A stretch of 64,000 nucleotides of DNA from positions 10,194 through 74,193 of the forward strand of contig CALFAY010000032.1 of assembly GCA_937944855.1 (NCBI GenBank), read 5' to 3'. Within the stretch, counting starts at the first letter, position 1. Each line of letters opens with the position of its first letter. Origin of the DNA: an uncultured Planctomycetota bacterium (GTDB taxonomy: Bacteria; Planctomycetota; Planctomycetia; Gemmatales; HRBIN36). The notes under the pieces were generated by a model. The model ran no database searches. It saw nothing but the letters and a program-made list of their open reading frames with translations, and was not told the origin of the DNA. Below are positions 1 through 64,000 of the stretch, piece after piece. A program made the position numbers and the translations under genes.

Positions 1-346
1 CGGCGATCTCCTCATCGCTCAGCCTACTTTTGGGCGGCATCTTCAACTCGCCGGTTTGTTTGATCGCTTCAACAAGCAGGCTCTTTTCCGGCTGACCCGG
101 CACGACGATGAGCTGCGAATCGCTACCTTTGAGGATTGCAGCCCGGGAGTCGAGTCGCAGACTGGCCTTCTGTTGCTTCGGTCCGTGGCACTGGTGGCAC
201 TGTTCAACTAGAACGGGTCGAACGTGCTTCTCGAAATGCTCCAACGCTTCGGGAACAAAGCTCGGCTTGGCGGCAGGGTCCTGTCCCACTGCGGCCACGG
301 ACCAGCCGATGAAGGTGAGCAGGCTCCAAACGAGGCGTGAACCCAT
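1..346 (-). CDS. PSCyt1 (planctomycete cytochrome c) domain protein, N-terminal part; gene continues past the window start (DUF1549/DUF1553-type family)
   Basis: Absent from the ORF track because it is open at the window edge. Manual reverse translation from the ATG (complement of 344-346) gives MGSRLVWSLLTFIGWSVAAVGQDPAAKPSFVPEALEHFEKHVRPVLVEQCHQCHGPKQQKASLRLDSRAAILKGSDSQLIVVPGQPEKSLLVEAIKQTGELKMPPKSRLSDEEIA. This is a signal peptide followed by the CxxCH heme motif and the LRLDSR / MPP signature typical of PSCyt1. Confidence 0.7.
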   Translation of the reverse strand, partial: MGSRLVWSLLTFIGWSVAAVGQDPAAKPSFVPEALEHFEKHVRPVLVEQCHQCHGPKQQKASLRLDSRAAILKGSDSQLIVVPGQPEKSLLVEAIKQTGELKMPPKSRLSDEEIA

Positions 347-563
347 CACATTCTCCGACCAGGCGGGAACTCGTCATTCGGGGCGGACAACGGCGGGATG
401 GCAGCATCGTGGTTCTGCCGACTCCTCCTTGTTTACTATCCGAAGATGGCGACGGTTTCGTCAAGGATTTTCGCTGGACAAGCATTTTCATGAACACGGG
501 CTGTGGGGATCCTCCATATGCTGAGTGCGAGACCAGAACCAGTGCCGAAACGAGAACTGAACC

Positions 564-1559
564 ATGAAGGCGGCAGTTTTTGAACGATTCGGGCAGCCGA
601 GTGAGGTCCTGCGTGTCGCGGAGGTGCCGAACCCGACGCCAGGGCCGGGACAGGTGCTTGTGCGAATGCGCTACAGCCCGATCAACCCCTCCGACCTGTT
701 AACTGTGCAGGGGGCCTACGGACGATTACCGCCTTTGCCAGCCACGCCGGGCTACGAGGGCATGGGGATCGTCGAACGCAGCGGGGGTGGTCTACTCGGC
801 TGGCGCGTGCTGGGCCGCCGGGTCGCAGTTCTGAACGGTGTGGGCGGCAACTGGGCAGAGAAGGTGGTGATCCCGGCTCGGCAGGCAGTGCCAATTCCGG
901 ACGAGATCCCCGACGAACAGGCTGCGGCTTTTTTCGTCAATCCGGCAACCGCGTTGGTCCTGGCGGAAAAGGTGCTCCGAATCCCTCGCGGCGAATGGCT
1001 TCTTCAGACGGCGGCAGGATCGGCTCTGGGCCGCATGATGATCCGTCTGGGCAAACGGCTCGGATTTCGGACGCTTAACGTGGTGCGGAGATCGGAGACG
1101 GCACAGGAGCTTTTCCAGCTTGGGGCAGACGCCGTTGTGGACACGTCGCGGGAAGTGCTGCCACAACGGGTGGGAGAACTGACCAATGGGAAAGGAGTAC
1201 GCTTTGCCATCGACGCCGTGGGCGGACAGACAGCATCCGAAGTGGTCCGATGCCTGGCTCCGGGCGGACGTTTGATCGTGTACGGTACGTTAGCTATGGA
1301 GCCGATGCAGCTGGACCAGCGGCTCTTGATCGCCGGCAGCAAACGCATCGAAGGATTCTGGCTTTCCGACTGGGTCCGAGCACAAGGCCCGTTGACCATG
1401 CTCCGCCTTTTTGGCCGCATTTTCCAATTGATGCGGGAAAAGATCCTGACGACCGAGATTGGTGAAGTCTATGCGCTGGATCAAGTGACCGAGGCCGTTG
1501 GCAAAGCAGCCGAACCGGGACGTAAAGGAAAGGTGTTGTTGACACTTGGTTCTGAATGA
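564..1559 (+). CDS. Medium-chain dehydrogenase/reductase family NAD(P)H:quinone oxidoreductase / enoyl-reductase-like protein
   Basis: 331-aa ORF with ATG at 564. N-terminus MKAAVFERFGQP, GroES-like motifs PINPSDLL and GYEGMGIVE, and Rossmann segment LLQTAAGSALGRMMIRLGK are typical of zeta-crystallin/quinone oxidoreductase MDRs. Confidence 0.85.
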   Translation: MKAAVFERFGQPSEVLRVAEVPNPTPGPGQVLVRMRYSPINPSDLLTVQGAYGRLPPLPATPGYEGMGIVERSGGGLLGWRVLGRRVAVLNGVGGNWAEKVVIPARQAVPIPDEIPDEQAAAFFVNPATALVLAEKVLRIPRGEWLLQTAAGSALGRMMIRLGKRLGFRTLNVVRRSETAQELFQLGADAVVDTSREVLPQRVGELTNGKGVRFAIDAVGGQTASEVVRCLAPGGRLIVYGTLAMEPMQLDQRLLIAGSKRIEGFWLSDWVRAQGPLTMLRLFGRIFQLMREKILTTEIGEVYALDQVTEAVGKAAEPGRKGKVLLTLGSE

Positions 1560-1640
1560 ATGGTTGCCAGCAGAATTGCTCTAAAACGCAAATCCAGAGT
1601 TCAGAGGATGACCTGTGCAAATAAAATGAGAATATGCCCC

Positions 1641-1669
1641 TTGACAGGGTGATCTTTCTCACTGACGAT
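1641..1669 (+). promoter_or_regulatory. Sigma70-like promoter candidate for glycine-rich paralog A (TTGACA-N17-GACGAT)
   Basis: TTGACA at 1641-1646, a 17-nt spacer, then GACGAT at 1664-1669, about 100 nt upstream of the ATG at 1772. The same architecture recurs upstream of paralog B. Confidence 0.4.
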
Positions 1670-1771
1670 AGCGTGTCGTTTTCCTGACACTCTGGCGATG
1701 TCATGCCCTCGGGTCGGCCTGACGCGCGGAATCAGGCTGGCCCGAGGGTTATTTGTGTGGAGTGTGCGCAG

Positions 1772-2440
1772 ATGAGACGGAGGCGGATCGGCTGGGCAGT
1801 TTGTGTAGCGGTGATAGTGAGCTGGTCGGCGGGATCCTCGGCCACAGCTTTGGCTCAGCCGGTGCGGAATCCGCCGCCGTTCCGCCCAGGACCTCCCCCG
1901 ACGCCTCCGCTGCCTCCGGGCTTTCCGTCGCGGCCGCCGGACTTCCCGCGGAACCGGATTTCGGCGTTTCAAGGTCCGCCGATCAATCAAAACGGTCAGG
2001 CCCAAGGTTTTGCCGCGGCAGGCCAGGGCGGCTTCGGCGTCGGCGGTCAGGGCGGCTTCGGAGGCTTCGGCGGACTGGGAGGCGGTGGTTTCGGCGGATT
2101 GGGCGGGGGTGGATTCGGCGGTTTCGGAGGTGGACTGGGAGGGTTCGGAGGGGGCTTCGGAGGATTGGGAGGCGGCGGATTCGGTGGGTTCGGCGGTGGT
2201 TTCGGAGGCGGAAAACAATTTGGCTTCGACGGCGGCTTGTTCGACCACGCCTTCCGCCACGGCGTCGGTTTGATCGGTTCCTCCCAGAGCCACGAAGAAA
2301 CTTCAGGACGCCGCGATACGGCCTCCTATCCAGTTTCTTCGCAAACTTCGCTTCCCAAGGCTCCTCCGGCACCGGCCGCCGATTCGACTGCAAGCTCCTT
2401 TCAACCTCAAAAGCTGTGGGTCTTGCCGATCAGTCCTTGA
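1772..2440 (+). CDS. Secreted glycine/phenylalanine-rich (GGFG-repeat) protein with a conserved proline-rich motif, paralog A
   Basis: Start moved to internal ATG 1772 (MRRRRIGWAVCVAVIVSWSAGSSATALAQP is signal-peptide-like). Then PPFRPGPPPTPPLPPGFPSRPPDFPRNRISAFQGPP, a long GGFGG/GGLGG block, FGFDGGLFDHAFRHGVGL, an S/T/P-rich tail and the C-terminus KLWVLPISP. The architecture is shared with the next gene. Confidence 0.75.
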   Translation: MRRRRIGWAVCVAVIVSWSAGSSATALAQPVRNPPPFRPGPPPTPPLPPGFPSRPPDFPRNRISAFQGPPINQNGQAQGFAAAGQGGFGVGGQGGFGGFGGLGGGGFGGLGGGGFGGFGGGLGGFGGGFGGLGGGGFGGFGGGFGGGKQFGFDGGLFDHAFRHGVGLIGSSQSHEETSGRRDTASYPVSSQTSLPKAPPAPAADSTASSFQPQKLWVLPISP

Positions 2441-2535
2441 TCAGGGGTGGAATCTCGCGTAACTATCCCCGAAATCGAGACAAGATTTACTGGAGGCTCC
2501 TGCTGCTCCGACGAGGCAAATCGGTCCGGGATTAC

Positions 2536-2564
2536 TTGACAGGCCAATTCCTGTCGTTGATGAT
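2536..2564 (+). promoter_or_regulatory. Sigma70-like promoter candidate for glycine-rich paralog B (TTGACA-N17-GATGAT)
   Basis: TTGACA at 2536-2541, a 17-nt spacer, then GATGAT at 2559-2564, about 135 nt upstream of the ATG at 2700. It mirrors the element at 1641-1669. Confidence 0.4.
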
Positions 2565-2699
2565 GGAATGTCGGCGAGGCTACATCCTGTGTGAGGTCAT
2601 GCCGACTTGGTAGCACCGCCGATCAGAATTGAGGCCGACGTCGCGGGGCTGACGCTGGCCAAGACGGTCCGGAACACGTCGAGTCTGAAGGGAGCAGCT

Positions 2700-3410
2700 A
2701 TGTCGAAGCCGAACCACCGCTACTTAGTCAGCAGCTTGATTGCCTTTGCCGGACTGATTCTGCTTGTAGCCGAGGCTTTCGCCCAAGGAGGCGGACAACA
2801 AGCCGGCGGATTCGGCGGCAACCGCGGGGTGATTCCGACACCCCCAGCCTTCCGTCCCGGTTTGCCGCCCACGCCCCCGCCGCCTCCAGGATTTCCGTCT
2901 CGGCCAGCAGACTTTCCGCGGAACCGAATCTCGGCGTTCCAAGGGCCGCCGCTCAATCAGGCCGGGCAAATGCAAGGCGGTTTTGCCGCGGCAGGTCAAG
3001 GCGGCTTCGGTGTCGCCGGTCAAGGTGGCTTCGGTGGCCTGGGAGGCGGGGGCTTTGGCGGCGGCTTGGGAGGCGGAGGGCTTGGCGGCTTCGGGGGCTT
3101 TGGCGGCGGCTTGGGTGGCGGTTTTCCCGGTGGCGGTGCTCTCGGCGGCGGATTCTTCGGTGGGTTCGGCGGGTTCGGCGGATTCGGTGGGAAGGCGTTC
3201 GGTTTTGATGGCGGCGTCTTCGATCACAGTTTCCGTTACGGCGTCGGACTCGTCGGGTTCGCGTCCCTACTGGAAGCCGGTAATACCTCGATCCCGACCC
3301 TGCCCGCGGCAGAGCTGAAGATGAAAGAAGACCTTACAGACACCGAAGCAACGCCCGTCAAGGGCACGCCCCTCAGCACAAAGATCTGGGCCTTGCCGGT
3401 CACGGAATAG
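2700..3410 (+). CDS. Secreted glycine/phenylalanine-rich (GGFG-repeat) protein with a conserved proline-rich motif, paralog B
   Basis: Start moved to ATG 2700, preceded by GGGAG (MSKPNHRYLVSSLIAFAGLILLVAEAFAQ is signal-peptide-like). Then PAFRPGLPPTPPPPPGFPSRPADFPRNRISAFQGPP, a GGFGG/GGLGG block, FGFDGGVFDHSFRYGVGL, an acidic/T-rich tail and the C-terminus KIWALPVTE. Confidence 0.75.
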   Translation: MSKPNHRYLVSSLIAFAGLILLVAEAFAQGGGQQAGGFGGNRGVIPTPPAFRPGLPPTPPPPPGFPSRPADFPRNRISAFQGPPLNQAGQMQGGFAAAGQGGFGVAGQGGFGGLGGGGFGGGLGGGGLGGFGGFGGGLGGGFPGGGALGGGFFGGFGGFGGFGGKAFGFDGGVFDHSFRYGVGLVGFASLLEAGNTSIPTLPAAELKMKEDLTDTEATPVKGTPLSTKIWALPVTE

Positions 3411-3437
3411 GCCCCGGATCATTCTCGTTCCACCCCA

Positions 3438-3472
3438 AGGCCCGACGGAATTCCGATCGGGCCTTGTTGTTT
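3438..3472 (+). terminator. Rho-independent terminator after glycine-rich paralog B
   Basis: AGGCCCGA (3438-3445) pairs with TCGGGCCT (3457-3464). An inner CGG/CCG extension surrounds an AATT loop, and TGTTGTTT follows. Confidence 0.55.
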
Positions 3473-3502
3473 GACATCTCCCCGGTGGGTAGATCGTCTG
3501 CT

Positions 3503-4480
3503 TCAATCGCGTTCATCGCCGAACCGCGACCGGGCCAAGGCCAAAGCTCCATGCACCACGACCTCTTCCCCGAGATCGGCAGGGCGGATCGTGAAGAGGT
3601 CAGCGAAGGGCCGGAAAACCTGCTTGGAAACTGCGGTCCGGAGGGGGCCAAAAAACAAATCCTCACCCAGCAGCGAAACTCCCCCGCCAATGACGATGCA
3701 CTGTGGAGCCAACAAAGCGATCACTTGACAGATCCCCCAAGCGAGGTAACCGACGGCTTCTTCCAACACTTCGCAGGCCAAAGCGTCGCCTTTACGGGCT
3801 GCTTCTCCAATGGCCTGTACCGTGAGCCGATCAAGCGACAACTCGCGCAGCAGACTGGACCGCTCCGGTTCATCTCGCAGCCGAGCCGCAGCCGATCGTT
3901 GGATCGCCCAACCGGAGGCATAATCCTCCAAGGGTCCGAATTCGGTCCATCGGCCCGTTTGCGGACACACATGCCGGCCACGCATCCGCAGATGCCCGAT
4001 CTCAGCTGCTCCGCGTCCGGTTCCCCGGTAGATTTGTCCGTCCAGCACCAATCCCCCTCCGATGCCGGATCCGACGGTAACATAAAAGATGGGGTTGCAT
4101 CCCCGCCCGGCACCGAAGCGAGCTTCGGCCAAGGCGGCAACGTCGCAGTCATTGCCCAGTACGCAGGCGAGGCCAAGGCGGGATTCGCTCCAGGACGCCA
4201 ACGGAAAGCCGTCCCAGCCGGCGACCTGATGCGACTTGACCACACACCGATTCGCGTCGTCCACGGGTCCGCCGAAGCCATATGCCATGCCGCGAACGTC
4301 TTGCATAGTGACCCCGGCTTGTTGTAGCAGCTCGGGCACGGCTTCTTCGATCTGACGACGGATGCCCTCGGCCCCGGCGGCGACATCGACGGGGCGTCGT
4401 ATAAACCCCCGTAATGTGCCGTCTCCCGGTCCGACACCCAGCTGCAATTTCGTTCCGCCGATTTCGATGCCAAGGAACAT
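3503..4480 (-). CDS. ROK-family sugar kinase (glucokinase-like)
   Basis: 325-aa ORF. N-terminal MFLGIEIGGTKLQLGV ATP-binding motif, GFGGPVD, VLGNDCDVAALAEARFGAG and VGSGIGGGLVLDGQIYRG are typical of ROK/glucokinase proteins. Confidence 0.8.
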   Translation of the reverse strand: MFLGIEIGGTKLQLGVGPGDGTLRGFIRRPVDVAAGAEGIRRQIEEAVPELLQQAGVTMQDVRGMAYGFGGPVDDANRCVVKSHQVAGWDGFPLASWSESRLGLACVLGNDCDVAALAEARFGAGRGCNPIFYVTVGSGIGGGLVLDGQIYRGTGRGAAEIGHLRMRGRHVCPQTGRWTEFGPLEDYASGWAIQRSAAARLRDEPERSSLLRELSLDRLTVQAIGEAARKGDALACEVLEEAVGYLAWGICQVIALLAPQCIVIGGGVSLLGEDLFFGPLRTAVSKQVFRPFADLFTIRPADLGEEVVVHGALALARSRFGDERD

Positions 4481-4592
4481 AAATCACGATCGCAACCGGC
4501 CAGCGCTACTCCCAGGCCAAAGCTCGCCGGTGATCGTAGGAGTTGCAAATGGTGACGGAAAGAACACAACTTCAAGCACTCAGAGGTTCGCC

Positions 4593-4979
4593 ATGACCGC
4601 CTTGCTCCTGATCGCTCACGGCAGCCGACGTGTCGAGGCCAACGCCGATCTCGACTTCATCGCTGACGCCCTGCGACAGCGCGGCGAATATCCCATCGTC
4701 CAAACATGCTACCTGGAGTTGGCCGAACCCGACATCGCGTCCGGCGTTGCCTGCTGCCTTGCCCAGGGAGCCAAGCGGATTGTCATGCTTCCTTACTTCC
4801 TGTCCGCTGGGGTCCATGTCCGAGACGACTTGCAGCAAATTCGGAAGGAATTGCAGGAACGCCACAGCATTCCGATCGTGCTCGCCGAGCCGCTGGGTCG
4901 TCATCCCCTGCTCGCGGAGATCGCCCTGCAACGGGCACGAGAAGCCGAATCCGTCCCGCTGGACAGCTACGGATCATGA
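4593..4979 (+). CDS. cbiX: Small CbiX-type class II chelatase (sirohydrochlorin cobalto-/ferrochelatase)
   Basis: From ATG 4593: MTALLLIAHGSRRVEANADLDFIADAL...RIVMLPYFLSAGVHVRDDL...PLGRHPLL. The part of track ORF 4362.. upstream of 4593 overlaps the ROK gene start and looks non-coding. Confidence 0.7.
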   Translation: MTALLLIAHGSRRVEANADLDFIADALRQRGEYPIVQTCYLELAEPDIASGVACCLAQGAKRIVMLPYFLSAGVHVRDDLQQIRKELQERHSIPIVLAEPLGRHPLLAEIALQRAREAESVPLDSYGS

Positions 4980-5006
4980 CGCACCCGCGTCAACCGCTTT
5001 CCGGGA

Positions 5007-8000
5007 TCAGGCAACAGCCCGGGGAACAAACGCCTCTTCCTCGCCGAGACCGAGCCGAACGCGGTCCCGGAGGCGTCGCCGGGCTTCGGCATTCTCGGGA
5101 ACCTGCTTCCGTAATTTCCGGAGTATCTCCAAGACCTCTTCCGCCGAGACCGCGGACTCAGGAGCGACCAGGTTGCGGACGATGCTTTGCATGGCTGCCA
5201 GGACCGAAGTCGAGCCTTCTTCAGACCGACCGAGCGTGAGCCAGCGGGCAGCTGCTTTGCCAAGCGCTTTCCAGTCGTCCGGCTCCTGGTGGCGAACGTT
5301 TGTCTCCGGCGAAAGCCACGGCGGTTCGCCAAATCCACAGATGCGCAAGTCGCCTTCTTCCGTGAGCAGGAAGCGGTTCAGGGTCAAGCGCCCGTGGTGC
5401 AGTCCAGCGGCGTGGGCAGCCTTGATTGCGTCCACGGACTGGATCATCAGATCGATCCAAACGTCGGAAGGAGCGGCGAGGTCTGCCCAATCCGTGGAAG
5501 GCAGACCAATGACCCATTCCTGCAAGGCGGCGGGGCAATCTCCGACTTCAAGAACCTCCCACGTGGCCGCCAAGTGCGGATGCCGAACCTGTGCCGCCTT
5601 CTCAAAACCTTGACGGAACTCCTCCCGACGCGATTCCTCAACTTGAGGAGACAGGCAGCGTAAGACGGCCTCCTGACCGCGACGCGGATCGAAGACCCGA
5701 TATACGCTCTCCAGCGGCGTGAGCCAAAGACGGTCCACCACGCGGAGCGGACCAAGCACGAGAGATTCGAGTTGTCCCCCTTCGATCAACTCCATCTGGT
5801 AGGCCGTCAGGTATTCGCCTTCCAAGAGCACTTGCCGCAGCGAACGGTGCCGATGTCGGGCCTCGCGGAGCAGCACCTCCAAGGTGGCCGTGTCGATCAA
5901 AGCCATGTTCAAAAGAAGGTCGGAGAGGCGGCGGTCGTCTTCGCTTGCTTCAACGGAGGTTTCCGCTGCACGGCTGGCGTCGTGGATTGCCAGGACAGGT
6001 TCGGTCCGACGGCCAGACTCATCGCTCGATGCGACGTTGCTCGTTGGCTTTTCTTCCTCTCGTTGCGCGTCTGCCTCGAGGTTGCGATGCACGACCGGAT
6101 CCAACAAGCGATGCTCGGCCAGTTCCCGCAGCTTGGACCGATACCAGCGCTGCATGTCCGCTAGATGGTGATTGATCTCGGCCCGTTGACGGGCTACGCG
6201 GCGCTCCTGATGCTCCAGTTTCTCCGCGCGTCGCGCCAATTGCGACGAAACCGCGTCAATGTGCCTAGCCTGTTGCTCCAAATCCGCCTGTTTGCGTTCC
6301 AAAGCCGATTCGTCCCGGGCCAGACGCGATTTCAGTTCGTTCAACTGTTCCTGCCACTCCAGCAAGGACTGGCGGAACTGTCCGACGGCGGCTCGGTGCT
6401 CTTCCTGCATGCGAACCAAGGCGGCACGTTCCTGTCGCACCTGGTCGGCTTGCTCAGCCACGAGCCGCTGGCCGTTCTCCAACTCCGTCAAAGCCTGCTC
6501 GGTGTAACGATAGAACTCGGACAGATGCCCGCGCAGTTGTTCTCTCGCCCGACTCAGCCGGCCGAGAGTGGCCTGGGCTTCATCGATCAGATTGGGCAGG
6601 GTCTGTCGCAGCAATTCCATCTCCTGACGTTGGCGAGCCAGTTCTTCGATCTGCCGTCGGCGGTCCTCGTCCCAGCGGGCCTTGTCGCTTTCCAACGCGG
6701 CGCGGATACGCTCAATCTCAGCCGCATCGTGACGGGTCGCGGCGGAAGCCGTGGTCAATTCGGCTTCCCGGGCCGCGAGTGCAGCGGCACGCTGATCAAG
6801 CTCATGCTGCCGACGCTGTTGTTCTTCTGCCCAGAGATTTCGCTCTTGCTCCACCTCGGCCAGCCGGCGCGACAATTCGGCTTCAACCTGACCGATAGAC
6901 TGCTCCCGGGCTTCCAGGCGCGATTCGCGCTCGGCCAGGGACTCCGCTCGTTTGCGAAGCTGGTCCTGGAGGGCCTGGCGGGCCTGATCGGCCTGCTCTG
7001 CGGCTGCTTCCCGCTCCAACAACTCCCGCTTCGCCTTTTTTAGTTTGATCCGCAGAGCGTGCAGTTGCAGCAACCGCTTCCGCAACTGCTCGCTTTTCTG
7101 GTCCACCTCCCGTTGGTGGAGTTCCAATTGCTCTTGCAACTGAGCGCGCGCCTGCTGCTCCGTTTCAAAGGTCGCCTGCAACTGGCGCAGGCGGTCCAGT
7201 GCTTCTTCGAGGGTCCGACAGCGGGATTCGATCTGTTCACGTTCGGCTTGCCAGGCGGCCCTTTCGGCTCGCAGGGCGGATTCCTGTTCCGCTTGAAGAC
7301 GCAAGGCTTCCTTCAGACGGCTTTCCATGTCGTCGAGGCGCAACCGTTGCCGAACCAACTGCTCTTCGCGAGCCACCAGTTCCGATTGCAAACGTTCGGC
7401 TCGACTGCGCAGACCGATGAGAACGACTTGCTCAGCGTCGAGCAGGCCGGCCTTGGCGGAAAGCTCCTGCATCGCCCGATCCAGCTCGGCTCGTTGGCGA
7501 GCCAACTCATCGGCTTCCGCTCGAACCCGCTTCTCCCAGTCCTCCACCTGGGAGGCCTGCACTTCGAGTTCGGTGGCCTCCCGGCGGAGCACTTCAGCCC
7601 GTTCGTCCAACTGGCGCGCGCGAACTTCGAGCCGCTCCTGCTCCTCGGCCAACCGAGCTTGCCGTCGTTCGAGATGTACCAGATCGCGGCGGTGCGTTTC
7701 CTGCTCCTGGCGAAGTTGGTCCTGTTCGGAGCGCAACGCCGACTCCGCCGCTTCAAGGCGTTTCTGCCGCTGGTCCAGTTCCTGCTCCGTTTCCCGATGC
7801 CGCTGTTCAAGCAATGCGGCCTGGCGTCGCAGCGTCTGTTTTTCCTCTTCGAGACGGCTTTGCACTTCCTGGAGATGCTGCCGTTGTTCTCGAAGGCCCT
7901 CCATCTCCGCCGCCAACGACTTGCGGTCTGCTTCGAGCTTGCGTTTTTCTTCCTGGACCTTCAGGGCGGCGTGAGCCACCGCTTGTCGCAGAGCAGCAAC

Positions 8001-8780
8001 TGCATCACGCCTCCGGGAGTAATGTTCGTGCAACTCGGTTCGGGCTTTGCGCAGCTCTTCCCGTTCCTGTTCGACCTCGGCCCGTTGAGCGGCCAGGGAT
8101 TCACTGAGCCGGGCCAGGTCCGTGGCTTGGGCATTCAGGAGTCGTTGGCGTTCCGCCACGGCCTGTTCAGAGCGGGCCAGTTCGTTGCTGGCTCTGGCGA
8201 CGGCCTGTTCGCGTTCCAGCAGTTGCCGGGAACGCAGGGCCAACGCCTCGGCCTGGCGTTCGGCGTCCTGTTCCCAATCGCGCCGGTCCTCCTCGAACTG
8301 CCGTTGGGCTTGCTCCAGTTTCCACAGGCCTTCTTCGAGCAGTTTGCGTTGTTGGGCGAAGCTCGGCGGCAAATCCGGCTCTTCGCTTGGCGGCAGCGAG
8401 TAGAAAAGCTGGACCTCAAAGGTGCCAATCTGGAGGCGGTCCTGCGGTCGCAGGAGCGTTTCCGAGCAAAGATTGCCATTGACCAGGAGTGGCAAGGCGG
8501 CAGCGAGCTTGCGGAGCCGGACCCCGCGCGTTTCCCAACTGAGCACACAAATCAAGGGGGGCAGGTCGGCACCAGGCAAGCGGAGATCGCATCCAGCGAC
8601 GGTGCCAAGCACAACGGCCGGTGCCTGCGTCGCCAAGGTGGCAATAACGTGACGCTCCTGACGTAGTTCGAGGCGGAGGACGAACGCGTCCGTCTCCGGG
8701 TTTGGCGTTGCTTTGCGGAATTGGGCAAGCGGAGCAGACTCGGCCATCCTGGCGCTCCAGGTCGGCGGCGCGTATTCCAT
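5007..8780 (-). CDS. Large FHA-domain / long coiled-coil / C-terminal protein-kinase-like (pseudokinase) protein
   Basis: 1257-aa ORF. The N-terminus is an FHA-like segment (VLGTVAGCDLRLPG...VNGNLCSETLLRPQDRLQIGTFEVQLFY). Roughly 800 aa of E/R/Q/A/L heptad-like sequence follow. The C-terminus is a kinase fold with degenerate catalytic motifs: AVLRCL instead of VAIK, GLHHGRLTLNRFLL instead of HRDLKPxN, and ICGFG instead of DFG. An alternative start is Met12 at 8747. Confidence 0.8.
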   Translation of the reverse strand: MEYAPPTWSARMAESAPLAQFRKATPNPETDAFVLRLELRQERHVIATLATQAPAVVLGTVAGCDLRLPGADLPPLICVLSWETRGVRLRKLAAALPLLVNGNLCSETLLRPQDRLQIGTFEVQLFYSLPPSEEPDLPPSFAQQRKLLEEGLWKLEQAQRQFEEDRRDWEQDAERQAEALALRSRQLLEREQAVARASNELARSEQAVAERQRLLNAQATDLARLSESLAAQRAEVEQEREELRKARTELHEHYSRRRDAVAALRQAVAHAALKVQEEKRKLEADRKSLAAEMEGLREQRQHLQEVQSRLEEEKQTLRRQAALLEQRHRETEQELDQRQKRLEAAESALRSEQDQLRQEQETHRRDLVHLERRQARLAEEQERLEVRARQLDERAEVLRREATELEVQASQVEDWEKRVRAEADELARQRAELDRAMQELSAKAGLLDAEQVVLIGLRSRAERLQSELVAREEQLVRQRLRLDDMESRLKEALRLQAEQESALRAERAAWQAEREQIESRCRTLEEALDRLRQLQATFETEQQARAQLQEQLELHQREVDQKSEQLRKRLLQLHALRIKLKKAKRELLEREAAAEQADQARQALQDQLRKRAESLAERESRLEAREQSIGQVEAELSRRLAEVEQERNLWAEEQQRRQHELDQRAAALAAREAELTTASAATRHDAAEIERIRAALESDKARWDEDRRRQIEELARQRQEMELLRQTLPNLIDEAQATLGRLSRAREQLRGHLSEFYRYTEQALTELENGQRLVAEQADQVRQERAALVRMQEEHRAAVGQFRQSLLEWQEQLNELKSRLARDESALERKQADLEQQARHIDAVSSQLARRAEKLEHQERRVARQRAEINHHLADMQRWYRSKLRELAEHRLLDPVVHRNLEADAQREEEKPTSNVASSDESGRRTEPVLAIHDASRAAETSVEASEDDRRLSDLLLNMALIDTATLEVLLREARHRHRSLRQVLLEGEYLTAYQMELIEGGQLESLVLGPLRVVDRLWLTPLESVYRVFDPRRGQEAVLRCLSPQVEESRREEFRQGFEKAAQVRHPHLAATWEVLEVGDCPAALQEWVIGLPSTDWADLAAPSDVWIDLMIQSVDAIKAAHAAGLHHGRLTLNRFLLTEEGDLRICGFGEPPWLSPETNVRHQEPDDWKALGKAAARWLTLGRSEEGSTSVLAAMQSIVRNLVAPESAVSAEEVLEILRKLRKQVPENAEARRRLRDRVRLGLGEEEAFVPRAVA

Positions 8781-9060
8781 GCGCAGCTACTCGCAGCCCT
8801 TATACCGGCACGCTCTGCGTCGGGGAAGGCGAATAGCAGAGGCATTCCTCGCAAGAGGAAGCACTTTCAACAGGCTTCCGGCTGAATCAGCATCGTCGTG
8901 GAGGTGAATCATTCGCCAATCCCATACGGCAAACGGGTTTCCTTGACGACGCTGGGGACGGATTGGTACTTTGGGATGAATGAACCGTTCCCAGGCAAAT
9001 ACCACGTCTTCGGGATGTCCCGAACGTACACGACTTCGCGGTGGCGAAGGAGTAACCTGT

Positions 9061-10383
9061 ATGCGGATGTGCATGTGTCTGGCCGTGGTGGTCATGGGCT
9101 TGGCCTTTCCGGTTTTATCAGCCCAGGAACAGGAGCAACCGGCGCCCCCCCGCGAGTTCCGCGGCGGGAAACTTGATGCCTCTCCACCCAGCGACAGAGA
9201 CCAGCGCGACTTCTTGAAGATGGTTCGCGGCCAGGAGGACGCACCCAACAACGCGGAACGCCGTAAGGAACTCTTCGAGCGCGTTCTGCGTTACTTGATC
9301 TATCGGTTGACCTGGGAAAACATCCACGACGGCCGGGATCAGGTGACGACGCGGGAAATCATGGAAGGCACTCCCGGAGCTGGCGTGGACGGTATTTTCG
9401 AGGCCTTTCCGCCGCAGAATTACAACCGGCAGACCGACGATCCCGAAGATGCGGCCCGCCGGGAGCGGCAACGTCGGTACATGAACGAGATGCGCGGCTA
9501 CGCCACGCATTATCTCCGGGAAGTCTTGGAAAATCGTCTCCTGATAGCTCGCCTCAACGCCGCTATCGTCCTGCACCGCTTCGCTGTGTACGGGCAGGAG
9601 GAAGTGGCGGACGAATTTCTCTGGATCTTGGAAAACCCCAATGAACACGACGCCATAAAGCACTGGGCAGTCAAGGGCATCGGCGAGCTTTTCTCTCAGA
9701 TCAAGAACCCGAAGGACCCGAAGCATTTCGACCGCTGCGCTTTGGCCGTGTACGCTTGGCTTGAAGCCAAGACCCAGATGCCGCCCACACTGGTGGCTGA
9801 ACTGTCTGAGCCGGAAAAAGACGCCATCCGTTACCTGCGCCGCGAAGCTGCTCGGACGCTGGCGTTGTATCGTCGTCCCGTGATCGTCGAGGATGCCAAG
9901 GCTAATGTGCGCCAAGGTCCGGTAGCGGGATTGTTGGTGCGGATCCTGGTCAATGCCGAAGGCACGGTTTCTCCACCGGCCAGCCTAAGCGAGCGGAAAG
10001 AAGCTGCCGAGGCCCTGTGCAATCTCCAGCACAAGCGGTCGGAGACCTACCAGCCTGATTACGTCGTGTATCAGGTGGCCCGCTTCATTGCCGTGTTAGG
10101 CTCGGAAGCGGATCGTGATCCTGGCCGAAGCAGCCAGCGGTGGAAGGCATTTGCCGCCCAATTGAAGGCAGCGTGGGATAACCTCAGCGATGACCTGAAA
10201 AACTCGCCTCACAGCCAGTATGTCAACCGGTTGAGTGGTCGCGTCAATCCGGTTCTGGAGTATATTTTCGACGAAACCAAAGGTGCCAACGCGGTGCCGG
10301 AACTGAATGAGTTTCTAGCCAATAATCCGCCCAAGAGTAACGACGTGTACGGTCAACCGCCTGCGAAGCAGCCCGGCGGATGA
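9061..10383 (+). CDS. Secreted alpha-helical (HEAT/ARM-like) hypothetical protein
   Basis: Start moved to ATG 9061, preceded by GAAGGAG (MRMCMCLAVVVMGLAFPVLSAQE is signal-peptide-like). The rest is helical repeat-like sequence with no catalytic motif I recognise. Confidence 0.6.
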   Translation: MRMCMCLAVVVMGLAFPVLSAQEQEQPAPPREFRGGKLDASPPSDRDQRDFLKMVRGQEDAPNNAERRKELFERVLRYLIYRLTWENIHDGRDQVTTREIMEGTPGAGVDGIFEAFPPQNYNRQTDDPEDAARRERQRRYMNEMRGYATHYLREVLENRLLIARLNAAIVLHRFAVYGQEEVADEFLWILENPNEHDAIKHWAVKGIGELFSQIKNPKDPKHFDRCALAVYAWLEAKTQMPPTLVAELSEPEKDAIRYLRREAARTLALYRRPVIVEDAKANVRQGPVAGLLVRILVNAEGTVSPPASLSERKEAAEALCNLQHKRSETYQPDYVVYQVARFIAVLGSEADRDPGRSSQRWKAFAAQLKAAWDNLSDDLKNSPHSQYVNRLSGRVNPVLEYIFDETKGANAVPELNEFLANNPPKSNDVYGQPPAKQPGG

Positions 10384-10428
10384 GCTACCCGTCGTCGAAT
10401 CGCACCTGGTCCAAAGTCAGCAAACAAA

Positions 10429-10459
10429 GCCGCGGGGCCGGGACAGGCTCCGCGGTTTG
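10429..10459 (+). terminator. Rho-independent terminator candidate
   Basis: GCCGCGGGGCC (10429-10439), loop GGGACA, GGCTCCGCGGT (10446-10456) form an 11-bp stem including two G-U pairs. TTTG follows, 45 nt after the stop at 10383. Confidence 0.45.
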
Positions 10460-10491
10460 CCTGCGCGGCAACGTCGGTTTCGAGAGCGAAC

Positions 10492-11247
10492 ATGCAGATC
10501 AGGCACATCCTTGAACAAGTCGCGGAAGGTCGCCTCACCGTGGCGGAGGCGGAACGTTTGCTCAAGCCGGAGCCTCTGGCTGACCTCGGTTTCGCTCAAG
10601 TGGACCTGCACCGCCGGCAACGCTGCGGTTTTCCGGAAGTGATCTTTTGCGAGGGCAAGACGCCCGAGCAGGTCGAGAGCGTGGTTCGGGAACTGCTTCG
10701 GGCCGGACAGGATTGCTTCGCGACCCGGGTCAACGAAGCCCAGGCGAACCATCTGTGTTTCCATTTTCCCCACGCTGAACAGGATCGCACGGGGCGAACA
10801 TTTTGGCTGCCTGTTTCCAAGGAGAGGCCCAATCCGCGGGGAAACGTGGCCGTGGTCACGGCGGGGACGGCCGATCTGCCAGTGGCTCACGAAGCCGCCA
10901 ACACTGCCAAGGCGATGGGCTGTCACGTTTCGCTGCTGGCCGACGTCGGTGTGGCCGGCATCCATCGCATCCTGCGTCATGCCGCAGAACTCCGCCAAGC
11001 CGATGTCATCGTAGTGCTGGCCGGGATGGAAGGAGCTTTGCCCGGCGTCGTCGGCGGGCTGGTGGATGTGCCGGTCATCGCAGTTCCAACAAGCGTCGGA
11101 TATGGCGCATCGTTTCACGGTCTGGCAGCGCTGTTGGGCATGCTCAACAGTTGTGCGGCCAACGTCGCGGTGGTGAACATCGACGCCGGGTTCAAGGCCG
11201 GCTACCTCGCGGCGTTGATTGCTCGTCGCGTCCACGCCTCGGCTTGA
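10492..11247 (+). CDS. larB: LarB-type nickel-pincer cofactor biosynthesis protein (PurE/AIR-carboxylase-like)
   Basis: 251 aa. It has the LarB-type N-terminal extension, then NVAVVTAGTADLPVAHEAANTAKAMG and VLAGMEGALPGVVGGLVDVPVIAVPTSVGYGA. Confidence 0.8.
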   Translation: MQIRHILEQVAEGRLTVAEAERLLKPEPLADLGFAQVDLHRRQRCGFPEVIFCEGKTPEQVESVVRELLRAGQDCFATRVNEAQANHLCFHFPHAEQDRTGRTFWLPVSKERPNPRGNVAVVTAGTADLPVAHEAANTAKAMGCHVSLLADVGVAGIHRILRHAAELRQADVIVVLAGMEGALPGVVGGLVDVPVIAVPTSVGYGASFHGLAALLGMLNSCAANVAVVNIDAGFKAGYLAALIARRVHASA

Positions 11248-11272
11248 GGTCGCCTCCAGGAACGAGCTTCTC

Positions 11273-12181
11273 ATGACGACCCGCGTCACAACCCTCCCCA
11301 ATCTCCCGGCACGCCCCGTGGACAGTCACAAGGGCAGTTTTGGCCGGGTGCTGGTCGTCGCCGGTTCCCGCGGCATGAGCGGAGCGGCGGTGCTGGCCGG
11401 ATCAGCTGCGCTGCGAGGAGGGGCCGGCCTGGTCGAGGTCGCGTCGCCGGCGGAAGTGCAACCCATTATCGCATCCAGCAATCCCTGTTACCTGACGACG
11501 GGACTTCCCCAGGATGGCCTCGGCCGCATCAGTCCAGATGCCATTTCCGCTATCGTGGAAAGGGCCAGCCTTGCTGACGTTGTTGCTCTCGGTCCCGGTT
11601 TGGGACTCAGCGAAGGGGTACGAGAAGTGGTCCGGTTTGCGGTGAGCGAAATCGCCAAGCCGGTCGTGCTCGACGCCGATGGACTCAATGCCCTGGCGCT
11701 GTTGACTCCGCGACCGGTCAGACCGCCCAACGCTCCCCTGGTCCTGACGCCTCATCCGGGCGAGTTCAGCCGTCTGACCGGAAAGTCAGTAGCGGAGGTC
11801 CAGGCCGACCGCGAACAACTGGCCGCTGCGTTCCCCCCGGCACCGCATGTCGTCCTGGTCCTCAAAGGCCGGGGCACCCTCGTGACCGACGGAGAAAAAA
11901 TCTATGTCAACGAGACGGGCAATCCGGGCATGGCCACGGGAGGCACCGGCGACGTGCTGACTGGATTCATCGCGGCGTTGCTGGCGCAGGGATTCTCCCC
12001 TTTCCCGGCGGCTCAGCTGGGGGTCTATCTCCACGGTCTGGCCGGTGACATAGCCCGGGACCACAAGGGCGAGTATGCCTTGATCGCTACCGATGTGCTC
12101 GATCATCTTCCCTCGGCGTTTCTGCACTATGCACGGAAGTGCCAACCTTCGTTCGGCTTCCGGGTGCAGCCCGACCCCTGA
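11273..12181 (+). CDS. nnrD: ADP/ATP-dependent (S)-NAD(P)H-hydrate dehydratase (YjeF C-terminal domain)
   Basis: From ATG 11273: [25 protein letters not shown], and [25 protein letters not shown]. Confidence 0.85.
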
Positions 12182-12302
12182 AGCGGCTCGAGGGGCTTGT
12201 TCGACGGTCCAAACTCAGCTTGGGCGATACAATAAAAGGACAGATCGAACCAGCTGGTCCGCTCGGAGGAAGTTGGTTCGATTTACCATACCTGGGGCAG
12301 GC

Positions 12303-13085
12303 ATGAGCAGCGATAGTGAGCCGTTCAAACCACCCATGATCCCGTCATTTCAACGGGTCGTGTTGAAGCTGAGCGGGGAGAGTTTCGGCACTCCGGGCAA
12401 GGGCGGGATCAGCATCGACGAGACGCTCAGCATCGCCCGGCAGGCCAAGCGGGTGGTCGAGAGCGGCGTGCAGTTGGCCATTGTCGTCGGTGGCGGAAAC
12501 ATCCTGCGCGGCTCTCAGTTCAGCGCAGGCGGGGAGATCATCAAGGAAGCGACCGCTCATTACATGGGCATGCTGGCGACAGTGCTAAATGGCCTGGCCT
12601 TGCAGGATTCCCTGGAGAGCCTGGGCTGCGAAACTCGTCTGCAAAGCGCCATCCGCATGGATACGGTGGCCGAGCCTTACATCCGTCGCCGCTGCATTCG
12701 GCACCTCGAGCGTGGCCGCATCGTCATCCTGGCAGGCGGCACGGGCAACCCGTTCGTGACCACCGACACGGCTGCCGCTCTGCGGGCCCGCGAAGTCCAG
12801 GCTGACATTCTCCTCAAAGCAACCAAAGTGGACGGCGTCTACAGCGACGACCCGGAGAAGAATCCGCACGCCATCCGCTACGAACGGCTCAGCTACAGCC
12901 AGGTGCTTCGCGACAATCTGCAAGTAATGGATATGTCGGCGATCACGATGTGCATGGAAGCCAAACTGCCGATCCTCGTATTCAATTTCAAACGGGAAGG
13001 TAACATTGAACGGGCCATTGCCGGGCAGATGATCGGCACGCTCGTCGGCGATCTGGAGGTGCGGCGGGACAAGACCAGGGCGTGA
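12303..13085 (+). CDS. pyrH: UMP kinase
   Basis: From ATG 12303: [55 protein letters not shown]. Confidence 0.9.
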
Positions 13086-13141
13086 TCCGACCTGCCGGCG
13101 TCTGCGGATGCCGCAGCAAATTCAAGGAGTTGAAGGCAGCC

Positions 13142-15444
<2,303 letters not shown>

Positions 15445-15470
15445 CAGGTTTGCGATCTTGCGACGAGGCC

Positions 15471-15830
15471 ATGAGCGACGAAAAGAAGATCATTGTGGAT
15501 GAAGATTGGAAGGAAGAAGCCCAACGGGAAAAGGAACGCCTGGCAGAGGAGATCGAAAAAGAGCGCAAGCTCAAGACACAACCGCCAGTACCAGCCAGTT
15601 TCGGGGTGCTGGTGTCCAGCCTGGCGACGCAGGCCTCGATCTGTCTGGGTGACATCCCGCATCCGCTCACGGGCAAGACCGAGGTCAACCTGGGCGAGGC
15701 ACGATTCCACATCGACCTGCTCGAAGTCCTGCAAGAAAAAACGAAAGGCAATCTGACCCCGGAAGAAGCCAAGGCCCTGGAGGCCATCCTCTTCGATCTC
15801 CGCATGCGATTCGTGGAAAAGGTCCGCTGA
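15471..15830 (+). CDS. DUF1844-like small acidic protein
   Basis: From ATG 15471: MSDEKKIIVDEDWKEEAQREKERL...LGDIPHPLTGKTEVNLGEARFHIDLLEVLQEKTKGNL. The family assignment is from memory. Confidence 0.6.
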   Translation: MSDEKKIIVDEDWKEEAQREKERLAEEIEKERKLKTQPPVPASFGVLVSSLATQASICLGDIPHPLTGKTEVNLGEARFHIDLLEVLQEKTKGNLTPEEAKALEAILFDLRMRFVEKVR

Positions 15831-15860
15831 CAGCCACGCAGGCCAAACTGAGGTAGCCCG

Positions 15861-17879
15861 ATGCGACGTCGATCCGCAGTGCCGGCCAAGCGGTCCACGC
15901 CGTCGCTTCGGAGCGAAGCCCCGGCCAAGCCCGCCGGCCGATCCGCCTACCGCTTGGCCGAGCCGCTTGTCTGCCTGGGTCTGCTGTTTTTGGCCTTCGT
16001 TGCTTTCGGCGAACTTCTCAGCCCGGAATTTACGTTCTTCAACATCGACGACGACGAATACATCACGGCGAATTCCTACGTCCGGACGGGCTTGACAGGG
16101 ACGAACTTCGCCTGGGCGGTGTCTGCCTTCCATTCCAACAATTGGCATCCGCTCACCTGGCTGTCGCTGCAACTGGACGTGACCCTGTTCGGGATACTGC
16201 CGGCTGGCTTTCGGTTCACGAACATTGTCTTGCATGCGACGACGGCCATTCTATTGTTCCTCTTTCTGCGTTGGACGACGGACAATCTCTGGCCCAGTGC
16301 TTTGGTCGCGGGACTATTTCTCGTACACCCGTTGCGGGTCGAGTCGGTGGCATGGATTGCTGAGCGTAAAGACGTTCTGGCTGGTTTATTCTGGATGCTG
16401 ACGTTGTTGGCCTACGCTCGCTACGTTCGCAAGCCTGCTACCTGGTCTTTTCTGCTCGTCATCGTCACCTTCGTTCTGGGTCTGTCCGCCAAGCAAATGC
16501 TCGTGACGCTGCCGGTGGTGCTGGTGTTTCTGGACTGGTGGCCGTTTGGCCGCCTGAGCACCGCTTCCTGGAGGCGTCTGGCCTCGGAAAAGGTGCCGCT
16601 GGTGGCTCTGGCCCTCGGAGCCGGCGTGCTGACGCTGCTTGCCCAAACTCGCGTCGAGCACACGCTGGAAACTCTTTCTCTGCGTGCCCGGATCCTCAAT
16701 GCCCTGGTCGCTTACTGGCGATACATCGGCAAGAGCCTTTGGCCGACCGATCTGTGCTTTCTTTATCTGCATCCGGGCGACCAGACGACCTGGTTGGCGG
16801 GGCTGGGCGCAGGGATTGGTTTGCTCGCTGTCACCGGGTTCGTCCTGTCCGGCTGGGCGAGGCAAAGACCGTATTTGGCTGTCGGCTGGCTTTGGTTCGT
16901 TATCCCGCTGTTGCCTGTCATCGGCCTGATCCAAGTCGGCAATCAAGCGATGGCGGATCGGTACTCGTACATCCCGCAAATCGGCTTATGGATCATGCTT
17001 GGATGGGCGATTGCCGACGGATTGAAACAGGCGGGAACGGACGTGCTCCGCTATCTGGTGGGCGGAGCCGCTGCGGTCGCTATCGGGATTCTGACCGTGC
17101 TGACCTGGCTTCAAGTGACCACTTGGCGAAACCCGTTCACGGTCTGGTCCCGCGTCGCCGAGGTCGAGCCGTCCAATTATCTCGCACACAACAATCTCGG
17201 ACAGCTTTTCGCCGATGCCGGGCAGTTCACCGAGGCCGAACAGCACCTCCTCCGAGCGATCGGTGCCCATCCAGGCTTCGTGGTTGGTTACTGGAACTTG
17301 GGCACGGTGCGTCAACGGAAACAGGAGTGGAAAGGAGCGGCTGAAGCATTCGAGCAGGGACTCAGATTGCAACCCGATCATTTCGAAATGCGTCGGCTTC
17401 TTGCCCGCGCCTACCTCATCGAACGGCGATACGCAGAAGCGGAAAAAGTATTGCGTGGACTTTTGGAGACGCATCCGGAAGACATCAACGCAGGTTTTTA
17501 CCTTGCTTACGTTCTGGCACGACAAGGGCGGAACAACGAAGCCAATCAGCTTTTCCGTCAGCGTTTGAAACTCGCTCCGGATTGGCCTGCCGCCATGGCG
17601 CAGGGAGCCTGGTTGCTGGCTACTCACCCTGACGAGTCCCGCCGAAATGGCAGTCTCGCAGTTTTCCAGGCTGAAGCTGCACTCCATGCCTTGCAGGCCG
17701 ACGGTCGGCCTCCCGATGCCGATGTGCTGGAAGCCCTCGCTGCGGCCACCGCTGCCTGCGGGGATTTCGATGCTGCTGTGAAGTATCAGTCCGAAGCGCT
17801 TCGCCTTCCAGATCTAAGCCCTGAACGTAAGGCTGAGATGGAAAAGCGGTTGCGAATGTACAGCCAAAAACGTCTCTGA
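15861..17879 (+). CDS. Polytopic membrane GT-C-like (PMT/TMTC-like) glycosyltransferase with C-terminal TPR repeats
   Basis: 672 aa. The N-terminal ~400 aa contain many hydrophobic helices, with FFNIDDDEYI and FHSNNWHPLTWLS motifs as in TMTC/PMT-like enzymes. The C-terminus carries TPR repeats (NNLGQLFADAGQFTEAEQHLLRAI...). Confidence 0.7.
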   Translation: MRRRSAVPAKRSTPSLRSEAPAKPAGRSAYRLAEPLVCLGLLFLAFVAFGELLSPEFTFFNIDDDEYITANSYVRTGLTGTNFAWAVSAFHSNNWHPLTWLSLQLDVTLFGILPAGFRFTNIVLHATTAILLFLFLRWTTDNLWPSALVAGLFLVHPLRVESVAWIAERKDVLAGLFWMLTLLAYARYVRKPATWSFLLVIVTFVLGLSAKQMLVTLPVVLVFLDWWPFGRLSTASWRRLASEKVPLVALALGAGVLTLLAQTRVEHTLETLSLRARILNALVAYWRYIGKSLWPTDLCFLYLHPGDQTTWLAGLGAGIGLLAVTGFVLSGWARQRPYLAVGWLWFVIPLLPVIGLIQVGNQAMADRYSYIPQIGLWIMLGWAIADGLKQAGTDVLRYLVGGAAAVAIGILTVLTWLQVTTWRNPFTVWSRVAEVEPSNYLAHNNLGQLFADAGQFTEAEQHLLRAIGAHPGFVVGYWNLGTVRQRKQEWKGAAEAFEQGLRLQPDHFEMRRLLARAYLIERRYAEAEKVLRGLLETHPEDINAGFYLAYVLARQGRNNEANQLFRQRLKLAPDWPAAMAQGAWLLATHPDESRRNGSLAVFQAEAALHALQADGRPPDADVLEALAAATAACGDFDAAVKYQSEALRLPDLSPERKAEMEKRLRMYSQKRL

Positions 17880-18022
17880 CTCCCACCCAAGATATACAAA
17901 CGAACCGTATCCCATTTAACCTCAGATCATTGACAAGCGTAATTAGCTTGCCTCAGCAATGATATTAGGTTAACCTAACACTATCTGTTTCCGTACAGTT
18001 CATCGCTTTGGAGGTTCAGCGG

Positions 18023-18973
18023 ATGATAACCAGGCGCGCTTTTTCGCTGTTGGAATTGCTTGTGGCCGTCGCGGTCGTTGGCGTTCTCATGGCAATCCTC
18101 TTGCCCGCCGTGCAGAAGGTGCGGGAGGCCGCGAACAAGATGACCTGCGCCAACAACCTGCGCCAGATGGGACTGGCCCTGCACAGCTATCACGGCGACT
18201 ACGGTAGGTTCCCGCCGGGTTACGAGGGCGATTGGACCCATCCCCACCGCGATCCGCTGACCTGGGACGGCCCAAACGGCTGGGCCTGGGGCGCACACCT
18301 GCTTCGCTATTTGGAACAGGACGCGCTTGCCAACCAGTTGCAATGGCATCTGCCGTGCTGGAGTCCAGGCAACGCTGCCCCAGTAACGACATTTGTCAAG
18401 GTGTTCGTGTGCCCGTCGGCTCCGGACGTCCCTCGAACGGTTGCGATTCGGGATGCTTCGGGAAACCTTCTGGCGACCTTCGGACCATCGATCTACGTCG
18501 CCAACGTCGGCCACGAAGAACCGTGGTCGCGAGCCATCGGCGACTGGACGCCGTTTGCCAATGGTCCGCTCTACCGCAACTCTCGTATCCGCATGGCCGA
18601 TGTTCGGGATGGCCTGAGCACGACGGTATTTCTTGGTGAGCATGCGGTCATCAGCGACAAAACCTGGGTGGGAGTGGTGCCGGGAGCGATTGTTGGTCCA
18701 CGCGAGCCGGGGCGGTTTCCGCTCAGCCAGCCCGACGCCGCCGCAACGCTGGTGCTGGCCCACAGCGGTCCGTCCAGCAGCGAGCTGGACATCATCCACC
18801 CACCGAATGCTCCGACTTGCCATGTCTGCCAGATGTACGCTGCCCATCCATCGGGTGCCAACGTACTTCTGGGTGATGGCAGCGTCCGCTTCATTTTGGA
18901 GTTCATCAATCATGACGTCTGGGCGGCGCTTTGCAGCCGCAACGGTCTGGAGGCCCTGTCTGATGATTTTTGA
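18023..18973 (+). CDS. DUF1559 protein with a prepilin-type N-terminal cleavage/methylation motif (planctomycete H-X9-DG family)
   Basis: GGAGG at 18011-18015, then ATG at 18023. MITRRAFSLLELLVAVAVVGVLMAILLPAVQKVREAANKMTCANNLRQMGLALHSY, and the C-terminal HPSGANVLLGDGSVRF motif. Confidence 0.85.
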   Translation: MITRRAFSLLELLVAVAVVGVLMAILLPAVQKVREAANKMTCANNLRQMGLALHSYHGDYGRFPPGYEGDWTHPHRDPLTWDGPNGWAWGAHLLRYLEQDALANQLQWHLPCWSPGNAAPVTTFVKVFVCPSAPDVPRTVAIRDASGNLLATFGPSIYVANVGHEEPWSRAIGDWTPFANGPLYRNSRIRMADVRDGLSTTVFLGEHAVISDKTWVGVVPGAIVGPREPGRFPLSQPDAAATLVLAHSGPSSSELDIIHPPNAPTCHVCQMYAAHPSGANVLLGDGSVRFILEFINHDVWAALCSRNGLEALSDDF

Positions 18974-18998
18974 CAACGCCTGGCTCCGCCGAGGGCCA

Positions 18999-19292
18999 AT
19001 GATTTCGGTTCTGCTGACCTGTCTGCTGGCGTGGGGCTGTGGTCCCAGCTACCCCAAGATCCATTCCCGAGAAAGCCTGGAGATACTGCTGGCCCTGCGG
19101 ACGGCATGCTCGACGCAGAACCTGGAGCGCTTGCGGAAGGTCGAAAAAGCCCTCGACCAGGCCCGCAAGGAAGGCAAGTTGTCTCAAGAGGAAGCCGACA
19201 CCTTGAGTCGCATCGTCGAGTTGGCCCGCGAAGGTCACTGGCAGCAAGCCGAACAGGCCTGTCGAGCTTTTCAGAAAGCCCAGGTGCGATAA
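18999..19292 (+). CDS. Small helical lipoprotein candidate
   Basis: From ATG 18999: MISVLLTCLLAWGCGPS is a lipobox-like signal. A 97-aa helical protein follows, directly downstream of the DUF1559 gene. Confidence 0.45.
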   Translation: MISVLLTCLLAWGCGPSYPKIHSRESLEILLALRTACSTQNLERLRKVEKALDQARKEGKLSQEEADTLSRIVELAREGHWQQAEQACRAFQKAQVR

Positions 19293-19351
19293 GCGGTGCC
19301 GTTCGGTCACAGCTTAAGTCGAGTTCTCTGGGGAAAATGCCAGGTGCCCCG

Positions 19352-19381
19352 TTGACACCCTGGCCATGTGCCGATTAGATA
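19352..19381 (+). promoter_or_regulatory. Sigma70-like promoter candidate upstream of the aquaporin gene
   Basis: TTGACA at 19352-19357, then TTAGAT/TAGATA 17-18 nt downstream. The ATG lies about 75 nt further on. Confidence 0.3.
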
Positions 19382-19454
19382 CCCTCCTGTTGTCGAAGCT
19401 GTCGCACGAGTCCGCCCGGGAAGGACAGGCCCCGGGATCCTTGGAGAGCCGACG

Positions 19455-20210
19455 ATGGAAAAGTATCTGCGGCCTGGGATTGCGGAACTGGTGGGCACGT
19501 TTTTTCTGACCTTCATTGGAGCCGGAGCGATCTGCGTCAATGCCATGCTGCAAAGCTACGGCGAAACCGGCTCGGGCCTGCTTGGGGTCGCCATCGCTCA
19601 TGGACTGGCGTTGGGGATCGGCATTACGGCGACCATGGCCATCTCCGGCGGTCATCTCAATCCCGCCGTCACCATCACGATGTGGGTGTACAAGAAGATC
19701 GATACCGACATGGCCGTGACCTACATTCTCTTCCAATTGCTGGGAGCAGTCATTGCCGGGGGGCTGATCGTGCTCTTCTTTCAGCAGCAGACTGCCGTGG
19801 CCCGCGACGCCGCCTTCGGCACTCCGCACATCAACACCAGGATCCTGCACGTCACCGAGCAGACCAGCACGTTGCAGATCCAGGCTTGGGCAGCGGCCAT
19901 CGAGGTCGTCCTGACGTTCTTACTGGTATTCACGGTCTTCGGCACGGCCGTGGATCCACGGGCACCCAAGGTCGGCGGGTTCGCCATCGGCCTGATCGTC
20001 GCCGCCGACATTCTCATGGGAGGACCGCTTACCGGAGCGGCGATGAATCCGGCGCGGGCCTTCGGTCCTGCCATCTGGGAGGCAGGCGTCATGGGGTTCG
20101 ACAAGATGCGCGACCATCTGGTTTACTGGGTCGGTCCCATCGTCGGCGGCATCCTGGCCGGCGGCGTGTACGTCAACCTGTTCCTTCCGGGTGACAACAA
20201 GGCGGGCTGA
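19455..20210 (+). CDS. MIP/aquaporin family channel (AqpZ-like)
   Basis: From ATG 19455. It has two NPA boxes (GGHLNPAVT and GAAMNPARAFGP) and six hydrophobic segments. Confidence 0.85.
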   Translation: MEKYLRPGIAELVGTFFLTFIGAGAICVNAMLQSYGETGSGLLGVAIAHGLALGIGITATMAISGGHLNPAVTITMWVYKKIDTDMAVTYILFQLLGAVIAGGLIVLFFQQQTAVARDAAFGTPHINTRILHVTEQTSTLQIQAWAAAIEVVLTFLLVFTVFGTAVDPRAPKVGGFAIGLIVAADILMGGPLTGAAMNPARAFGPAIWEAGVMGFDKMRDHLVYWVGPIVGGILAGGVYVNLFLPGDNKAG

Positions 20211-20218
20211 CACATCGA

Positions 20219-21238
20219 TCAGACCGGCACGACCTGCCCGGTGCGGACCGATTCGCATTCCCTGAAACACATGACCAGAGCATCCCGAGCCAACTTGCCG
20301 CTGAGGAGATCTGGTTCCTTACCGGAGCGGACAGCGTCGGCGGCGCACTGCAACTCAGCCGTGAAGGCGGTGGTGGCATCTTCGCCGCCGGCCAGTTGAG
20401 GACTTTCGCTGCGACCGTCGGGATGCAGAACGGTCAGGGACCGACAATCCGATTGGTACGTCAGCGTCGCTTTTTCCAGGTACAGCTCGTAACCGTGGAC
20501 GAAAGGCCGAGCTTTCTGGCAAATCGCTCCGCTGGTGCAACTGATCGCTGGTCCGTCTTCGTAAAGGTACTGCGTGGTCAGATGCTCGACGACGCCGTTG
20601 CTGATGACGCCGCGTGAGAACACGGCCTTCGGCACACCGCACACCAATCCGATGAAATGGGTATCATGGATGTGCAGATCGACGGCAGGTCCGCCGGTCT
20701 TGGCTGCATCGGCGATGTCCGCCGACCAGTCCGGCTTGCTGATGACGCGAAGGAAGTGCCCCGCGAGCAGCTTGCCGTATTTTCCACTGCGGATCGCCTC
20801 GGCAGCGAAAGCGAATTCTGGAAAGAATGGCAGAACATGGGCGACCATCAGAAGCCGTCCCGCCTGTCGAGTCGCTTGCACCATCGCGTCGGCATCTTCC
20901 GGAGTCAAGGCGATGGCTTTTTCGACGAGGACGTGTTTTCCAACCCTTAAGGCAGCGACGGCTGCGGAAGCGTGCAGGTGCGTGGGCAGGCAGATGTCCA
21001 CGAGGTCGATGTCGGGATCGGCGAGCAGGTCGTCGAGGCGCTGGTACTTCTTCACCCCGCTCAGGTCCATCATCTCGCCGCGTGGTCCGAAGTTTCCCTG
21101 AATGGACCGCCAGTCGCCGGCGAGTTTCTTCGGATCCCGGCTGTGCAGCGCGGTCACAGCCGCATCCTTCAGTTTGCGGGCCGCCAGGTAGTGGATCATG
21201 CCCATAAAGCCGATGCCGACGATACCGATACGGACCAT
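20219..21238 (-). CDS. Gfo/Idh/MocA family NAD(P)-dependent oxidoreductase
   Basis: 339 aa. MVRIGIVGIGFMGMIH Rossmann N-terminus and the family-typical EKA/LVEKAIAL region. Confidence 0.85.
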   Translation of the reverse strand: MVRIGIVGIGFMGMIHYLAARKLKDAAVTALHSRDPKKLAGDWRSIQGNFGPRGEMMDLSGVKKYQRLDDLLADPDIDLVDICLPTHLHASAAVAALRVGKHVLVEKAIALTPEDADAMVQATRQAGRLLMVAHVLPFFPEFAFAAEAIRSGKYGKLLAGHFLRVISKPDWSADIADAAKTGGPAVDLHIHDTHFIGLVCGVPKAVFSRGVISNGVVEHLTTQYLYEDGPAISCTSGAICQKARPFVHGYELYLEKATLTYQSDCRSLTVLHPDGRSESPQLAGGEDATTAFTAELQCAADAVRSGKEPDLLSGKLARDALVMCFRECESVRTGQVVPV

Positions 21239-21299
21239 GGCCCCCCTCCTGACGGGCGGAATCGCGTTTCACCAGCGTCTCGCAAACCTGCTCCCGGCA

Positions 21300-23546
21300 T
21301 CAGGGGTTGTCATCTCCCTGATTTTGTCGCGGCAAGGGCGGAGGCGCAGCTTTCAACCGCGAACCATCCGCCGACGGGTCCGGTTTCAGACTGTTGGCAA
21401 TGCGAACAGCCTCGACCTGCAACGCTGGATTCTCAGTTGTGGCAGCCAGCTGGACCAGGACCGCAAGCTGCTCCGGCTTCAGAAAAATGCCGTGTCGCTG
21501 CATGCTTGCCCGCAGATACTTCGCCGCTTCGGCACGAACTTCCTCGGAACGGGAACCGTTGATGACCAAGTCGGCCAGGGCTTGTTGATTGGCTTTGCCG
21601 CCGAGCAGGGCGAGCACGGCGGAAGCGCCGGGGGCCAGATCGTCGTTTCCCAAGGCCCGAATCACGCTCGTTTGCGCGAGCCGGACATCGTAGCCGGATT
21701 TCTCGCCGGAAGCCATGCGTCGCAACCATTCCAGGGCACGGTGGGCGTAGTCCTTGCGTTCCGCTTCGGAGAGTGGAATGGCCTGACGGCTTGGCTGCGT
21801 CGGCTCCAAGCTCAGCTTGAGCATCTCAACCGTAGCTGGCACGGGGGAAATGACTGACACGCGGGGATAGCGCGAAGCCAGGGCTGTCATGGCGTTCTGT
21901 TGATCCGGCTCGGCGACGAGCACGATGGGGATGCCGGCGGTGTCAGCATTGCCGCGCAATTGGGCCACTACGACATTGACTCCGCCGACTTCTGCCAGCT
22001 TCGGATCGAGAAATACGATCTCAACATCGCCCAGTTCCGTAGCCAGCTTCACAGTCTGCCGGCCGTTGAGGGCGATACTCGGTTCGTAGCCGAGTTGGCG
22101 GACCAGATCCGCGAACTCCCGGGCCGTCTCCTCCTTGGAGAATCCGATGACGGCACGCGGAGCGGCCTCGCCGGTGATCGCCCGACGCAGCACTTCCACG
22201 ACGCGACTGGCTCCCGCAAATCCGTCGGCGGTAGGAATGTTCAGAATCGCTTCAGCGGCGGCCATTTGGACGCGCCGATCCGGATAGCTCAAGGCTCGAA
22301 CCAGGGGAGGCAAGCCCTGTGCGGAATTGCGGATGAGCCTCCATTCGCCGACCGGTTGCAAGGCCCGCGCCGCCGCCAAGGCCACGGTGCTGCGTTGTTC
22401 GGCCAGGGCTTTGTCGAGAATTTTTTCGATCAGCTGGCTGCGTGAGCCGCTCAGAAGCTGATGCACTTCCGGAGCGATTCTGTCCAGTCCCTGGTCCACT
22501 CCGCCGCGCTCATGGGCCTTGTCGATGAGGGCGCTGAGGAGCAGAACCTGCGCGGGTTCGTAGGTCGGATCCAGTTCCAGGGCCTTTCGCGCCCAGTAGA
22601 ACGCCCAGTATTCCTCCGCCTGCGAAGGCGTCAGCACCTTGGGGGTGGGGCCGGTCGTGTCGTTCCAGATCCACACCGTCGGGTTGCCTCCCGGTGGGAA
22701 TTCGACTTCGTGGTTGTACCAGCGGGCGGCTTCCTGGAGGCACATGGCCCGGGCATCGGCCAATTCCGAAACCGGCGTATGGGTGAAACGACTCAAGGCA
22801 GTCCTGGCCCGGTCCCGAATGGCCGGGAGCGCCTCCTTGCTTCCTGAGAGGAACCACAGATACGGCACGATCCGCTCGTCGGCGCTGAACAGGAACCAGT
22901 CCAGGACCATCATCTGAAGACGGCTGTCTTTGCTGTCCAGACAGGCCAGCAGAGGCGGACCGGCATCGCGGTTCAGTTTGAAAAGCGCGGAGTAATACGG
23001 TTCCTTGGACTTGGCATCGAGCTGCGGATCACGCAGCATCTCGACCAGGGCTGGGATGGCGAGAGGACCGGCCCGACGCAGTTGGTCGATGGCGTAGGTC
23101 CGTTCCTCCGTCGTACCCGCTAGTCTCGGCACGAAGAAGCGAATCCGCTCCGGGTCGCGGAAACGAAGCGTCACGGCCCGGCTGATCTGCTGCACGAGCA
23201 AGTCCACGACGGGACGTTCTTTGTCGGTTTCCGGGTCTTTGGCTTTCAGCTCCCGCAGTTCGGCAATGTTGCTGAGCTTGACGAAATAGGCGAGGCCCTC
23301 CTTCTCGTACAGCGAAATCAAGAGCTTTTCCCGATCCGGCTCGGCAGTCAGCCTGTCCCAGAAGTTCTTGAGTTGGTCCCGGGCACGACGGTAGTTGCCC
23401 AGGTTGATTTCGTACTTGACCACGGCCCAGAACTCGCGCGTGGTCTCCGGAACTCGGTTGTAGGGGAGGTAGAGATCGTCATCCTGAGCAAGCAGACAGG
23501 CGGCGCTCAGGAGCGTCAACAGTCCTGCGGACATGAAGCGGATCAT
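21300..23546 (-). CDS. Secreted HEAT-repeat protein with a C-terminal receiver-like (pseudo-receiver) domain
   Basis: Start moved to ATG 23546 (MIRFMSAGLLTLLSAACLLAQDD is signal-peptide-like). It has HEAT-like repeats (GPLAIPALVEMLRDP..., LPPLVRALSYPDRRVQMAAAEAI). A CheY-like segment follows, AVIGFSKEE...VEIVFLDPKL...IPIVLVAEPD...VSVISPVP, with non-canonical acidic-pocket, Thr and Lys positions. Confidence 0.65.
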   Translation of the reverse strand: MIRFMSAGLLTLLSAACLLAQDDDLYLPYNRVPETTREFWAVVKYEINLGNYRRARDQLKNFWDRLTAEPDREKLLISLYEKEGLAYFVKLSNIAELRELKAKDPETDKERPVVDLLVQQISRAVTLRFRDPERIRFFVPRLAGTTEERTYAIDQLRRAGPLAIPALVEMLRDPQLDAKSKEPYYSALFKLNRDAGPPLLACLDSKDSRLQMMVLDWFLFSADERIVPYLWFLSGSKEALPAIRDRARTALSRFTHTPVSELADARAMCLQEAARWYNHEVEFPPGGNPTVWIWNDTTGPTPKVLTPSQAEEYWAFYWARKALELDPTYEPAQVLLLSALIDKAHERGGVDQGLDRIAPEVHQLLSGSRSQLIEKILDKALAEQRSTVALAAARALQPVGEWRLIRNSAQGLPPLVRALSYPDRRVQMAAAEAILNIPTADGFAGASRVVEVLRRAITGEAAPRAVIGFSKEETAREFADLVRQLGYEPSIALNGRQTVKLATELGDVEIVFLDPKLAEVGGVNVVVAQLRGNADTAGIPIVLVAEPDQQNAMTALASRYPRVSVISPVPATVEMLKLSLEPTQPSRQAIPLSEAERKDYAHRALEWLRRMASGEKSGYDVRLAQTSVIRALGNDDLAPGASAVLALLGGKANQQALADLVINGSRSEEVRAEAAKYLRASMQRHGIFLKPEQLAVLVQLAATTENPALQVEAVRIANSLKPDPSADGSRLKAAPPPLPRQNQGDDNP

Positions 23547-23641
23547 GATGTGCCTCTCTTGATGTCTCTTCTGTTCCCGTCGTAACCCCTCGCCTCGCAT
23601 TTGCCCTGATGGGAAGGACGTCAGCAAGGGGGCCAGCCAAC

Positions 23642-24925
23642 TCAGACTTCCAACTCTTGCCGAACCAAGTCCTCGTAGGTATCGCGGCGGCGAATGAGCC
23701 GATGCGAGTGGCCGTCCACAAGCACTTCAGCGGCACGCAGTCGGCCGTTGTAATTCGAACTCATGGCGATGCCATATGCTCCGGCACTGAAGGTCGCCAG
23801 CAAATCGCCCCGCTTGAGCATGGGCAGATAGCGGTCCCGAGCCAGGTAATCACCCGATTCGCACACCGCTCCGACCACGTCGGTCAACTGGGTGTTCGGC
23901 ATCGCCGTTTCGTAGTCCTCCGGTGGCGCGGGCACGTCGGCTGACGGCTCCACCGGCCAGATCCGGTGAAAGGCCTCGTAGAGCGTCGGACGAATCAGGT
24001 CGGTCATCGCCGCGTCCTGGATCACAAAATGCCGACCGCCCGAATCCTTCGTGTACAACACGCGGCTGACCAGGATGCCGGCGTTGCCGACGATGAACCG
24101 TCCTGGCTCGAGAATCAACTGACATCCTGTCATCCGCACGGCCGGGAGAATGACCTCGGCGAACGCCTCAGCGGGGAGGGCTTCCTGCTTGCGATAGTTG
24201 ATGCCAAAGCCTCCTCCCGTGTTGAGATAGCGAATCGCGTGGCCCATCTGCCGTAGCTGGGCAATGAGCGGAACGGCCCGTTCCAGGGCCTGCCGATACG
24301 GCTCCGTGGTATAGATCGGCGAGCCGAGATGCATGTGCAATCCCTGCAAGCGGATCCAGGAGTGGCCGATCAGTTTCTGCCCAATGCTGCGGATGCGGTC
24401 CCAATCCAGACCGAACTTCGTACCCCGCTTGCCGGTCGTGGTTTTGACGTGGGTGTGCGGATCGACATCCGGATTGACCCGCAGAGCGATGGCTACTTTC
24501 TTGCCTAACGCCTGGGCGACCTCGGCCAGAGCCTGGAGTTCGCCCTCGCTTTCGACGTTGAACATCAAGACGCCCGCTTCGATGCCGTAGCGCATCTCAT
24601 CGTCGGTCTTGCCCACGCCAGCGAAGACGATGCGGTCCCCGGTGCCGCCCGCCAGTAAAGCCCGATACAGTTCGCCGCCGCTGGTCACGTCGAAGCCCGC
24701 TCCCGCTTCCCGCATCAGCCGGGCGATGCTGAGATTGCCGTTTGTTTTCAGGCTGTAGCAGATCAGAGGCTCGGCCGAGGCGAAGGCTCGTTGGAGAACG
24801 TGAACGTGATGCAGCAGGGTCTTTTTGGAATAGACCCACAGCGGGGTGCCGTAGGTTTCGGCCAACAGCCGCACTGGCACTGCTTCACAGTACAAAACGC
24901 GGTCGTGGTACTGGAAATGATCCAT
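23642..24925 (-). CDS. lysA: Diaminopimelate decarboxylase
   Basis: 427 aa. PLP-dependent Orn/DAP/Arg decarboxylase motifs: ICYSLKTN, LNTGGGFGI, GAVCESGD. Confidence 0.9.
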   Translation of the reverse strand: MDHFQYHDRVLYCEAVPVRLLAETYGTPLWVYSKKTLLHHVHVLQRAFASAEPLICYSLKTNGNLSIARLMREAGAGFDVTSGGELYRALLAGGTGDRIVFAGVGKTDDEMRYGIEAGVLMFNVESEGELQALAEVAQALGKKVAIALRVNPDVDPHTHVKTTTGKRGTKFGLDWDRIRSIGQKLIGHSWIRLQGLHMHLGSPIYTTEPYRQALERAVPLIAQLRQMGHAIRYLNTGGGFGINYRKQEALPAEAFAEVILPAVRMTGCQLILEPGRFIVGNAGILVSRVLYTKDSGGRHFVIQDAAMTDLIRPTLYEAFHRIWPVEPSADVPAPPEDYETAMPNTQLTDVVGAVCESGDYLARDRYLPMLKRGDLLATFSAGAYGIAMSSNYNGRLRAAEVLVDGHSHRLIRRRDTYEDLVRQELEV

Positions 24926-25003
24926 CGTTTCCCGACATCCGGGCGAGAGCCGGCCTGGGAGAGCGCTCCGGTCCCCTCTCTGCCGGCATATTCGTTCATC
25001 TAA

Positions 25004-26392
25004 TCACATGCGGGCATCCGTATCCAGTCTCTCCCGCCATCGTCGCAGTTGGACGGCAACCTGTTCCGGTCCGGTTGAGCCAAGGCTGCGGAATGCGCGG
25101 AGGGCGTTTCGGACGCCGACAATGTGATATACCCCGGGACTCAAACCGGGGCGAATGGCGTCGTACTCTTCGGGCGGCAGGTCGGTCAGACGGCAGCCGC
25201 GCTCCTCGCACTTGCGGACCAGCTTACCAACCGCTTCGTGGGCCGAACGCATCGGCATCCCGGCCAGAACCAGATGCTCCATCAAAGTCGTCGCGTCCAG
25301 AAAGCCATCCTCAAGCCGCTCGGCGAGGGCTTCAGGACGGAAACGGGCGGCGCGAATCAGCGAAGCGGCCATGCGGAGGCAGGCGGCGAGCGTGTCGAAA
25401 GCGTCAAATACCGCCTGTTTGTCCTCTTGCAAATCACGGTTGTAGGCCAGGGGGAGGCCTTTGACGAGCACCAGCAACCGGTGCAGATCGCCGACCACCC
25501 GGGCCGACTTGCCCCGGATCAACTCGAGCACGTCCGGGTTCTTCTTGTGGGGCATGATGCTGGAGCCGGTGCAGAACGCATCGGGCAGGTCCAGGAAGCG
25601 GAACTCGACCGTGGACCAGACGATCCACTCTTCAGCCCAGCCGGACAGGTGCACACCGATCATTGCCAGCGCGAAGACGAACTCGATCAAGAAATCGCGG
25701 TCGCTGGAGGCGTCGAGGCTGTTGGCGGCGATCCGGGCGAAGCCGAGCTGCTTTCGGACCGATTCACGGTCTATGGGCAACGACGTACCGGCCAGAGCGG
25801 CCGCGCCCAAAGGAAGCTCGTCCATGCGGTCTCGACAATCCAGCAGGCGAGTCCGGTCGCGTTCCAGCTTCTCCGCATAGGCCAGAAAGTAATGCGATGC
25901 CAGGATGGGTTGGGCGCGTTGCAGGTGGGTGTACCCCGGCAAGATCAGGTCGGCATGGCGTTCTGCCGCTTCGACCAAAGCCCGCTGCACGTCCCGGACC
26001 AGCCCGACGATCGTGTCGAGGGCGTCGCGGGTCCACAACTTCATGTCGGTGGCGACCTGGTCGTTGCGGCTTCTCCCGGTGTGCAGTTTTCGGCCGACGT
26101 CTCCGAGGCGTTCGATGAGCGCTCGCTCGATGTGGGTGTGGATGTCTTCCAGCTCGACCCGGAACGCGAATTGGCCGGTCTCGATCTCGCTGCGGATCGT
26201 TTGCAAAGCCGCAACAATGGCCTCGGCCTCCTCGGCGGTCAGCAGGCCGACCTCGGCCAACATGCGAGCATGAGCCATGCTGGCAGCGATGTCGTGGGCG
26301 TAGAGGCGTCGATCGAAGGAGATCGACTCCGTGAACTCTTCGACGCGTTGGTCCGTGTCTCCCTGGAAACGACCGCCCCAAGTCTTGTGCAT
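25004..26392 (-). CDS. argH: Argininosuccinate lyase
   Basis: From ATG 26392: [21 protein letters not shown], and the fumarate-lyase signature [12 protein letters not shown]. Confidence 0.9.
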
Positions 26393-26485
26393 TGCCGAGA
26401 ATATCCGTGAGCTACCTGCCCGCCGAAATGGCACGGGAAAACGCCCCGTGTTCTTCGCCAGGCTGACTGGTGGCTCCCCGCGGCT

Positions 26486-27424
26486 TCACAGGTCGTAGCC
26501 CAGGTCCGCCAGCGGCAGGCCGGTCAACTGGCTGGTCCGCGCATTGCTGTCTTTGTAGCGATCGCCGACCGCCTCGCACACTACGGCGCGCAGCCGTCGT
26601 TCCAGTGCCGTTGACAGCGAACGCGGCACCCAGGCGTCCACGGCTCCGACGTACCGCTTCAGGAAGTGCTCGGCCTTGCGCAGCGGGAACCAGACCTGCG
26701 GGTTGAGGCGATCCCGCTGCACGACGGGATTGAGACGTCGCTTGAGAGCCACGGCAAAACCGGACAATCCCTCGTTCTCCTTCTCGCCGAACGGCAGCGT
26801 ATCCAGGATCGCCTCATCGCATCGGACCCCGGCAAAGGACAGAATCCTGGCTGCAAACTCGCGTGGCGTTTGGCGAAACGTCTCGAAGGGCAGGACCAGT
26901 ACGTTTTCCCGACCGAACAGCCGCTGGTAGTAGGCGATCAATCGGTGGTACTTGAAATGATCGAAGTCAAACATCGGCACTCGGCTTCGCCCCCGTTCCG
27001 GCGGGAAGAGGTAGTGGCGGATTGGCGCCGTCCCCCCCGCCCGAACGTATTGCTTGTACGTCGAGAGGATGATGCTCTTCTGCTCCCGCACCACGATCAG
27101 GATCCGGCCTTCGGGGACCACAGCAGCCAGCCGATCTGCGATCTCCTTGCTGTCGTAGCCGCCGGAGTGCGGATTGCCGCACAGGCGTTCGGCCGAGAGC
27201 ACTGGGATTTTTCCCTGATCCGCGATTTCCTCGAAGCGGGGCTGAAAGTGTTCTCGACAGGCGGCGGCGTTGAAGTCCAGTGGGTGGGGAAAGACGATCC
27301 GCTCGTGAACGTCGGCGTGTTCCTCCAACGCGACGAAGCCCAGGTCTGTGCGGGCAAACAAGGAGCGCTGCAACCAGGTCGTGCCGGTCTTGTGGTAGCC
27401 GATGTGGAGCAGCGGTCGCGTCAT
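26486..27424 (-). CDS. Sulfotransferase family protein
   Basis: 312 aa. The N-terminal HIGYHKTGTTWLQ resembles the PAPS 5'-phosphosulfate-binding loop of sulfotransferases. Confidence 0.7.
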   Translation of the reverse strand: MTRPLLHIGYHKTGTTWLQRSLFARTDLGFVALEEHADVHERIVFPHPLDFNAAACREHFQPRFEEIADQGKIPVLSAERLCGNPHSGGYDSKEIADRLAAVVPEGRILIVVREQKSIILSTYKQYVRAGGTAPIRHYLFPPERGRSRVPMFDFDHFKYHRLIAYYQRLFGRENVLVLPFETFRQTPREFAARILSFAGVRCDEAILDTLPFGEKENEGLSGFAVALKRRLNPVVQRDRLNPQVWFPLRKAEHFLKRYVGAVDAWVPRSLSTALERRLRAVVCEAVGDRYKDSNARTSQLTGLPLADLGYDL

Positions 27425-27457
27425 CGCTATTGCCTCCGGGTCGCTTTGAACTGGAGA

Positions 27458-28477
27458 TCAGGCCGCGGAACGGCTGGGCACCTTGACACCCTGCAATGAC
27501 AAAGCCCAGCGGACTTTATCCGGCAAGCCCACAGGGACCGTCGCGGGGTCAACACGGAAAGCTCGAGGCCAGCGACTGGCCTGGCTGGAATAGGCCCAGG
27601 TGGCCAGGACGCGATTGCGGGTTTCGGCTCGGCCTCCGCGGTGGAAAGCAGCTGTGTCGGCCAGGACGAGCGTCCCCTTGGGAAAGCTGGCGGTCACCCA
27701 GTCGCAGGGTGGTATGTAGATCGGAAACTCTTTGCCCGGCGGTCGGGCACCGTCGAAGGGCGGATCCTGCGGCCACAAACTGCCGTACTTCTCTCCGGGC
27801 CGGCTATACGGGACGTACTGCATCGCACCGGAGGCTTCATCCACGTCGGTGAAGTAAAGGAAGCATTTGAGCAACTTGATGTCGGCTGGATCCCGATGCC
27901 ACTTCTGCCCGCCGATGAGCGGCCCATCGTGTTTGACAGCGATGGTGTCCCAGACATCGACATGATACATCCGCGTGTACATGCCGAAATAGCTGTTGGC
28001 CAGGTCGAGCACCTTGGGATACAAGGCTAACTGGAGCCAGGGCGAATCCCACGGGATCAGCTTGCCATCGACCTCCCGGCCATACCATCGCACCAGATAT
28101 TCTTTGAAATGAGCGTCTTTGTAGCCGATCTCTCGATAATGCCTTTCGCCTTCTTTGACCGCATCCGTGCTCAGCCAATTCTCGACGAGTTCGTTCAACT
28201 GGTGCCAATACCGGGCGTCTTCAAACAGTTCCATGAAAGAGACGTGGGCAAAACCCTTTTCCCGCAAGTCGGCCAGGAGCCGTTGCTGAACCGGGTTGAG
28301 CGACGGCGGATGAGAGGCGAACGCGCGAGCGGCTTCTCGGTTGTGCCAGTTCCAAAGCCGACGATAGGAGAATCTCAGCCAGGTATCGTACACTCCTAAA
28401 ACCGGCTTTTTCAGGCCAGGGACGCGGGCCAGCCACTGGATCGGCCGGGGACGAACGACCTTTGAACCTTTCTTCAT
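27458..28477 (-). CDS. PhyH-like Fe(II)/2-oxoglutarate-dependent dioxygenase family protein
   Basis: From ATG 28477 (MKKGSKVV...). QKWHRDP (HxD) and the downstream AAFHRG provide a 2-His-1-carboxylate triad. The spacing and surrounding sequence resemble the phytanoyl-CoA dioxygenase family. Confidence 0.6.
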   Translation of the reverse strand: MKKGSKVVRPRPIQWLARVPGLKKPVLGVYDTWLRFSYRRLWNWHNREAARAFASHPPSLNPVQQRLLADLREKGFAHVSFMELFEDARYWHQLNELVENWLSTDAVKEGERHYREIGYKDAHFKEYLVRWYGREVDGKLIPWDSPWLQLALYPKVLDLANSYFGMYTRMYHVDVWDTIAVKHDGPLIGGQKWHRDPADIKLLKCFLYFTDVDEASGAMQYVPYSRPGEKYGSLWPQDPPFDGARPPGKEFPIYIPPCDWVTASFPKGTLVLADTAAFHRGGRAETRNRVLATWAYSSQASRWPRAFRVDPATVPVGLPDKVRWALSLQGVKVPSRSAA

Positions 28478-28756
28478 GGAACAGCTTCCTTGCGGATGGA
28501 ACGGCATCCGGAACATCCACCACCTGCTCAAAGCGGGGCATTACCACGACTGGACGAATTGGGCAAGAGCAGATTGCGGCGCGGCCTGCGGTTGCGGCCA
28601 GTGTGTCCCCCGGAAACTTGACCACAGGTCGAATGGCATTCTGCCGCCGGATCAGGCCCAAAGTCGCCAGTTTTTTCGCTCCCGGAGGCTCTGCTGCTTT
28701 TACAATGGCAGAGCAAGATGGCTGATCGGCTGCCGGGGATGTGGTGAGGAGGGACT

Positions 28757-30044
28757 CATGAAGCCGCTTCGCTGGGCGGGAGGACTTTGCCTGATGGCAT
28801 CCGTCGTGACGCTCACCTTTGGAATGCAGGAAAACCCGACAGGCTCCGGAAGGGTCTGGCCGCCCGTGGACCAGTTGCCCGTCCAGCGCGAACTGCCAGA
28901 TTTGCTGCGGATGTCCGACGGCCGAAAAGTCGAGACGGCCGAGCAATGGCGGAAAGAGCGTCGGCCCGAGATGGTCGAGATGATCCAGCACTACATGTAC
29001 GGCTACTCTCCGCCACCGCCTGGTATCAACGCTCGCCTGACCAAGGACGATGCCGTGGTAGCCAATGGCAAGGGCCGTTTACGGGAAGTTGAAATCCGCT
29101 TCCGCGGCTTACCAGAAGAAGCTCCCCGCATCCGACTCGCATTGATCGTGCCGCGAAACGCCACAAGGGCAGTTCCCATTTTTCTTGCTCTGAACAAGTG
29201 CGGCAATGTGGAAGTGCTACCCGACGAGGCGATCACGCTGTTCCCCCAGGCCTGGCGTCACGAAGGTTGTCCCCAGCAGTTGCGCGGCTCCCAGACGGAT
29301 TTCTGGTGCGTCGAATACCTGCTTTCCTGCGGCTATGGCTTCGCTACGTTCCACGAAAGCGACATCGACCCGGACAAACACGACTTCAGCGACGGCATCC
29401 ATCCCTGGTACCGTCTGGCGGGACCTCCGGAAACCCACTGGGGGACCATCGCCGCCTGGGCCTGGGGCTTGCAGCGGGCCGTGGATTATCTCGTGACCGA
29501 TCCGCTGGTCGATGCGAAGCGCATCTGCCTGATCGGGCATTCCCGGCGCGGCAAGACGGCCCTTCTGGCTGCGGCCCTGGACGAACGGGTGGCGTTGGTC
29601 GTTCCCCACCAGTCTGGAACCGGAGGAATGGCCCTGAGCCGCGACAGCACCCAGGAAACCGTGGAGCGGATCAACCGCGTTTTCCCGCACTGGTTCAACG
29701 ACATGTTCACACGCTTCAATGACAAAGTCGAACGCCTGCCGTTCGATCAACATGCTCTGGTCGCTCTGGTGGCTCCGCGTCCGCTCCTCGATCCCGAGGG
29801 ATCGCAGGATCACTGGGCCAATTTTCCGCGTGCCCTGGATGCCCTGCGGGCGGCCGACCCGGTTTACAAGCTGCTTGGCGCCCGAGGACTGCACGGCACG
29901 GGGCTGGTGCAGGATGACGAACCGATCCTCGGTCCCAACTTCGGCACGATCATGCAGTATCGGTTAAACGAGAAACACACGCTCAACCGTCGCTTCTGGG
30001 AGAAAATCCTGGACTTCGCCGACGCCTCCCTGCAAAGCCCGTAG
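28757..30044 (+). CDS. Secreted carbohydrate esterase family 15-like (glucuronoyl esterase) alpha/beta hydrolase
   Basis: From ATG 28757 (MKPLRWAGGLCLMASVVTLTFG is a signal peptide). The nucleophile motif is GHSRRGKTAL (G-x-S-R-x-G-K), as in CE15 enzymes. Confidence 0.65.
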
Positions 30045-30180
30045 AAAGGTCATATGCCGACTCACCCGCAGTGAACGCAGCGGGCGGCTCCCGGGCAAGG
30101 GCTTGTCAGCAAGCCGAGCGGGGGGTAAGGTGACTGTGACTTCCCCCTAACTTCCGCATTTCCTGAAAGGAGCGTCAGCC

Positions 30181-30570
30181 GTGAGCCAACCTCAGTATGA
30201 ACCCCATCGCGGGGTTCTGATCCTTGTGCTGGGCATCTTGTCGCTGGTTTTCTTCGGAATAATCCTCGGACCCATTGCCTGGATACTGGGCACCAGCGAC
30301 CTCAAGAAAATTCGAGCGGGAACGATGGATCCCGAAGGCGAGCAGATGACCAATATCGGAAGGATTCTGGGGATTGTGGGTACGATCATCAACGTGGTGG
30401 TCTGCTGCGGCCTGACCGTCTTCTATTCCGTCATGTTCGCCATCTTGTTCAGCAGTACTCAAGAAATCCATGAGAACCTGGAAAAGATCAAGGGCCCCCA
30501 AGACAACGACGTCCCCTTCGTCAAGCCGCATGACGATGATCTGTTCAAGAACCCCTTTGAAAAGGAATGA
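30181..30570 (+). CDS. DUF4190-like small membrane protein
   Basis: GTG start after AAAGGAG. YEPHRGVLILVLGILSLVFF...PIAWILGTSDLKKIRAGTMDPEGEQMTNIGRILGIVGTI. A paralog lies at 36871-37362. Confidence 0.65.
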   Translation: MSQPQYEPHRGVLILVLGILSLVFFGIILGPIAWILGTSDLKKIRAGTMDPEGEQMTNIGRILGIVGTIINVVVCCGLTVFYSVMFAILFSSTQEIHENLEKIKGPQDNDVPFVKPHDDDLFKNPFEKE

Positions 30571-30639
30571 TACGCGAAGGCGGCCTCATCCCGGCGAACG
30601 CTCTTGACATCAGAAGCGTTGTCTTAGCCGCTTTACCTC

Positions 30640-30876
30640 TCACTCCAAGGTGCCGGCCCCCGCTGCGATCTCGCGGGATATTGGCGAGGGAGCGGCCATT
30701 GCCGTGTCGGCGTGGAACTCGTCGATCCGCTTCTGGACCTCCTCGCGGTGGATGCGGACCTCGGGCGGGGCTTCGATGCCGAGGCGAACCGATTCTCCGC
30801 GAACCTGAGTAATCGTGATGCGGATGTGGCCGTCGATGATGATGGACTGACCGGGCTTGCGGCTGAGCACGAGCAT
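30640..30876 (-). CDS. csrA: Carbon storage regulator CsrA
   Basis: From ATG 30876, after AAGGAGGAG: MLVLSRKPGQSIIIDGHIRITITQVRGESVRLGIEAPPEVRIHREEV. Confidence 0.85.
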   Translation of the reverse strand: MLVLSRKPGQSIIIDGHIRITITQVRGESVRLGIEAPPEVRIHREEVQKRIDEFHADTAMAAPSPISREIAAGAGTLE

Positions 30877-31194
30877 GGATCTCCTCCTTGAACTAAAATC
30901 CATCCGATTGCTCCACTTGCAATCTATACGCCGGAGTAAAGAAAAAAATCGAAGAATGCGGGACTTTTTCTAAAGATTCTCCAAGTGCTTACGAGTTCAG
31001 ACTTTAGCTCATATAAAAATGGCTGAACAAGAAAGTCTGTGACAAATGGGAGAACCAGGTCGGCTTTTTCCGCTCCAGCTTGGTGGTCAGTTTCCGACCA
31101 AAGTGAGCGGAATCGCAACAGGGTGCCCCAAGCTTGCCTGGCAAGGTGCTCGAGGAAGGGACCTTTCTGAGGAAGGCGAGCCGCGAGGAAAATC

Positions 31195-31226
31195 AAAAGG
31201 CCCGCCGACCTTGCGGCCGACGGGCC
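31195..31226 (-). terminator. Rho-independent terminator of the 23S-5S operon
   Basis: On the minus strand, GGCCCGTCGGCC GCAA GGTCGGCGGGCC forms a 12-bp stem including two G-U pairs with a GNRA tetraloop. TTTT follows, about 14 nt after the 5S 3' end. Confidence 0.6.
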
Positions 31227-31239
31227 TTGTAAAGATGGA

Positions 31240-31348
31240 CCCGGCAAGAACCTACTCTCGCGGCAGAAGCCACTACCATCGGCCCTGGAAGCTTAACGGC
31301 CGTGTTCGGAATGGGAACGGGTGTTTCCTTCCAGGTATCGTCACCGGG
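31240..31348 (-). rRNA. rrf: 5S ribosomal RNA
   Basis: The reverse complement reads CCCGGTGACGATACCTGGAAGGAAACACCCGTTCCCATTCCGAACACGGCCGTTAAGCTTCCAGGGCCGATGGTAGTGGC...GAGAGTAGGTTCTTGCCGGG. It contains the conserved CCCATTCCGAACACGG and GGTAGT motifs, and the two ends pair to form helix I. Confidence 0.85.
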
Positions 31349-31690
31349 ATACGCCTGAAAATCTTGAATCGGTTCTAAGGGGCTTATGCAATGCAACGTC
31401 ACTAGCCGATGCACTGGTCTAATTCTTGAAGGCAGAAAAACTCGTAATTGCTTCATCCAGTAAAAAGATTTAGCAACGGGCTAATCAATGGCACGATTAT
31501 ACAACGTTCAAGGCATTTCAAACGTAATACCTATCCAGTTGTCAAACAGCGATGTGACAATAGCGGCAGCGATAAGAAGTCGTCTCAGCGTCAAGCCCCT
31601 GCCGCTGGCAGGTCCGGGATAGGTCCGCAGGTGCAGAGTGTCTGTGGGGCAATCCCGTGACAAGCGGGCACCGGAGCCAAGGATCAATGC

Positions 31691-34508
<2,818 letters not shown>

Positions 34509-34955
34509 GCATTGATCCCGTGCTCGGGTTCCGCCGTTGCCGACCTCACCCGCTACGCGATCAATCGTCCGCTACTGCGTAACGATGATCCTTCGCTCTC
34601 CTAAGGGCTCGTTGCTGAGAACTTCCTCTCCAGGCAGCCTTGCGGCTGCCTGGCGACGGAAGATGCAACTCTTACCGCTGCCGAATTGTCAAAGATCCTG
34701 CGTCCCGCCAGATCTCCCCGACGGAACCGCCCAAAATGGGCAGGAGTCGCTGCATCTCTTCCTTGCCATGCCGCGACTCGCGCCCACTCCAGCGATCGTG
34801 TCGGCCGGTTCAGATTAGATATGCGAGCGGCTCAGAGGTTTCAAGATCCGCTCACATTTTTTTTTCCGATCTCGGCCTCTCATCAAGGCTCAGCTTCCTC
34901 GGTAGCCGTTATGGTAGGCTGGGCGGCTATCGGCGGCAAGACCGGCAACATTTTT

Positions 34956-35028
34956 TGGAGACGACCGGGGTCGAACCGGCAACCTCCGGCTTGCAAAACC
35001 GGCGCTCTCCCAATTGAGCTACGTCCCC
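34956..35028 (-). tRNA. tRNA-Ala (anticodon UGC)
   Basis: The reverse complement is GGGGACGTAGCTCAATTGGGAGAGCGCCGGTTTTGCAAGCCGGAGGTTGCCGGTTCGACCCCGGTCGTCTCCA. It folds as a cloverleaf with anticodon loop TTTGCAA. It has the G3:U70 alanine identity pair. CCA is not encoded. Confidence 0.9.
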
Positions 35029-35316
35029 TCGGTGAAGGCGGCCCGTTTTTTTACCGCCGACTTTCCTGGATCAAGCACTCTTTGGCCAAAGTGAACCGCC
35101 AGTAACCCACGTTCTCTTCATCGGAACCGCGGGCTTCAGACTCAAGCAGCGCAACATCTGGCGAAAAGAGTGCGATGCCACCTACTCAGGTAGGATACCC
35201 GTCCGGGCCGGTCTCGGCAACCCGGGTCGTCCCCCCGCCCGACTCCAAAGGCTGCGAAATCCTCTGCGGAGGAAGCGGTCGGGCCCCCTTCCCCCTCAGC
35301 GTTTCGAGTACCTTCA

Positions 35317-35427
35317 GAGGTTGGTGCGCAACATTCTTCCCATGCCTCCTTTCGGCTCAGCGGGCCTGCTTTTCCAGTCTCCGCATAAAGCCCGCAGGCC
35401 AGTATCCGGAGGTTGGTGCGCAACATT
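35317..35427. repeat. Two perfect 19-nt direct repeats (GAGGTTGGTGCGCAACATT on the plus strand, AATGTTGCGCACCAACCTC on the minus strand) 92 bp apart, upstream of the rRNA operon
   Basis: The copies lie at 35317-35335 and 35409-35427. A 9-nt partial third copy (GCGCAACAT) lies at 35149-35157. On the minus strand both full copies are followed within 4-6 nt by TACT. Confidence 0.8.
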
Positions 35428-36192
35428 TTTCGTCCCCTTCATCGAACTGACATTTTCCATTTGTGAAGTAATCTCCGCCGAGAACTTCTGAAGGAATGCC
35501 CAGCTTGCGTAAACCCGGGCTAACACCTTGATAACGCTCCCTTAGCTACCGTGTTGCTTCCTGGATTCTAACCACTTGCTGCACCGCCGGTAACCTCGGT
35601 CGCAGCGGTCAGAGCGAAGCGGCTCGGGCCAAAAGTGGTGTTGGCACAACTGTCTCGATGCGATATGAGACTGTGTTGCTTGGCGGACACGACTTGCTGC
35701 TTCGGAACAGCGCAGCCGGTGCTCGAGATTGAGCAAGGCACTGCTTCGGCTGGTATGTTCAACCGACCAAGTGACCGAGGGCGGAATCGGGCGCAGGAAC
35801 ACAAAGGCCTGCAAGGGCTTGGGAAAATCGAAGTATCGCGGTCCAAGCGTGAAAGTCCGGAAAAATCGCGGAAAAAAAGGCATGAAGTTTGCGACATGTT
35901 ATTTCCGCTTCAGTAGCCCAGCGCCGCGAGCCGAGAGAAATAGACGAAGCACTTGCTCAGGCAAGGAGTTGCGAGCTAAAGTGCAACAGAGGAACAGAGG
36001 CAGGTCGTCAAGTCACCCTGGCCGTTCCAGCGATGCTTGAGGCCCGGCGAGACCGACCGAGGCCGGCCACGTCGGGGCGAAATCCTGCCCTGGTGTTCAC
36101 TGAGGGAAACGCTGTGACCAGGCATTGACCGGGGCGCACACCCATCGTCCGGGACGAAGACGGTGCGCGCCTCAAATCAGGGGGAGGCGCCG

Positions 36193-36756
36193 ATGACCTT
36201 TACCGATCTGCTCATCGCGGCAGCCTTGCTGACCGGTTCCGGACCCGCCGAATTGCACGAGCCGACTTACCTGCGGCAGCAATTCCCCGTGCTGCGTTTT
36301 GCTCTGATGGGGCTGGCCCTGGATTGGGAGATCCTTGATCCCCGGGAAACCCGCTATGTTCTGGCCCGGGAGGAAGACATCGCCAGCGACCTGCGGATGT
36401 TGCAGCGGCGTTTCCAGGAACTCAGCGATGCTCCCTGCCTGTCCGACGCCCTGCGCTTGCCCGATCGGGCCGTCGTCAACGAATTGCTCGCCTTCAACCG
36501 GGCCTACCGCAACTACGTCGAATCGCGTCAGCCGATGGAAACCGTCCTGGGCAGCCAGCTGCGGGCTGTGCAACGGGAAGTGGAGTACCTCTATCAGGTC
36601 TGGGACACGGTGCGGGACGCCCGTTGCGATTACTACTACGTCACCGTTCGCCGTCAGGCCCTCAAGCGGCTGCGGGAGTTGATCGGGGAGGACGCCTACT
36701 ACCGCGGCGAACTCCCGCCTCACGTTCCGCTGTGGCGGTTCCAGGAAATCGACTGA
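36193..36756 (+). CDS. Hypothetical protein
   Basis: GGGGAGG at 36181-36187, then ATG at 36193. 187 aa, MTFTDLLIAAALLTGSGPAE..., with codon usage like neighbouring genes. I recognise no family. Confidence 0.5.
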   Translation: MTFTDLLIAAALLTGSGPAELHEPTYLRQQFPVLRFALMGLALDWEILDPRETRYVLAREEDIASDLRMLQRRFQELSDAPCLSDALRLPDRAVVNELLAFNRAYRNYVESRQPMETVLGSQLRAVQREVEYLYQVWDTVRDARCDYYYVTVRRQALKRLRELIGEDAYYRGELPPHVPLWRFQEID

Positions 36757-36870
36757 CCTTCGTTCATCCCGGCCATTGTGGAGCGTTCGCCAGCGGATTA
36801 AGATAGCGGCGTTTCGTGCCACCATGATCGTGCTGCCACCGCTGCGCTTATTCCGCCAAAGGCGTCGCCA

Positions 36871-37362
36871 ATGCCCACCATGACCCGCTGCCCTGGTTGT
36901 AAAAGCCAGCTTCGTGTGCCGGATGGATCTGTAGGTCGCCAAGTCAAATGCCCCACCTGCGGCACCCAGTTTGTTGCCGTCAGCGAGGAGGAAGTCGCTA
37001 CCGATCCGGCAACGGCACGCTGGTTCGAAGACGAGCCGGAAGAACATCAAGAGCAAGAGTACGAAGAGCGTCCCCGCCGTGTCCGTCGCCGGGATTATGA
37101 ACCGCATCGCGGAGGGCTGATTCTGGCTCTGGGCATCATCGGCCTGGTCATCTGTGCTCCGCTGGCGATTCCTGCCTGGATCATGGGCGAGTCGGACCTG
37201 AAGAAGATCCGCGCCGGGATCATGGATCCGGAAGGCGAAGGACTGACGCAAGCGGGCCGCATCCTCGGCATCATCGGGACTATCCTTTGCCTGATCGGCT
37301 GCGTCTGTGGCGGGTTGTACACGGTTCTCGTGATTGCCAGTCTGGGTGTTGCTCCAAACTGA
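36871..37362 (+). CDS. Zinc-ribbon (MJ0042-type) plus DUF4190-like membrane protein
   Basis: MTRCPGCKSQLRVPDGSVGRQVKCPTCGTQF carries two CxxC pairs. An acidic linker follows, then YEPHRGGLILALGIIGLVICAPLAIPAWIMGESDLKKIRAGIMDPEGEGLTQAGRILGIIGTI, paralogous to 30181-30570. Confidence 0.7.
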   Translation: MPTMTRCPGCKSQLRVPDGSVGRQVKCPTCGTQFVAVSEEEVATDPATARWFEDEPEEHQEQEYEERPRRVRRRDYEPHRGGLILALGIIGLVICAPLAIPAWIMGESDLKKIRAGIMDPEGEGLTQAGRILGIIGTILCLIGCVCGGLYTVLVIASLGVAPN

Positions 37363-37445
37363 ACGTTCTTGGTTGATCCATTCGACCTTGTCAAGCCGAT
37401 GACATCCGGGTATCCGAATGGCAAGCGGGTCCAGGAGGCTTGCCC

Positions 37446-37655
37446 ATGCGCCGAATCCTTCCGGCGGTTCTGCTGCTGCTGTCTGGGTGCAGCACGGCTC
37501 CGATTGCCGACTTCATGGATTTCTTCTTCGCGCCGCGAATGCCCTCGGCCGGACGTGGCGGAGTCTGCGAACCGGCCTCACCCACGCCGCCCGCTCCCGT
37601 CGTCCCCGGTCGGCCCATCTTTCCTGAACCTCCTCCTCCGGAACCCGTCCGATAA
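37446..37655 (+). CDS. Small proline-rich lipoprotein candidate
   Basis: AGGAGG at 37431-37436, then ATG at 37446. MRRILPAVLLLLSGCST has a lipobox. The C-terminus is proline-rich (PTPPAPVVPGRPIFPEPPPPEP). Confidence 0.45.
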   Translation: MRRILPAVLLLLSGCSTAPIADFMDFFFAPRMPSAGRGGVCEPASPTPPAPVVPGRPIFPEPPPPEPVR

Positions 37656-37834
37656 GGGCACAGCCCGCTCTGCCAGGCATCTGCTTGCCTTTCCTCGGAA
37701 AACTCTGCCCATTTCCCAGCATTCCCGCTTCGAGTCCGCTGTGTGACCGCTGGTCCGCTCCATGGCGGCGGCGTAGGATGGCTCTGCCCCGGCTCAGCTG
37801 GGGAACACGACATGGACGCCTGGGATCCGGTCCC

Positions 37835-38929
37835 ATGACGTTGATAAGGGCCTGTGGCGGGATTGGTCTGATGCTGGCACTCGGCCTGGCGACAGCCGCG
37901 GGTTTGCGCACCACCAAGGCCGAACCGGCAACCGGACTGACCGCCTCCTCTCCGGTGGATGTCGCGCTGGGGAAAAACGAGCGAGTCCGCTTCGAGCAAC
38001 TGCTCTCCCGCAAGATCGTTGGGGGGCGCACCCCGTCCTGGCAACAGTACGCACGCTGGGGCAAGGAACTGATCGAAACGGGCCGGGTCGCTGAGCCGCC
38101 GGAAGGCCCTTCTCCCTCTCGGCCCTTGTCGGAGCGGTACCTCTGCCTGCACTGTCACAACGTCCAGCGAGAGGATATTCGTCTGACGGTGCAAGACCCC
38201 GAAACCCGGGAGCGGCTGATTCGCCAACTGGCTCCCGAAGATCCCGGCCGCGTGGATTCGGCCACGGTGCGGCTGACGACTGGAGCGACCCTGTGGGGCG
38301 CGGTCAACCGGGAGAGCTTCTACAACGGCCACTACACCCGCTATCGCAATCAGACCTTGGCCGACGGCAGGCCGATGAACCCCTACCGCCTCGCCGACGC
38401 CATTCAGGTCTGCTGCCGTTTTTGCAGCGGCGGACGCTACCCGACCGAATGGGAACTCGATGCCATGCTCGCCTACCATTGGGAGCTGGAGCTGCGCTTG
38501 CGCGATCTCGACCTTTCCGCGGAGGAATTGGATTTTCTTCTTCGCGGCTTGAACAGCGGCAATCTGACGGAGATCACCGCAGCGCGGGCGCAGATACGCC
38601 GTCGGCTGCTGACGGCCTCGGCGGCCACCAAAGGCAGCGTGCCGTTACGAAGCGAAGGCGACACGGATTTCTACGCCGATGGCTCCCGCATCGTCGGAGA
38701 GGCCAGGCGAGGCCGACTGGTCTATGAGTCGGCCTGTGCCGGGTGTCATGGCAATGTCATCAACAGTCTGAGCGGCAAGGCGCTGCTCATGGACGACCGG
38801 CGTTTCCACCATTTCATCCGGGAAGGCACGGAGCGGGACGGGCTGTACATGCCGCTGTTCACCCTCGAGCGCCTGAGCCGTCCCCAGGTCGCCGACGTGC
38901 GGGCCTACCTGCGCTCCTTGCCACGCTGA
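37835..38929 (+). CDS. Secreted c-type cytochrome family protein (two CxxCH motifs)
   Basis: From ATG 37835 (MTLIRACGGIGLMLALGLATAAG is a signal). Heme motifs CLHCHN and CAGCHG are present, plus an extra CCRFC cluster. Confidence 0.65.
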   Translation: MTLIRACGGIGLMLALGLATAAGLRTTKAEPATGLTASSPVDVALGKNERVRFEQLLSRKIVGGRTPSWQQYARWGKELIETGRVAEPPEGPSPSRPLSERYLCLHCHNVQREDIRLTVQDPETRERLIRQLAPEDPGRVDSATVRLTTGATLWGAVNRESFYNGHYTRYRNQTLADGRPMNPYRLADAIQVCCRFCSGGRYPTEWELDAMLAYHWELELRLRDLDLSAEELDFLLRGLNSGNLTEITAARAQIRRRLLTASAATKGSVPLRSEGDTDFYADGSRIVGEARRGRLVYESACAGCHGNVINSLSGKALLMDDRRFHHFIREGTERDGLYMPLFTLERLSRPQVADVRAYLRSLPR

Positions 38930-38937
38930 GTCAAGCG

Positions 38938-39804
38938 TTACACTTTGGCTGTTTCTCGCACCGGGGCGGTCGTCGCTCCGTTGATGCCCCACTGAGGCGG
39001 CGTCGCCTTCGCCCAGCGATTGCTCTGGCTGAAGAAAGCGAGCGGATTATCGAAGACGACCTTGCGGATGGCCGCTTCCGAATGGCCGCGCCTCTTCATC
39101 TCCTGAATGAACTCCGGCACCGCCAGGGGATCGGACTTGCCCCAGTCGCCGGCAGAATTCACCACGATGCGGTCCGTGCCCACCATCTCGATGATGTCCA
39201 CGGCGCGGGCGGGAGTGCATTTGGTGAGCGGATACAACGTCATGCCGCACCAGCAGCCGGCGTCCAAAGCTAGCTTCACCGTATGCTCCTCGACGTGGTC
39301 GATGAGCACCCGGGCCGGATCGACACGACGATCCGAACGCAGCATGTCGAGGATCATCCGCGTGCCTTTGTATTTGTCCTCCAGATGTGGAGTGTGGACG
39401 AGGATCAGTTCATTGGTTTCGACGGCCAGTTCGACGTGTTCAAGAAAGACCGTCGCTTCGTTGCGGGTGTTTTTGTTCAGGCCGATCTCACCGATGCCGA
39501 GCACGTTCGGCTTGTGGAGAAACTCGGGAATGAGGGCGATGACCTCGCGGGCCAGGCTGACGTTCTCCGCTTCCTTGGCATTGATGCACAGCCAGGAGTA
39601 GTGCTGGATGCCGAACTGAGCCGCCCGCTTGGGTTCGTACTCGGTCAGGTGGCGGAAATAGTCGTGAAACCCCGCCGCCGACCCGCGGTCGAAGCCGGCC
39701 CAGAAGGCCGGTTCGCTGACCGCCACGCAACCGGCGTAGGCCATCCGCTGGTAGTCGTCGGTGACGCGGGAAATCATGTGGATGTGCGGGTCGATGTAGT
39801 ACAT
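38938..39804 (-). CDS. TatD-like metal-dependent hydrolase (amidohydrolase superfamily)
   Basis: From ATG 39804: [10 protein letters not shown] (HxH metal site), GEIGLN, LVHTPH, and NSAGDWG. Confidence 0.7.
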
Positions 39805-39827
39805 CGCAAACCCTCCGCCTGTCGAGC

Positions 39828-41060
39828 CTAGCGGTCGATCTCGCCCATGACGATGTCCACACTTCCCAGGATAGCAGGAACGTCGCCGATCAGACAGTTC
39901 TTGCAGATTTCGCTGATGACGCTGAGGTTGCAGAAGCTCGACGACCGGGCACGCACCCGCAGGGGAACGATGTCCTTGTTCGGACGGCCCACGACCCAGA
40001 AGCCCATCTGACCCCGCGGACACTCGGTTTCGACATACGCTTCGCCGACCGGCAGATGCCGCGGCGGCTCGATGCGGTGCGTTCCCTGGGCCTTCGGGTA
40101 GCGGTCGATGGCCTGGCGGACGATCTTGATCGACTCGACCACCTCCAACATGCGGACGTAGAAGCGGTGCCAGCAGTCGCCGATGACCGCTTCCGGCGGG
40201 GTCCGCGGCCTGATGCCGAAATGCTCGTCGTCGTAGTAGTCGTCCGTGAACGGCGGAATGATCGCCTTGAAATCATAAGATTCGTACCCGCAGTACGGCT
40301 CCAGCTTGCGGAGGTCCCAGGCCGGGTCGCCCTGGGTCCGGTCCAGCGAACCGCGGAGCATCGGGCCGGTGCATCCGTAGTTGATCGCCAAGTCTTTGGG
40401 CAAGATGCCGATGCCGGCGGTCCGCTTGATGAAAATCTGGTTCTTGGTCAGAAGCGTGTGGTATTCCTGGATGCGCGGCTCGAAGTAATCGAGGAACTTC
40501 GAGCAGCGTTCGAGCCAACCGTCGGGCAAGTCGTCGTGGACGCCGCCGATGGTGATGTAGCTGTAGGTAAGCCGGGCGCCGCAGACCTCCTCGAACAAGT
40601 CGAGAATCATCTCCCGCTCGCGGAAGGCGTACAGGAACGGGCTGAAGGAGCCGAGGTCGAGGCCATACGCCCCCATGCCGACGAGGTGGCTGGCGATGCG
40701 GTTCATCTCGGCGATCAAAACGCGGATCACCTGGGCTTTTTCAGGAATCTTCATGCCGCACAGCTTCTCGACCGCCAGCGAGTAGCCGAGGTTCATGTTC
40801 ATGGCGGCCAGGTAGTCCATGCGGTCGGTGTAGGGGATGAACTGGATGGGCGTGACGTTCTCACCGATCTTTTCAGCGCAGCGGTGCAGGTAGCCCATGT
40901 GGGGCGTGACTTCGGAGACGACCTCGCCGTCGGTGCGAAGCACGAGCCGGAGCACGCCGTGGGTGCTGGGGTGCTGCGGACCCATGCTGACGAGCATCTC
41001 GTCGGTGCGGACGTCCAGTTCGATGATCTGCTGTTCGTCGCGTTCCAGCGTGGTGGACAT
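39828..41060 (-). CDS. nuoD: NADH-quinone oxidoreductase subunit D
   Basis: From ATG 41060: [16 protein letters not shown], and the conserved C-terminus VMGEIDR. Confidence 0.9.
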
Positions 41061-41131
41061 AGCGCGGTTCCAAGTCGAATGATTCAAAGGTATTTGACAC
41101 CGGTTCCCAGGAGGGTACCGATGCGGAGACT

Positions 41132-41662
41132 TCACCGGCCGCGGATGCCGTGGTACTCCAACGGGAAAACATAGTCTTTGCGAAGCGGATGGCCCTCCCA
41201 GTCGTCGGCCAAGAGGATGCGGCGCAGGTCGGGGTGGTCGGTGAACCAGACGCCGACCAGGTCGTAGGTTTCCCGTTCATGCCAATCCGCGGCCCGCCAC
41301 AGCGACGCCACTGAAGGCGCCTCTGGCAGCTGGCCCGGCGTGTTGTTCTTCCAGCGGGGCAGAATCAGTTTGACCACGAAGCGATGCCGCTTGACGAAAC
41401 TCGACAGATGATACACGACCTCCAGGTGCGGCTCGAAACCGGCCTTGGCTGCCTTGGCCGGGTCCGGCTCGCAGTAGTCCACGCCGCTGATGCAGTTAAG
41501 CATGTCGAACTGGAGCCGGGGATCATCCCGCAGAAAGCGGCAGACTTCGACCAGGTCGGCGGGATCGATGACGATGTACGGGTCGATGGCGTCCAGCTTT
41601 TCGGCCTTGATCTTGGGACCGAAACGCTCCTTGACAATGGCGATGATTTCCTGCGCGGTCAT
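41132..41662 (-). CDS. nuoC: NADH-quinone oxidoreductase subunit C
   Basis: 176 aa. CISGVDY, and ADWHERETYDLVGVWFTDHPDLRRIL. Confidence 0.9.
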   Translation of the reverse strand: MTAQEIIAIVKERFGPKIKAEKLDAIDPYIVIDPADLVEVCRFLRDDPRLQFDMLNCISGVDYCEPDPAKAAKAGFEPHLEVVYHLSSFVKRHRFVVKLILPRWKNNTPGQLPEAPSVASLWRAADWHERETYDLVGVWFTDHPDLRRILLADDWEGHPLRKDYVFPLEYHGIRGR

Positions 41663-41694
41663 GGATCAATCCGCTTGACACGGGGTTGTCACGC

Positions 41695-42309
41695 TCAGGC
41701 CTTGGCCGGGGTGGCACGCTCCTTGTTCCGCCGGGCAAACTCGTTGGCCTTTTCCGGGGTTTCCAGTTCCGGGGGCAGTTGGACATAGCCGGAGCGGGCG
41801 GGAATGAGATTCTCCAGCGGCTGGCCCTTGGTGAGGTACTTCATGGCCCGAACCTTGTCCTGAATCCGCATCAGTCCTTCGAGCAGCGCTTCGGGCCGCG
41901 GCGGACAGCCAGCGACGTACACGTCCACGGGCACAATCAGGTCCACGCCCTTGACCACGTTGTAGCCGTACTTGTAGTATGGTCCCCCGCCGCAGGTGCA
42001 GGCCCCCATAGCGATGACGAACTTCGGCTCAGGCATCTGGTTGTAGAGGCGGCGGACGCGGCTGGCCATCTTGTAGTTGACCGTGCCGGCGACGATCATC
42101 AGGTCGGCTTGACGCGGTGTGGCCCGAAACGCCCCCGCGCCAAAGCGGTCGATGTCGTAGCGCGACGCTCCGGTGGCCATCATCTCGATGGCGCAGCAGG
42201 CCAGGCCGAAGGTCATCGGCCACATGCTCGATTCCCTGGCCCAGTTGATCGCCTGTTCCAGGGTCGTCGTGATGACGCCTTCCTCGAAACGGCCTTCCAA
42301 CCAGCCCAT
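41695..42309 (-). CDS. nuoB: NADH-quinone oxidoreductase subunit B
   Basis: 204 aa. [18 protein letters not shown], and GCPPRPEAL provide the N2 cluster cysteines. Confidence 0.9.
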
Positions 42310-42369
42310 TGACGATCTCCTGTCAATGGCGAAGCCGGGCTTCGCCGGTCGTTGCTTGTGTCCGCGCGG

Positions 42370-42951
42370 TCAGGCCCCTTGAGCGACTTCCACGGCGGGC
42401 GGCTTGAGCAGTTCGGGAGGCGGCTCAGCCCCGACCTGCCGCCAGGTCTTGACCTCCTCCTCGACGCTGCGGACCCAGTTCAAGTCACCCCGTCGCCACA
42501 AGTAGGCATAGCCGACCAGCAACACGCCGAAGAACACCAGAATGTCCGCCAGAGCGATCCAGCCCAGCGTCACGGCGACGTCGGCCATCTCCGCCGCCGA
42601 CTGAGCGGCGCCTTCCACGTGGGGCGGAACCAGGGCCTGCACCACCTGTTGCCGGGAAGCTTCGTCCAGCCCGGCATCCCCCAGGGCGTTGAGCTTTCCG
42701 AATACCACCGCCCATGGGAAGAAGAACGCCACCTCGACCTCGAAGATGACGAACAGCAGGGCGATGACGTAGAACCGCAGGTCGAATTGCACCCACGAGG
42801 TGCCGATGGTCGGCTCGCCGCACTCGTACACCGCCAGTTTTTCCGGTTCCGGCTTGGCGGGACGGACGATCTTGCCGATCAGCAGGTGGACCAGAATGAA
42901 GCCCACCCCGACGACGGTGAACAACAGGCAGTAGGCAAGCAGCGTCGGCAT
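42370..42951 (-). CDS. nuoA: NADH-quinone oxidoreductase subunit A (extended form)
   Basis: YECGEP and FDLRFYVIALLFVIFEVEVAFFFPW are NuoA signatures. At 193 aa it carries an insert before the last TM helix and a ~40-aa C-terminal tail. Confidence 0.85.
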   Translation of the reverse strand: MPTLLAYCLLFTVVGVGFILVHLLIGKIVRPAKPEPEKLAVYECGEPTIGTSWVQFDLRFYVIALLFVIFEVEVAFFFPWAVVFGKLNALGDAGLDEASRQQVVQALVPPHVEGAAQSAAEMADVAVTLGWIALADILVFFGVLLVGYAYLWRRGDLNWVRSVEEEVKTWRQVGAEPPPELLKPPAVEVAQGA

Positions 42952-42982
42952 GTTGCGTTCCTGTCCGTTTGCCGAGACGGTC

Positions 42983-43459
42983 CTAAAGCATGTCCCCAGC
43001 TTTTTCCCGAACCGGGCGGGGACTGGCTTCCGCGATCTTTTCCGTGCCGGTCAGTTTTCGGCGTCCCGCGAAACCCGCGTCGATCTCATGCCAGTGAGCA
43101 ACTTCCGGCTCGCCGTACTTCCAGCAGAGATAGATTTCGCGTCCTTCCAGGAGAGCCGGGAAGTCCACCAGGCCGTCCCAGCCCTTGAGTTCGACGCCCA
43201 GCTCCCGTAATTCGTCCACCAGCTCTTCGATGCGGGCGGCTCCGCGTTCGACTTCCCGCCGCAGACTGAGCCGTTCCTCGGCGTAGTAATCCGACTCCTC
43301 TCCCTCATCACCGCGTGCTAATTGTTCCTGGCGACGTTGCAGATCGGCTGCCGACTCGACAATGTCGCGGACGATGGACCGCAGCAGCGGCAACATCCTG
43401 TTGGCCTGTTCGACGGTGAAGTACCGTTTCGGAGCTGCGTGCGGGCGCGGGGTAGTCAT
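42983..43459 (-). CDS. DUF2203-like protein
   Basis: From ATG 43459: [24 protein letters not shown]...[38 protein letters not shown]. The family assignment is from memory. Confidence 0.6.
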
Positions 43460-43500
43460 CGCACCTGGTCTCCCAGGGGGCCTGAGCGAAACGGCCCGAA

Positions 43501-44082
43501 TCACGAACTCTTGCTCTCCGTTGCCGGTTGAGAGGCCGGGGCAGCTTTGGGCGGCGGAGGCGGATCGGGCGGCTTGGTCCAGACCGGCTCCGTCACCAGC
43601 TTGGAAGCGGCAATGGCCGTGGGGTTGAGCGTCGCCTGGCCCCAGGCCACATCCAGCGGCAATTTCGCAAAATCTACCACCAGGCCGTCCCGGCTGTAGC
43701 AACTGATGTCGTAATTGGAACCCATGAAAATGCAGTCAACCGGACAGGGATCCACGCACAGCGCGCAGAAGATGCACTTGCTGTAGTCGATCTTGAAGCC
43801 GTTGACGCGGAAGCCCTTGCCGACGGGGTTCTTGATCTTGTCAATGTAGATGCAGTCCACCGGGCAGGCCCGGGCACACTTGTCGCAGCCGATGCACGTC
43901 GTCAGGTCGAAGCGGTGATAGCCGCGGTAGCGGGGCTTGACCGGGACCGGCTTTTCGGGGAACTCGAACCGTTGGGTGAACGTTTGCCGACGATAGGTCT
44001 CGAAGAAATACCAGAGCGTAACGTACATGCCTTTGGCGACGGTCGCCACGGCCATGTAGATGTCTCGAAACCAGCGCCGCAT
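43501..44082 (-). CDS. nuoI: NuoI-like 2x[4Fe-4S] ferredoxin subunit of NADH-quinone oxidoreductase
   Basis: From ATG 44082: [28 protein letters not shown] and [19 protein letters not shown], with a proline-rich C-terminal extension. Confidence 0.75.
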
Positions 44083-44173
44083 GATGCCCCCCGCCGCAAG
44101 TGAAGGTGCCTGGCACCGAAAGATTATAGGAAACCGCGAAATGCTTCGCCAATGACGCCTCAAGCGACCGGGA

Positions 44174-44404
44174 TCACGCGGAGGCCGGCTGCGGCGGCGG
44201 AGCGGTTTCGGCAGCCTGGAAACCGACGGATCGGTGCGAGCCGTCGCAGAACGGCCGGTTCCTGGAATGCCCGCAGCGGCACAGGGCGATGGTATCCTTC
44301 CCTTGCGGCAACGGGAACGGATTGCCGAAGTGATCAACGATCTGGAATGCCCCTTGAATCACCAGCGGACCGTTTTCCCGGCAGCGGATCGTCACCGACG
44401 ACAT
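44174..44404 (-). CDS. CDGSH-type iron-sulfur domain protein
   Basis: 76 aa. The sequence [16 protein letters not shown] matches the C-x-C-x2-(S/T)-x3-P-x-C-D-G-(S/A/T)-H signature. Confidence 0.8.
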
Positions 44405-44525
44405 GGCTCACCTCGTGGATTTGAAGATCGGAATACCGTCGGCTGTTTTACAAAGGCAGACGAGTGGCGAGTAGGCCCGCTCGGGCTGCGGCATATGCTG
44501 CGTTTCGTGCCGACGACACCGCCGG

Positions 44526-45227
44526 TCACGACGGCGTCTTGTCGAACTCCTCGCTCCGCTCATGCGGCAGGAAGAGCCAGGAGATGCGTTCGGCCATGCG
44601 GCGGATGAACTCGCGGCGGAACTTGGACGGCGGCAGTTCCGGCGAGACGGGGATGGGGCGGTCCTTGGGGAAGTACACAGTGACGGTTTCCGGGCCGAAG
44701 ACGGTCTCCTCGTTTTCGGTGCGAACCACGGACACCTGGACGTCGGCCTGGCCGCGATAGAGGATCTGGCTAGGTCCGTCTTCGTACAGCGAGAGCTTGC
44801 TGACCTGGATGTAGATCACATAGTCCGCTTTGAGGGCCTTGCCGATGTCAGCAGGATCCCAGGTCGTCCAGTCGTGGTGCTCGTCCTGCCAGCGGGCAAC
44901 TCGGCTGGCCTTGATGACCTCGATCTTCCGTGGTCGGTCCAGGAAATCATTCTTGGGATCCTCGAACCCCTGCCATAACATCCGCGAGAGCATGTCGTTA
45001 AGTTCGTAATCCAGATGGCCGAACTCGACCTGCGTTGTCAAGTCGGCATAGGTCACGACGACGATGCGGTGAGCATCTTCCGGAAACTCGAAGGCGGGAG
45101 GCACGCGCTGGTCAAAGCCCATCATCACCGCGGCCACGTAGAACGGAGCGAGGATCTGGCAGCCGAGCGTGCCCCCCAGCAGCGGCGCCAGAACCAGCAA
45201 AGAGCGGAAAATCGGCTTGGCCGTCAT
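44526..45227 (-). CDS. Hypothetical lipoprotein
   Basis: From ATG 45227, after GGGAGTGAGAG: MTAKPIFRSLLVLAPLLGGTLGC is a lipobox-like signal. I recognise no family. Confidence 0.5.
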   Translation of the reverse strand: MTAKPIFRSLLVLAPLLGGTLGCQILAPFYVAAVMMGFDQRVPPAFEFPEDAHRIVVVTYADLTTQVEFGHLDYELNDMLSRMLWQGFEDPKNDFLDRPRKIEVIKASRVARWQDEHHDWTTWDPADIGKALKADYVIYIQVSKLSLYEDGPSQILYRGQADVQVSVVRTENEETVFGPETVTVYFPKDRPIPVSPELPPSKFRREFIRRMAERISWLFLPHERSEEFDKTPS

Positions 45228-45792
45228 GGCTCTCACTCCCACCGAGTCGGGATACAGCTTCCGTGCGCATCGGCTGGGCCAGCCGGCCCTCGGTTAACCA
45301 GCGGATGCCGAGCCGGATCCCCCAGACCCCCAGCATCACGATCACCCAGAAGATCACGCACCGGCTCAGGAACACGTCGTAATCGCGGATGAGCAGGCGT
45401 CGGCCCCAGGCACCGCAGACGGCACAATAGGGCAGCATCAGCAGGCAGAAGACGGCCAGCAGCGTCCCGACCGGATTGGCCCGCAACGAGTCGAGGACTC
45501 GCCCCCGGACCAGATGGCAGAAACTGGTGGTCATCCCGCACGACGGACAAGGCACTCCCCCGGTCACGACGTAGAAGCTGCACGGCGGCAGCCCCAGTTG
45601 ACGATGCGTCCCGATGCCCGCTGAACTGGGCCGAAGCCAGGCGGCGACGGCGAACACGCCAGCGATCAATACCGCGATGCCTAACAAGGTCAGCCGTACC
45701 CACAGGTTCAATCGCGGATCCGGCAACATTGACGGCAGACGTCGTTCCTGTTCGAACTCAGAAAGGCGAACCATACCGAGGTTCTTCGACAT
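45112..45792 (-). CDS. DUF2752-like membrane protein
   Basis: PPCSFYVVTGGVPCPSCGMTTSFCHL motif, plus hydrophobic helices. The 3' end overlaps the next gene by about 116 nt. Confidence 0.65.
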   Translation of the reverse strand: MSKNLGMVRLSEFEQERRLPSMLPDPRLNLWVRLTLLGIAVLIAGVFAVAAWLRPSSAGIGTHRQLGLPPCSFYVVTGGVPCPSCGMTTSFCHLVRGRVLDSLRANPVGTLLAVFCLLMLPYCAVCGAWGRRLLIRDYDVFLSRCVIFWVIVMLGVWGIRLGIRWLTEGRLAQPMRTEAVSRLGGSESHDGQADFPLFAGSGAAAGGHARLPDPRSVLRGRGDDGL

Positions 45793-45864
45793 GGCAAGTC
45801 CAAGTTGCGGGTTCGATCCTCATTGCCTCTGTCAGTTTCGCGGACGCGGGAGGACGAGGCAAGC

Positions 45865-46575
45865 TCAGGCGGCCCGACGAGCCGGGAAAGGCGGGGTTCT
45901 TGCGGCAGCTTGTGCCGGGCAACTTGCCGCGGTTTCGGCACGGCGCGTCGCTTCCAGGAGGGCTGCTTCGACCCGGACGCGGTATTGCTCCAAAGCAGCC
46001 CGGTCAGCGTCGGCCGGGACCGTGATCGGATCCAGGGCCACGACGACCGCCTCGGTTCCCGGATGGGGGACGGCAAAGCGATCCCAGCTGCGGGCACGCC
46101 AGCATCTGCGATAGGCGATGCCGACCGGCACAATGGGCAGGCCGGTTTTCGAGGCGGCGAAGACAATGCCCGGCTGGACGCGGCGGCGCGGCCCCCGGGG
46201 ACCATCGGGGGTGATCAGCAGATGCGAACTCCGACCCTTGTCCACTAGTTCCCGCAAGGCTTCCGCTCCTCCACGCGTGCTTGACCCACGTACCGTCTGG
46301 TAGCCCAGGTAATGACAAACCTGGGCGATCAGTTCGCCGTCCGCATGACGGCTGATGAGGACGTGAAACCTGCCACGGAAGCGGATGCCAGTCGGGAAAA
46401 GCAGATGCTCGTGCCACAGAGCGTAAATGAAGCGTCCCGACAACTTCGGATCGTTCGGGTGTACCGGAGTTTTCGGAAGCAGGAAGCGGTAGCGGAGGCT
46501 CCGCATCCAGAAGCGGACAATCAGCGCCGCCAGAAAAGCCGCACAGGCAATCAGCACCGGATGACGCAGTTTCAT
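45865..46575 (-). CDS. DUF374 / lysophospholipid acyltransferase-like protein
   Basis: From ATG 46575: MKLRHPVLIACAAFLAALIV..., FIYALWHEHLLF, and ITPDGPRGPRRRVQPGIVFAASKTGLPIVPV. Confidence 0.65.
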   Translation of the reverse strand: MKLRHPVLIACAAFLAALIVRFWMRSLRYRFLLPKTPVHPNDPKLSGRFIYALWHEHLLFPTGIRFRGRFHVLISRHADGELIAQVCHYLGYQTVRGSSTRGGAEALRELVDKGRSSHLLITPDGPRGPRRRVQPGIVFAASKTGLPIVPVGIAYRRCWRARSWDRFAVPHPGTEAVVVALDPITVPADADRAALEQYRVRVEAALLEATRRAETAASCPAQAAARTPPFPARRAA

Positions 46576-46831
46576 AGGAACGTCCGTGTCGCTTCGGCAG
46601 TCCGTTCGCAGTTTCAGACCGCGCGTCACGGTAGCAAGCCGTCGGGCCTTTTGCCAGAGCAGCTGGAGGAAGCACCAGACGTACTTGCGTTCCCCCGTCC
46701 CGCCGCTGGTCCAGCCCGCGCCCCGGCATACGATAAGAGCACGGTCAGGTCGGGCGAGCGGGCAGCATTAGTTGTCCGACAGGGCGAGCCGGGAGCGTCA
46801 GTTTCCAGAAGATGCGGCGGAGGCCACCAGC

Positions 46832-47911
46832 TTGAGACAGCGGACAGCCTTGTACGATTGGCACGTTTCCCACGGCGCTCGCATGGTGGACTTCGCCGGC
46901 TGGGACATGCCGGTGATCTACACCGGCATCGTCGAAGAGCATCAGGCGGTGCGGACGGGCTGCGGCATCTTCGACATCGGCCACATGGGCCGCCTGGAAA
47001 TCACTGGGCCCGAGGCCCTCGATCTCGTGCAGTATCTTTGCACGAACAATGCCGCCACGATGAAGGAAGGCCAGGTCCGCTACAGTCTGATCTGCAATGA
47101 ATCCGGCGGCGTGCAGGACGACGTGCTCATCTACCGCTGGCCCGATCGCTTCTGGCTCGTGGTCAACGCCGCCAACCGGCAGAAGATTCTGGACAGCATC
47201 GCCCGGATCCGAGGCTCTCGCCGGGCTACTGTAACCGACCTGACGCTGAACACGGGCATGGTGGCCGTCCAGGGGCCGAAAGCGCTAGAACTGTGCCGCG
47301 GTCTCGTGCCTGTGGACCTGGAAGCCATCCCCTACTATTTCGCGGTGCGAACGACGTTCCAGGGCGAGGAGTGCAAGGTCAGCCGCACCGGGTACACCGG
47401 CGAAGATGGCGTCGAGTTTGTGGTTCCGTCAGAAAAGATTGCGGAGCTTTGGTCCACCCTGGCCGAACGGGGCTGCCGGCCGTGCGGCCTCGGAGCGCGG
47501 GACACGCTGCGGCTCGAAGCGGCAATGCCCTTGTACGGTCACGAACTGACGGAAGAGATCGATCCGTTCCAAGCCGGGCTGGGCTGGGCGGTGAAGTTCG
47601 ACAAGGGCGACTTCCTGGGCCGGGACAGCCTAAAGATGAGACAGCAGGACGCCACCCTGCCGCGGCGGGTCGGGCTGGAGCTGCCCGGCAAACGCATCGC
47701 CCGGGAGGGCTACCCGGTGCTGGCGTTGGATGGTCGGCCGATCGGCCATGTGACCAGCGGCACGCTTGCCCCGACGCTGCAAAAAAGCATCGCCATGGCC
47801 TATGTGCAGCCGGAATTCACGACTCCGGGTACACCAGTGCAAGTGGACATCCGCGGCAAGCCGGAGCCGGCCGGGGTGGTCAAATTGCCGTTCTACTCCC
47901 GCAAAAAGTGA
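46832..47911 (+). CDS. gcvT: Glycine cleavage system aminomethyltransferase T
   Basis: RTALYDWHVSHGARMVDFAGWDMPVIY, RTGYTGEDGVEF, and LGARDTLRLEA. I prefer the TTG start at 46832 (GGAGG at 46819-46823, 8-nt spacing). The track ORF starts at TTG 46772 with a low-complexity extension. Confidence 0.88.
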   Translation: MRQRTALYDWHVSHGARMVDFAGWDMPVIYTGIVEEHQAVRTGCGIFDIGHMGRLEITGPEALDLVQYLCTNNAATMKEGQVRYSLICNESGGVQDDVLIYRWPDRFWLVVNAANRQKILDSIARIRGSRRATVTDLTLNTGMVAVQGPKALELCRGLVPVDLEAIPYYFAVRTTFQGEECKVSRTGYTGEDGVEFVVPSEKIAELWSTLAERGCRPCGLGARDTLRLEAAMPLYGHELTEEIDPFQAGLGWAVKFDKGDFLGRDSLKMRQQDATLPRRVGLELPGKRIAREGYPVLALDGRPIGHVTSGTLAPTLQKSIAMAYVQPEFTTPGTPVQVDIRGKPEPAGVVKLPFYSRKK

Positions 47912-47958
47912 AACGGGCGTGGAACAGGACAGAGCGACAATCGTCAGGCGGAGGCAGA

Positions 47959-48342
47959 ATGGACCCGAAAGACTTGCGGTACGCTCCGACCCATGAATGG
48001 GCGGTGCAGAAGAAGGATTTGGTGATCGTCGGCATCACCAGGTTCGCTGTCGATCAACTGACCGACATTGTTTATGTGGACCTGCCCGACGTCGGCGACC
48101 ACACGTTCGCCGGGGATAGCTTCGGGGAAATCGAGTCCGTCAAGGCGGTCAGCGATCTGTATGCCCCCGTGAATGGGGAGATCGTCGAGATCAACAAGAA
48201 GCTGCTCGACAACCCGAAACTGCTCTCCGAAGACCCCTACGGAGCTGGCTGGCTGGTCAAGATCCGTCCCGAGCCGGGCCAGACGCTGGATCATCTGATG
48301 ACCCTGGAACAGTACGAGAAGCAGATTGCCGAAGGCCACTAG
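47959..48342 (+). CDS. gcvH: Glycine cleavage system H protein
   Basis: From ATG 47959: YAPTHEWA, and the lipoyl-lysine motif EIESVKAVSDLYAPV. Confidence 0.9.
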   Translation: MDPKDLRYAPTHEWAVQKKDLVIVGITRFAVDQLTDIVYVDLPDVGDHTFAGDSFGEIESVKAVSDLYAPVNGEIVEINKKLLDNPKLLSEDPYGAGWLVKIRPEPGQTLDHLMTLEQYEKQIAEGH

Positions 48343-48378
48343 TTCGGCATCCCTCACCCGTTGCACAAGCGAACTGCG

Positions 48379-49728
48379 ATGTCCTACATCCTCAATACCG
48401 AAGCCGATCAGCGGGCCATGCTCCGCGAAATCGGGGTGAACTCGCTGGACGAGCTTTTCGAGGCCATTCCCCCGGCTTGCCGGTTGAACCGCGATCTGGC
48501 CGTGCCGCCCGGCCTGACCGAGATGGAACTGACGGCCCACCTGACCGAACTGGCCCGGAAGAACCGCTCGGCAGACGACACCGTCTGCTTTCTTGGCGGA
48601 GGCAGTTACGACCACTTCATCCCGGCGGTCGTGGACGTGATCGCCAGCCGCAGCGAGTTCTACACCGCTTACACGCCCTACCAGGCCGAGGCCAGCCAAG
48701 GCAGCCTCCAGGCGTTCTTCGAGTATCAGACGCTCATTTGCCAATTGACCGGGATGGATGTGTCGAACGCCAGTCTGTACGACGGCGGCAGTGCAGTCGC
48801 CGAGGCCGCCCTGATGGCCCTTGCTGCGACTGGAAGGCAGGGGCCGATCCTCATTGCCGAAAGCGTCCATCCGGAGTACCGGCTCAATCTTCAGACCTAT
48901 CTGACCAATCTCGATTCGCAGGTGGTTACGCTGCCGACGCCGTCGGGGCGACTCGATCCGGACGACCTGCGCAGGAGTCTGACCGCTGACACGGTCTGCG
49001 TGATCGTGCAGCATCCAAATTTCTTTGGCTCTCTGGAGGAGGTCGAAGAGATCGGCAAACTGGCTCACGAACATGGGGCCTTGTTCGTCGTCAGTGTGGA
49101 TCCGATCAGCCTGGGGCTTTTGCGTCGGCCGGGCGAGTACGGAGCAGACATCGTCGTCGCCGAGGGGCAGGGTCTGGGAACTCCGATGCAGTTCGGGGGA
49201 CCGTATCTCGGGATTCTCGCCTGTCGGGAGCAGTTCGTCCGCAAGATGCCGGGACGACTCGTGGGCCAGACCACCGACCGCAACGGCAAACGGTGCTGGG
49301 TCCTGACGCTTCAGACCCGCGAACAGCACATCCGCCGGGAGAAGGCCACGAGCAACATCTGCACCAATCAGGGCCTGCTCGCACTGCGGGCCACGGTCTA
49401 TCTCGCCGCCCTGGGGCCGCTGGGGCTGCGGGAAACCGCGGAATTGTGCCTGCGAAAAGCTCATTACGCCGCTGAGCAGTTGACTCGGCTGCCCGGCGTC
49501 CGGCTCCGCTTCACGCATCCGTTCTTCAAGGAGTTCGTCCTCCAAGTACCCGGCGACGTGTCAGCGGTCTTGTCCAAACTGCTGCGGGAAGGGTATCATG
49601 CTGGTCTGCACCTGGGACGCTGGCATCCGGGCCTGTCCGATTGTCTGAGCATCGCGGTCACGGAAAAACGGACCAAAGGCGAGATCGCCGGTCTGGTTGA
49701 AGCGTTTCGCAAGGTTCTGGGCGGCTGA
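48379..49728 (+). CDS. gcvPA: Glycine dehydrogenase (decarboxylating) subunit 1
   Basis: From ATG 48379: FLGGGSYDHFIP, YTAYTPYQAEASQGSLQ, and TREQHIRREKATSNICTNQ. Confidence 0.9.
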   Translation: MSYILNTEADQRAMLREIGVNSLDELFEAIPPACRLNRDLAVPPGLTEMELTAHLTELARKNRSADDTVCFLGGGSYDHFIPAVVDVIASRSEFYTAYTPYQAEASQGSLQAFFEYQTLICQLTGMDVSNASLYDGGSAVAEAALMALAATGRQGPILIAESVHPEYRLNLQTYLTNLDSQVVTLPTPSGRLDPDDLRRSLTADTVCVIVQHPNFFGSLEEVEEIGKLAHEHGALFVVSVDPISLGLLRRPGEYGADIVVAEGQGLGTPMQFGGPYLGILACREQFVRKMPGRLVGQTTDRNGKRCWVLTLQTREQHIRREKATSNICTNQGLLALRATVYLAALGPLGLRETAELCLRKAHYAAEQLTRLPGVRLRFTHPFFKEFVLQVPGDVSAVLSKLLREGYHAGLHLGRWHPGLSDCLSIAVTEKRTKGEIAGLVEAFRKVLGG

Positions 49729-49760
49729 AGCCTCCTGCATCCGATCCACGGAGGGATCCT

Positions 49761-50240
49761 ATGCGCATTCCGACCTTGGCTCTGGCAGTGTGTCTGACCT
49801 TTCCCCTCCTGTTTCAAGGCGGCGGAGTTCGGGGAGAAGACGCCCCCTCGGAGCGGGTGATTCATGCCGCCGTGGTGGCCTTCCTCGAAGCGGTCAAATC
49901 GCAAAGTTCCGAGGCCGTGATGAAGACCGTGGACGTGCCCTGGTTCCACATGGGCGAGGAAGTCATCAAAGAGCGCGACAAACTCAAAAGCGAATTCGAT
50001 TCCCTGTTCCGCCGACGGACCTTCTCCGATCTTCGCTTCGAGATTCTGAAAACCGCTGCCTACGACTTGATTCGGGATCGCACGACCGCTGAAGAACGCC
50101 AGCTGCTCGACGCCGTGCTCGGTCCCAAGGACATTGTTGTCCTGATCTCGATGGACACGCAGATGAATCGGAATCGCAAGGTCGTGCTGCTCGTCCGCTC
50201 CAGCGGCAAGGAAGCCAAGGTCGTCGGACTGAAGGAGTGA
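49761..50240 (+). CDS. Secreted hypothetical protein
   Basis: 159 aa. MRIPTLALAVCLTFPLLFQGGG is a signal peptide. I recognise no family. Confidence 0.5.
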   Translation: MRIPTLALAVCLTFPLLFQGGGVRGEDAPSERVIHAAVVAFLEAVKSQSSEAVMKTVDVPWFHMGEEVIKERDKLKSEFDSLFRRRTFSDLRFEILKTAAYDLIRDRTTAEERQLLDAVLGPKDIVVLISMDTQMNRNRKVVLLVRSSGKEAKVVGLKE

Positions 50241-50247
50241 AGGCGGC

Positions 50248-51408
50248 GTGAGGATCTTGTTCGTCACTTCACGGCTGGACTTCGGCGGCCTTGAGCGGCA
50301 ACTGGCCCTGCTGGTCCAAGGCGTGCGGGATGCCGGCTGGTTCCCCGAGATCGCATGCCTGGGCAGCCTGGGCGAAGCCGCGGAGAAGCTGATCGCTCCC
50401 CCCGTCCCCGTCCACAGCTTCTCCGGCCACCGGCACGATCCCCGCCTGCTGTCGTGGCTTTGCCGAGTCATTTCCAGGAATAAGCCGGACCTGATTCACG
50501 TCTGGAACCAGATGGAAATCCTGGTTGGGTTGTTGGCGGTCATCGCTTTTCCCGGCATTCCTGTGGTCGCCACAGCCGAGCGGCCCGACTGGCTGGGTGA
50601 GCCGTGGCGACGCTGGCTCAATCGGTTGCTTGACCTGCGCATTTCCCGCTGGGTCATTCCGAGTTGTGGAGCCGCAGCGGCCTGGCAACAAGGCGGCCTG
50701 GCTTCGGAACGCCTGAGCGTGATCGAACCCGCCATTGAAATCCCAGACTTTTCGCCAGTTTCGCCGACTGATTTGCGTCGGTCTTTGAACGTCCCCGACG
50801 ATGCCCCGCTGATCGTCGCCGCCGGGCGGCTCTCCGCGGATTATGCCTTTCGGGACGCCTTGTGGGCTTTTGACATCCTAAAATATGTGCAACCGCGAGC
50901 CGTGCTGGCCGTGCTCGGCGACGGGCCGGATCTTCCCAAGCTGGAACGCTTCGCCGCGGACATTCGGCTCGGCAATCAGGTGCGCTTCCTGGGTCGGGTT
51001 TCGCATTTGAAACCGTGGCTGACGGCAGCCGATGTCGTCTGGGTGCCCAATCTGGCCGGGGAAGTGCCGGATGTCCTTCTGCAAGCCATGGCATTGGGCA
51101 GGCCGATCGTCACTCTCAGAGTCTCGGCCGTGGAAGGCTTCCTGGAAGACGGCCGACATGCCGTGCTAATGCCGAAGGGCGACCAACCCGCCCTGGCTCA
51201 GGCGACGCAGCGATTGCTCGCTGATCGGGCAACGGCCCGCAGGTTGGGAAGCGCGGCTCGACAGCTGGCTGGAGAGCGATTCTCGCCGAAAAAGATGATT
51301 GACAACTACCTGACACTGTACCGGAGCCTGGCAGGCTCGGCGAGAGTCGGGCCTGATCCTGCCCGGGCAGTGCGGCTCCCGACATCGCACCTGGAGCGTA
51401 CCGCATGA
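50248..51408 (+). CDS. GT4-family (GT-B fold) glycosyltransferase
   Basis: GTG start. MRILFVTSRLDFGGLERQ, and a C-terminal donor-binding region (GEVPDVLLQAMALGRPIV). Confidence 0.75.
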   Translation: MRILFVTSRLDFGGLERQLALLVQGVRDAGWFPEIACLGSLGEAAEKLIAPPVPVHSFSGHRHDPRLLSWLCRVISRNKPDLIHVWNQMEILVGLLAVIAFPGIPVVATAERPDWLGEPWRRWLNRLLDLRISRWVIPSCGAAAAWQQGGLASERLSVIEPAIEIPDFSPVSPTDLRRSLNVPDDAPLIVAAGRLSADYAFRDALWAFDILKYVQPRAVLAVLGDGPDLPKLERFAADIRLGNQVRFLGRVSHLKPWLTAADVVWVPNLAGEVPDVLLQAMALGRPIVTLRVSAVEGFLEDGRHAVLMPKGDQPALAQATQRLLADRATARRLGSAARQLAGERFSPKKMIDNYLTLYRSLAGSARVGPDPARAVRLPTSHLERTA

Positions 51409-52709
51409 CACCGACCCCCGACGGATTCTCCTCTATTCCTGAAGCGATCGAGGACCTCAAAGCCGGTCGCATGATTGTGCTCGTTGATGACGAACAGCGG
51501 GAAAACGAGGGCGACCTGGTCATCGCTGCCGAGAAGGCGACGCCGGAAGCGATCAACTTCATGATGACCCATGCCCGCGGGCTGGTCTGTCTGGCCATGT
51601 CGCCAAGCATCTGCGACCGGCTTCAGCTGGAACCGATGCCCGGCAATCATCCCGACCCGACGGCGACGCCATTCACGCCCTACATCGACGCCCGCACCGG
51701 CATCACCACCGGCGTTTCGGCCTACGACCGGGCCAGGACGGTCCAGGTGGCCATCGATCCGCGCTCCACGCCCAACGACATCATCCGCGGCAAGGGCCAC
51801 GTTCCCGGTCTGCGGGCCAGGGAAGGCGGCGTACTGGTCCGGGCCGGACACACCGAAGGCAGCGTCGATCTGTGCCGTCTGGCCGGGCTGAAGGAAGCGG
51901 CGGTCATCTGCGAGATCGTCAGTCCCGATGGTCAAATGGCCCGGGTTCCCGAACTTCGGGAGTTCTGCCACAAGCACGGGCTGAGGATGTACACCATCCA
52001 GGACCTCATCAGCTATCGGCGCCAGCGGGAGAAACTGATCCGCCGAGAGGAGGTCGTGAAACTGCCCACGGAATATGGGCTGTTCGATTTGATCGCTTAC
52101 ACCTCCGTGGTCGATGCCGAACCGCACCTGGCCCTCACGATGGGCGGCGTCGGTCTGGAACAAGGCGGCGTCGTCCCCGTGCAGACCGAGCCGATCCTCG
52201 TCCGTATCCACAGCGAATGCCTGACCGGCGACGTCTTCGCCAGCCGACGCTGCGAATGCGGCGCGCAATTGCATCAGGCCATGCGCCAGGTCGCCGCTCA
52301 GGGCAAGGGCGTCGTCCTCTACATGCGTCAGGAAGGTCGAGGCATCGGACTATTGGCAAAACTGAAGGCGTATAAGCTCCAGGAGGAAAAGGGTATTGAC
52401 ACCGTCGAGGCCAACCGCCAGCTCGGCTATGCTCCAGATTTGCGCCACTACGGCATCGGCGCGCAAATCCTGGTCGATTTAGGCATCCGGCAAATCCGGC
52501 TGCTGACGAATAATCCCAAAAAGGTCGTTGGTCTGGACGGCTACGGTCTGCGTATCGTCGAACGCATCCCCATCCAAATCCAGCCCAATGAAACCAATCG
52601 GGCCTACCTGCTGGCCAAGAAAATTAAGCTGGGACACATGATCGAATTGACAAGCCACGCGGGGACTTCGCAGCCCCCTCCCGCGGGCCCTCGGTCCGAT
52701 GCGGTTTAA
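51405..52709 (+). CDS. ribBA: Bifunctional 3,4-dihydroxy-2-butanone-4-phosphate synthase / GTP cyclohydrolase II
   Basis: 434 aa. DDEQRENEGDLVIAAE, HTEGSVDL (RibB half). RIHSECLTGDVFASRRCECG, and LYMRQEGRGIGL (RibA half). ATGA start/stop overlap with the upstream GT gene. Confidence 0.92.
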   Translation: MTPTPDGFSSIPEAIEDLKAGRMIVLVDDEQRENEGDLVIAAEKATPEAINFMMTHARGLVCLAMSPSICDRLQLEPMPGNHPDPTATPFTPYIDARTGITTGVSAYDRARTVQVAIDPRSTPNDIIRGKGHVPGLRAREGGVLVRAGHTEGSVDLCRLAGLKEAAVICEIVSPDGQMARVPELREFCHKHGLRMYTIQDLISYRRQREKLIRREEVVKLPTEYGLFDLIAYTSVVDAEPHLALTMGGVGLEQGGVVPVQTEPILVRIHSECLTGDVFASRRCECGAQLHQAMRQVAAQGKGVVLYMRQEGRGIGLLAKLKAYKLQEEKGIDTVEANRQLGYAPDLRHYGIGAQILVDLGIRQIRLLTNNPKKVVGLDGYGLRIVERIPIQIQPNETNRAYLLAKKIKLGHMIELTSHAGTSQPPPAGPRSDAV

Positions 52710-53737
52710 TGCAAGCGATGGCGGTAAGGCGGGCGTCGTCGAGGGTGTTTCACGCGGACCCTGCGTCGCGGTTGCCTGGTGTCCTGGCCGTCGTAGATGC
52801 GCGTCGTCCATCCGCCGGCCCCGGCCACCCGGTGCAGTCCCACATGCAAACGCCCCGCCCAGTGCATCCAGGACACTAACGCCGCCGGGACATCGCGGTA
52901 AACGGCAGGCCCCACGATGCCGCGCAACCAGCCCCGCTGGCCGGTCCGGTGCGAAGTCTTCCACTGTTCAAAGATCCTGAACTCGGACCGCTCCATGCTC
53001 ACGTTCGCGCCAGCCGCTTTCAAGCCAGCGAAGTCCGCCTCCAACGGCTGGTCATATAACGCCGCCAGCCTGCCGAGGCAGCGTAAGGCCGCGCGCAACA
53101 GATCGCTGAAGCTCGGCGTCAGGATCATCCGGCGTCCCTGGGGATCGCTGCCGTCGCGCAAAAACAGAGGCTGGTCCAGGCGCACTTCCAGTGTGGGAAT
53201 CAGGGACGGGGCCTCGTCGCAGCTGCGGGGCAGTTCGACTTCGAGCCAGCGGTCCTGAGCCGGTTGTTGCAAGACCTGGAACAAGACGCCGTCCGTGCCC
53301 AACCCGCTCTCCGGATCGGCCCCGGCAATCTGAGCGGCTTGCCAGAACGTCGCAGCATGTTGAGCGGCACGCTCTGCGATGAAGACGACTCGCAGCGTAT
53401 ATACACTCCCGACCTCCGCGTAGGGCGGCGCAGGAAAGGACGGATCAATCACAGAGGGCCGAACCGCGTCTTCTTGACCGACAAAGACCACCGCGCTGGG
53501 ACCAGGATCCGGTTCGATGACAGATCCGTAAGGACATTCAAAATTATAAGGACAGCCTTTGCAGTATATCCAAAGAGCGTCGCGTTCCTCCGGATCATGA
53601 CGACAGGTCATCATCTTGAGCCGGTGGACAATTAAACCTCGCAGGGCCGGCCCGAGCCACGGTACCAGTCGGCCCGGTCGCATGAAACGCAAAGTCCGTC
53701 GGCATTCCATGCAAAGAAAAACTTCCAACTGGCGCAA
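52706..53737 (-). CDS. Orphan RAMP / Cas6-like protein (resembles the DUF2276 / Pfam CRISPR_Cas6 family from memory)
   Basis: 343-aa ORF; TTG at 53737 or ATG at 53710 as start. The N-terminus LRFMRPGRLVPWLGPALRGLIVHRL is followed by a Cys cluster (C-x15-C-x2-C-x5-C-P-Y-G). The C-terminus has WKTSHRTGQRGWLRGIVG and a glycine-rich loop, HVGLHRVAGAGGW. This layout matches what I recall for stand-alone Cas6-like RAMP proteins. The functional call is tentative. Confidence 0.5.
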   Translation of the reverse strand: MRQLEVFLCMECRRTLRFMRPGRLVPWLGPALRGLIVHRLKMMTCRHDPEERDALWIYCKGCPYNFECPYGSVIEPDPGPSAVVFVGQEDAVRPSVIDPSFPAPPYAEVGSVYTLRVVFIAERAAQHAATFWQAAQIAGADPESGLGTDGVLFQVLQQPAQDRWLEVELPRSCDEAPSLIPTLEVRLDQPLFLRDGSDPQGRRMILTPSFSDLLRAALRCLGRLAALYDQPLEADFAGLKAAGANVSMERSEFRIFEQWKTSHRTGQRGWLRGIVGPAVYRDVPAALVSWMHWAGRLHVGLHRVAGAGGWTTRIYDGQDTRQPRRRVRVKHPRRRPPYRHRLH

Positions 53738-53915
53738 CGAGACATGGCCGTTGAGAGGCCATAAAGCCCATCAACAGGCATTCCCTTCGAGCGTGTGCTG
53801 CCTCTGGCCGGTGTGGGCCGATCCGTGTACATTACTCGTCTGGCGGTCGCGGTCAGTACCTTGTCCTGGGGCTGGTAAACCGCGGATCGTTTTGCCAATA
53901 CAGGAAGGACAGATC

Positions 53916-54854
53916 ATGAGGTGGTACACAGTAGGCGTCACGGCGGTGGTGCTGGCATTCTGGGCCGGATGCAGGTCGACAGAGCAGCCGTCAAGCGACG
54001 GCGTCCGCCTCTTCGGTGTGTCCTTTCAGACGATGAATAACCCATTTTTCGTCGAGTTGAATGAGGGCCTCAAAGGGGTCATCGAGGCGCGGGGAGGGCG
54101 GCTAATCACGTTGGATGCGCAATGGAATTCGCTAAAGCAAAAAAATGACGTGGCTGATTTGTTGCAGCAGAACCCGTCAGCAGTGTTTATTAATCCAGTA
54201 AACTGGGAAGGAATCAAAGGCAGCTTGCTCGAAGCCCGTCGCAAAAATGTGCCTGTTATCATCGTCGATGCGCCGGTCAGCGAGCCGGATTTGGTGCTGT
54301 GTCAGGTGGCTAGCGACAATTTTGAAGCCGGCCGACTGGCATGTGAATCCCTGGCCAAGGCCAATCCCAGGGCCAAGATCGTGATTCTTCACCTAAGCGT
54401 CAACCGCGCCTGCATCGATCGTGTCGAGGGATTCAAGGCGGAAATGGCCAAACATCCAGGATTAAAAGTCCTGGACATTCAGGAAGGTAAAGGAAGTACT
54501 GAAGGGGCACGCCCCGTCATGCGCGACCTCCTTGGCCGTTTTCCAGAACTGGACGCGGTCTTTCCCATCAATGATCCCAGCGCTTTAGGGGCCATCTCAG
54601 CGATCGAAGCTGCCGGTCGCATCGGGCAGGTTACCGTGGTCACGGTGGACGGTTCGCGAGAGGGTGCCTTGGCAATTCAAGCGGGTAAACTGCATGCCAC
54701 CGTGGCCCAATTCCCCCGGGAAATTGGCCGCATTGCCGGCGAAAAAGCCTACGATCATCTCGAAGGCAAGCCCGTCGAGAAGGACATCAAAGTCCCCGTG
54801 AAGCTGATCACCAAAGAGAATGTCCACGAGATTTTAAACGCCAGCAAAAAATAA
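53916..54854 (+). CDS. Sugar ABC transporter substrate-binding lipoprotein (RbsB/periplasmic-binding-protein type I)
   Basis: From ATG 53916 (MRWYTVGVTAVVLAFWAGC is a lipobox). GVSFQTMNNPFFVELNEG, and VPVIIVDAP. Confidence 0.85.
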   Translation: MRWYTVGVTAVVLAFWAGCRSTEQPSSDGVRLFGVSFQTMNNPFFVELNEGLKGVIEARGGRLITLDAQWNSLKQKNDVADLLQQNPSAVFINPVNWEGIKGSLLEARRKNVPVIIVDAPVSEPDLVLCQVASDNFEAGRLACESLAKANPRAKIVILHLSVNRACIDRVEGFKAEMAKHPGLKVLDIQEGKGSTEGARPVMRDLLGRFPELDAVFPINDPSALGAISAIEAAGRIGQVTVVTVDGSREGALAIQAGKLHATVAQFPREIGRIAGEKAYDHLEGKPVEKDIKVPVKLITKENVHEILNASKK

Positions 54855-56374
54855 TGGCCGATCCTTCCACCTGCCTATTGGAATTGCGCGGAATCTGCAA
54901 GAGCTTCGGAGGGATCCAGGCGCTACGGGGAGTAGATTTCACGCTCCACGAAGGGGAAATCCACGTCCTGCTGGGTGAAAACGGCGCGGGCAAATCAACG
55001 CTCATCAAGATTATCGGCGGTGTTCACCAGCCTGATGCGGGAGAAATACGGATTGGCAATGTCCCGGTTCGCATCCCCAATGTGCGAGCGGCGGAACGCC
55101 TGGGAATCCGTATTATCCATCAGGAGCTTGTGCTGGCACCGAACCTTTCCATCGCGGAAAACTTGTTTTTGGGGCGGGAACCGTGTCGCTTCGGCTTTCT
55201 GGATCGAGGCCGGATGTTTCGAGACGCGGAGCGTTTGAAGACCGAGTTGGACTTGCCTGAAATTGGCGACGTGCGCACCCCGGTGGGTCAACTGAGCGTG
55301 GCTCGCCAGCAATTGGTAGAAATCGCCCGGGCCTTGACCGGGGCTCTGCGGATTCTTGTGCTTGACGAACCGACGGCGTCCCTGAGTGAAGCCGAGACCG
55401 AGGCGCTGTTTGCCAAACTCCGCCGGTTGCGCTCCCAGGGAGTGGGAATCATTTATATTTCCCATCGTCTTGAGGACATTGAACGCATCGCTGAGCGCAT
55501 CACAGTACTTCGGGACGGACGGAGCATCGGAACGCAGCGGGCCGGGAACCTGGATGTTCCTCAACTTATGACCTGGATAGCGGGGCGCGAGGTCAAAGAT
55601 CGTTATCCGCGCCCGGTTTATCAACCGGGTGAGGTCATCCTGAGCGTACGCAACCTGCAGGCTCCCGGCGTGCATAATGTCAGTTTCGATGTGCGCGAGG
55701 GGGAGGTTCTGGGTTTTGCCGGTCTGGTGGGTGCAGGACGAACCGAATTAGCGCGCGCGCTGGTCGGATTGTCTCCGATTTATGGCGGAGAGGTTCTCTT
55801 AAACGGCCGTCCATTGCGTTTGCGCAGTCCGGGCGATGCCCGAAGGGCTGGAATAGTCCTGGTGCCTGAGGATCGCAAACGTGAGGGGCTGATTCTGACC
55901 CAGACGGTAGGGTTCAATCTGGCTTTGCCGTGGACGCGGCTGTGGGCGCGGGGAATTGTCCCAAATTATACGCGGCGCACCGCCATCATCCGAAACGCGA
56001 TCAGGAACTTTTCCATCCATCCAGGCAACCCCAATCAAAGTGTCGCTTCGCTCTCCGGCGGCAATCAGCAGAAAGTGGTCGTGGCGAAATGGATGGAGCA
56101 ACCCCCTAGGGTACTCATCCTCGATGAACCGACGCGCGGGGTCGATGTAGGCGCTCGCGAAGATATGTTCACGATCATCGGCCAATTGGTGACCCAACGC
56201 ATGGCGGTGTTGCTTATTTCGTCGGACCTCCCCGAAGTTATGAACCTCTCGCATCGCTTGGCGCTATACCGCGACGGACGGATCGTCCAGGAGGGACCGG
56301 CCGCGAACTTCACTCCGGAAGCGGTGATGATGGAACTGACCGGCGCGGCATCGAAAGGCAAGATGGCTCAATAA
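54854..56374 (+). CDS. Sugar ABC transporter ATP-binding protein (tandem ATPase domains, RbsA-like)
   Basis: 506 aa. Walker A is GENGAGKST. The signatures are LSVARQQ and LSGGNQQK. Walker B is ILVLDEPT and ILILDEPT. A TAATG overlap links it to the upstream gene. Confidence 0.9.
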   Translation: MADPSTCLLELRGICKSFGGIQALRGVDFTLHEGEIHVLLGENGAGKSTLIKIIGGVHQPDAGEIRIGNVPVRIPNVRAAERLGIRIIHQELVLAPNLSIAENLFLGREPCRFGFLDRGRMFRDAERLKTELDLPEIGDVRTPVGQLSVARQQLVEIARALTGALRILVLDEPTASLSEAETEALFAKLRRLRSQGVGIIYISHRLEDIERIAERITVLRDGRSIGTQRAGNLDVPQLMTWIAGREVKDRYPRPVYQPGEVILSVRNLQAPGVHNVSFDVREGEVLGFAGLVGAGRTELARALVGLSPIYGGEVLLNGRPLRLRSPGDARRAGIVLVPEDRKREGLILTQTVGFNLALPWTRLWARGIVPNYTRRTAIIRNAIRNFSIHPGNPNQSVASLSGGNQQKVVVAKWMEQPPRVLILDEPTRGVDVGAREDMFTIIGQLVTQRMAVLLISSDLPEVMNLSHRLALYRDGRIVQEGPAANFTPEAVMMELTGAASKGKMAQ

Positions 56375-56412
56375 CTCCGCTTTGAGTCAGCTTTGTTACA
56401 CCAGGTAGAACT

Positions 56413-57444
56413 ATGCGCAATGCAGAGCACGGAAACCGGACTTCTAAAGGCACCCTCGCTCTCTCCGGATGGCGACAACTTATCGCCACCTTGGTCTCAG
56501 CGGCGCAGGGATTATTACCTTTATTACTTGCCATCGCGGTGCTGCTTGTTCTTTTTAGTCTGTGGGTTCCCCAAGGCCGTTTCCTGAGATTTGATAATCT
56601 GATCGATCTGGCCCAGCAGGTTTCTGTTAATGCCATCCTCGCTTTTGGACTGACGCTGGTAATTCTCATTGGCGGTATCGACCTGAGTGTCGGTGCCGTG
56701 GTCGCCGTTGCTGGCGTAGTCTCGGTCTCCCTGCTGACCCCGGCAGGTCCCGTGGTTGCTTTCCTTGGCGGCATTGGAATCGGTGCGCTGTTCGGACTGT
56801 TTAATGGTCTCTTTGCTGCCCGGACTCTCATGCCTCCGTTCATCATTACCCTGGCAACGATGCTTGTCGCGCGCGGTTTTGCCTTGGGTTTTAACGAAAG
56901 CCGCCCGTTGCCTGTGGGAGAGGAGCAGCACCTGTTCCTGTCGCTGGGCAACGCGCGTTGGTGGGGCTGGCTGCCCATGCCGGTGATCCTCATGCTTGTA
57001 GTCTTCGTGTTCAGCACGATCCTGTTGCACGGAACTCGGTTCGGCCAACATCTGTTCGCCATCGGCGGCAACCGGGAGGCGGCCCGGCTTGCGGGCATTG
57101 CCATCGCTACGCATGAAGTGCTGGTTTACGTCTTCTGCGGCGCCTGTGCGGGATTGGCGGGAATGATTCATGCCTCGCAGCTTTATTCGGCCGAGCCGGC
57201 AGCCGGTCAAGGCTACGAGCTGAGCGCCATCGCCGCGGTCGTCCTGGGCGGGACGAGCTTCTCCGGCGGCGTCGGCAGTGTCCCCGGCACGCTGGTGGGG
57301 GCGATCATCATCGGCATTTTGGATAAAGGCCTGAACCAGGCCGGAGTTCATTTTTCGCTGCAGTACATCGTCAAAGGCGGGGTCATCTTAGCCGCAGTCT
57401 GGTACGATGTCTTCCGCCGTCGCGTGAAGAGTCGACAGGCATAA
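56413..57444 (+). CDS. Sugar ABC transporter permease (RbsC/branched-chain-type)
   Basis: 343 aa, polytopic. ILIGGIDLSVGAVVA, and GGNREAARLAGI. Confidence 0.85.
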   Translation: MRNAEHGNRTSKGTLALSGWRQLIATLVSAAQGLLPLLLAIAVLLVLFSLWVPQGRFLRFDNLIDLAQQVSVNAILAFGLTLVILIGGIDLSVGAVVAVAGVVSVSLLTPAGPVVAFLGGIGIGALFGLFNGLFAARTLMPPFIITLATMLVARGFALGFNESRPLPVGEEQHLFLSLGNARWWGWLPMPVILMLVVFVFSTILLHGTRFGQHLFAIGGNREAARLAGIAIATHEVLVYVFCGACAGLAGMIHASQLYSAEPAAGQGYELSAIAAVVLGGTSFSGGVGSVPGTLVGAIIIGILDKGLNQAGVHFSLQYIVKGGVILAAVWYDVFRRRVKSRQA

Positions 57445-57483
57445 TTACAAGTTCATCAACGGCAAACACGAGGAAGCCTTGTT

Positions 57484-59859
57484 ATGATCTCTACACCGCT
57501 TCGTTTCCTGAGCTTTGTTGTGTCTCTGGCAACAGGCTCGCTCCTCCTAGTGACGACTGCCAGTAAGCCCGATTTTAACAACCCCAAACGGGTCTTCTCA
57601 ACGGCGATCGCCGTGTGGCACCTGGCGGATGCTCACGATTCGGCAGGCGAAGACAGCGTCCTGACGCCGCGGGGGGAAGTTCGCTTGGGAACTGCTCTGA
57701 AAGGTGCCGAACGGGAGGCGTCTATAAAACGGGGAGGTGACGGCAGGGTCGCGGAACTGCGCGAGGGCTGGCTGGACGCTGGTCAAGGGCGCAATGGAGA
57801 ATTGAATCTTGAAGGCGAGCAGTTTACGGCGCTGATTCGTATGCGCGCTCCCACGCTGACGGCCTGGGATACCCGAGGATATTTTACCAAGGGAGGAAGC
57901 CATGACCGTTTGGTGTTCAATTTCTTTACATTTGACTTCGGCGCCGGCCCTGAGAATATGCGCCTGGGTTGTGAGATCGGCGTCGAGGGGAAGCCCGGCC
58001 TTGCCGCGCAGGTGACCGTTCCTCTGGCTCAGATTGGTCCGACCGACTGGCATGACGTCCTTGCCCGTTATGATGGCCGCGAACTCGTGCTGTTTATCGA
58101 CGGCGTGCCCGTGGATCGCAAGCCGGTGACTGGCCGGCTGCGTCAGAACAACAATGAGTCGCTGGCCCTTGGCGCAGGCGGCCCCGGTGACGATCCCTTC
58201 CCCGGATTAATCGATCATGCTGCCCTGTGGAATCGCGCGCTAAGCGATGAGGAAATCGTCATCCTTTGCGGAGGGAAGGACGAGGTCGAGCGCCATCGAA
58301 CACAGTTCGCTGCCGCGGCATCAGCGAGCCGATTGCCCTCAACGCAGGACCTGGTAGAAAGCTACCGGACCCTGATCAACAAGTTTCATAACGATCCCCA
58401 TCGGCCCCGTTATCACTTCTTGCATTTTGAAGCAGGTGACGCCATGCCTGGCGACGCCAACGGCGCCATCTATTGGAAGGGGCGGTACCACCTCTTTTAC
58501 ATTTTTCAACGGCAACAGGCAGGCTCCAAGCAGATCGTCCATTGTTGGGGACACGCCTCCAGCGTGGATTTGCTTCACTGGGAACATCATCCTGTGGCCC
58601 TCGACGTCGCTGCGGAAGATCCCGATCGTGGCATCTTCTCGGGCAACGCTTTTGTGACTAAGGACGGAAGACCGGTCATTCTTTATCATGGCGTCGATGC
58701 TGGCAATTGCATCGCTCTCGCCGAGGACGATCTTCTGATTCGCTGGAAAAAGTCGGCAGACAATCCCATAGTTCCGATGCCGAAACCAGGCACCCCCGAT
58801 TACGGCAAATACGATTCCTGGGATCCTCACGGTTGGCTGGAAGGCGACACCTATTATGCCATATTTGGAGAAAATCCCGGTACGGGCACGAAGGCAGCCT
58901 TGTTTAAAGGCCCGTCACTGACACAGCTCGCCTATGTCGGCCGCTTCATGGCTTACGATCGGTGGAGCGAGCCGGGTGAAGACATCTCCTGTCCGGATTT
59001 CTTCCCGATTGGCAATAAACACATGCTGCTTTGCATTAGTCATATGCGCGGCGCCCGCTACTTCATAGGCCATTGGGACAAGCAGAAGGGCGTGTTCACC
59101 CCGGAGTTCCATGGTCGAATGAATTGGCCTGGCGGTTGCTTCTTTGCTCCAGAAACCTTGCTGGATGGCAAAGGCCGTCGCATCCTGTTTGCCTGGTGCC
59201 TTGATGAGCGTCCGCGGGCTGCTCGGATAGCCAGCGGTTGGAGCGGAGTGATGAGTCTGCCTCGGGTATTGAGCTTAACGGATGATGGCACGCTCCGCAT
59301 TGAACCTCCGGAAGAGCTTAAGCAACTTCGCTTCGCGCCGCTGTCCAACCGTGGCAACCTGAGTATTCCCGCAAATCAGGAATTGGTCCTGAACGAGATC
59401 CAGGGAGACAGCTTGGAAATCGAAGTGGAATTGCAACCGCAAGATAATGCCGAATGCGGCGCCGTTGTCCGACGCACGCCTGACGGTGAGGAACAAACAG
59501 TCATCGGCTTCCGTCCCGACAAGGCAGTTTTGAGCATTGACGTCAGCAAAAGCACGCTGGATCCAGCGATTCGCTACCGGAGCTGGTGCTTGTGGCGGCC
59601 TCAGAATCCGGCAGATGCCGACCGGCGCGTGCTGGTTCAGGAGGCCCCGCTTGCGTTGAGTCGAGGAGAACCATTGCGTCTGCGAATCTTTCTGGACCGA
59701 TCCATGTTAGAAGTCTTCGCTAATGGACGACAATGTATGACGCAACGGCTCTGGCCGACACGGTCTGATGCCTTGGGCGTATCCCTGTTCAGCCGTGGTC
59801 GCCCCACCCATGTGACCTCGCTGAACGCTTACCGCATGGCCGCCACCGCGCCGCATTAA
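57484..59859 (+). CDS. LamG (concanavalin-A-like) domain plus glycoside hydrolase family 32-like protein with a non-canonical EC motif
   Basis: 791 aa. An N-terminal signal/anchor precedes the LamG-like region (...LVLFIDGVPV...IDHAALWNRALSDEEI). GH32 blocks follow: RPRYHFLHFEAGDAMPGDANGAIYWKGRYHLFY, WGHASSVDLLHWEHH, FSGNAF, and SWDPHGW. The ISCPDFFPI block sits where GH32 has W-E-C-P-D-F-F. Confidence 0.75.
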   Translation: MISTPLRFLSFVVSLATGSLLLVTTASKPDFNNPKRVFSTAIAVWHLADAHDSAGEDSVLTPRGEVRLGTALKGAEREASIKRGGDGRVAELREGWLDAGQGRNGELNLEGEQFTALIRMRAPTLTAWDTRGYFTKGGSHDRLVFNFFTFDFGAGPENMRLGCEIGVEGKPGLAAQVTVPLAQIGPTDWHDVLARYDGRELVLFIDGVPVDRKPVTGRLRQNNNESLALGAGGPGDDPFPGLIDHAALWNRALSDEEIVILCGGKDEVERHRTQFAAAASASRLPSTQDLVESYRTLINKFHNDPHRPRYHFLHFEAGDAMPGDANGAIYWKGRYHLFYIFQRQQAGSKQIVHCWGHASSVDLLHWEHHPVALDVAAEDPDRGIFSGNAFVTKDGRPVILYHGVDAGNCIALAEDDLLIRWKKSADNPIVPMPKPGTPDYGKYDSWDPHGWLEGDTYYAIFGENPGTGTKAALFKGPSLTQLAYVGRFMAYDRWSEPGEDISCPDFFPIGNKHMLLCISHMRGARYFIGHWDKQKGVFTPEFHGRMNWPGGCFFAPETLLDGKGRRILFAWCLDERPRAARIASGWSGVMSLPRVLSLTDDGTLRIEPPEELKQLRFAPLSNRGNLSIPANQELVLNEIQGDSLEIEVELQPQDNAECGAVVRRTPDGEEQTVIGFRPDKAVLSIDVSKSTLDPAIRYRSWCLWRPQNPADADRRVLVQEAPLALSRGEPLRLRIFLDRSMLEVFANGRQCMTQRLWPTRSDALGVSLFSRGRPTHVTSLNAYRMAATAPH

Positions 59860-60177
59860 AACCCGGAGCCTGATTTGATAATGCGTCATATAAACACAAG
59901 GTGACAGTAATCGTAAGTGTCGTCACGGGGCGAGAGTTGGTCCCAGCTCGGAAGGTTGTTGTGTTGCCATTGTCCCAGGGAGACACGGGCGATTGCTCGG
60001 AAGAGTGGCGATTTCAACGAGTGGCCGGACGAGCTGGAGGAGCTTATCAAGTGTTGGGTATTTCCCGCCGGAACACTCGGACAAAGGCTCCGCGAACCGA
60101 CGGCCTGCGGTTGTGTTGTTGTCAGCGTCGTCATGTGGTAAGCATAGGGCTAGTTGGATCCTGATTCAGAGGAGCGA

Positions 60178-60669
60178 ATGGACGGCATTCGTCTAGATAC
60201 CTCCCGTCCGTTTTGGGAACTGTCGGGCCGAACCGACTTCCCCTCGGTGCTCTCAGCGCTGGCGTCGCTGTTACCCGAGGGTTGCGTCCTCTACTTCGAG
60301 GACGGATCGCCTACCGGAGAGCTTGCCCACTTCCTGCGAGCCTGCGCTGTTCCGAAGGGTGCCCATATCGCTCCCGGAACGATCTGGCCGAGGCCGTCGG
60401 TCGTGCATGTGCCAGCCAGTTCGGAGACGCTGAACCGGCTGGCGAAGCTGATGCTGTCGCGTGTGTCGCCGGAGCTTGCCATTCACTTCCACGTTTATCG
60501 CGCTCAGACCGTTCTGCTGGAATGGTATGATGCGTTTTACCAGCCGATGAGGCTCGATGGTACGTTCTCGGAGGATCGGGTAAGGCTGTTTGCAGAGCGA
60601 TTGAGGATGTCGTTCCAGAGGCAGTCAGGCCAAGCCGAGCCAAGTGCTGTAACCCACGAAGGGGCATGA
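60178..60669 (+). CDS. Hypothetical protein
   Basis: ATG at 60178 after AGAGGAG (the track start TTG 60154 is also possible). 163 aa, MDGIRLDTSRPFWELSGRTDFPSVLSAL...LEWYDAFYQPMRLDG. I recognise no family. Confidence 0.45.
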   Translation: MDGIRLDTSRPFWELSGRTDFPSVLSALASLLPEGCVLYFEDGSPTGELAHFLRACAVPKGAHIAPGTIWPRPSVVHVPASSETLNRLAKLMLSRVSPELAIHFHVYRAQTVLLEWYDAFYQPMRLDGTFSEDRVRLFAERLRMSFQRQSGQAEPSAVTHEGA

Positions 60670-60997
60670 TTCATTTGTGCGCTTGGTAGCTGGCTGGCAC
60701 CCCCGGCGGTTGAGCGAACTCCCTCAGTCCCAGGCCAACAGGCGGCAATGCCTTTTAGCGGCGGCTACGCAATCGCTTCCCGGGGGCAACGGGTTCATTC
60801 GTCGCTCATCCAAGGCGATCCGGTGGTGAGCCTTGATTTACCGACGGAATGGGATTCTGAGAATGGCTCGATCAGGCGATGCTGGCGCGGTGCCGCGGCG
60901 CGTGGCTGGCCCTGCTGCGGCATCTGAAAGCCTGGCTGCTGATGCGGGAGCGATTTCGCTGGGACCAAAACCATCTTTTTTTGGGAATCTGCTTGCA

Positions 60998-61025
60998 TTG
61001 ACATACCTCTGTCGGTAGAAAAGAT
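60998..61025 (+). promoter_or_regulatory. Sigma70-like promoter candidate upstream of the ECF sigma / kinase operon
   Basis: TTGACA at 60998-61003, a 16-nt spacer, then AAAGAT at 61020-61025, about 65 nt upstream of the ATG at 61089. Confidence 0.3.
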
Positions 61026-61088
61026 GTGCTTGTTCCCGCCTCTTCGCGGCTCGCCCCCCGAGAGCGTGGAACGGGAACGCGGTGGCCC

Positions 61089-61664
61089 ATGGAGCCTGCC
61101 CGGAATGAGTTCCAGGTGTTGATGGACCAGGTCCTCGCCGGCTCCGAAGACGCGGCGAGGCAATTAGTCCGCACCTATGGCCCGGCCGTCCTGCGGGCCG
61201 TGCGTCGCAAGCTCAATGGCCGTCTGCGTTCCAAGTTCGATTCCGATGACTTCGTGCAGGATGTCTGGGCCTCGTTCTTTGCGTCCCCTCCGCGGAACCA
61301 TGTGTTCACGTCGCCCCACGATCTGGCGGCTTTTCTGATCCGTGTGGCCCGGAATAAAGTCATCGACGTGGTTCGTCAGCGGTTGCACCGCCAGCGTTAC
61401 GACGTTACGCGGGAGCAGTCGCTGAACTCCTGCGACGGAGCGCTCGAGCATCGGCTCGTCTCTCCCCATGCTTCGCCCAGTACGGTTGCGATGACCGCGG
61501 AGGAGTGGGAGGTGCTTCTGCGAAAAGTGCCTTTGGTCTACCGGGCAGTTCTTCTGCGCTACCGCGAGGGCCAGACACCGACGCAGATCGCCGCCGCTCA
61601 GGGGATCAGTGAACGAACCGTCCGCCGGGTTCTGTCCCGGTTTGTCCCAGGATATGCATCATGA
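61089..61664 (+). CDS. ECF-type RNA polymerase sigma factor
   Basis: From ATG 61089. Region 2 is DDFVQDVWASFF...LIRVARNKVIDVVRQ. The region 4 HTH is LRYREGQTPTQIAAAQGISERTVRRVLSR. Confidence 0.8.
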   Translation: MEPARNEFQVLMDQVLAGSEDAARQLVRTYGPAVLRAVRRKLNGRLRSKFDSDDFVQDVWASFFASPPRNHVFTSPHDLAAFLIRVARNKVIDVVRQRLHRQRYDVTREQSLNSCDGALEHRLVSPHASPSTVAMTAEEWEVLLRKVPLVYRAVLLRYREGQTPTQIAAAQGISERTVRRVLSRFVPGYAS

Positions 61665-63946
61665 GCGCCGCCACCGATGCCACGATGATTCTTCCCGATT
61701 CTGTGCTGCCGGAACGCGCCCTGCGAGCCATGGCCTCGATGGTCAAGGATCGCTGGCGGGCCGGGAATCCTCCCGATGCCGCCCAGGCCGTTGCCGACCT
61801 GCCGGCCTTGCGCTACGCCAAGTCGATTCAACTCGACCTCGCCTATGCGGAGTACTGCTTGCGTCGGCAGGCGGGTGAGACTATCGACATCCGCAGCTTC
61901 TGCGAGCGTTTTCCCAACCTGAAATACTCGCTCCGCCGTCTCCTGGAAGCCCACGAACTGCTCGAAGAACGGCCGGAGTTGCTGGAAGAGCAGCCCTACT
62001 CGTGGCCAGAGCCGGGAAGCCAGTTCCTGGGCTTTGAACTTCTGGAGGAACTGGGGCGGGGTGCGTTTGCCCGGGTCTATCTGGCCCGTGAGAAGGCCCT
62101 GGGCAATCGTCTGGTGGCCCTGAAAGTAGCCCCCTACGGCTGGGGTGAAGCGGACATTCTGGGCCGACTGCAACATCCTAACATCGTCCCGGTGTTCTCA
62201 GTCACCAACGATCCGGACAGCCCGTTGACGGCCGTGTGCATGCCGTATCGCGGCCGTACTACGCTCTGCGACGTCCTCGATCATCTTTCCACGCTCAAGC
62301 GGGTGCCGACCAAGGCCGATGCCATTCTGGACGCCATTCGCTACTCCGGCGGGTGGAACTCGGAGGGAGCCAATCCGGGAGAAACCGATTTTAACCTGCA
62401 TGGTGAGCCGTTCCATCGCGCGGTCGTTCGCATCGGCGCCTTGCTGGCTGACGCTCTGGCATACGCTCATGGTCTGGGCATTTTCCACAGAGACTTGAAA
62501 CCGTCCAACGTGTTGTTGACGGCAGAGGGTTGGCCGCTGCTGCTGGATTTCAACCTCGCCTACGACACACGGGGCATCAGCCATACTATCGGCGGCACGG
62601 TGCCGTACATGGCCCCGGAGCAACTTCGCGCCACGGATCCGATGTGTCCCGACGGACCGGTCGAGGTCGGGGCGCCGGCCGACCTGTTCTCGCTGGGCGT
62701 CATCCTCTACGAACTACTGACCGGCCATCATCCGTTCGCCCCCCTTCCTGAAAGCGGCTCCTTGGCGGCGATGCGTACTGACCTGCTGGATCGGCACCGT
62801 CAAGGTGCACAACCGTTGCGAAAGCTGCGTCCGGGTTGCGATCCTCGGCTGGAGCGCTTGTTGGATCGGCTTCTTGCTTTTGCTCCCGAAGACCGACCGA
62901 ATTCGGCGAGCGAAGTCGCGGAGGCTTTGCATCAGATGCTGAAGCCCCGACGCCACCCGCTGTCTGGAGTCTGGACCGCGGCGGTCGTGGGTGGCGCAGT
63001 GGTCCTGTCCGTCCTGGCTTATGGCAGTGCCGAAAGAACCGTCGTTGAACCCGCTGGCTCGGCATCTCCAGCCGTTTCCGTCAGCTTCACTGAGTGGGTT
63101 TCTCAAGGCAAAAAGGCCTTCGAGTCCGGGAACCACGAGCAAGCGCTGGCGGCGTTCAGCCAGGCCGTCCAGGCTGCCGAGTTACCTGCGGAGCGAGCCG
63201 ACGCGGCCTTTTATCGAGGACGCACTTACCAGCAGATGGCCACCGCCCGAGGCGAACAGAATTTCCTGAACCTCGCTCTCGCGGACTACCAGATCGCGGA
63301 GCAGCTCGCGCCGTCGCCTCGAAATCGTGCTTGCATCGCTTTTGCTTTGTGCTACGTCGATCCATCCCAGGTCACGCTCGCGGAGCGTTACTTCCAGGAG
63401 TGCCTGAAGGACAACTACACGACAGCGGAGATCTACCAGAACCTGGCCTGTATCCTTGGCCAGAACAGCGATCGCCTCTGGGAAGCCCTCCAGCTCCTGG
63501 ATACCGCCATTAGTATGAAGCCCAAAGTGGCGGCCATGCGATACAATCGAGCCGTCGTGTACTTCAATCTGGCTCTGTCGGTCACGGACGAAGAGATGCA
63601 GCAACGTCCGCAATCACTGGGAGCACCCACGGCAGTTGACCTGTTGCGATCCGCTGCCGAGGATATGTTCGCGGCCATGGAGCTGGGGCCGACGACTGCC
63701 GAGATGCACCGTGAGGCCGCGCGCATTCTGGCCCGCCTCTCCGAGATCGACAAGCTCGCGGCAGAGCAAGCCCGCAAGCATCTGAAAATCGCTCTTCGCC
63801 ACAGTATCAACCCCGAAACCGTTCGACACGACCAATCCCTGCGAGCGATCATGGATAGCGAGTCGGAAGTGCTGCTGGACAAGCCCCAAACCGGTTATGT
63901 CCGACAGTTCCGCCTGCTCGACCCATTGAGCGGACGACTGGAGTAA
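61661..63946 (+). CDS. Ser/Thr protein kinase with one TM segment and C-terminal TPR repeats
   Basis: 761 aa. GRGAFARVYLA, VALKV, HRDLKPSNVLL, DFNLA, and GTVPYMAPE are present. A TM-like helix (VWTAAVVGGAVVLSVLAYG) follows, then TPR-like repeats. ATGA overlap with the sigma gene. Confidence 0.9.
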   Translation: MSAATDATMILPDSVLPERALRAMASMVKDRWRAGNPPDAAQAVADLPALRYAKSIQLDLAYAEYCLRRQAGETIDIRSFCERFPNLKYSLRRLLEAHELLEERPELLEEQPYSWPEPGSQFLGFELLEELGRGAFARVYLAREKALGNRLVALKVAPYGWGEADILGRLQHPNIVPVFSVTNDPDSPLTAVCMPYRGRTTLCDVLDHLSTLKRVPTKADAILDAIRYSGGWNSEGANPGETDFNLHGEPFHRAVVRIGALLADALAYAHGLGIFHRDLKPSNVLLTAEGWPLLLDFNLAYDTRGISHTIGGTVPYMAPEQLRATDPMCPDGPVEVGAPADLFSLGVILYELLTGHHPFAPLPESGSLAAMRTDLLDRHRQGAQPLRKLRPGCDPRLERLLDRLLAFAPEDRPNSASEVAEALHQMLKPRRHPLSGVWTAAVVGGAVVLSVLAYGSAERTVVEPAGSASPAVSVSFTEWVSQGKKAFESGNHEQALAAFSQAVQAAELPAERADAAFYRGRTYQQMATARGEQNFLNLALADYQIAEQLAPSPRNRACIAFALCYVDPSQVTLAERYFQECLKDNYTTAEIYQNLACILGQNSDRLWEALQLLDTAISMKPKVAAMRYNRAVVYFNLALSVTDEEMQQRPQSLGAPTAVDLLRSAAEDMFAAMELGPTTAEMHREAARILARLSEIDKLAAEQARKHLKIALRHSINPETVRHDQSLRAIMDSESEVLLDKPQTGYVRQFRLLDPLSGRLE

Positions 63947-64000
63947 TAAGCTAACGGGTTGACTTCGACACTGCCGCGACTGGTCACTCATTCCATCGCA

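Follow-up and report, generated by a model that had tools for sequence, protein, structure and literature searches.

Cohesive aromatic-glycine domains of eukaryotes, such as those of FG nucleoporins, PEX13, abductin and the glycine-loop proteins, act as materials or as permeability barriers. FG domains extend over hundreds of residues, are cytoplasmic or nuclear and are anchored to a scaffold. The glycine loops of keratin and loricrin consist of Gly runs with aromatic or aliphatic residues, for which flexible cohesive contacts have been proposed. The linkers of FG repeats are polar and longer than ~4 residues (PMC9795577). In the YG domain of PEX13, aromatic residues lie ~4 residues apart and are separated by Gly/Ser linkers without charge; this domain makes hydrogels and tolerates Y-to-F changes, and the amphipathic helix that follows it is strictly conserved (PMC9795577). 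Abductin is a secreted random-coil elastomer of GGFGGMGGGX repeats (PMC9999432). Moreover, runs of the GGFGG type are found in Gly-rich antimicrobial peptides described as cationic, for example serrulin (~3.6 kDa), acanthoscurrins and ctenidins (8.8-9.6 kDa) (PMC6784228). A paper on nuclear-pore-like structures in Gemmata mentions only an unrelated FG-containing beta-barrel candidate (10.1101/076430), and our literature and database searches found no characterised bacterial exported aromatic-glycine counterpart.

Here we describe two genes in a window of 64 kb (the whole stretch of DNA that was analysed), A (1772-2440, + strand, 222 aa) and B (2700-3410, + strand, 236 aa), which lie and are organised as a first-pass annotation had described them, apart from small corrections. 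The planctomycete host proposed there agrees with the nearest genome match, a Gemmatales MAG, and with neighbouring PSCyt/PSD1 and DUF1501 genes. The pair is kept in stable synteny among the housekeeping genes for Zn-ADH, ROK and UvrC; no mobile or toxin context was seen around it at the loci compared, and the neighbour genes give no functional link.

A and B are real + strand genes under purifying selection. In comparison with a sister species (L014), dN/dS in the + frame was 0.26 for A and 0.11 for B with no stops, while the antisense ORF frames gave ~2; of all frames other than the + frame, four gave 1.4-2.9, and the single antisense frame with a low ratio has 9 stops. Six pairwise comparisons gave about twice as many differences at third codon positions as at the first and second, and about 15 family genes keep the start codon, Shine-Dalgarno sequence (GGAG at 1759-1762 of the + strand for A, GGGAG directly 5' of the ATG for B), signal peptide, motifs and stop. 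It is extremely improbable that the ORFs arise spuriously from GC-rich repetitive DNA or that the true genes are the long antisense ORFs at 1601-2293 and 2724-3227, even though public gene callers preferred the antisense strand on L013 and L015-L017; within the reach of sequence analysis, the frame-wise dN/dS refutes this reading. Because gene callers often choose the antisense strand, the family is systematically mis-annotated and under-counted in protein databases, and surveys of these come out too low. The product of A is identical to P0001 in NCBI/ENA, and the protein collection holds no copy of the exact B sequence.

Both proteins have the same layout, with 62% identity overall. A predicted signal peptide (residues 1-28 in both; nt 1772-1855 in A and 2700-2783 in B) is followed by a Pro motif (A, residues 35-70, nt 1874-1981; B, residues 49-84, nt 2844-2951), a G/F/L block (A, residues 84-148, nt 2021-2215; B, residues 99-165, nt 2994-3194) and a conserved stretch, KQFGFDGGLFDHAFRHGVGL in A (residues 148-167, nt 2213-2272) and KAFGFDGGVFDHSFRYGVGL in B (residues 165-184, nt 3192-3251). 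A S/T/P-rich tail in A then leads to KLWVLPISP (residues 214-222, nt 2411-2437), and the tail of B to KIWALPVTE (residues 228-236, nt 3381-3407). The proline blocks, noted earlier as nearly identical, share 84% identity over 44 aa, and the alignment likewise bears out a common KxFGFDGGxFDHxFR(H/Y)GVGL block and K(L/I)W(V/A)LP end. On the other hand, the pure G/F/L block, given earlier as 75-90 aa, measures 65-67 aa, or ~70 aa if the GFAAAGQ lead-in is counted, and its dozen or so FG dipeptides were counted as 12 in A and 11 in B. It consists of 66-71% G, 16-17% F and 6-7% L, with a terminal Lys as the sole charged residue, and its ~15 F/L residues ('stickers') are mostly spaced 3-5 residues apart by pure Gly. 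The mature proteins of A and B have masses of 18.8 and 19.9 kDa and pI values of 10.4 and 8.3, respectively, with no Cys and one Tyr each.

In pattern, A and B appear closer to the PEX13 YG domain and to abductin than to FG nucleoporins. The spacing, linkers and lack of charge typical of YG domains are all found in A and B with F and L in place of Y: the linkers are short (~4 residues), uncharged and Gly-rich, and each domain carries about a dozen or more aromatic stickers. However, the spacers are nearly pure Gly, no sequence homology to the YG domain was detected, and PEX13, a membrane protein of eukaryotes, has an amphipathic helix that is usually joined by a transmembrane segment and SH3 domain, whereas A and B have a predicted cleavable signal peptide and no anchor; AlphaFold on A, hydropathy and Pfam gave no PEX13-type helix, transmembrane segment or SH3 domain. 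The likeness to abductin is one of composition, as both are small, have a signal peptide and ~60% Gly, are random coil (as predicted for A and B) and alternate GGFGG with GG-hydrophobic-GGG units. A and B carry a signal peptide and GGFGG(L/F)GG(G) units but no Met and no regular decapeptide, while abductin, a protein of the animal extracellular matrix, has Met instead of Leu/Phe at the second position and has neither a Pro motif nor counterparts of FGFDGG..FRHGVGL and the KxWALP end. The likeness to FG nucleoporins drawn in the first-pass annotation is a loose one: A and B share with FG/GLFG nucleoporins, which form selective gels, the character of uncharged, disordered, multivalent Phe-Gly domains, but differ in their 3-5 residue Gly-only spacers, against the longer FG linkers (PMC9795577), in their 65-aa block and in their signal peptide. 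Keratin and loricrin differ as eukaryotic cytoskeletal or cornified-envelope proteins that are not Sec-exported and have no homology to A and B.

Database searches agree with the earlier statement that no characterised family has this layout. Neither A nor B had a match in Pfam or NCBIfam at E<=1, including Pfam nucleoporin domains, none of 11 aligned members matched Pfam, and the family profile found nothing among PDB sequences at E<=0.1. Pfam likewise gave no match to the glycine-zipper lipoproteins of the outer membrane (Gly-zipper_Omp, Rick_17kDa_Anti), and the predicted cleavage site has no Cys. Thus, A and B are apparently not homologous members of any known family.

The N-termini of A and B are signal-peptide-like, which suggests export. 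A heuristic scan for a Sec signal peptide (basic n-region, h-region of 10-15 residues, small residues at -3/-1, no lipobox Cys) found all of these features in 10 members, namely A, B and eight relatives, in line with the signal peptides proposed earlier. Small residues occupy -3/-1 in 10/10 of them, cleavage is predicted between ALA and QP in A and between AFA and QG in B, and the residue just after the predicted site is Gln in most members. A hydropathy scan of the 10 members found no second hydrophobic segment beyond the signal peptide (peak 19-residue hydropathy past residue 45 is <=1.0 in A and B), and scanning of the A and B sequences found no lipobox or membrane anchor. C-terminal sorting signals of the LPXTG/sortase, PEP-CTERM/exosortase and GlyGly-CTERM types are likewise missing, there being no C-terminal hydrophobic segment and only 3-8 residues beyond KxWALP in family members. 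AlphaFold2 with the family alignment gave a mean pLDDT of 52 and a pTM of 0.15 for A, with the signal peptide as the only helix and no other secondary structure; the Pro motif was the only region of higher confidence (pLDDT 71-88). The model thus indicates that mature A and B are intrinsically disordered.

We tentatively propose that A and B are abundant exported disordered proteins, in which the aromatic-glycine block provides a cohesive or elastic mesh of the envelope that is docked via three short motifs. Each gene would be expressed from its own conserved, near-consensus sigma-70-type promoter with a leader of ~100-130 nt, and both products would be exported via Sec, with cleavage behind A-x-A giving a mature protein of 19-20 kDa that starts with Gln. 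The ~15 F/L stickers of the uncharged 65-67 aa block would then allow many weak aromatic or hydrophobic contacts between chains, and where the proteins are locally concentrated they may set into a cohesive mesh, gel-like or rubber-like, within the periplasm or wall or at the cell surface. Through the Pro motif, KxFGFDGG..FR(H/Y)GVGL and KxW(A/V)LP, this mesh may be docked or cross-linked to folded partners, or the motifs may link with one another. We infer export, abundance, cohesion or elasticity, docking and cooperation of A and B from sequence, and cohesion of so short a block (~65 aa) is argued from its composition. That two diverged copies have been retained repeatedly may point to a material of two components, A and B, but two loci (L001 and L011) show one copy each, making a strict requirement for A+B unlikely. 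The pair is a concrete candidate for a non-canonical envelope material, since it is conserved, apparently strongly promoted and putatively Sec-exported, in a lineage whose envelope and internal membranes have long been debated. A further version, in which the aromatic-glycine blocks form a gel of selective permeability that is tethered by the three motifs and lies in an envelope pore, a crateriform structure or the enlarged Gemmatales periplasm, seems very improbable; if true, the gel would be an independently arisen prokaryotic, Sec-exported counterpart of the FG phase of the nuclear pore and the YG phase of the peroxisome.

The conservation of the motifs may also be read in a different way. 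Alignments show three motifs kept across members, PPGFPSRPxDFxRNRIS (Pro motif), KxFGFDGG..FR(H/Y)GVGL and the C-terminal KxW(A/V)LP, all much better conserved than the G/F/L block, whose length and order drift; its length varies in frame, with a 15-aa indel between L014 and L015. Moreover, the distant members P0009, P0012 and P0022 retain an N-terminal RxPPxxRPxxPPxPP and the (F/Y)RNG(V/I)GL block with repeats richer in A and poorer in F. These features, together with the raised AlphaFold confidence of the Pro motif alone, would suit short motifs that are the functional parts and bind, for instance, a transport machine, a protease or some partner in the periplasm or outer membrane, with the G/F/L block as a mere flexible linker or entropic spacer. 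We consider this unlikely, as a plain linker needs neither F/L at every 3-5 residues nor full exclusion of charged and polar residues across lineages, and whole-gene dN/dS is low.

An alternative to a place in the envelope proper is that the proteins are secreted from the cell and act there as an adhesive or a holdfast-like component of the biofilm matrix. A signal peptide without membrane anchor or lipobox, the sticky aromatic/glycine composition and the basic nature of the mature proteins are consistent with release. Nevertheless, the loci compared have no genes for a secretion system, a glycosyltransferase or an adhesin next to the pair, and the sequence holds no cue separating a periplasmic from an extracellular destination, so that we regard this as rather improbable. 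Should the proteins prove to be no more than a matrix or linker component specific to this lineage, they will be of modest, specialist interest.

The order of a cationic Pro/Arg/Phe-rich part and then a Gly-rich part recalls the diptericin/attacin-type and proline-rich peptides of insects. A and B have this order behind their signal peptides, the Pro-motif region has a net charge of ~+4 by reading of the sequence (mature A, residues 1-38), and they share runs like GGFGG and GGLGG in a secreted product with Gly-rich antimicrobial peptides (PMC6784228). However, the Gly block of A and B has no internal charge, unlike the cationic Gly-rich peptides (PMC6784228), and belongs to proteins of 19-20 kDa with conserved non-repeat motifs rather than to small cationic mature peptides. 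In addition, no immunity, export or processing genes adjoin A and B, and the core-like stable synteny with strong purifying selection contrasts with the variable accessory pattern usual for bacteriocins. Secreted antimicrobial proteins are therefore quite unlikely.

The family is rare and looks confined to Gemmatales-like planctomycetes, and, being so rare, it cannot belong to the standard make-up of the planctomycete envelope. When 1.84 billion representative proteins were searched with a profile, only 8 relatives came up at E<=1e-10, with no eukaryotic one among the significant matches, and alignments with related genomes bear out the earlier notion that the non-repeat blocks are conserved. 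Scanning of 185,579 species genomes with a pattern for the GGKQFGFDGG block confirmed one locus among the matches listed (100 pattern stretches, checked by tblastn), confirmation being probably hampered by low-complexity masking; a metagenome scan confirmed 0 among 600 pattern matches listed. A degenerate DNA pattern for FPxRPxDFxRxRIS found 7 stretches, 4 of which encode family members: L020 and L024 (both P0004), L022 (P0002) and the new L023. The stretches L019, L021 and L025 were discarded as chance matches. Full-length homologue search with B gave at least 9 matches among 8000 candidates listed, which share low-complexity sequence, and a word-index search with the Pro motif alone returned none, though P0001 carries this motif.

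Tandem pairs recur in three lineages. The duplication is not recent but old: of 209 third codon positions that could be aligned, A and B differ at 129 (62%). In a tree of the conserved blocks, paralogues group by lineage, which would suggest several duplications, whereas a B-specific GGFPGGGxLGGGFFGGFGGFGG signature common to several lineages would suggest one ancient duplication; the two point opposite ways.

The promoter-like element TTGACA-N17-GA(C/T)GAT does precede each gene, at 1641-1669 for A (GACGAT) and 2536-2564 for B (GATGAT, 10/12 consensus positions), both on the + strand, and the 64 kb contain no match other than these two, with 0.03 expected. The element's distance to the start codon downstream is 117-132 nt in every A-type and 156-164 nt in every B-type orthologue, and as TTGAC-N17-(T)GAnnAT it precedes 15/15 family genes examined at 11 loci. 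Since synonymous sites of A and B are near saturation, its presence in 15/15 genes points to maintenance by selection, and the earlier inference that the duplication carried its regulatory region along was wrong.

The 5' leader of A (1670-1771, + strand) is strongly folded (MFE -55.6 kcal/mol, z = -5.35), with two mutually exclusive hairpins, a candidate attenuator. The first pairs 1695-1707 with 1716-1727 and is conserved in 4 sequences; the alternative is an 18-bp terminator-like stem (1705-1749, then UUAUUUGUGU) that has been preserved in L008 and L001, where 3 pairs are compensatory. The leader of B is no more structured than shuffles, and the alignment-based structure of B leaders is weak (-4 kcal/mol), so we do not claim a leader RNA element shared by both genes. 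The A-B spacer, too, has no terminator-like structure and is no more structured than shuffles. A conserved GTCATGCC upstream of both genes was considered as a start codon and rejected, because ATG 1703 has no counterpart in L014 and ATG 2600 meets a stop; a match to Rfam sX13 at the locus (search at E<=1) was set aside as chance, with 19 bits against a gathering score of 50. The terminator proposed at the end of the pair was recovered as a terminator-like hairpin 3' of B (3436-3466, then UUGUUUG, + strand), which a simple terminator scan missed but folding of a 73-nt stretch revealed (MFE -26.7 kcal/mol, z = -2.64).

Genes A (1772-2440, 222 aa ORF) and B (2700-3410, 236 aa ORF) lie on the same + strand, and their products align end to end with 62% identity, rising to 84% across the 44 residues of the proline block. 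The N-terminus of each protein consists of a basic n-region, then a hydrophobic core, then an A-x-A/Q site (ALA/QP in A and AFA/QG in B, predicted cut at the slash). Next come the Pro motif PPGFPSRPxDFPRNRISAFQGPP, a G/F/L block (65 aa long in A, 67 aa in B), the conserved K(Q/A)FGFDGGxFDHxFR(H/Y)GVGL block, an S/T/P/E-rich tail that diverges between the copies, and C-terminal K(L/I)W(V/A)LP with three further residues. The G/F/L block consists of 66-71% Gly, 16-17% Phe and 6-7% Leu, its terminal Lys is the sole charged residue, and F or L recurs mostly every 3-5 residues; FG dipeptides number 12 in A and 11 in B. The first-pass annotation gave this architecture and the order of its parts correctly, though the pure G/F/L block spans some 65-70 aa, not 75-90. 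No third copy occurs within the 64-kb window. The predicted mature proteins (18.8 kDa, pI 10.4 for A; 19.9 kDa, pI 8.3 for B) each contain no Cys, one Tyr and one Trp. AlphaFold2, given the family alignment, reached a mean pLDDT of 52 and a pTM of 0.15, with the signal peptide as the sole helix and the Pro motif at pLDDT 71-88 without secondary structure. On this model, A and B are best described as intrinsically disordered.

Long antisense ORFs also occur in the GC-rich repeat DNA of A and B. In public annotation, antisense ORFs of 150 and 171-186 aa were called on four sister-species contigs (L013, L015, L016 and L017) across the region equivalent to window 1772-3410. The sister-species contigs (L013-L018) share about 83% DNA identity with the window, and all six frames were compared with one of them, L014. 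The + frame had zero stops and dN/dS of 0.26 (A) and 0.11 (B), against 1.4-2.9 in four other frames, those of the antisense ORFs among them; a low ratio was otherwise seen in a single antisense frame, which had 9 stops and has its wobble position in common with the + frame. This comparison effectively excludes the reading of A and B as an annotation artefact, which is scarcely credible. Six additional pairwise comparisons showed third codon positions differing about twice as often as first and second positions. Judged by these substitution patterns, A and B are genuine + strand genes under purifying selection. Such antisense calls explain why a collection of 15 billion proteins lacks the exact B sequence and why the family as a whole is under-represented in protein databases. 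The closely related contigs L014 (7138-7860) and L015 (7138-7815) are set apart, within the G/F/L block of gene B, by an indel of 45 nt (15 aa, GGLGGFGGFGGGLGG-like) that keeps the frame. By sequence, repeat length in this block is polymorphic with the reading frame preserved.

The earlier proposal that no characterised family covers A and B held up, since neither protein nor the aligned family matched Pfam, NCBIfam or PDB sequences. Of 1.84 billion representative proteins scored with a nine-member profile, 57 reached E<=0.001 and just eight E<=1e-10 (P0001, which is identical to A, P0002, P0005, P0008 and P0010-P0013). The strong matches and, among the weaker ones inspected, P0014, P0015, P0017 and P0022 have a common plan of signal peptide, RxPPxxRPxxPPxPP, Gly-rich block and (K)xFGxxGG...(F/Y)R(H/N)G(V/I)G; the remaining weak matches inspected look compositional. 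Among the matches listed from 185,579 species genomes there was a single locus, in the MAG Gemmatales bacterium SKYG27, with the same upstream genes as in the window. PSCyt1/PSCyt2/PSD1 and DUF1501 families are typical of planctomycetes, and such genes neighbour the A/B locus in the sister species; together with the Gemmatales match, they uphold the planctomycete assignment. Searching the JGI metagenome collection with a degenerate DNA version of the Pro motif recovered L023 as the sole new member. On these searches, the family is rare and lineage-restricted, and by homology A and B are outside every described family.

A and B differ at 129 of 209 aligned third codon positions and, by this measure, are old paralogues. 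Tandem pairs also occur elsewhere: a P0003/P0004-type gene followed by a P0002-type gene (L007 and L002), P0009 with a 192-aa paralogue (L003-L006) and P0012 with a 201-aa paralogue (L009 and L010), while L001 and L011 each carry a single copy. In a tree of the conserved blocks the paralogues cluster by lineage, but the B-specific signature GGFPGGGxLGGGFFGGFGGFGG is common to several lineages. These two patterns fit either repeated duplication or a single ancient event followed by partial homogenisation.

The promoter-like element TTGACA-N17-GA(C/T)GAT has exactly two matches in 64 kb, both at A/B, where 0.03 are expected. Its relaxed form, TTGAC-N17-(T)GAnnAT, was found upstream of all 15 family genes at 11 loci, where a simple calculation assuming uniform base composition predicts it in fewer than 1% of 300-nt upstream regions. 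Its distance to the start depends on the subtype (-117 to -132 in first genes of pairs, -156 to -164 in B-type genes, -83 to -184 in distant members). The first-pass annotation proposed that the duplication carried its regulatory region. Because synonymous sites of A and B are near saturation and the element recurs in all 15 genes, it has been kept by selection and not as a passive relic of duplication. No terminator-like structure was detected between A and B. A terminator-like hairpin with a U-rich run does follow B (3436-3466), in agreement with the earlier view that the pair ends in a terminator. With a near-consensus predicted promoter and a leader of about 100-130 nt to itself, each gene looks like a separate transcription unit.

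The A leader (window 1670-1771) is strongly folded (-55.6 kcal/mol, z = -5.35 relative to shuffles). Its 18-bp stem (1705-1749), followed by UUAUUUGUGU directly ahead of the Shine-Dalgarno GGAG (1759-1762), is retained with the U-run in two related loci, L008 and L001, with three compensatory pairs. An alternative hairpin (1695-1707 with 1716-1727), conserved across four sequences, occupies the 5' arm of this stem, so that the two are mutually exclusive. From the few sequences compared, the leader looks like a small attenuator-like candidate. It matches no Rfam family, and the structure of the B leader is not unusual. The two-hairpin arrangement is conserved in L014, L008 and L001. In addition, GTCATGCC is common to the A leader (1695-1707), where it forms one arm of the alternative hairpin, and the B leader (2594-2606), and a GACGTCA-like core occupies the corresponding position in L001 and also precedes the second L007 gene.

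The functional argument rests on the anatomy of A and B, because their gene neighbours indicate no pathway. The G/F/L block matches the pattern of the PEX13 YG domain, which has aromatics about 4 residues apart, Gly/Ser linkers and no charge, and forms hydrogels that depend on aromatics and tolerate Phe (PMC9795577). It also matches abductin, a secreted random-coil elastomer of GGFGGMGGGX repeats (PMC9999432). FG nucleoporins, to which the block had been likened, fit less well: the aromatic-glycine likeness stands, but their linkers are longer than the spacing in A and B (PMC9795577), and their long polar spacers and cytoplasmic location are foreign to A and B. Likewise, A and B lack the amphipathic helix and TM segment of PEX13 and the TM helix and basic tail of sortase/exosortase signals. 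We rate A and B as resembling eukaryotic aromatic-glycine materials in mode of action, presumably by convergence and not as members. They would be exported, disordered proteins with a dense uncharged aromatic/aliphatic-glycine block between three conserved short motifs, expressed from a conserved, strong-looking predicted promoter at a stable core-like location, with two diverged copies often retained. Because the block pattern fits the PEX13 YG domain and abductin, our tentative preference is for a mesh with cohesive or elastic properties that docks through the motifs and lies in the envelope, in the periplasm or at the cell surface. It is possible, at lesser probability, that the short motifs are functional and the block a mere linker, and an extracellular adhesive or matrix role is unlikely. 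Proline-rich antimicrobial peptides are one half of the comparison behind an antimicrobial role for A and B, which is improbable. The other half, Gly-rich antimicrobial peptides (PMC6784228), differs from A and B in charge and small size. That the Sec-exported proteins form a selective gel within the planctomycete envelope is about as improbable as the antimicrobial role. The family is real, odd and amenable to test; its proposed function is a candidate one, and the family has a narrow range.

A Zn-dependent oxidoreductase gene lies upstream in synteny in the window, L008, L001, L007 and L013-L018; it has a separate end, and the family genes each have their own promoter. Downstream genes vary by lineage (ROK kinase, amidase or UvrC). 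The P0009 and P0012 pairs (L003:6135-9854, L009:4150-7860) lie directly 3' of a same-strand FG-GAP/ASPIC-repeat gene of about 1240 aa, and past them, on the opposite strand, are the futalosine-pathway menaquinone genes CofH_C and VitK2_biosynth. Elsewhere in the window, the - strand carries 5S rRNA (31239-31348), 23S rRNA (31689-34508) and a tRNA (34956-35028). The 64 kb contain no 16S rRNA, which leaves the 23S-5S unit without a linked 16S gene in this window, an arrangement common in Planctomycetota. A 1257-aa ORF (5007-8780, - strand) has a weak FHA-like (Yop-YscD_cpl) N-terminal match under the Pfam cut-off, a very long coiled-coil-like stretch rich in E/R/Q/L, and a C-terminal region that appears protein kinase-like by eye, with no Pfam kinase match; it is conserved beside CbiX and ROK in the sister species.

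What the first reader, a model, noticed from the sequence alone, without database searches (positions are those of the whole stretch)
5007..8780. 1257-aa FHA domain, ~800-aa coiled coil and C-terminal pseudokinase protein
The protein has three parts.
- The N-terminus has FHA-like features, suggesting phosphothreonine recognition.
- The centre is an uninterrupted E/R/Q/A/L-rich stretch of roughly 800 residues, comparable in length to SMC or eukaryotic tether coiled coils.
- The C-terminal ~250 aa align by eye to a Hanks-type kinase fold, but every catalytic residue is replaced. The VAIK Lys is Arg (AVLRCL). HRDLKPxN reads HHGRLTLNRF, so the catalytic Asp is lost. DFG reads GFG, so the Mg-binding Asp is lost.

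This combination suggests a phospho-signal-dependent structural scaffold or tether rather than an enzyme. Planctomycetes are rich in Ser/Thr kinase signalling and have unusual cell biology, so a very long filament with a phospho-reader at one end and a pseudokinase docking module at the other is an attractive candidate.
Basis: partly seen in the sequence, partly recalled or inferred. Interest (0 to 1): 0.6.

Follow-up and report, generated by a model that had tools for sequence, protein, structure and literature searches.

The report
Giant coiled-coil protein with dead signalling ends
This is a real gene, conserved across the Gemmatales, for a roughly 110 nm rod-shaped protein with an FHA-fold domain at one end that has lost its phosphate-reading residues and a catalytically dead kinase domain at the other, so it is probably a structural scaffold whose role is unknown.

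Summary
The ORF is real but lies on the minus strand (5007..8780). Its start is probably M12, which gives 1246 aa.

- An N-terminal FHA fold. The ortholog profile matches the FhaA FHA domain at E=1.4e-8, and the AF2 model matches FHA structures at TM 0.80-0.85.
- About 755 aa of heptad coiled coil.
- A C-terminal Hanks-kinase fold (AF2 pLDDT 87; top matches PknI, the MviN pseudokinase, PknA and PknB). VAIK-Lys is Arg in 41/41 orthologs, HRD-Asp is absent in 41/41, DFG-Asp is Gly in 40/41, and there is no Gly-rich loop.

New findings:
- The FHA domain is also degenerate. Every canonical phosphothreonine-binding residue is replaced in 36/36 orthologs, so the "phospho-reader" reading is not supported.
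- A highly conserved helical domain of about 60 aa precedes the pseudokinase.
- The family was found in 190 species-representative genomes. The 80 loci returned carry Gemmatales, Gemmataceae or broader Planctomycetota labels, plus a few that look mislabelled.
- The gene has a fixed architecture and no conserved neighbours. Public sources call it "chromosome segregation ATPase" or "hypothetical protein".

Best reading: a non-enzymatic rod with two phosphorylation-independent docking ends. These ends may bind each other, as known FHA-pseudokinase pairs do.

The parts
5007..8780 (-). Whole ORF: 1257 codons plus a stop codon. The likely true start is M12 at 8747, giving 1246 aa.
   Evidence: ORF list and translation. 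Orthologs P0078 and P0079 start at the equivalent of M12.
8400..8690 (-). FHA-fold beta-sandwich (residues 31-127). It is degenerate: every canonical phosphothreonine-binding residue is replaced.
   Evidence: Pfam PF16697, E=4.6e-7. Ortholog profile against FhaA FHA, E=1.4e-8. 36/36 orthologs hit PF16697. AF2 model with pLDDT above 90 for most of the domain. Foldseek TM 0.80-0.85 to FHA structures. Residue counts at the binding positions.
8010..8399 (-). Proximal helical or coiled-coil segment (residues 128-257). Its length varies among orthologs, from 61 to 198 aa.
   Evidence: AF2 predicts a helix from residue 141. Gap fraction of 0.2-0.47 in the alignment. Segment-length standard deviation of 27.5 aa.
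6096..8009 (-). Core coiled-coil rod (residues 258-895, about 92-95 nm if continuous). Sub-segment lengths are nearly invariant, and there are many conserved Arg, Glu, Gln, Trp and Phe positions.
   Evidence: Heptad score above shuffled sequence. Indels mostly of 7, 11 or 21 residues, and more than 80 columns at 85% identity or higher. Segment lengths: 458->590 is 132 aa (sd 1.1); P729->W809 is 80 aa in 41/41.
6594..6596 (-). Pro729 codon: a conserved kink or break in the rod, within the motif 'LPxL'.
   Evidence: Pro in 40 of 41 orthologs. Heptad breaks cluster at 730 and at 760-779.
5949..6095 (-). Acidic, low-conservation, probably disordered linker (residues 896-944).
   Evidence: Most-common-residue frequency of 0.13 and gap fraction of 0.60 for residues 901-930. 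pLDDT below 50 at the start of the C-terminal model. Net charge of -1 to -8 across orthologs.
5766..5948 (-). Four-helix domain (residues 945-1005) preceding the kinase N-lobe. This is the most conserved part of the protein. It is possibly T2SSE_N/MshEN-like but lacks that family's c-di-GMP motif.
   Evidence: AF2 helices H20-31, H37-49, H54-60 and H66-73 of the model, pLDDT about 90. Most-common-residue frequency of 0.79-0.82. Weak profile hits to the MshEN-type domains of PilF, MshE and PilB.
5010..5765 (-). Hanks-type pseudokinase domain (residues 1006-1257). VAIK-K is R1041, HRD reads H1129-G-R1131, DFG reads G1149-F-G, and there is no Gly-rich loop. The alpha-F Asp (D1169) is retained.
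   Evidence: phmmer against PDB sequences, E=4e-5, with alignment. AF2 pLDDT 87 and pTM 0.80. Foldseek top hits are PknI, the Rv3910/MviN pseudokinase, PknA and PknB. Family residue counts.

Best explanation
The gene encodes a non-enzymatic structural protein found so far in planctomycetes of the order Gemmatales. It is a long alpha-helical coiled-coil rod of about 755 residues, roughly 110 nm if fully extended, with a core of about 620 residues whose geometry is tightly fixed.

Both ends carry domains that descend from Ser/Thr-phospho-signalling modules but have lost their signalling chemistry:
- At the N-terminus, a YscD/EssC-like FHA fold without phosphothreonine-binding residues.
- At the C-terminus, after a flexible acidic linker and a conserved helical domain, a Hanks-kinase fold without the Gly-rich loop, the VAIK Lys, the alpha-C Glu, the catalytic Asp or the Mg-binding Asp.

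The ends most likely act as phosphorylation-independent protein-docking modules, so the protein would work as a spacer, tether or scaffold.

**Shown here:** the folds, the loss of catalytic and phospho-binding residues, their conservation across the family, the coiled-coil character with length-constrained segments, the restricted taxonomy, and the absence of an operon.

**Inferred:** the dimeric rod, the docking function, and the secondary proposal that the FHA-like head binds the pseudokinase tail of another molecule (head-to-tail assembly) or of the same molecule or dimer (closure). That proposal rests on analogy with the two known bacterial FHA-pseudokinase pairs, EssC/YukB-EssB/YukC and FhaA-MviN.
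For: - **FHA fold:**
- **Loss of phosphothreonine-binding residues in 36/36 orthologs:**. The loops on the canonical binding face ('LPGxxLPP') are the most conserved part of the FHA domain (residues 61-90). This suggests that face is still used, but for a different kind of ligand.
- **Kinase fold:**
- **Catalytic residues absent and replaced by conserved R, H/R and G:**
- **No ATPase or other catalytic signature, no CxxC motif, no transmembrane segment:**
- **Coiled coil:** composition and heptad score; indels mostly of 7, 11 or 21 residues; near-invariant segment lengths.
- **Fixed three-part architecture:** more than 50 stop-to-stop ORFs of about 1170-1430 aa in species-representative genomes carry both end domains. 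There are also 88 mostly full-length database proteins. The pseudokinase lies at the extreme C-terminus in the full-length representatives.
- **No conserved neighbouring gene in 81 loci**. The neighbours in the window are housekeeping genes.
- **Precedent for phosphorylation-independent FHA-pseudokinase binding:** the YukB FHA domains bind the YukC pseudokinase domain, and these FHA domains lack phospho-binding residues (PMC9600267; cryo-EM in PMC12637312).
- **Shared crystal structure among the best matches:** the best structural matches for both ends include the two chains of one entry, 3OUN, the FhaA FHA domain in complex with the Rv3910 pseudokinase domain.
Against: - No experiment and no interaction prediction was possible, so the docking function and any head-tail binding are inferences by analogy.
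- The oligomeric state and the strand orientation of the coil are unknown.
- The charges of the two end domains are not obviously complementary.
- The pseudokinase pocket keeps a set of invariant charged residues (R1013, D1016, R1017, E1024, D1031, R1041, R1056). These could bind a small anionic ligand, so 'pure scaffold' may be too simple.
- The loss of FHA phospho-binding residues is read from sequence alignments to FhaA and Ki-67. It was not confirmed by a residue-level structural superposition.
Confidence: 0.6

Rival explanations
1. This is the first reader's version: a phospho-signal-dependent scaffold. The FHA domain would bind a phosphothreonine placed on a partner (or on the protein's own linker) by one of the many planctomycete Ser/Thr kinases, so that assembly is switched by phosphorylation.
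For: - The FHA fold is genuine.
- Most orthologs, though not the window's clade, carry a conserved 'ILSLTG(D/E)V(D/E)PGD' motif in the linker. It contains a Thr followed at +3 by Val or Ile, which resembles known FHA-binding preferences.
- R90 and N101 are invariant in the FHA domain.
Against: - All five canonical phospho-contact positions are replaced, mostly by Pro or aliphatic residues, in 36/36 orthologs.
- The conserved Thr motif is absent from the window protein and its closest relatives.
- The best Pfam match is to the YscD-type model, PF16697, which all 36 orthologs hit. From background knowledge, YscD-type FHA domains do not bind phosphopeptides.
- No kinase or phosphatase is a conserved neighbour.
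Confidence: 0.12
2. An SMC/Rad50-like folded rod. The coil folds back on itself as an antiparallel hairpin with its apex near the conserved G449 block, so the N-terminal FHA domain and the C-terminal region come together into one composite head.
For: - Family-level heptad breaks fall in two mirror pairs, about 255/685 and about 330/605, around residue 467 or so. This is next to the highly conserved block 443-463, which contains a Gly present in 73% of orthologs.
- The known FHA-pseudokinase pairs show that such domains can bind each other.
Against: - Only two mirror pairs were found, which could arise by chance.
- The N-arm length (250-398 aa) varies widely, while the C-arm (271-289 aa) is fixed. 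The two lengths are not correlated (rho 0.23, p=0.15).
- There is no hinge domain and no CxxC hook.
- About 120-160 residues of conserved coil beyond the putative paired region would be left unexplained.
Confidence: 0.13
3. A ligand-regulated pseudokinase switch. The degenerate active site, the preceding MshEN-like helical domain, or both still bind a nucleotide or second messenger such as ATP or c-di-GMP, and this allosterically controls what the rod binds.
For: - There are invariant charged residues around the former ATP site, including Arg in place of the VAIK Lys in 41/41 orthologs.
- A survey of bacterial Ser/Thr kinases suggests non-canonical ligand binding for another pseudokinase family with a Lys-to-Arg substitution (bioRxiv 10.1101/2025.01.12.632604).
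- The helical domain gives weak profile hits to the c-di-GMP-binding MshEN domains of PilF and MshE.
- This region is the most conserved part of the protein.
Against: - The Gly-rich loop, the DFG Asp and the catalytic-loop Asn are all missing, so canonical Mg-ATP binding is unlikely.
- The MshEN-type hits are individually non-significant (per-domain E above 10; 5HTL at E=0.16). The Arg and Gly positions of the c-di-GMP motif are not conserved in the family. The motif itself is recalled from memory.
Confidence: 0.12
4. A chromosome segregation or DNA-repair ATPase (SMC- or SbcC-like), as JGI/IMG annotation labels many orthologs; or an anti-phage defence protein.
For: - Source names include 'chromosome segregation ATPase' and 'SbcCD ATPase subunit'.
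- There are weak NCBIfam hits to SMC and Rad50 (33 bits or less, against cut-offs above 500) and a weak PADLOC hit to JetC.
Against: - All of these hits fall inside the coiled coil and score far below their cut-offs.
- There is no Walker A motif, and no hinge or zinc hook.
- The termini are an FHA fold and a kinase fold, not ABC ATPase half-domains.
- The gene occurs once in each of the returned genomes, and it is not found in variable islands or with conserved partners.
Confidence: 0.02

Closest known systems
T7SSb EssC/YukB FHA domains paired with the EssB/YukC pseudokinase (Bacillota)
   Same: - A degenerate FHA fold that lacks phospho-binding residues, together with a catalytically dead Hanks-type pseudokinase.
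- In T7SSb the two bind each other independently of phosphorylation and serve as assembly modules (PMC9600267; PMC12637312).
   Different: - In T7SSb the two domains are on separate membrane proteins of a secretion machine encoded in one operon.
- Here they are the two ends of one soluble polypeptide, separated by about 755 aa of coiled coil.
- No secretion genes lie nearby.
- Binding between the two ends was not tested.
Mycobacterial FhaA (Rv0020c) FHA domain with the MviN/Rv3910 intracellular pseudokinase domain (PDB 3OUN)
   Same: The best sequence and structure matches for both ends include these two proteins:
- FhaA FHA: profile E=1.4e-8, TM 0.80-0.85.
- Rv3910 pseudokinase: Foldseek E of about 6e-10.
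   Different: - From background knowledge (Gee et al. 2012), the FhaA-MviN interaction depends on phosphothreonine and uses the canonical Arg and Ser residues that this family lacks.
- FhaA and MviN are separate proteins, and MviN is a membrane flippase.
- Sequence identity is only 15-19%.
YscD/PscD/EscD cytoplasmic domain (Pfam PF16697, T3SS)
   Same: This is the best Pfam model for the N-terminal domain in all 36 orthologs. There are also structural matches to 4A0E, 4D9V and 6UID. From background knowledge, it is an FHA fold without phosphothreonine-binding residues.
   Different: - YscD is an inner-membrane ring component with a transmembrane helix and periplasmic domains.
- This protein has no transmembrane segment and no T3SS context.
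- The window protein scores below the Pfam cut-off (30.4 against 33.2 bits).
Bacterial coiled-coil-rich cytoskeletal or scaffold proteins (Scy/FilP, crescentin, Ccrp, DivIVA-type) and eukaryotic FHA-plus-long-coiled-coil proteins (SLMAP, FHAD1, CEP170, kinesin-3 CC1-FHA)
   Same: - A long heptad rod used as a structural or spacing element.
- An N-terminal FHA domain followed directly by a coiled coil, as in KIF1A and KIF13 CC1-FHA, which are among the structural hits.
   Different: - No sequence homology beyond coiled-coil composition. The 'CRWN_N' (plant lamin-like) hits on orthologs are graded faint in the one locus where a grade is shown, and PF27881 is listed without a grade for other orthologs.
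- None of these proteins ends in a pseudokinase.
- The comparison with Scy, FilP, SLMAP and FHAD1 rests on background knowledge and was not tested here.

Membership tests
FHA domain (Pfam clan: PF00498 FHA / PF16697 Yop-YscD_cpl) | Beta-sandwich FHA fold of 11 strands | tested here: met
   The AF2 model of residues 31-127 has pLDDT above 90 over most of the domain. Foldseek gives TM 0.80-0.85 and rmsd 1.9-2.7 A to the Rv0020c, Ki-67 and OdhI/GarA FHA domains.
FHA domain (Pfam clan: PF00498 FHA / PF16697 Yop-YscD_cpl) | Significant profile match | tested here: met
   The window sequence alone scores 30.4 bits against a 33.2-bit cut-off for PF16697. However, the ortholog profile hits FhaA FHA at E=1.4e-8, and 36/36 orthologs match PF16697 and 25/36 match PF00498 at E<=0.01.
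FHA domain (Pfam clan: PF00498 FHA / PF16697 Yop-YscD_cpl) | Conserved phosphothreonine-binding residues (the Arg of 'GR', the Ser and His of 'SxxH', and the loop Asn; FhaA R459, S473, H476, N495) | tested here: not met
   Only the Gly is retained. Arg is replaced by S/T/G, Ser by P (31/36), His by L/I/V, and Asn by Q/L. No canonical residue is present in any of 36 orthologs.
Hanks-type Ser/Thr protein kinase (PF00069) | Bilobal protein-kinase fold | tested here: met
   AF2 pLDDT 87 and pTM 0.80. Foldseek hits PknI, PknA, PknB, Stk1 and others at E of about 1e-9 to 1e-10, TMt 0.5-0.67. phmmer against PDB sequences gives E=4e-5.
Hanks-type Ser/Thr protein kinase (PF00069) | Catalytic motifs: GxGxxG loop, VAIK Lys, alpha-C Glu, HRD Asp, catalytic-loop Asn, DFG Asp | tested here: not met
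   - The Gly-rich loop is replaced by 'RVVDRLxxT'.
- Lys is Arg in 41/41.
- The alpha-C Glu is Arg in 36/41.
- The HRD Asp is H/R/N/S/A, with no Asp in 41/41.
- The catalytic-loop Asn position is variable.
- The DFG Asp is Gly in 40/41.
Hanks-type Ser/Thr protein kinase (PF00069) | Pfam gathering score | tested here: not met
   15.6 bits against a 31.7-bit cut-off, E=0.011. Among the 88 near-full-length orthologs, none carries a precomputed PF00069 hit. One short C-terminal fragment (P0045) does.
Bacterial pseudokinases (MviN/Rv3910-type, EssB/YukC-type) | Kinase fold with catalytic residues lost and the loss conserved across the family | tested here: met
   Rv3910 pseudokinase structures (3OUN_B, 3UQC, 3OTV) are among the top Foldseek hits.
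Bacterial pseudokinases (MviN/Rv3910-type, EssB/YukC-type) | Orthology or specific sequence relationship to MviN or EssB, and membrane anchoring | tested here: not met
   Only 15% identity to Rv3910 in the structural alignment. No transmembrane segment. The family forms its own tight cluster (136 clusters at E<=1e-30), separated by a wide gap from generic kinases.
Bacterial pseudokinases (MviN/Rv3910-type, EssB/YukC-type) | Binds an FHA-domain partner | not testable with these tools
   This needs an interaction assay or a multimer prediction.
SMC/Rad50/SbcC 'chromosome segregation ATPase' (the database label of many orthologs) | ABC ATPase head (Walker A/B and signature motif) split between the two termini, plus a hinge or zinc hook | tested here: not met
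   No Walker A or CxxC motif. The termini are an FHA fold and a kinase fold. NCBIfam SMC hits score 29-33 bits against cut-offs of 567-729 bits and lie within the coil only.
T2SSE_N / MshEN c-di-GMP-binding domain | Significant sequence-profile similarity | tested here: inconclusive
   The profile of the helical domain hits PilF (6F8L) at a summed E=0.001, but each domain is individually above E=10. MshE (5HTL) scores E=0.16 and PilB (9G1W) E=0.49. No member of the alignment hits Pfam PF05157.
T2SSE_N / MshEN c-di-GMP-binding domain | Tandem motif RLGxx(L/V/I)(L/V/I)xxG(L/V/I)(L/V/I)xxxxLxxxLxxQ (recalled from memory) | tested here: not met
   In the alignment to PilF, the position of the motif Arg is Q/K/R/H in the family. 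The internal Gly is Glu or Leu in the first half, and the second half lacks both the Arg and the Gly of 'RLG'.
Coiled-coil rod | Heptad periodicity, almost no Pro or Gly, and indels compatible with heptads or hendecads | tested here: met
   An ad hoc heptad score is above shuffled sequence over most of residues 160-880, with 1 Pro and 9 Gly in 780 residues. Most multi-residue indels are 7, 11 or 21 residues long. A standard predictor (MARCOIL or DeepCoil) was not available.

The most novel reading that the evidence does not exclude
The degenerate FHA head and the pseudokinase tail are a matched, phosphorylation-independent binding pair. They would let rods of about 110 nm join head to tail into filaments or a lattice. 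That would make this a previously unrecognised cytoskeletal system found so far only in Gemmatales, built from domesticated Ser/Thr-signalling domains. It might be linked to the order's unusual features, such as FtsZ-less budding and extensive membrane invaginations.
Probability: 0.18. Interest if true: 0.75.

Novelty: new variant of a known kind. Interest (0 to 1): 0.45.

Why it matters
- Bacterial pseudokinases and degenerate FHA domains are few and mostly unstudied. The two best-understood examples, EssB-EssC in type VIIb secretion and MviN-FhaA in cell-wall synthesis, each pair a pseudokinase with an FHA domain.
- Finding both modules fused to opposite ends of a length-constrained rod of about 110 nm, conserved in 190 species-representative genomes, points to a third use of this pair, this time architectural.
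- It also gives a concrete, testable candidate for a structural element in Gemmatales. The cell biology of this order (budding without FtsZ, complex endomembranes) lacks known cytoskeletal players.
- In practical terms, the result corrects a widespread misannotation ('chromosome segregation ATPase') and flags a pseudokinase family that the precomputed Pfam Pkinase annotations examined here almost entirely miss.

Tried and rejected
- **Plus-strand reading of the coordinates.** It is full of stops, and the gene is on the minus strand.
- **Operon or synteny clues.**
  - Only the closest relative (L002, 73% identical) shares neighbours with the window.
  - Clustering of all ORFs in 81 loci found no neighbour shared by more than about 9 loci.
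  - The neighbours in the window are housekeeping genes: ROK, CbiX, LarB, NAD(P)HX dehydratase, pyrH, frr and pyrG.
- **SMC, Rad50, JetC or defence identity.** Only sub-threshold coiled-coil hits were found, and there is no Walker A motif.
- **PF27881, listed on orthologs.** This is 'CRWN_N' and is graded faint in the one locus where a grade is shown, so it looks like a coiled-coil artefact.
- **MshEN/c-di-GMP domain.** The hits are thematically consistent but not significant, and the motif residues are not conserved.
- **Hairpin (antiparallel) test.**
  - Two mirror pairs of heptad breaks lie around residue 467 or so.
  - Arm lengths are uncorrelated, so the question is unresolved.
- **Length-ruler test.** The variance of the total coil length is about equal to the sum of the segment variances. 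There is therefore no compensation between segments, and the conserved length comes from a fixed core.
- **Charge complementarity of the two ends.** None is evident.
- **Literature.**
  - No paper in the searchable library combines Planctomycetes or Gemmata with an FHA domain and a pseudokinase.
  - The bacterial Ser/Thr kinase survey lists seven pseudokinase families and does not mention planctomycetes.

Full report
**1. The observation**

The window holds an ORF of 1257 codons at 5007..8780, but on the minus strand. The plus-strand frame is full of stops. The two closest database orthologs (P0078, 90% identical, 1246 aa; and P0079) both begin 'MAE...' at the position of M12. The true gene is therefore probably 5007..8747. 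GC content is about 62%, like the surrounding sequence.

**2. N-terminal domain**

- The single sequence hits Pfam Yop-YscD_cpl (FHA clan) at residues 53-125, E=4.6e-7, just under the gathering score.
- I extracted the equivalent region from 35 related genomes. The resulting profile hits the FHA domain of M. tuberculosis FhaA/Rv0020c at E=1.4e-8, followed by the Ki-67, KIF13B and Rv1747 FHA domains.
- All 36 sequences match PF16697, and 25 match PF00498.
- An AF2 model has pLDDT above 90 over most of residues 31-127. It superposes on FHA structures at TM 0.80-0.85 and rmsd about 2 A.

The FHA fold is therefore real. However, in the HMMER alignments to FhaA and Ki-67, the phosphothreonine-contacting residues are all replaced:

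| FhaA residue | Residue in this family |
|---|---|
| R459 | S/T/G |
| S473 | P (31/36) |
| R474 | P |
| H476 | L/I/V |
| N495 | Q/L |

No canonical residue is kept in any of 36 orthologs. The loops on that face ('GCDLRLPGxxLPP') are nevertheless the best conserved part of the domain. This is the pattern seen in the phosphorylation-independent FHA folds of YscD and EssC.

**3. The rod**

- Residues 141-920 are 72.6% E/R/A/L/Q, with one Pro and nine Gly. An ad hoc heptad score exceeds that of shuffled sequence over most of residues 160-880.
- In a 41-sequence full-length alignment, most multi-residue indels inside the rod are 7, 11 or 21 residues long. More than 80 rod positions are at least 85% conserved, including an invariant 'FRQ...WQ' (802-810) and a near-invariant 'HLxDMxxWYRxKLREL' (872-887).
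- Segment lengths between conserved anchors are almost fixed:

| Segment | Length |
|---|---|
| 346->458 | 112 aa (sd 1.9) |
| 458->590 | 132 aa (sd 1.1) |
| P729->W809 | 80 aa in 41/41 |
| W809->W879 | 70 aa (sd 2.9) |

- Only the FHA-proximal part (127->258, 61-198 aa) and the linker after the rod vary in length.
- Pro729 is conserved in 40/41 orthologs, and heptad breaks cluster there.
- As a continuous coiled coil, residues 141-895 would span about 112 nm and the fixed core about 92 nm.
- Whether the coil is a parallel dimer or folds back on itself is unresolved. Two mirror pairs of breaks lie around residue 467 or so, near a conserved Gly-containing block, which hints at a hairpin. Arm lengths do not co-vary.

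**4. C-terminal region**

After an acidic, gappy linker (about 896-944) comes a four-helix domain (about 945-1005). This is the most conserved stretch of the protein. Its profile gives weak, thematically consistent hits to the MshEN/T2SSE_N domains of PilF, MshE and PilB. The hits are not significant, and the c-di-GMP motif positions are not conserved.

The last 250 residues or so are a Hanks-type kinase fold:
- The AF2 model has pLDDT 87 and pTM 0.80.
- The top Foldseek hits are PknI, the Rv3910/MviN pseudokinase, PknA and PknB.

Family-wide counts confirm a dead active site:

| Motif position | State in the family |
|---|---|
| VAIK Lys | Arg in 41/41 |
| alpha-C Glu | Arg in 36/41 |
| HRD | H-G-(H/R), Asp in 0/41 |
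| Catalytic-loop Asn | variable |
| DFG Asp | Gly in 40/41 |
| Gly-rich loop | replaced by 'RVVDRL' |

No conserved Lys or Asp lies nearby that could substitute. The alpha-F Asp is kept.

**5. Distribution and context**

- A scan of one genome per GTDB species found 190 genomes that encode a relative. The best 80 are labelled Gemmatales or Gemmataceae (including Zavarzinella formosa DSM 19928, Fimbriiglobus, Limnoglobus, Frigoriglobus and 'Bacterium HR36'), or more broadly Planctomycetota or Planctomycetia. A few MAG labels look wrong.
- More than 50 of these loci carry stop-to-stop ORFs of about 1170-1430 aa with both end domains.
- An exhaustive search of 1.84 billion representative proteins found 136 clusters at E<=1e-30 and 247 at E<=1e-10, followed by a wide gap to generic kinases. 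In the full-length representatives the domain lies at the extreme C-terminus.
- Public names are 'hypothetical protein', 'chromosome segregation ATPase', 'SbcCD ATPase subunit' and similar. These are coiled-coil artefacts. There is no Walker A motif or zinc hook, and the SMC-type hits fall far below their cut-offs.
- Among the 88 near-full-length orthologs, none has a precomputed Pkinase hit, so the pseudokinase has gone almost entirely unnoticed. One short fragment does carry such a hit (P0045).
- No neighbouring gene is conserved. The window's neighbours are housekeeping genes.

**6. Mechanism**

Shown here: a long, geometrically constrained coiled-coil rod; two end domains with signalling folds but no signalling chemistry; no catalytic signature; conservation across the 190 genomes found.

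Inferred: the protein is a structural spacer or scaffold, and its ends are phosphorylation-independent docking modules.

A specific and testable extension comes from precedent. In T7SSb, the degenerate FHA domains of YukB/EssC bind the YukC/EssB pseudokinase without phosphorylation (PMC9600267; PMC12637312). In mycobacteria, the FhaA FHA domain binds the MviN pseudokinase (PDB 3OUN). The two chains of that entry are among the best matches for the two ends of this protein. The two ends may therefore bind each other, which would give head-to-tail polymers or closed forms. I put about 0.6 on the scaffold reading and about 0.2 on self-pairing.

**7. Comparison with what is known, and novelty**

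- The domains are known kinds (FHA fold, Hanks pseudokinase, coiled coil).
- The protein fails the functional membership tests for a phosphothreonine-binding FHA domain, for an active kinase and for SMC.
- I found no description of the architecture (pseudo-FHA, rod of about 755 aa, helical domain, pseudokinase) in the searchable literature.
- A recent survey of bacterial Ser/Thr kinases lists seven pseudokinase families and does not mention planctomycetes.
- I class it as a new variant of a known kind: an uncharacterised family found so far only in Gemmatales.

**8. Verdict**

This is a well-defined, testable candidate structural protein in a lineage with puzzling cell biology, but there is as yet no functional evidence.

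Noticed in passing
window 31239-35028 (- strand): 23S rRNA (31689-34508), 5S rRNA (31239-31348) and tRNA-Ala(TGC) (34956-35028) are present. No 16S rRNA is found anywhere in the 64 kb window. This is consistent with the split rrn operon known in planctomycetes, and it explains the dip in GC content at 30-36 kb.
   Followed up: partly
window 8748-8780 (- strand): The first 11 codons of the ORF are probably not translated. Orthologs P0078 and P0079 start at the equivalent of M12 ('MAES...'), and M12 is invariant in the 6-sequence N-terminal alignment A3.
   Followed up: partly
window 8980-10383 (+ strand): The divergently transcribed 467-aa ORF immediately upstream has no Pfam or NCBIfam match. 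It is 84% identical in the syntenic relative L002, so it is a conserved unknown protein.
   Followed up: no
orthologs, linker before the helical domain (e.g. L015:10001-10255, L020:9944-10198): Most orthologs carry a conserved short motif, 'ILSLTG(D/E)V(D/E)PGD', just before the helical domain. It contains a Thr with Val or Ile at +3. The motif is absent in the window protein and its closest relatives, which read 'VLAIHDAS...'.
   Followed up: partly
L001:7484-10864: In one long ENA contig the ortholog is called as four consecutive or overlapping genes of 418, 112, 312 and 287 aa. This looks like frameshift fragmentation in the assembly rather than a natural split. Such fragments, together with many short contigs, explain why the first homolog search returned only proteins of 190-578 aa.
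   Followed up: partly
orthologs in public databases (P0086, P0087, P0106, P0224 and others): JGI/IMG names this family 'chromosome segregation ATPase', 'SbcCD ATPase subunit', 'CwlO-like peptidoglycan hydrolase' or 'Zn-ribbon protein'. All of these are coiled-coil artefacts. A precomputed Pfam hit, 'CRWN_N' (a plant lamin-like protein), is graded faint where a grade is shown.
   Followed up: yes
window protein residues 443-463 (window ~7392-7454, - strand): There is a highly conserved block inside the rod (R443, E448, G449 in 73% of orthologs, Q450, Q451, L457, R458, R460). Two pairs of family-level heptad breaks (about 255/685 and about 330/605) are mirror-symmetric about a point at residue 467 or so, just after this block. 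It may be an elbow or hairpin apex, or a partner-binding site.
   Followed up: partly
window 10492-11247 (+ strand) and 11219-13085: A LarB (nickel-pincer cofactor biosynthesis) homolog is followed by NAD(P)HX dehydratase, UMP kinase, ribosome recycling factor and CTP synthase. The long ORF calls overlap at their 5' ends. For example, in the 330-aa ORF at 12093-13085 the kinase-domain match starts only at residue 88, so the annotated starts are probably too far upstream.
   Followed up: no

Follow-up and report, generated by a model that had tools for sequence, protein, structure and literature searches.

An orphan cas6 gene beside ribBA in a Gemmatales genome, read as the deletion scar of an RT-Cas1-Cas2-Cas6 module

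The cas6 gene and its surroundings

The window, that is, the whole 64-kb stretch of DNA analysed here, carries on its reverse strand a maximal open reading frame of 343 aa at 52706..53737, as the first-pass annotation had described it, opened by a TTG at 53737. The 5' end given there had to be corrected, the first ~9 codons, TTG included, being made of junction and repeat-derived sequence. The start best fitting the homologs is the ATG at 53710 (M10; 334 aa), and the public database version, P0001, starts at the ATG at 53683 (M19; 325 aa). If translation did begin at M19, the first beta-strand of the N-terminal RRM would be lost.

On its 3' side, cas6 is convergent with ribBA (51405..52709, forward strand), which is 95% identical to the ribBA adjoining cas6 in the related loci L004, L005 and L011 and was used as a syntenic anchor. 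The stop codons of the two genes overlap in a TTAA at 52706..52709, as had been correctly noted, and the same 4-nt overlap is found in L011, where cas6 ends at 11020 and ribBA begins at 11017. The order gcvP, 159-aa ORF, glycosyltransferase, ribBA, cas6 is kept in L004, L005, L011 and L012.

The syntenic anchor on the 5' side is a sugar-uptake cluster (53916..59859, forward strand) in which Pfam assigns a periplasmic binding protein, an ABC ATPase, a permease and a GH32 hydrolase. This region had been called a lower-GC sugar-utilisation island. Its GC content is indeed modestly lower (0.55-0.59 over the sugar genes versus 0.61-0.64), but it is not a recent island, because L011 has the identical sugar gene order beyond cas1 and an ORF, x201, with amino-acid identities to the window of 91% for the ABC ATPase and 88% for the permease. 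An insertion of the cluster that would have split cas6 from its locus was rejected on the same ground.

As previously stated for this DNA, no repeat-spacer array was found in the 64 kb by array search, and no cas gene other than cas6 was found by tblastn and PADLOC. The tblastn queries were the Cas1, RT and Cas2 proteins of four related loci and the Cmr2/3/5, Csx1 and SAVED/TIR proteins of related loci, and none of them found anything else in the window. In the PADLOC scan of 58 window ORFs, Cas6 was the sole Cas family among the strongest 25 of 43 matched families. A defence island was considered and discarded, the matches to mad6, PD-T4-6, MkoA and PglW being generic kinase-domain matches that come from one Ser/Thr kinase. 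The window also lacks the leader that is conserved among L005, L011 and L012. The locus thus lacks the cas1, cas2 and RT genes, the effector genes and the leader-array of a functional type III-B / RT-Cas1 CRISPR-Cas locus; the missing array and cas neighbours lower the claim of a working local CRISPR locus, and not the claim of a Cas6 protein.

Family, predicted fold and conserved residues of the Cas6 protein

The protein had been recognized as a Cas6 of the PF10040 type from its motifs only, and this assignment was confirmed by profiles and by the predicted fold. The Pfam profile PF10040 (CRISPR_Cas6) gave a score of 27.1 bits, above the gathering cut-off of 25, and the PADLOC Cas6 model PDLC01477 matched end to end over residues 10-309 (E=2.7e-34), other PADLOC Cas6 models giving E=2e-18 and 4e-08. 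The NCBIfam profile search gave no match, and neither did a PDB sequence search with the single protein or with the family profile. The homologs bear PF27225 (AF_1859_N) together with PF10040, and NCBI and JGI annotate several of them as Cas6.

Structure prediction and a Foldseek comparison had been proposed as a check, and the resulting AlphaFold2 model (pLDDT 90.8, pTM 0.87) matches Cas6 structures. It is predicted to run beta-alpha-beta-beta-alpha-beta twice, as two tandem RRM/ferredoxin-like (RAMP) domains. The best 35 Foldseek matches in the PDB are all Cas6 proteins or Cas6 domains, with 4ILL (E=1.7e-12), 4C9D, 3ZFV, 6DD5 and 7KFT at the top. Profiles and model identify the protein as a genuine Cas6, a predicted pre-crRNA endoribonuclease, of the PF10040 / COG5551 (AF_1859-like) subgroup.

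The four motifs named in the first-pass annotation are real and are conserved across a 57-member alignment of the Cas6 family, on which conservation was scored. W27, G29, P30, A31, R33 and G34 show no or almost no variation, C45, C59, C62 and C68 are invariant, and Q258, S262 and R264 are conserved. Near the C-terminus lies a nearly invariant glycine-rich loop, H298-V-G300-x-x-R303-x-A-G306-A-G308-G-W310, in which G300, R303, G306 and G308 are invariant in the 57 sequences and of which the window Cas6 has every residue. The window protein keeps 22/22 family-invariant residues and deviates at 1 of 74 conserved columns, the family median being 3.

Compared with Cas6 'proper' (COG1583/COG5551; PF10040 + PF27225), with solved examples in S. 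solfataricus Cas6 (4ILL) and T. thermophilus TTHB231 (4C9D) and TTHA0078 (4C8Y), the window protein shares the predicted two-RRM RAMP fold (Foldseek E 1e-12 to 1e-9, target-normalised TM 0.62-0.66), the C-terminal glycine-rich loop and a score above the Pfam gathering cut-off, and its family adjoins arrays whose repeats carry a hairpin and an 8-nt ATTGAAAC handle. It differs in a sequence identity to the solved proteins of merely 12-17%, in having no array or cas partners nearby, and in a four-cysteine insertion of ~50 residues between helix alpha1 and the next strand, which is found in the subgroup of the window and is absent from the solved Cas6 structures (240-280 residues). The Cas6 domains of Cas6-RT-Cas1 fusions (M. 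mediterranea 6DD5; the 7KFT/7KFU complex) are also among the Foldseek matches, whereas Cas6, RT and Cas1 are encoded by separate genes in the window's family, with cas6 divergent from cas2-RT-cas1.

A solitary repeat, collinear relatives and the mapped deletion

The earlier reading of the surroundings was incomplete, since one degenerate repeat had been missed at 53731..53768 on the forward strand (GGCGCAACGAGACATGGCCGTTGAGAGGCCATAAAGCC). When the whole window was scanned with a covariance model made from 16 independent array repeats that are linked to its Cas6 family, this element came out on top, matched over its full length (19.5 bits, E about 0.003). The model found no second repeat unit near it. 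The element has no spacer, and Rfam has no family for the CRISPR repeat. The hairpin core, GGCC-N7-GGCC, is intact and occurs nowhere else in the window, where chance would give 0.04 matches.

In the repeats of the family, for example GGCGCAGUGCGGUGUGGCCGUUCAGAGGCCAUUGAAAC, the hairpin ends 8 nt before the 3' end and is followed by the ATTGAAAC handle, a shape consistent with a sequence-specific pre-crRNA cleavage inside the repeat that would leave an 8-nt 5' handle. The solitary repeat folds into the same hairpin and has ATAAAGCC in place of this handle. It is identical to active repeats at 21-27/38 positions and is orthologous to L011 6355-6393 (33/39 identical). It abuts the 5' end of cas6, 21 nt from the ATG at 53710. 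As the positional ortholog of the first array repeat in the relatives, it is a leftover and not an added element.

L011, the closest relative (its Cas6 is 82% identical), is collinear with the window to either side of cas6. In L011, the stretch that separates cas6 from the sugar-uptake genes holds cas2, an RT gene, cas1, a leader and a repeat. By BLASTN, window 46000-53709 aligns with L011 17698-10014 at 88.6% identity and window 53796-59330 with L011 5553-19 at 84.3%. Between these two blocks, a deletion junction of ~86 bp (53710..53795) replaces ~4.46 kb of L011, and the homology stops exactly at the boundary of the leader-proximal repeat. The L011 segment missing in the window holds the x201 ORF, the first repeat with its flank, the leader, cas1, RT and cas2, and further the cas2-cas6 intergenic promoter region and the first 4 cas6 codons. 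The native cas6 ATG and the N-terminus MLR[I/F]L are conserved in 5 relatives and absent only in the window, where TTT is found. A possible survival of ~20 nt upstream of the native cas6 start (AGTTGGAAGTT vs AGCTGGAATT) was rejected, the likeness being weak and too short for significance.

In L011, L012, L010 and L005, cas2-RT-cas1 fills the exact gap between identical flanks. The contigs of L005 and L012, the latter with the same Cas6 protein as L011, end inside the leader-proximal repeat, which suggests that a real array existed there. L011 was accordingly not retained as a true one-repeat array and may instead reflect the collapse of an array or the path taken by the assembler.

Further Cas6 homologs lie within complete type III-B loci with arrays (L001 and L003), and about half of the metagenome loci of at least 5 kb carry RT-Cas1, Cas2, Csx1, Cmr or RAMP genes and arrays. 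The tblastn screen for orphans undercounts such CRISPR linkage, as seen from two loci that it called orphans and that were removed from that class: an array lies at the edge of L076, and the neighbours of L085 are large RAMP fusions. These results show that the cas6 subgroup in related planctomycetes (Gemmatales) belongs to type III-B systems with an RT-Cas1-Cas2 adaptation module. A second orphan cas6, intact, lies at the same ribBA position in L004 and is probably an independent loss.

On the comparison of these loci, the orphan cas6 of the window is shown to be the deletion scar of an RT-Cas1-Cas2-Cas6 module, left by ordinary CRISPR decay. Of the two origins offered in the first-pass annotation, the relic of a lost CRISPR locus is directly supported by the cas2-RT-cas1 genes, leader and repeat of the relatives and by the scar repeat, and nothing positive was found in favour of an action on non-CRISPR RNA. 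In this lineage, cas6 has long stood beside ribBA, with the adaptation genes, the leader and the array on its 5' side. A deletion of about 3.6-4.5 kb in the window genome took cas2, RT, cas1 and the leader, together with the cas2-cas6 promoter region and the native cas6 start codon, and joined the first CRISPR repeat, now degenerate, to the 5' end of cas6. The locus so formed is incapable of spacer acquisition or crRNA production.

Measured against type III RT-Cas1/Cas2/Cas6 modules, the closest relatives agree in that their cas6 adjoins cas2, RT, cas1, leader and repeat, while the window keeps only cas6 and one repeat. Isolated cas loci with no array within 10 kb have been described either as remnants or as partners of remote arrays (Zhang & Ye 2017, PMC5294841), and the same two readings apply to the window cas6. 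Those loci hold three or more cas genes, whereas the window has a single one, with a deletion whose limits a collinear relative fixes to the nucleotide.

Selection on cas6 and its present role

Between the window and L011, dN/dS of cas6 is 0.146, and the flanking housekeeping genes give 0.07-0.31. On the window branch, with dS about 0.3, 26 changes are synonymous and 5 nonsynonymous; for the CRISPR-linked sister the counts are 19 and 10. The amino-acid changes (window versus sister, 13 vs 15 and 7 vs 18) show no acceleration. Any neutral period should therefore be a small fraction of the branch, by a rough estimate at most about one-sixth. By these counts the coding sequence appears not to be decaying, with no relaxation of selection. 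The intact ORF in itself is weak evidence, since stop codons are rare in a 62% GC genome, and a deletion of very late date would leave the same selection signal. There are two ways to read this, as a recent deletion or as a Cas6 that still works on arrays in other parts of the genome.

Of these two readings we lean, by a little, towards the second: a deletion remnant whose Cas6 is still made and acts in trans on arrays elsewhere. That Cas6 is still made is the most likely state, given a cas6 without relaxed selection; its action on remote arrays is purely what we infer. Translation would start from the replacement ATG at 53710, and the protein would cut repeats of the GGCC-N7-GGCC-ATTGAAAC type elsewhere in the genome 8 nt upstream of their 3' end, yielding crRNAs for a type III effector likewise encoded elsewhere. 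Such an action in trans is plausible by analogy with the relatives: in L011 the 10 kb to each side of cas6 are free of effector genes, and one Gemmatales MAG has the same repeat in arrays on two contigs. Against it stands the possibility that the genome had no array but the local one.

It is possible, though less probable, that the gene is a dead relic, left unexpressed and useless by a recent deletion and without disabling mutations yet. The gene has lost its promoter region, its native ATG and its first 4 codons, and a scan for sigma-70 promoters and terminators in the new 205-bp region upstream of cas6 found nothing, planctomycete promoters being poorly covered by it. The 3' handle of the adjoining repeat is degraded, the 64 kb hold no other cas gene or array, the relatives' contigs that break at the repeat suggest that the local array was the real working one, and high GC leaves ORFs open by chance. 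On the other hand, the substitution counts of the window branch show no acceleration, all invariant Cas6 residues are kept, the in-frame ATG at 53710 is so placed that a near-full-length protein can start, and the orphan cas6 of L004 is intact too.

An exaptation, in which Cas6 acts on a non-CRISPR RNA such as the solitary or similar hairpins in regulation or RNA processing, is quite improbable. Purifying selection is kept without local CRISPR partners, the solitary repeat is retained between cas6 and the sugar operon, and another orphan member of the Cas6 family, L057, also keeps one solitary repeat, of canonical form. Orphan contexts recur in planctomycetes, but they have no common conserved neighbour. 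Regulatory standalone repeats are known, with a standalone repeat-like element upstream of cas6 in type I-B loci, whereas in type III systems neither such repeats nor targets were found to be conserved (Shmakov et al. 2023, PMC10120712). The window resembles those cases in its lone repeat-like sequence beside cas6 and differs in that this sequence has its positional ortholog in the leader-proximal array repeat of the relatives. Regulatory mini-arrays have two units flanking a spacer that partly matches a nearby promoter, and their position is kept among relatives; the window has one unit with a degenerate handle, no second repeat and no spacer, and is hence not a mini-array. Moreover, the functional strand of the solitary repeat is directed away from cas6, the 21 nt between the repeat and the cas6 coding region leave no room for an upstream promoter, and the conserved upstream region of the sugar operon (53796-53915) lies downstream of the repeat. 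A further form, in which several Gemmatales lineages would have retained a cysteine-cluster Cas6 by purifying selection at a fixed chromosomal site after losing its CRISPR module, at times with one repeat next to it as in the window and L057, and would have co-opted it as a stand-alone, hairpin-specific binder or cutter of host transcripts and not for immunity, we hold to be very improbable.

Least probable of all is an assembly artefact, in which real adaptation genes and array were collapsed or skipped by the assembler: CRISPR repeats often break or collapse assemblies, as where the L005 and L012 contigs stop within this repeat and L011 runs through a single, possibly collapsed copy, but a collapse may hide spacers and not 3.6 kb of unique cas2-RT-cas1-leader sequence between repeat and cas6, the junction has window-specific changes (degraded handle, lost ATG, 20-nt linker), and the window's contig spans 185.6 kb.

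The orphan Cas6 is thus no mysterious stand-alone RAMP but what a mapped deletion has left of an RT-Cas1-Cas2-Cas6 module, which mainly closes the question, and the locus is a clean natural example of the stepwise decay of a CRISPR locus, with breakpoints visible to the nucleotide. The leader-repeat junction is the site of Cas1-Cas2 integrase action, and one endpoint of the deletion falls exactly on it. Current understanding of CRISPR biology is left unchanged by the window cas6. The invariant four-cysteine insertion, absent from the solved Cas6 structures matched here, could merit structural work. In the window as in the orphan L004, cas6 appears to be under purifying selection after the loss of its neighbours, and its retention agrees with the idea that type III systems depend on a Cas6 encoded away from arrays and effectors.

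The window gene encodes a Cas6

The cas6 open reading frame (52706..53737, minus strand) starts with TTG and codes for 343 residues. Its stop codon overlaps that of the convergent ribBA in the shared TTAA at 52706-52709; both the frame and the overlap, reported by the first-pass annotation, are present in the sequence. A 20-residue C-terminal extension of RibBA (window 52647-52709; 11017-11080 in L011, the closest relative) creates this 4-nt overlap, RibBA being of 434 aa in the window and L011 and of 414 aa in the related contigs L004 and L005. The Cas6 protein was matched by the Pfam profile PF10040 (CRISPR_Cas6) at 27.1 bits, for a curated cut-off of 25, and by a PADLOC Cas6 model (residues 10-309 against model positions 6-291 of 296, E=2.7e-34); 2 additional PADLOC Cas6 models also matched. 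No match was obtained with NCBIfam profiles, nor in PDB sequence searches with the single protein and with a 57-sequence profile. The AlphaFold2 model built from the family alignment (mean pLDDT 90.8, pTM 0.87) was compared with solved structures by Foldseek, and a solid block of Cas6 endoribonucleases was retrieved with target-normalised TM of 0.62-0.66: S. solfataricus 4ILL (E=1.7e-12), T. thermophilus TTHB231 4C9D, 3ZFV, S. thermophilus 6FJW and the Cas6 domains of the Cas6-RT-Cas1 fusions 6DD5 and 7KFT. These profile and fold matches show that the gene encodes a Cas6, as had been proposed from motifs recognized by eye. Those motifs fall on conserved columns of the family alignment (W27/G29/P30/A31/R33/G34, Q258/S262/R264 and the glycine-rich loop H298-W310; numbering of the 343-aa frame). 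They include a cluster of four cysteines, C45, C59, C62 and C68 (C-x13-C-x2-C-x5-C), which are invariant in the family and probably form a zinc site. The cluster is a confidently modelled insertion of ~50 residues in the N-terminal RRM (residues 45-94, nt about 53456-53605), whereas the solved Cas6 proteins matched here (240-280 residues) are devoid of it.

The protein belongs to a known and already annotated family: its 62%-identical ortholog is named 'CRISPR system precrRNA processing endoribonuclease RAMP protein Cas6' by NCBI, and COG5551 has been assigned to 'Cas6 proper' by Makarova et al. 2011 (PMC3150331). This is a working CRISPR family. Homologs of ~45% identity sit in complete type III-B loci with long arrays (L001 and L003), which contain Cas1, RT, Cas2, Cmr2/Cas10, Cmr3, Cmr5, Csx1-like and SAVED/TIR proteins. 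The family-linked array repeats are of 36-38 nt, with a GGCC-N7-GGCC-type hairpin followed by ATTGAAAC, and all fold alike into a 6-7-bp hairpin ending 6-8 nt before the 3' end. Multi-copy matches to the repeat core at ~76-bp spacing were detected only in Gemmatales MAGs when a genome collection was scanned. Within a set of 72 metagenome loci, recognisable cas genes or arrays lie beside the Cas6 homolog in about half of the loci of at least 5 kb, in a screen that undercounts CRISPR linkage. True orphans were also found there (the L073 group, L084 and L057), and solo copies recur in the family. The L057 homolog, without detected cas neighbours, has a canonical solitary repeat GTTGCTCCCCTCATGGCCGAACAGCGGCCGTTGAAAC 2.3 kb downstream (13236-13272, plus strand, 31.3 bits) and is a second case of a Cas6 with one repeat. 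The homologs of the L068-L074 group (e.g. L073 10001-10873) and of L084 (10001-10843) are about 42% identical; their neighbours are DUF1559/N-methyl planctomycete proteins in L073 and sulfatase and beta-helix genes in L084. None of the tested cas genes was found in L068-L074 or L084, where the repeat model gave weak matches only.

Repeats and other features of the window

The 64 kb showed no repeat-spacer array, either with Tandem Repeats Finder or in a search for direct repeats, in agreement with the first-pass annotation. Only two repeat families were highlighted. The first corresponds to degenerate glycine/phenylalanine-rich coding repeats (2003-3214; periods of 9, 15 and 24 nt) which span two adjacent ORFs (1753-2613 and 2607-3410) and whose blocks resemble each other. 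The second is a 23-nt direct repeat (GAGGTTGGTGCGCAACATT[C/T]TTC; 35317-35431), two copies 92 bp apart, just upstream of a tRNA gene (34956-35028) and the 23S rRNA gene (31689-34508), both on the minus strand as is the 5S rRNA gene (31239-31348). No 16S rRNA gene occurs anywhere in the 64-kb window, and the rRNA operon is unlinked from its 16S gene. On the plus strand (61026-63946), a Ser/Thr kinase of 761 aa with a TPR-like tail has its start overlapped by an ECF-sigma-like ORF. This kinase alone gave 27 PADLOC matches (mad6, PD-T4-6, MkoA and PglW), which were rejected as arising from its generic kinase domain; those to mad3 and mad8 come from window proteins other than the 761-aa kinase.

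Loss of the RT-Cas1-Cas2 module, leader and array

The order gcvT/H/P, 159-aa ORF, glycosyltransferase, ribBA and cas6 is common to the window and four related contigs, with 95% identity for RibBA and 62-82% for Cas6. On the 5' side of cas6, a divergent cas2-RT-cas1 module is present in L005 (Cas6 64% identical to that of the window) and in L010, L011 and L012 (82%); L004 (62%) is an orphan without cas genes at this position, and the window has one repeat followed by sugar genes. Two blocks are collinear with L011: 46000-53709 with 17698-10014 (88.6% nucleotide identity) and 53796-59330 with 5553-19 (84.3%), the latter coding in both loci for a periplasmic binding protein, an ABC ATPase, a permease and GH32. 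Since the sugar genes are also found in L011, the sugar-utilisation 'island' of the first-pass annotation is older than the split and is no insertion. The blocks are separated by 4.46 kb in L011 versus 86 bp in the window. The L011 segment comprises a 201-aa ORF, a repeat, a ~380-bp leader, cas1, RT, cas2 and a 297-bp cas2-cas6 intergenic region. The window lacks the 201-aa ORF (L011 5670-6275, minus strand, no Pfam match), which in L011 separates the repeat from the sugar-binding-protein gene; this reflects either a second deletion in the window or an insertion in L011. The leader between cas1 and the first repeat (L011 6394-6769; L012 43-403; L005 31-390) has conserved G-rich palindromes (TTGCCGACCCCC...GGGGGGGTCGGCAA) and an AT-rich box (TTCATCAAATCT), common to loci whose Cas6 proteins are 64% identical.

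The 86-bp junction contains a solitary repeat (53731-53768, plus strand; GGCGCAACGAGACATGGCCGTTGAGAGGCCATAAAGCC), identical at 33/39 positions to the L011 element 6355-6393 and at 21-27/38 to active family repeats. Its hairpin core has a single match in the window, versus 0.04 expected by chance. A covariance model built on 16 distinct repeats from arrays at other loci, window and L011 left out, gave this repeat as its best match in the 64 kb, over its full length (19.5 bits, E about 0.003 by rough calibration); the next-best window match (E about 0.1) is without hairpin. The model also recovered the L011 copy and one cut by the L005 contig end. The L005 and L012 contigs both break off within this repeat, about 370-400 bp downstream of cas1, a pattern typical of a real array. 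The single L011 copy may reflect the collapse of an array or an assembly path. In the window, the 8-nt 3' handle is degenerate (ATTGAAAC to ATAAAGCC), and the lone repeat falls outside the definition of a regulatory mini-array. Homology with L011 extends precisely to the leader-proximal edge of the repeat and no further; the whole leader is therefore gone.

These results show that cas6 was orphaned because the neighbouring RT-Cas1-Cas2 module, the leader and the array were lost, one repeat being left as a scar, which bears out the earlier suggestion of a relic of a lost CRISPR locus. The polarity is loss and not gain, because the module is present in the sister contigs (L011, L012, L010) and the outgroup L005 and because the repeat is retained in the window.

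The 5' end of cas6 was also affected. The collinear BLASTN block breaks off 13 nt inside the cas6 ORF of L011. An ATG start and the N-terminus MLR[I/F]LECRRTLRF are found in 5/5 relatives, including the orphan L004, whose annotated start is too short and whose true N-terminus matches the others. The window has TTT in place of this ATG and a different ATG at 53710 (M10), giving ...FLC-M-ECRRTLRF, and TTG 53737 falls within the reverse complement of the solitary repeat. The public database version (P0001, 325 aa) starts at M19 (ATG 53683), from which the first beta-strand would go missing. The gene has also lost its native promoter region, and a scan of the sequence that now lies upstream revealed no sigma-70-like site.

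Selection on cas6 and its present role

Despite this 5' damage, the cas6 coding sequence is not decaying. The protein retains 22/22 invariant family positions and deviates at 1/74 columns conserved at ≥85% (family median 3). The dN/dS versus L011 is 0.146 (dN 0.094, dS 0.644), for a range of 0.07-0.31 in flanking genes. Relative-rate counts, window versus sister, gave no acceleration with either outgroup (13 versus 15 changes with L005; 7 versus 18 with L004). When codon changes were polarised with outgroups, the window branch had 5 nonsynonymous versus 26 synonymous changes and the CRISPR-linked sister branch 10 versus 19; this polarisation drops synonymous sites preferentially, a bias opposing the no-decay conclusion. 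The neutral share of the window branch should roughly be about one-sixth at most. The orphan L004 cas6 is also intact, with a dN/dS of 0.09 versus L005.

As selection is not relaxed, the deletion should be recent or Cas6 should still be used. The reading we favour, and hold to be somewhat probable, is that the window Cas6 would continue to act in trans on arrays elsewhere, because no effector genes lie within 10 kb of the L011 cas6 on either side and because, of the CRISPR types, type III is the one whose loci lie most often apart from their arrays (PMC5294841). It is also preferred to its alternatives because selection on cas6 is not relaxed. A dead relic, which such selection would allow if the deletion were recent, appears doubtful; exaptation of the protein is quite improbable, and an assembly artefact more improbable still. 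Isolated cas genes (PMC5294841) and lone CRISPR repeats (PMC10120712) have already been documented, and the orphan cas6 of the window is thus a known kind of thing whose history is well resolved.
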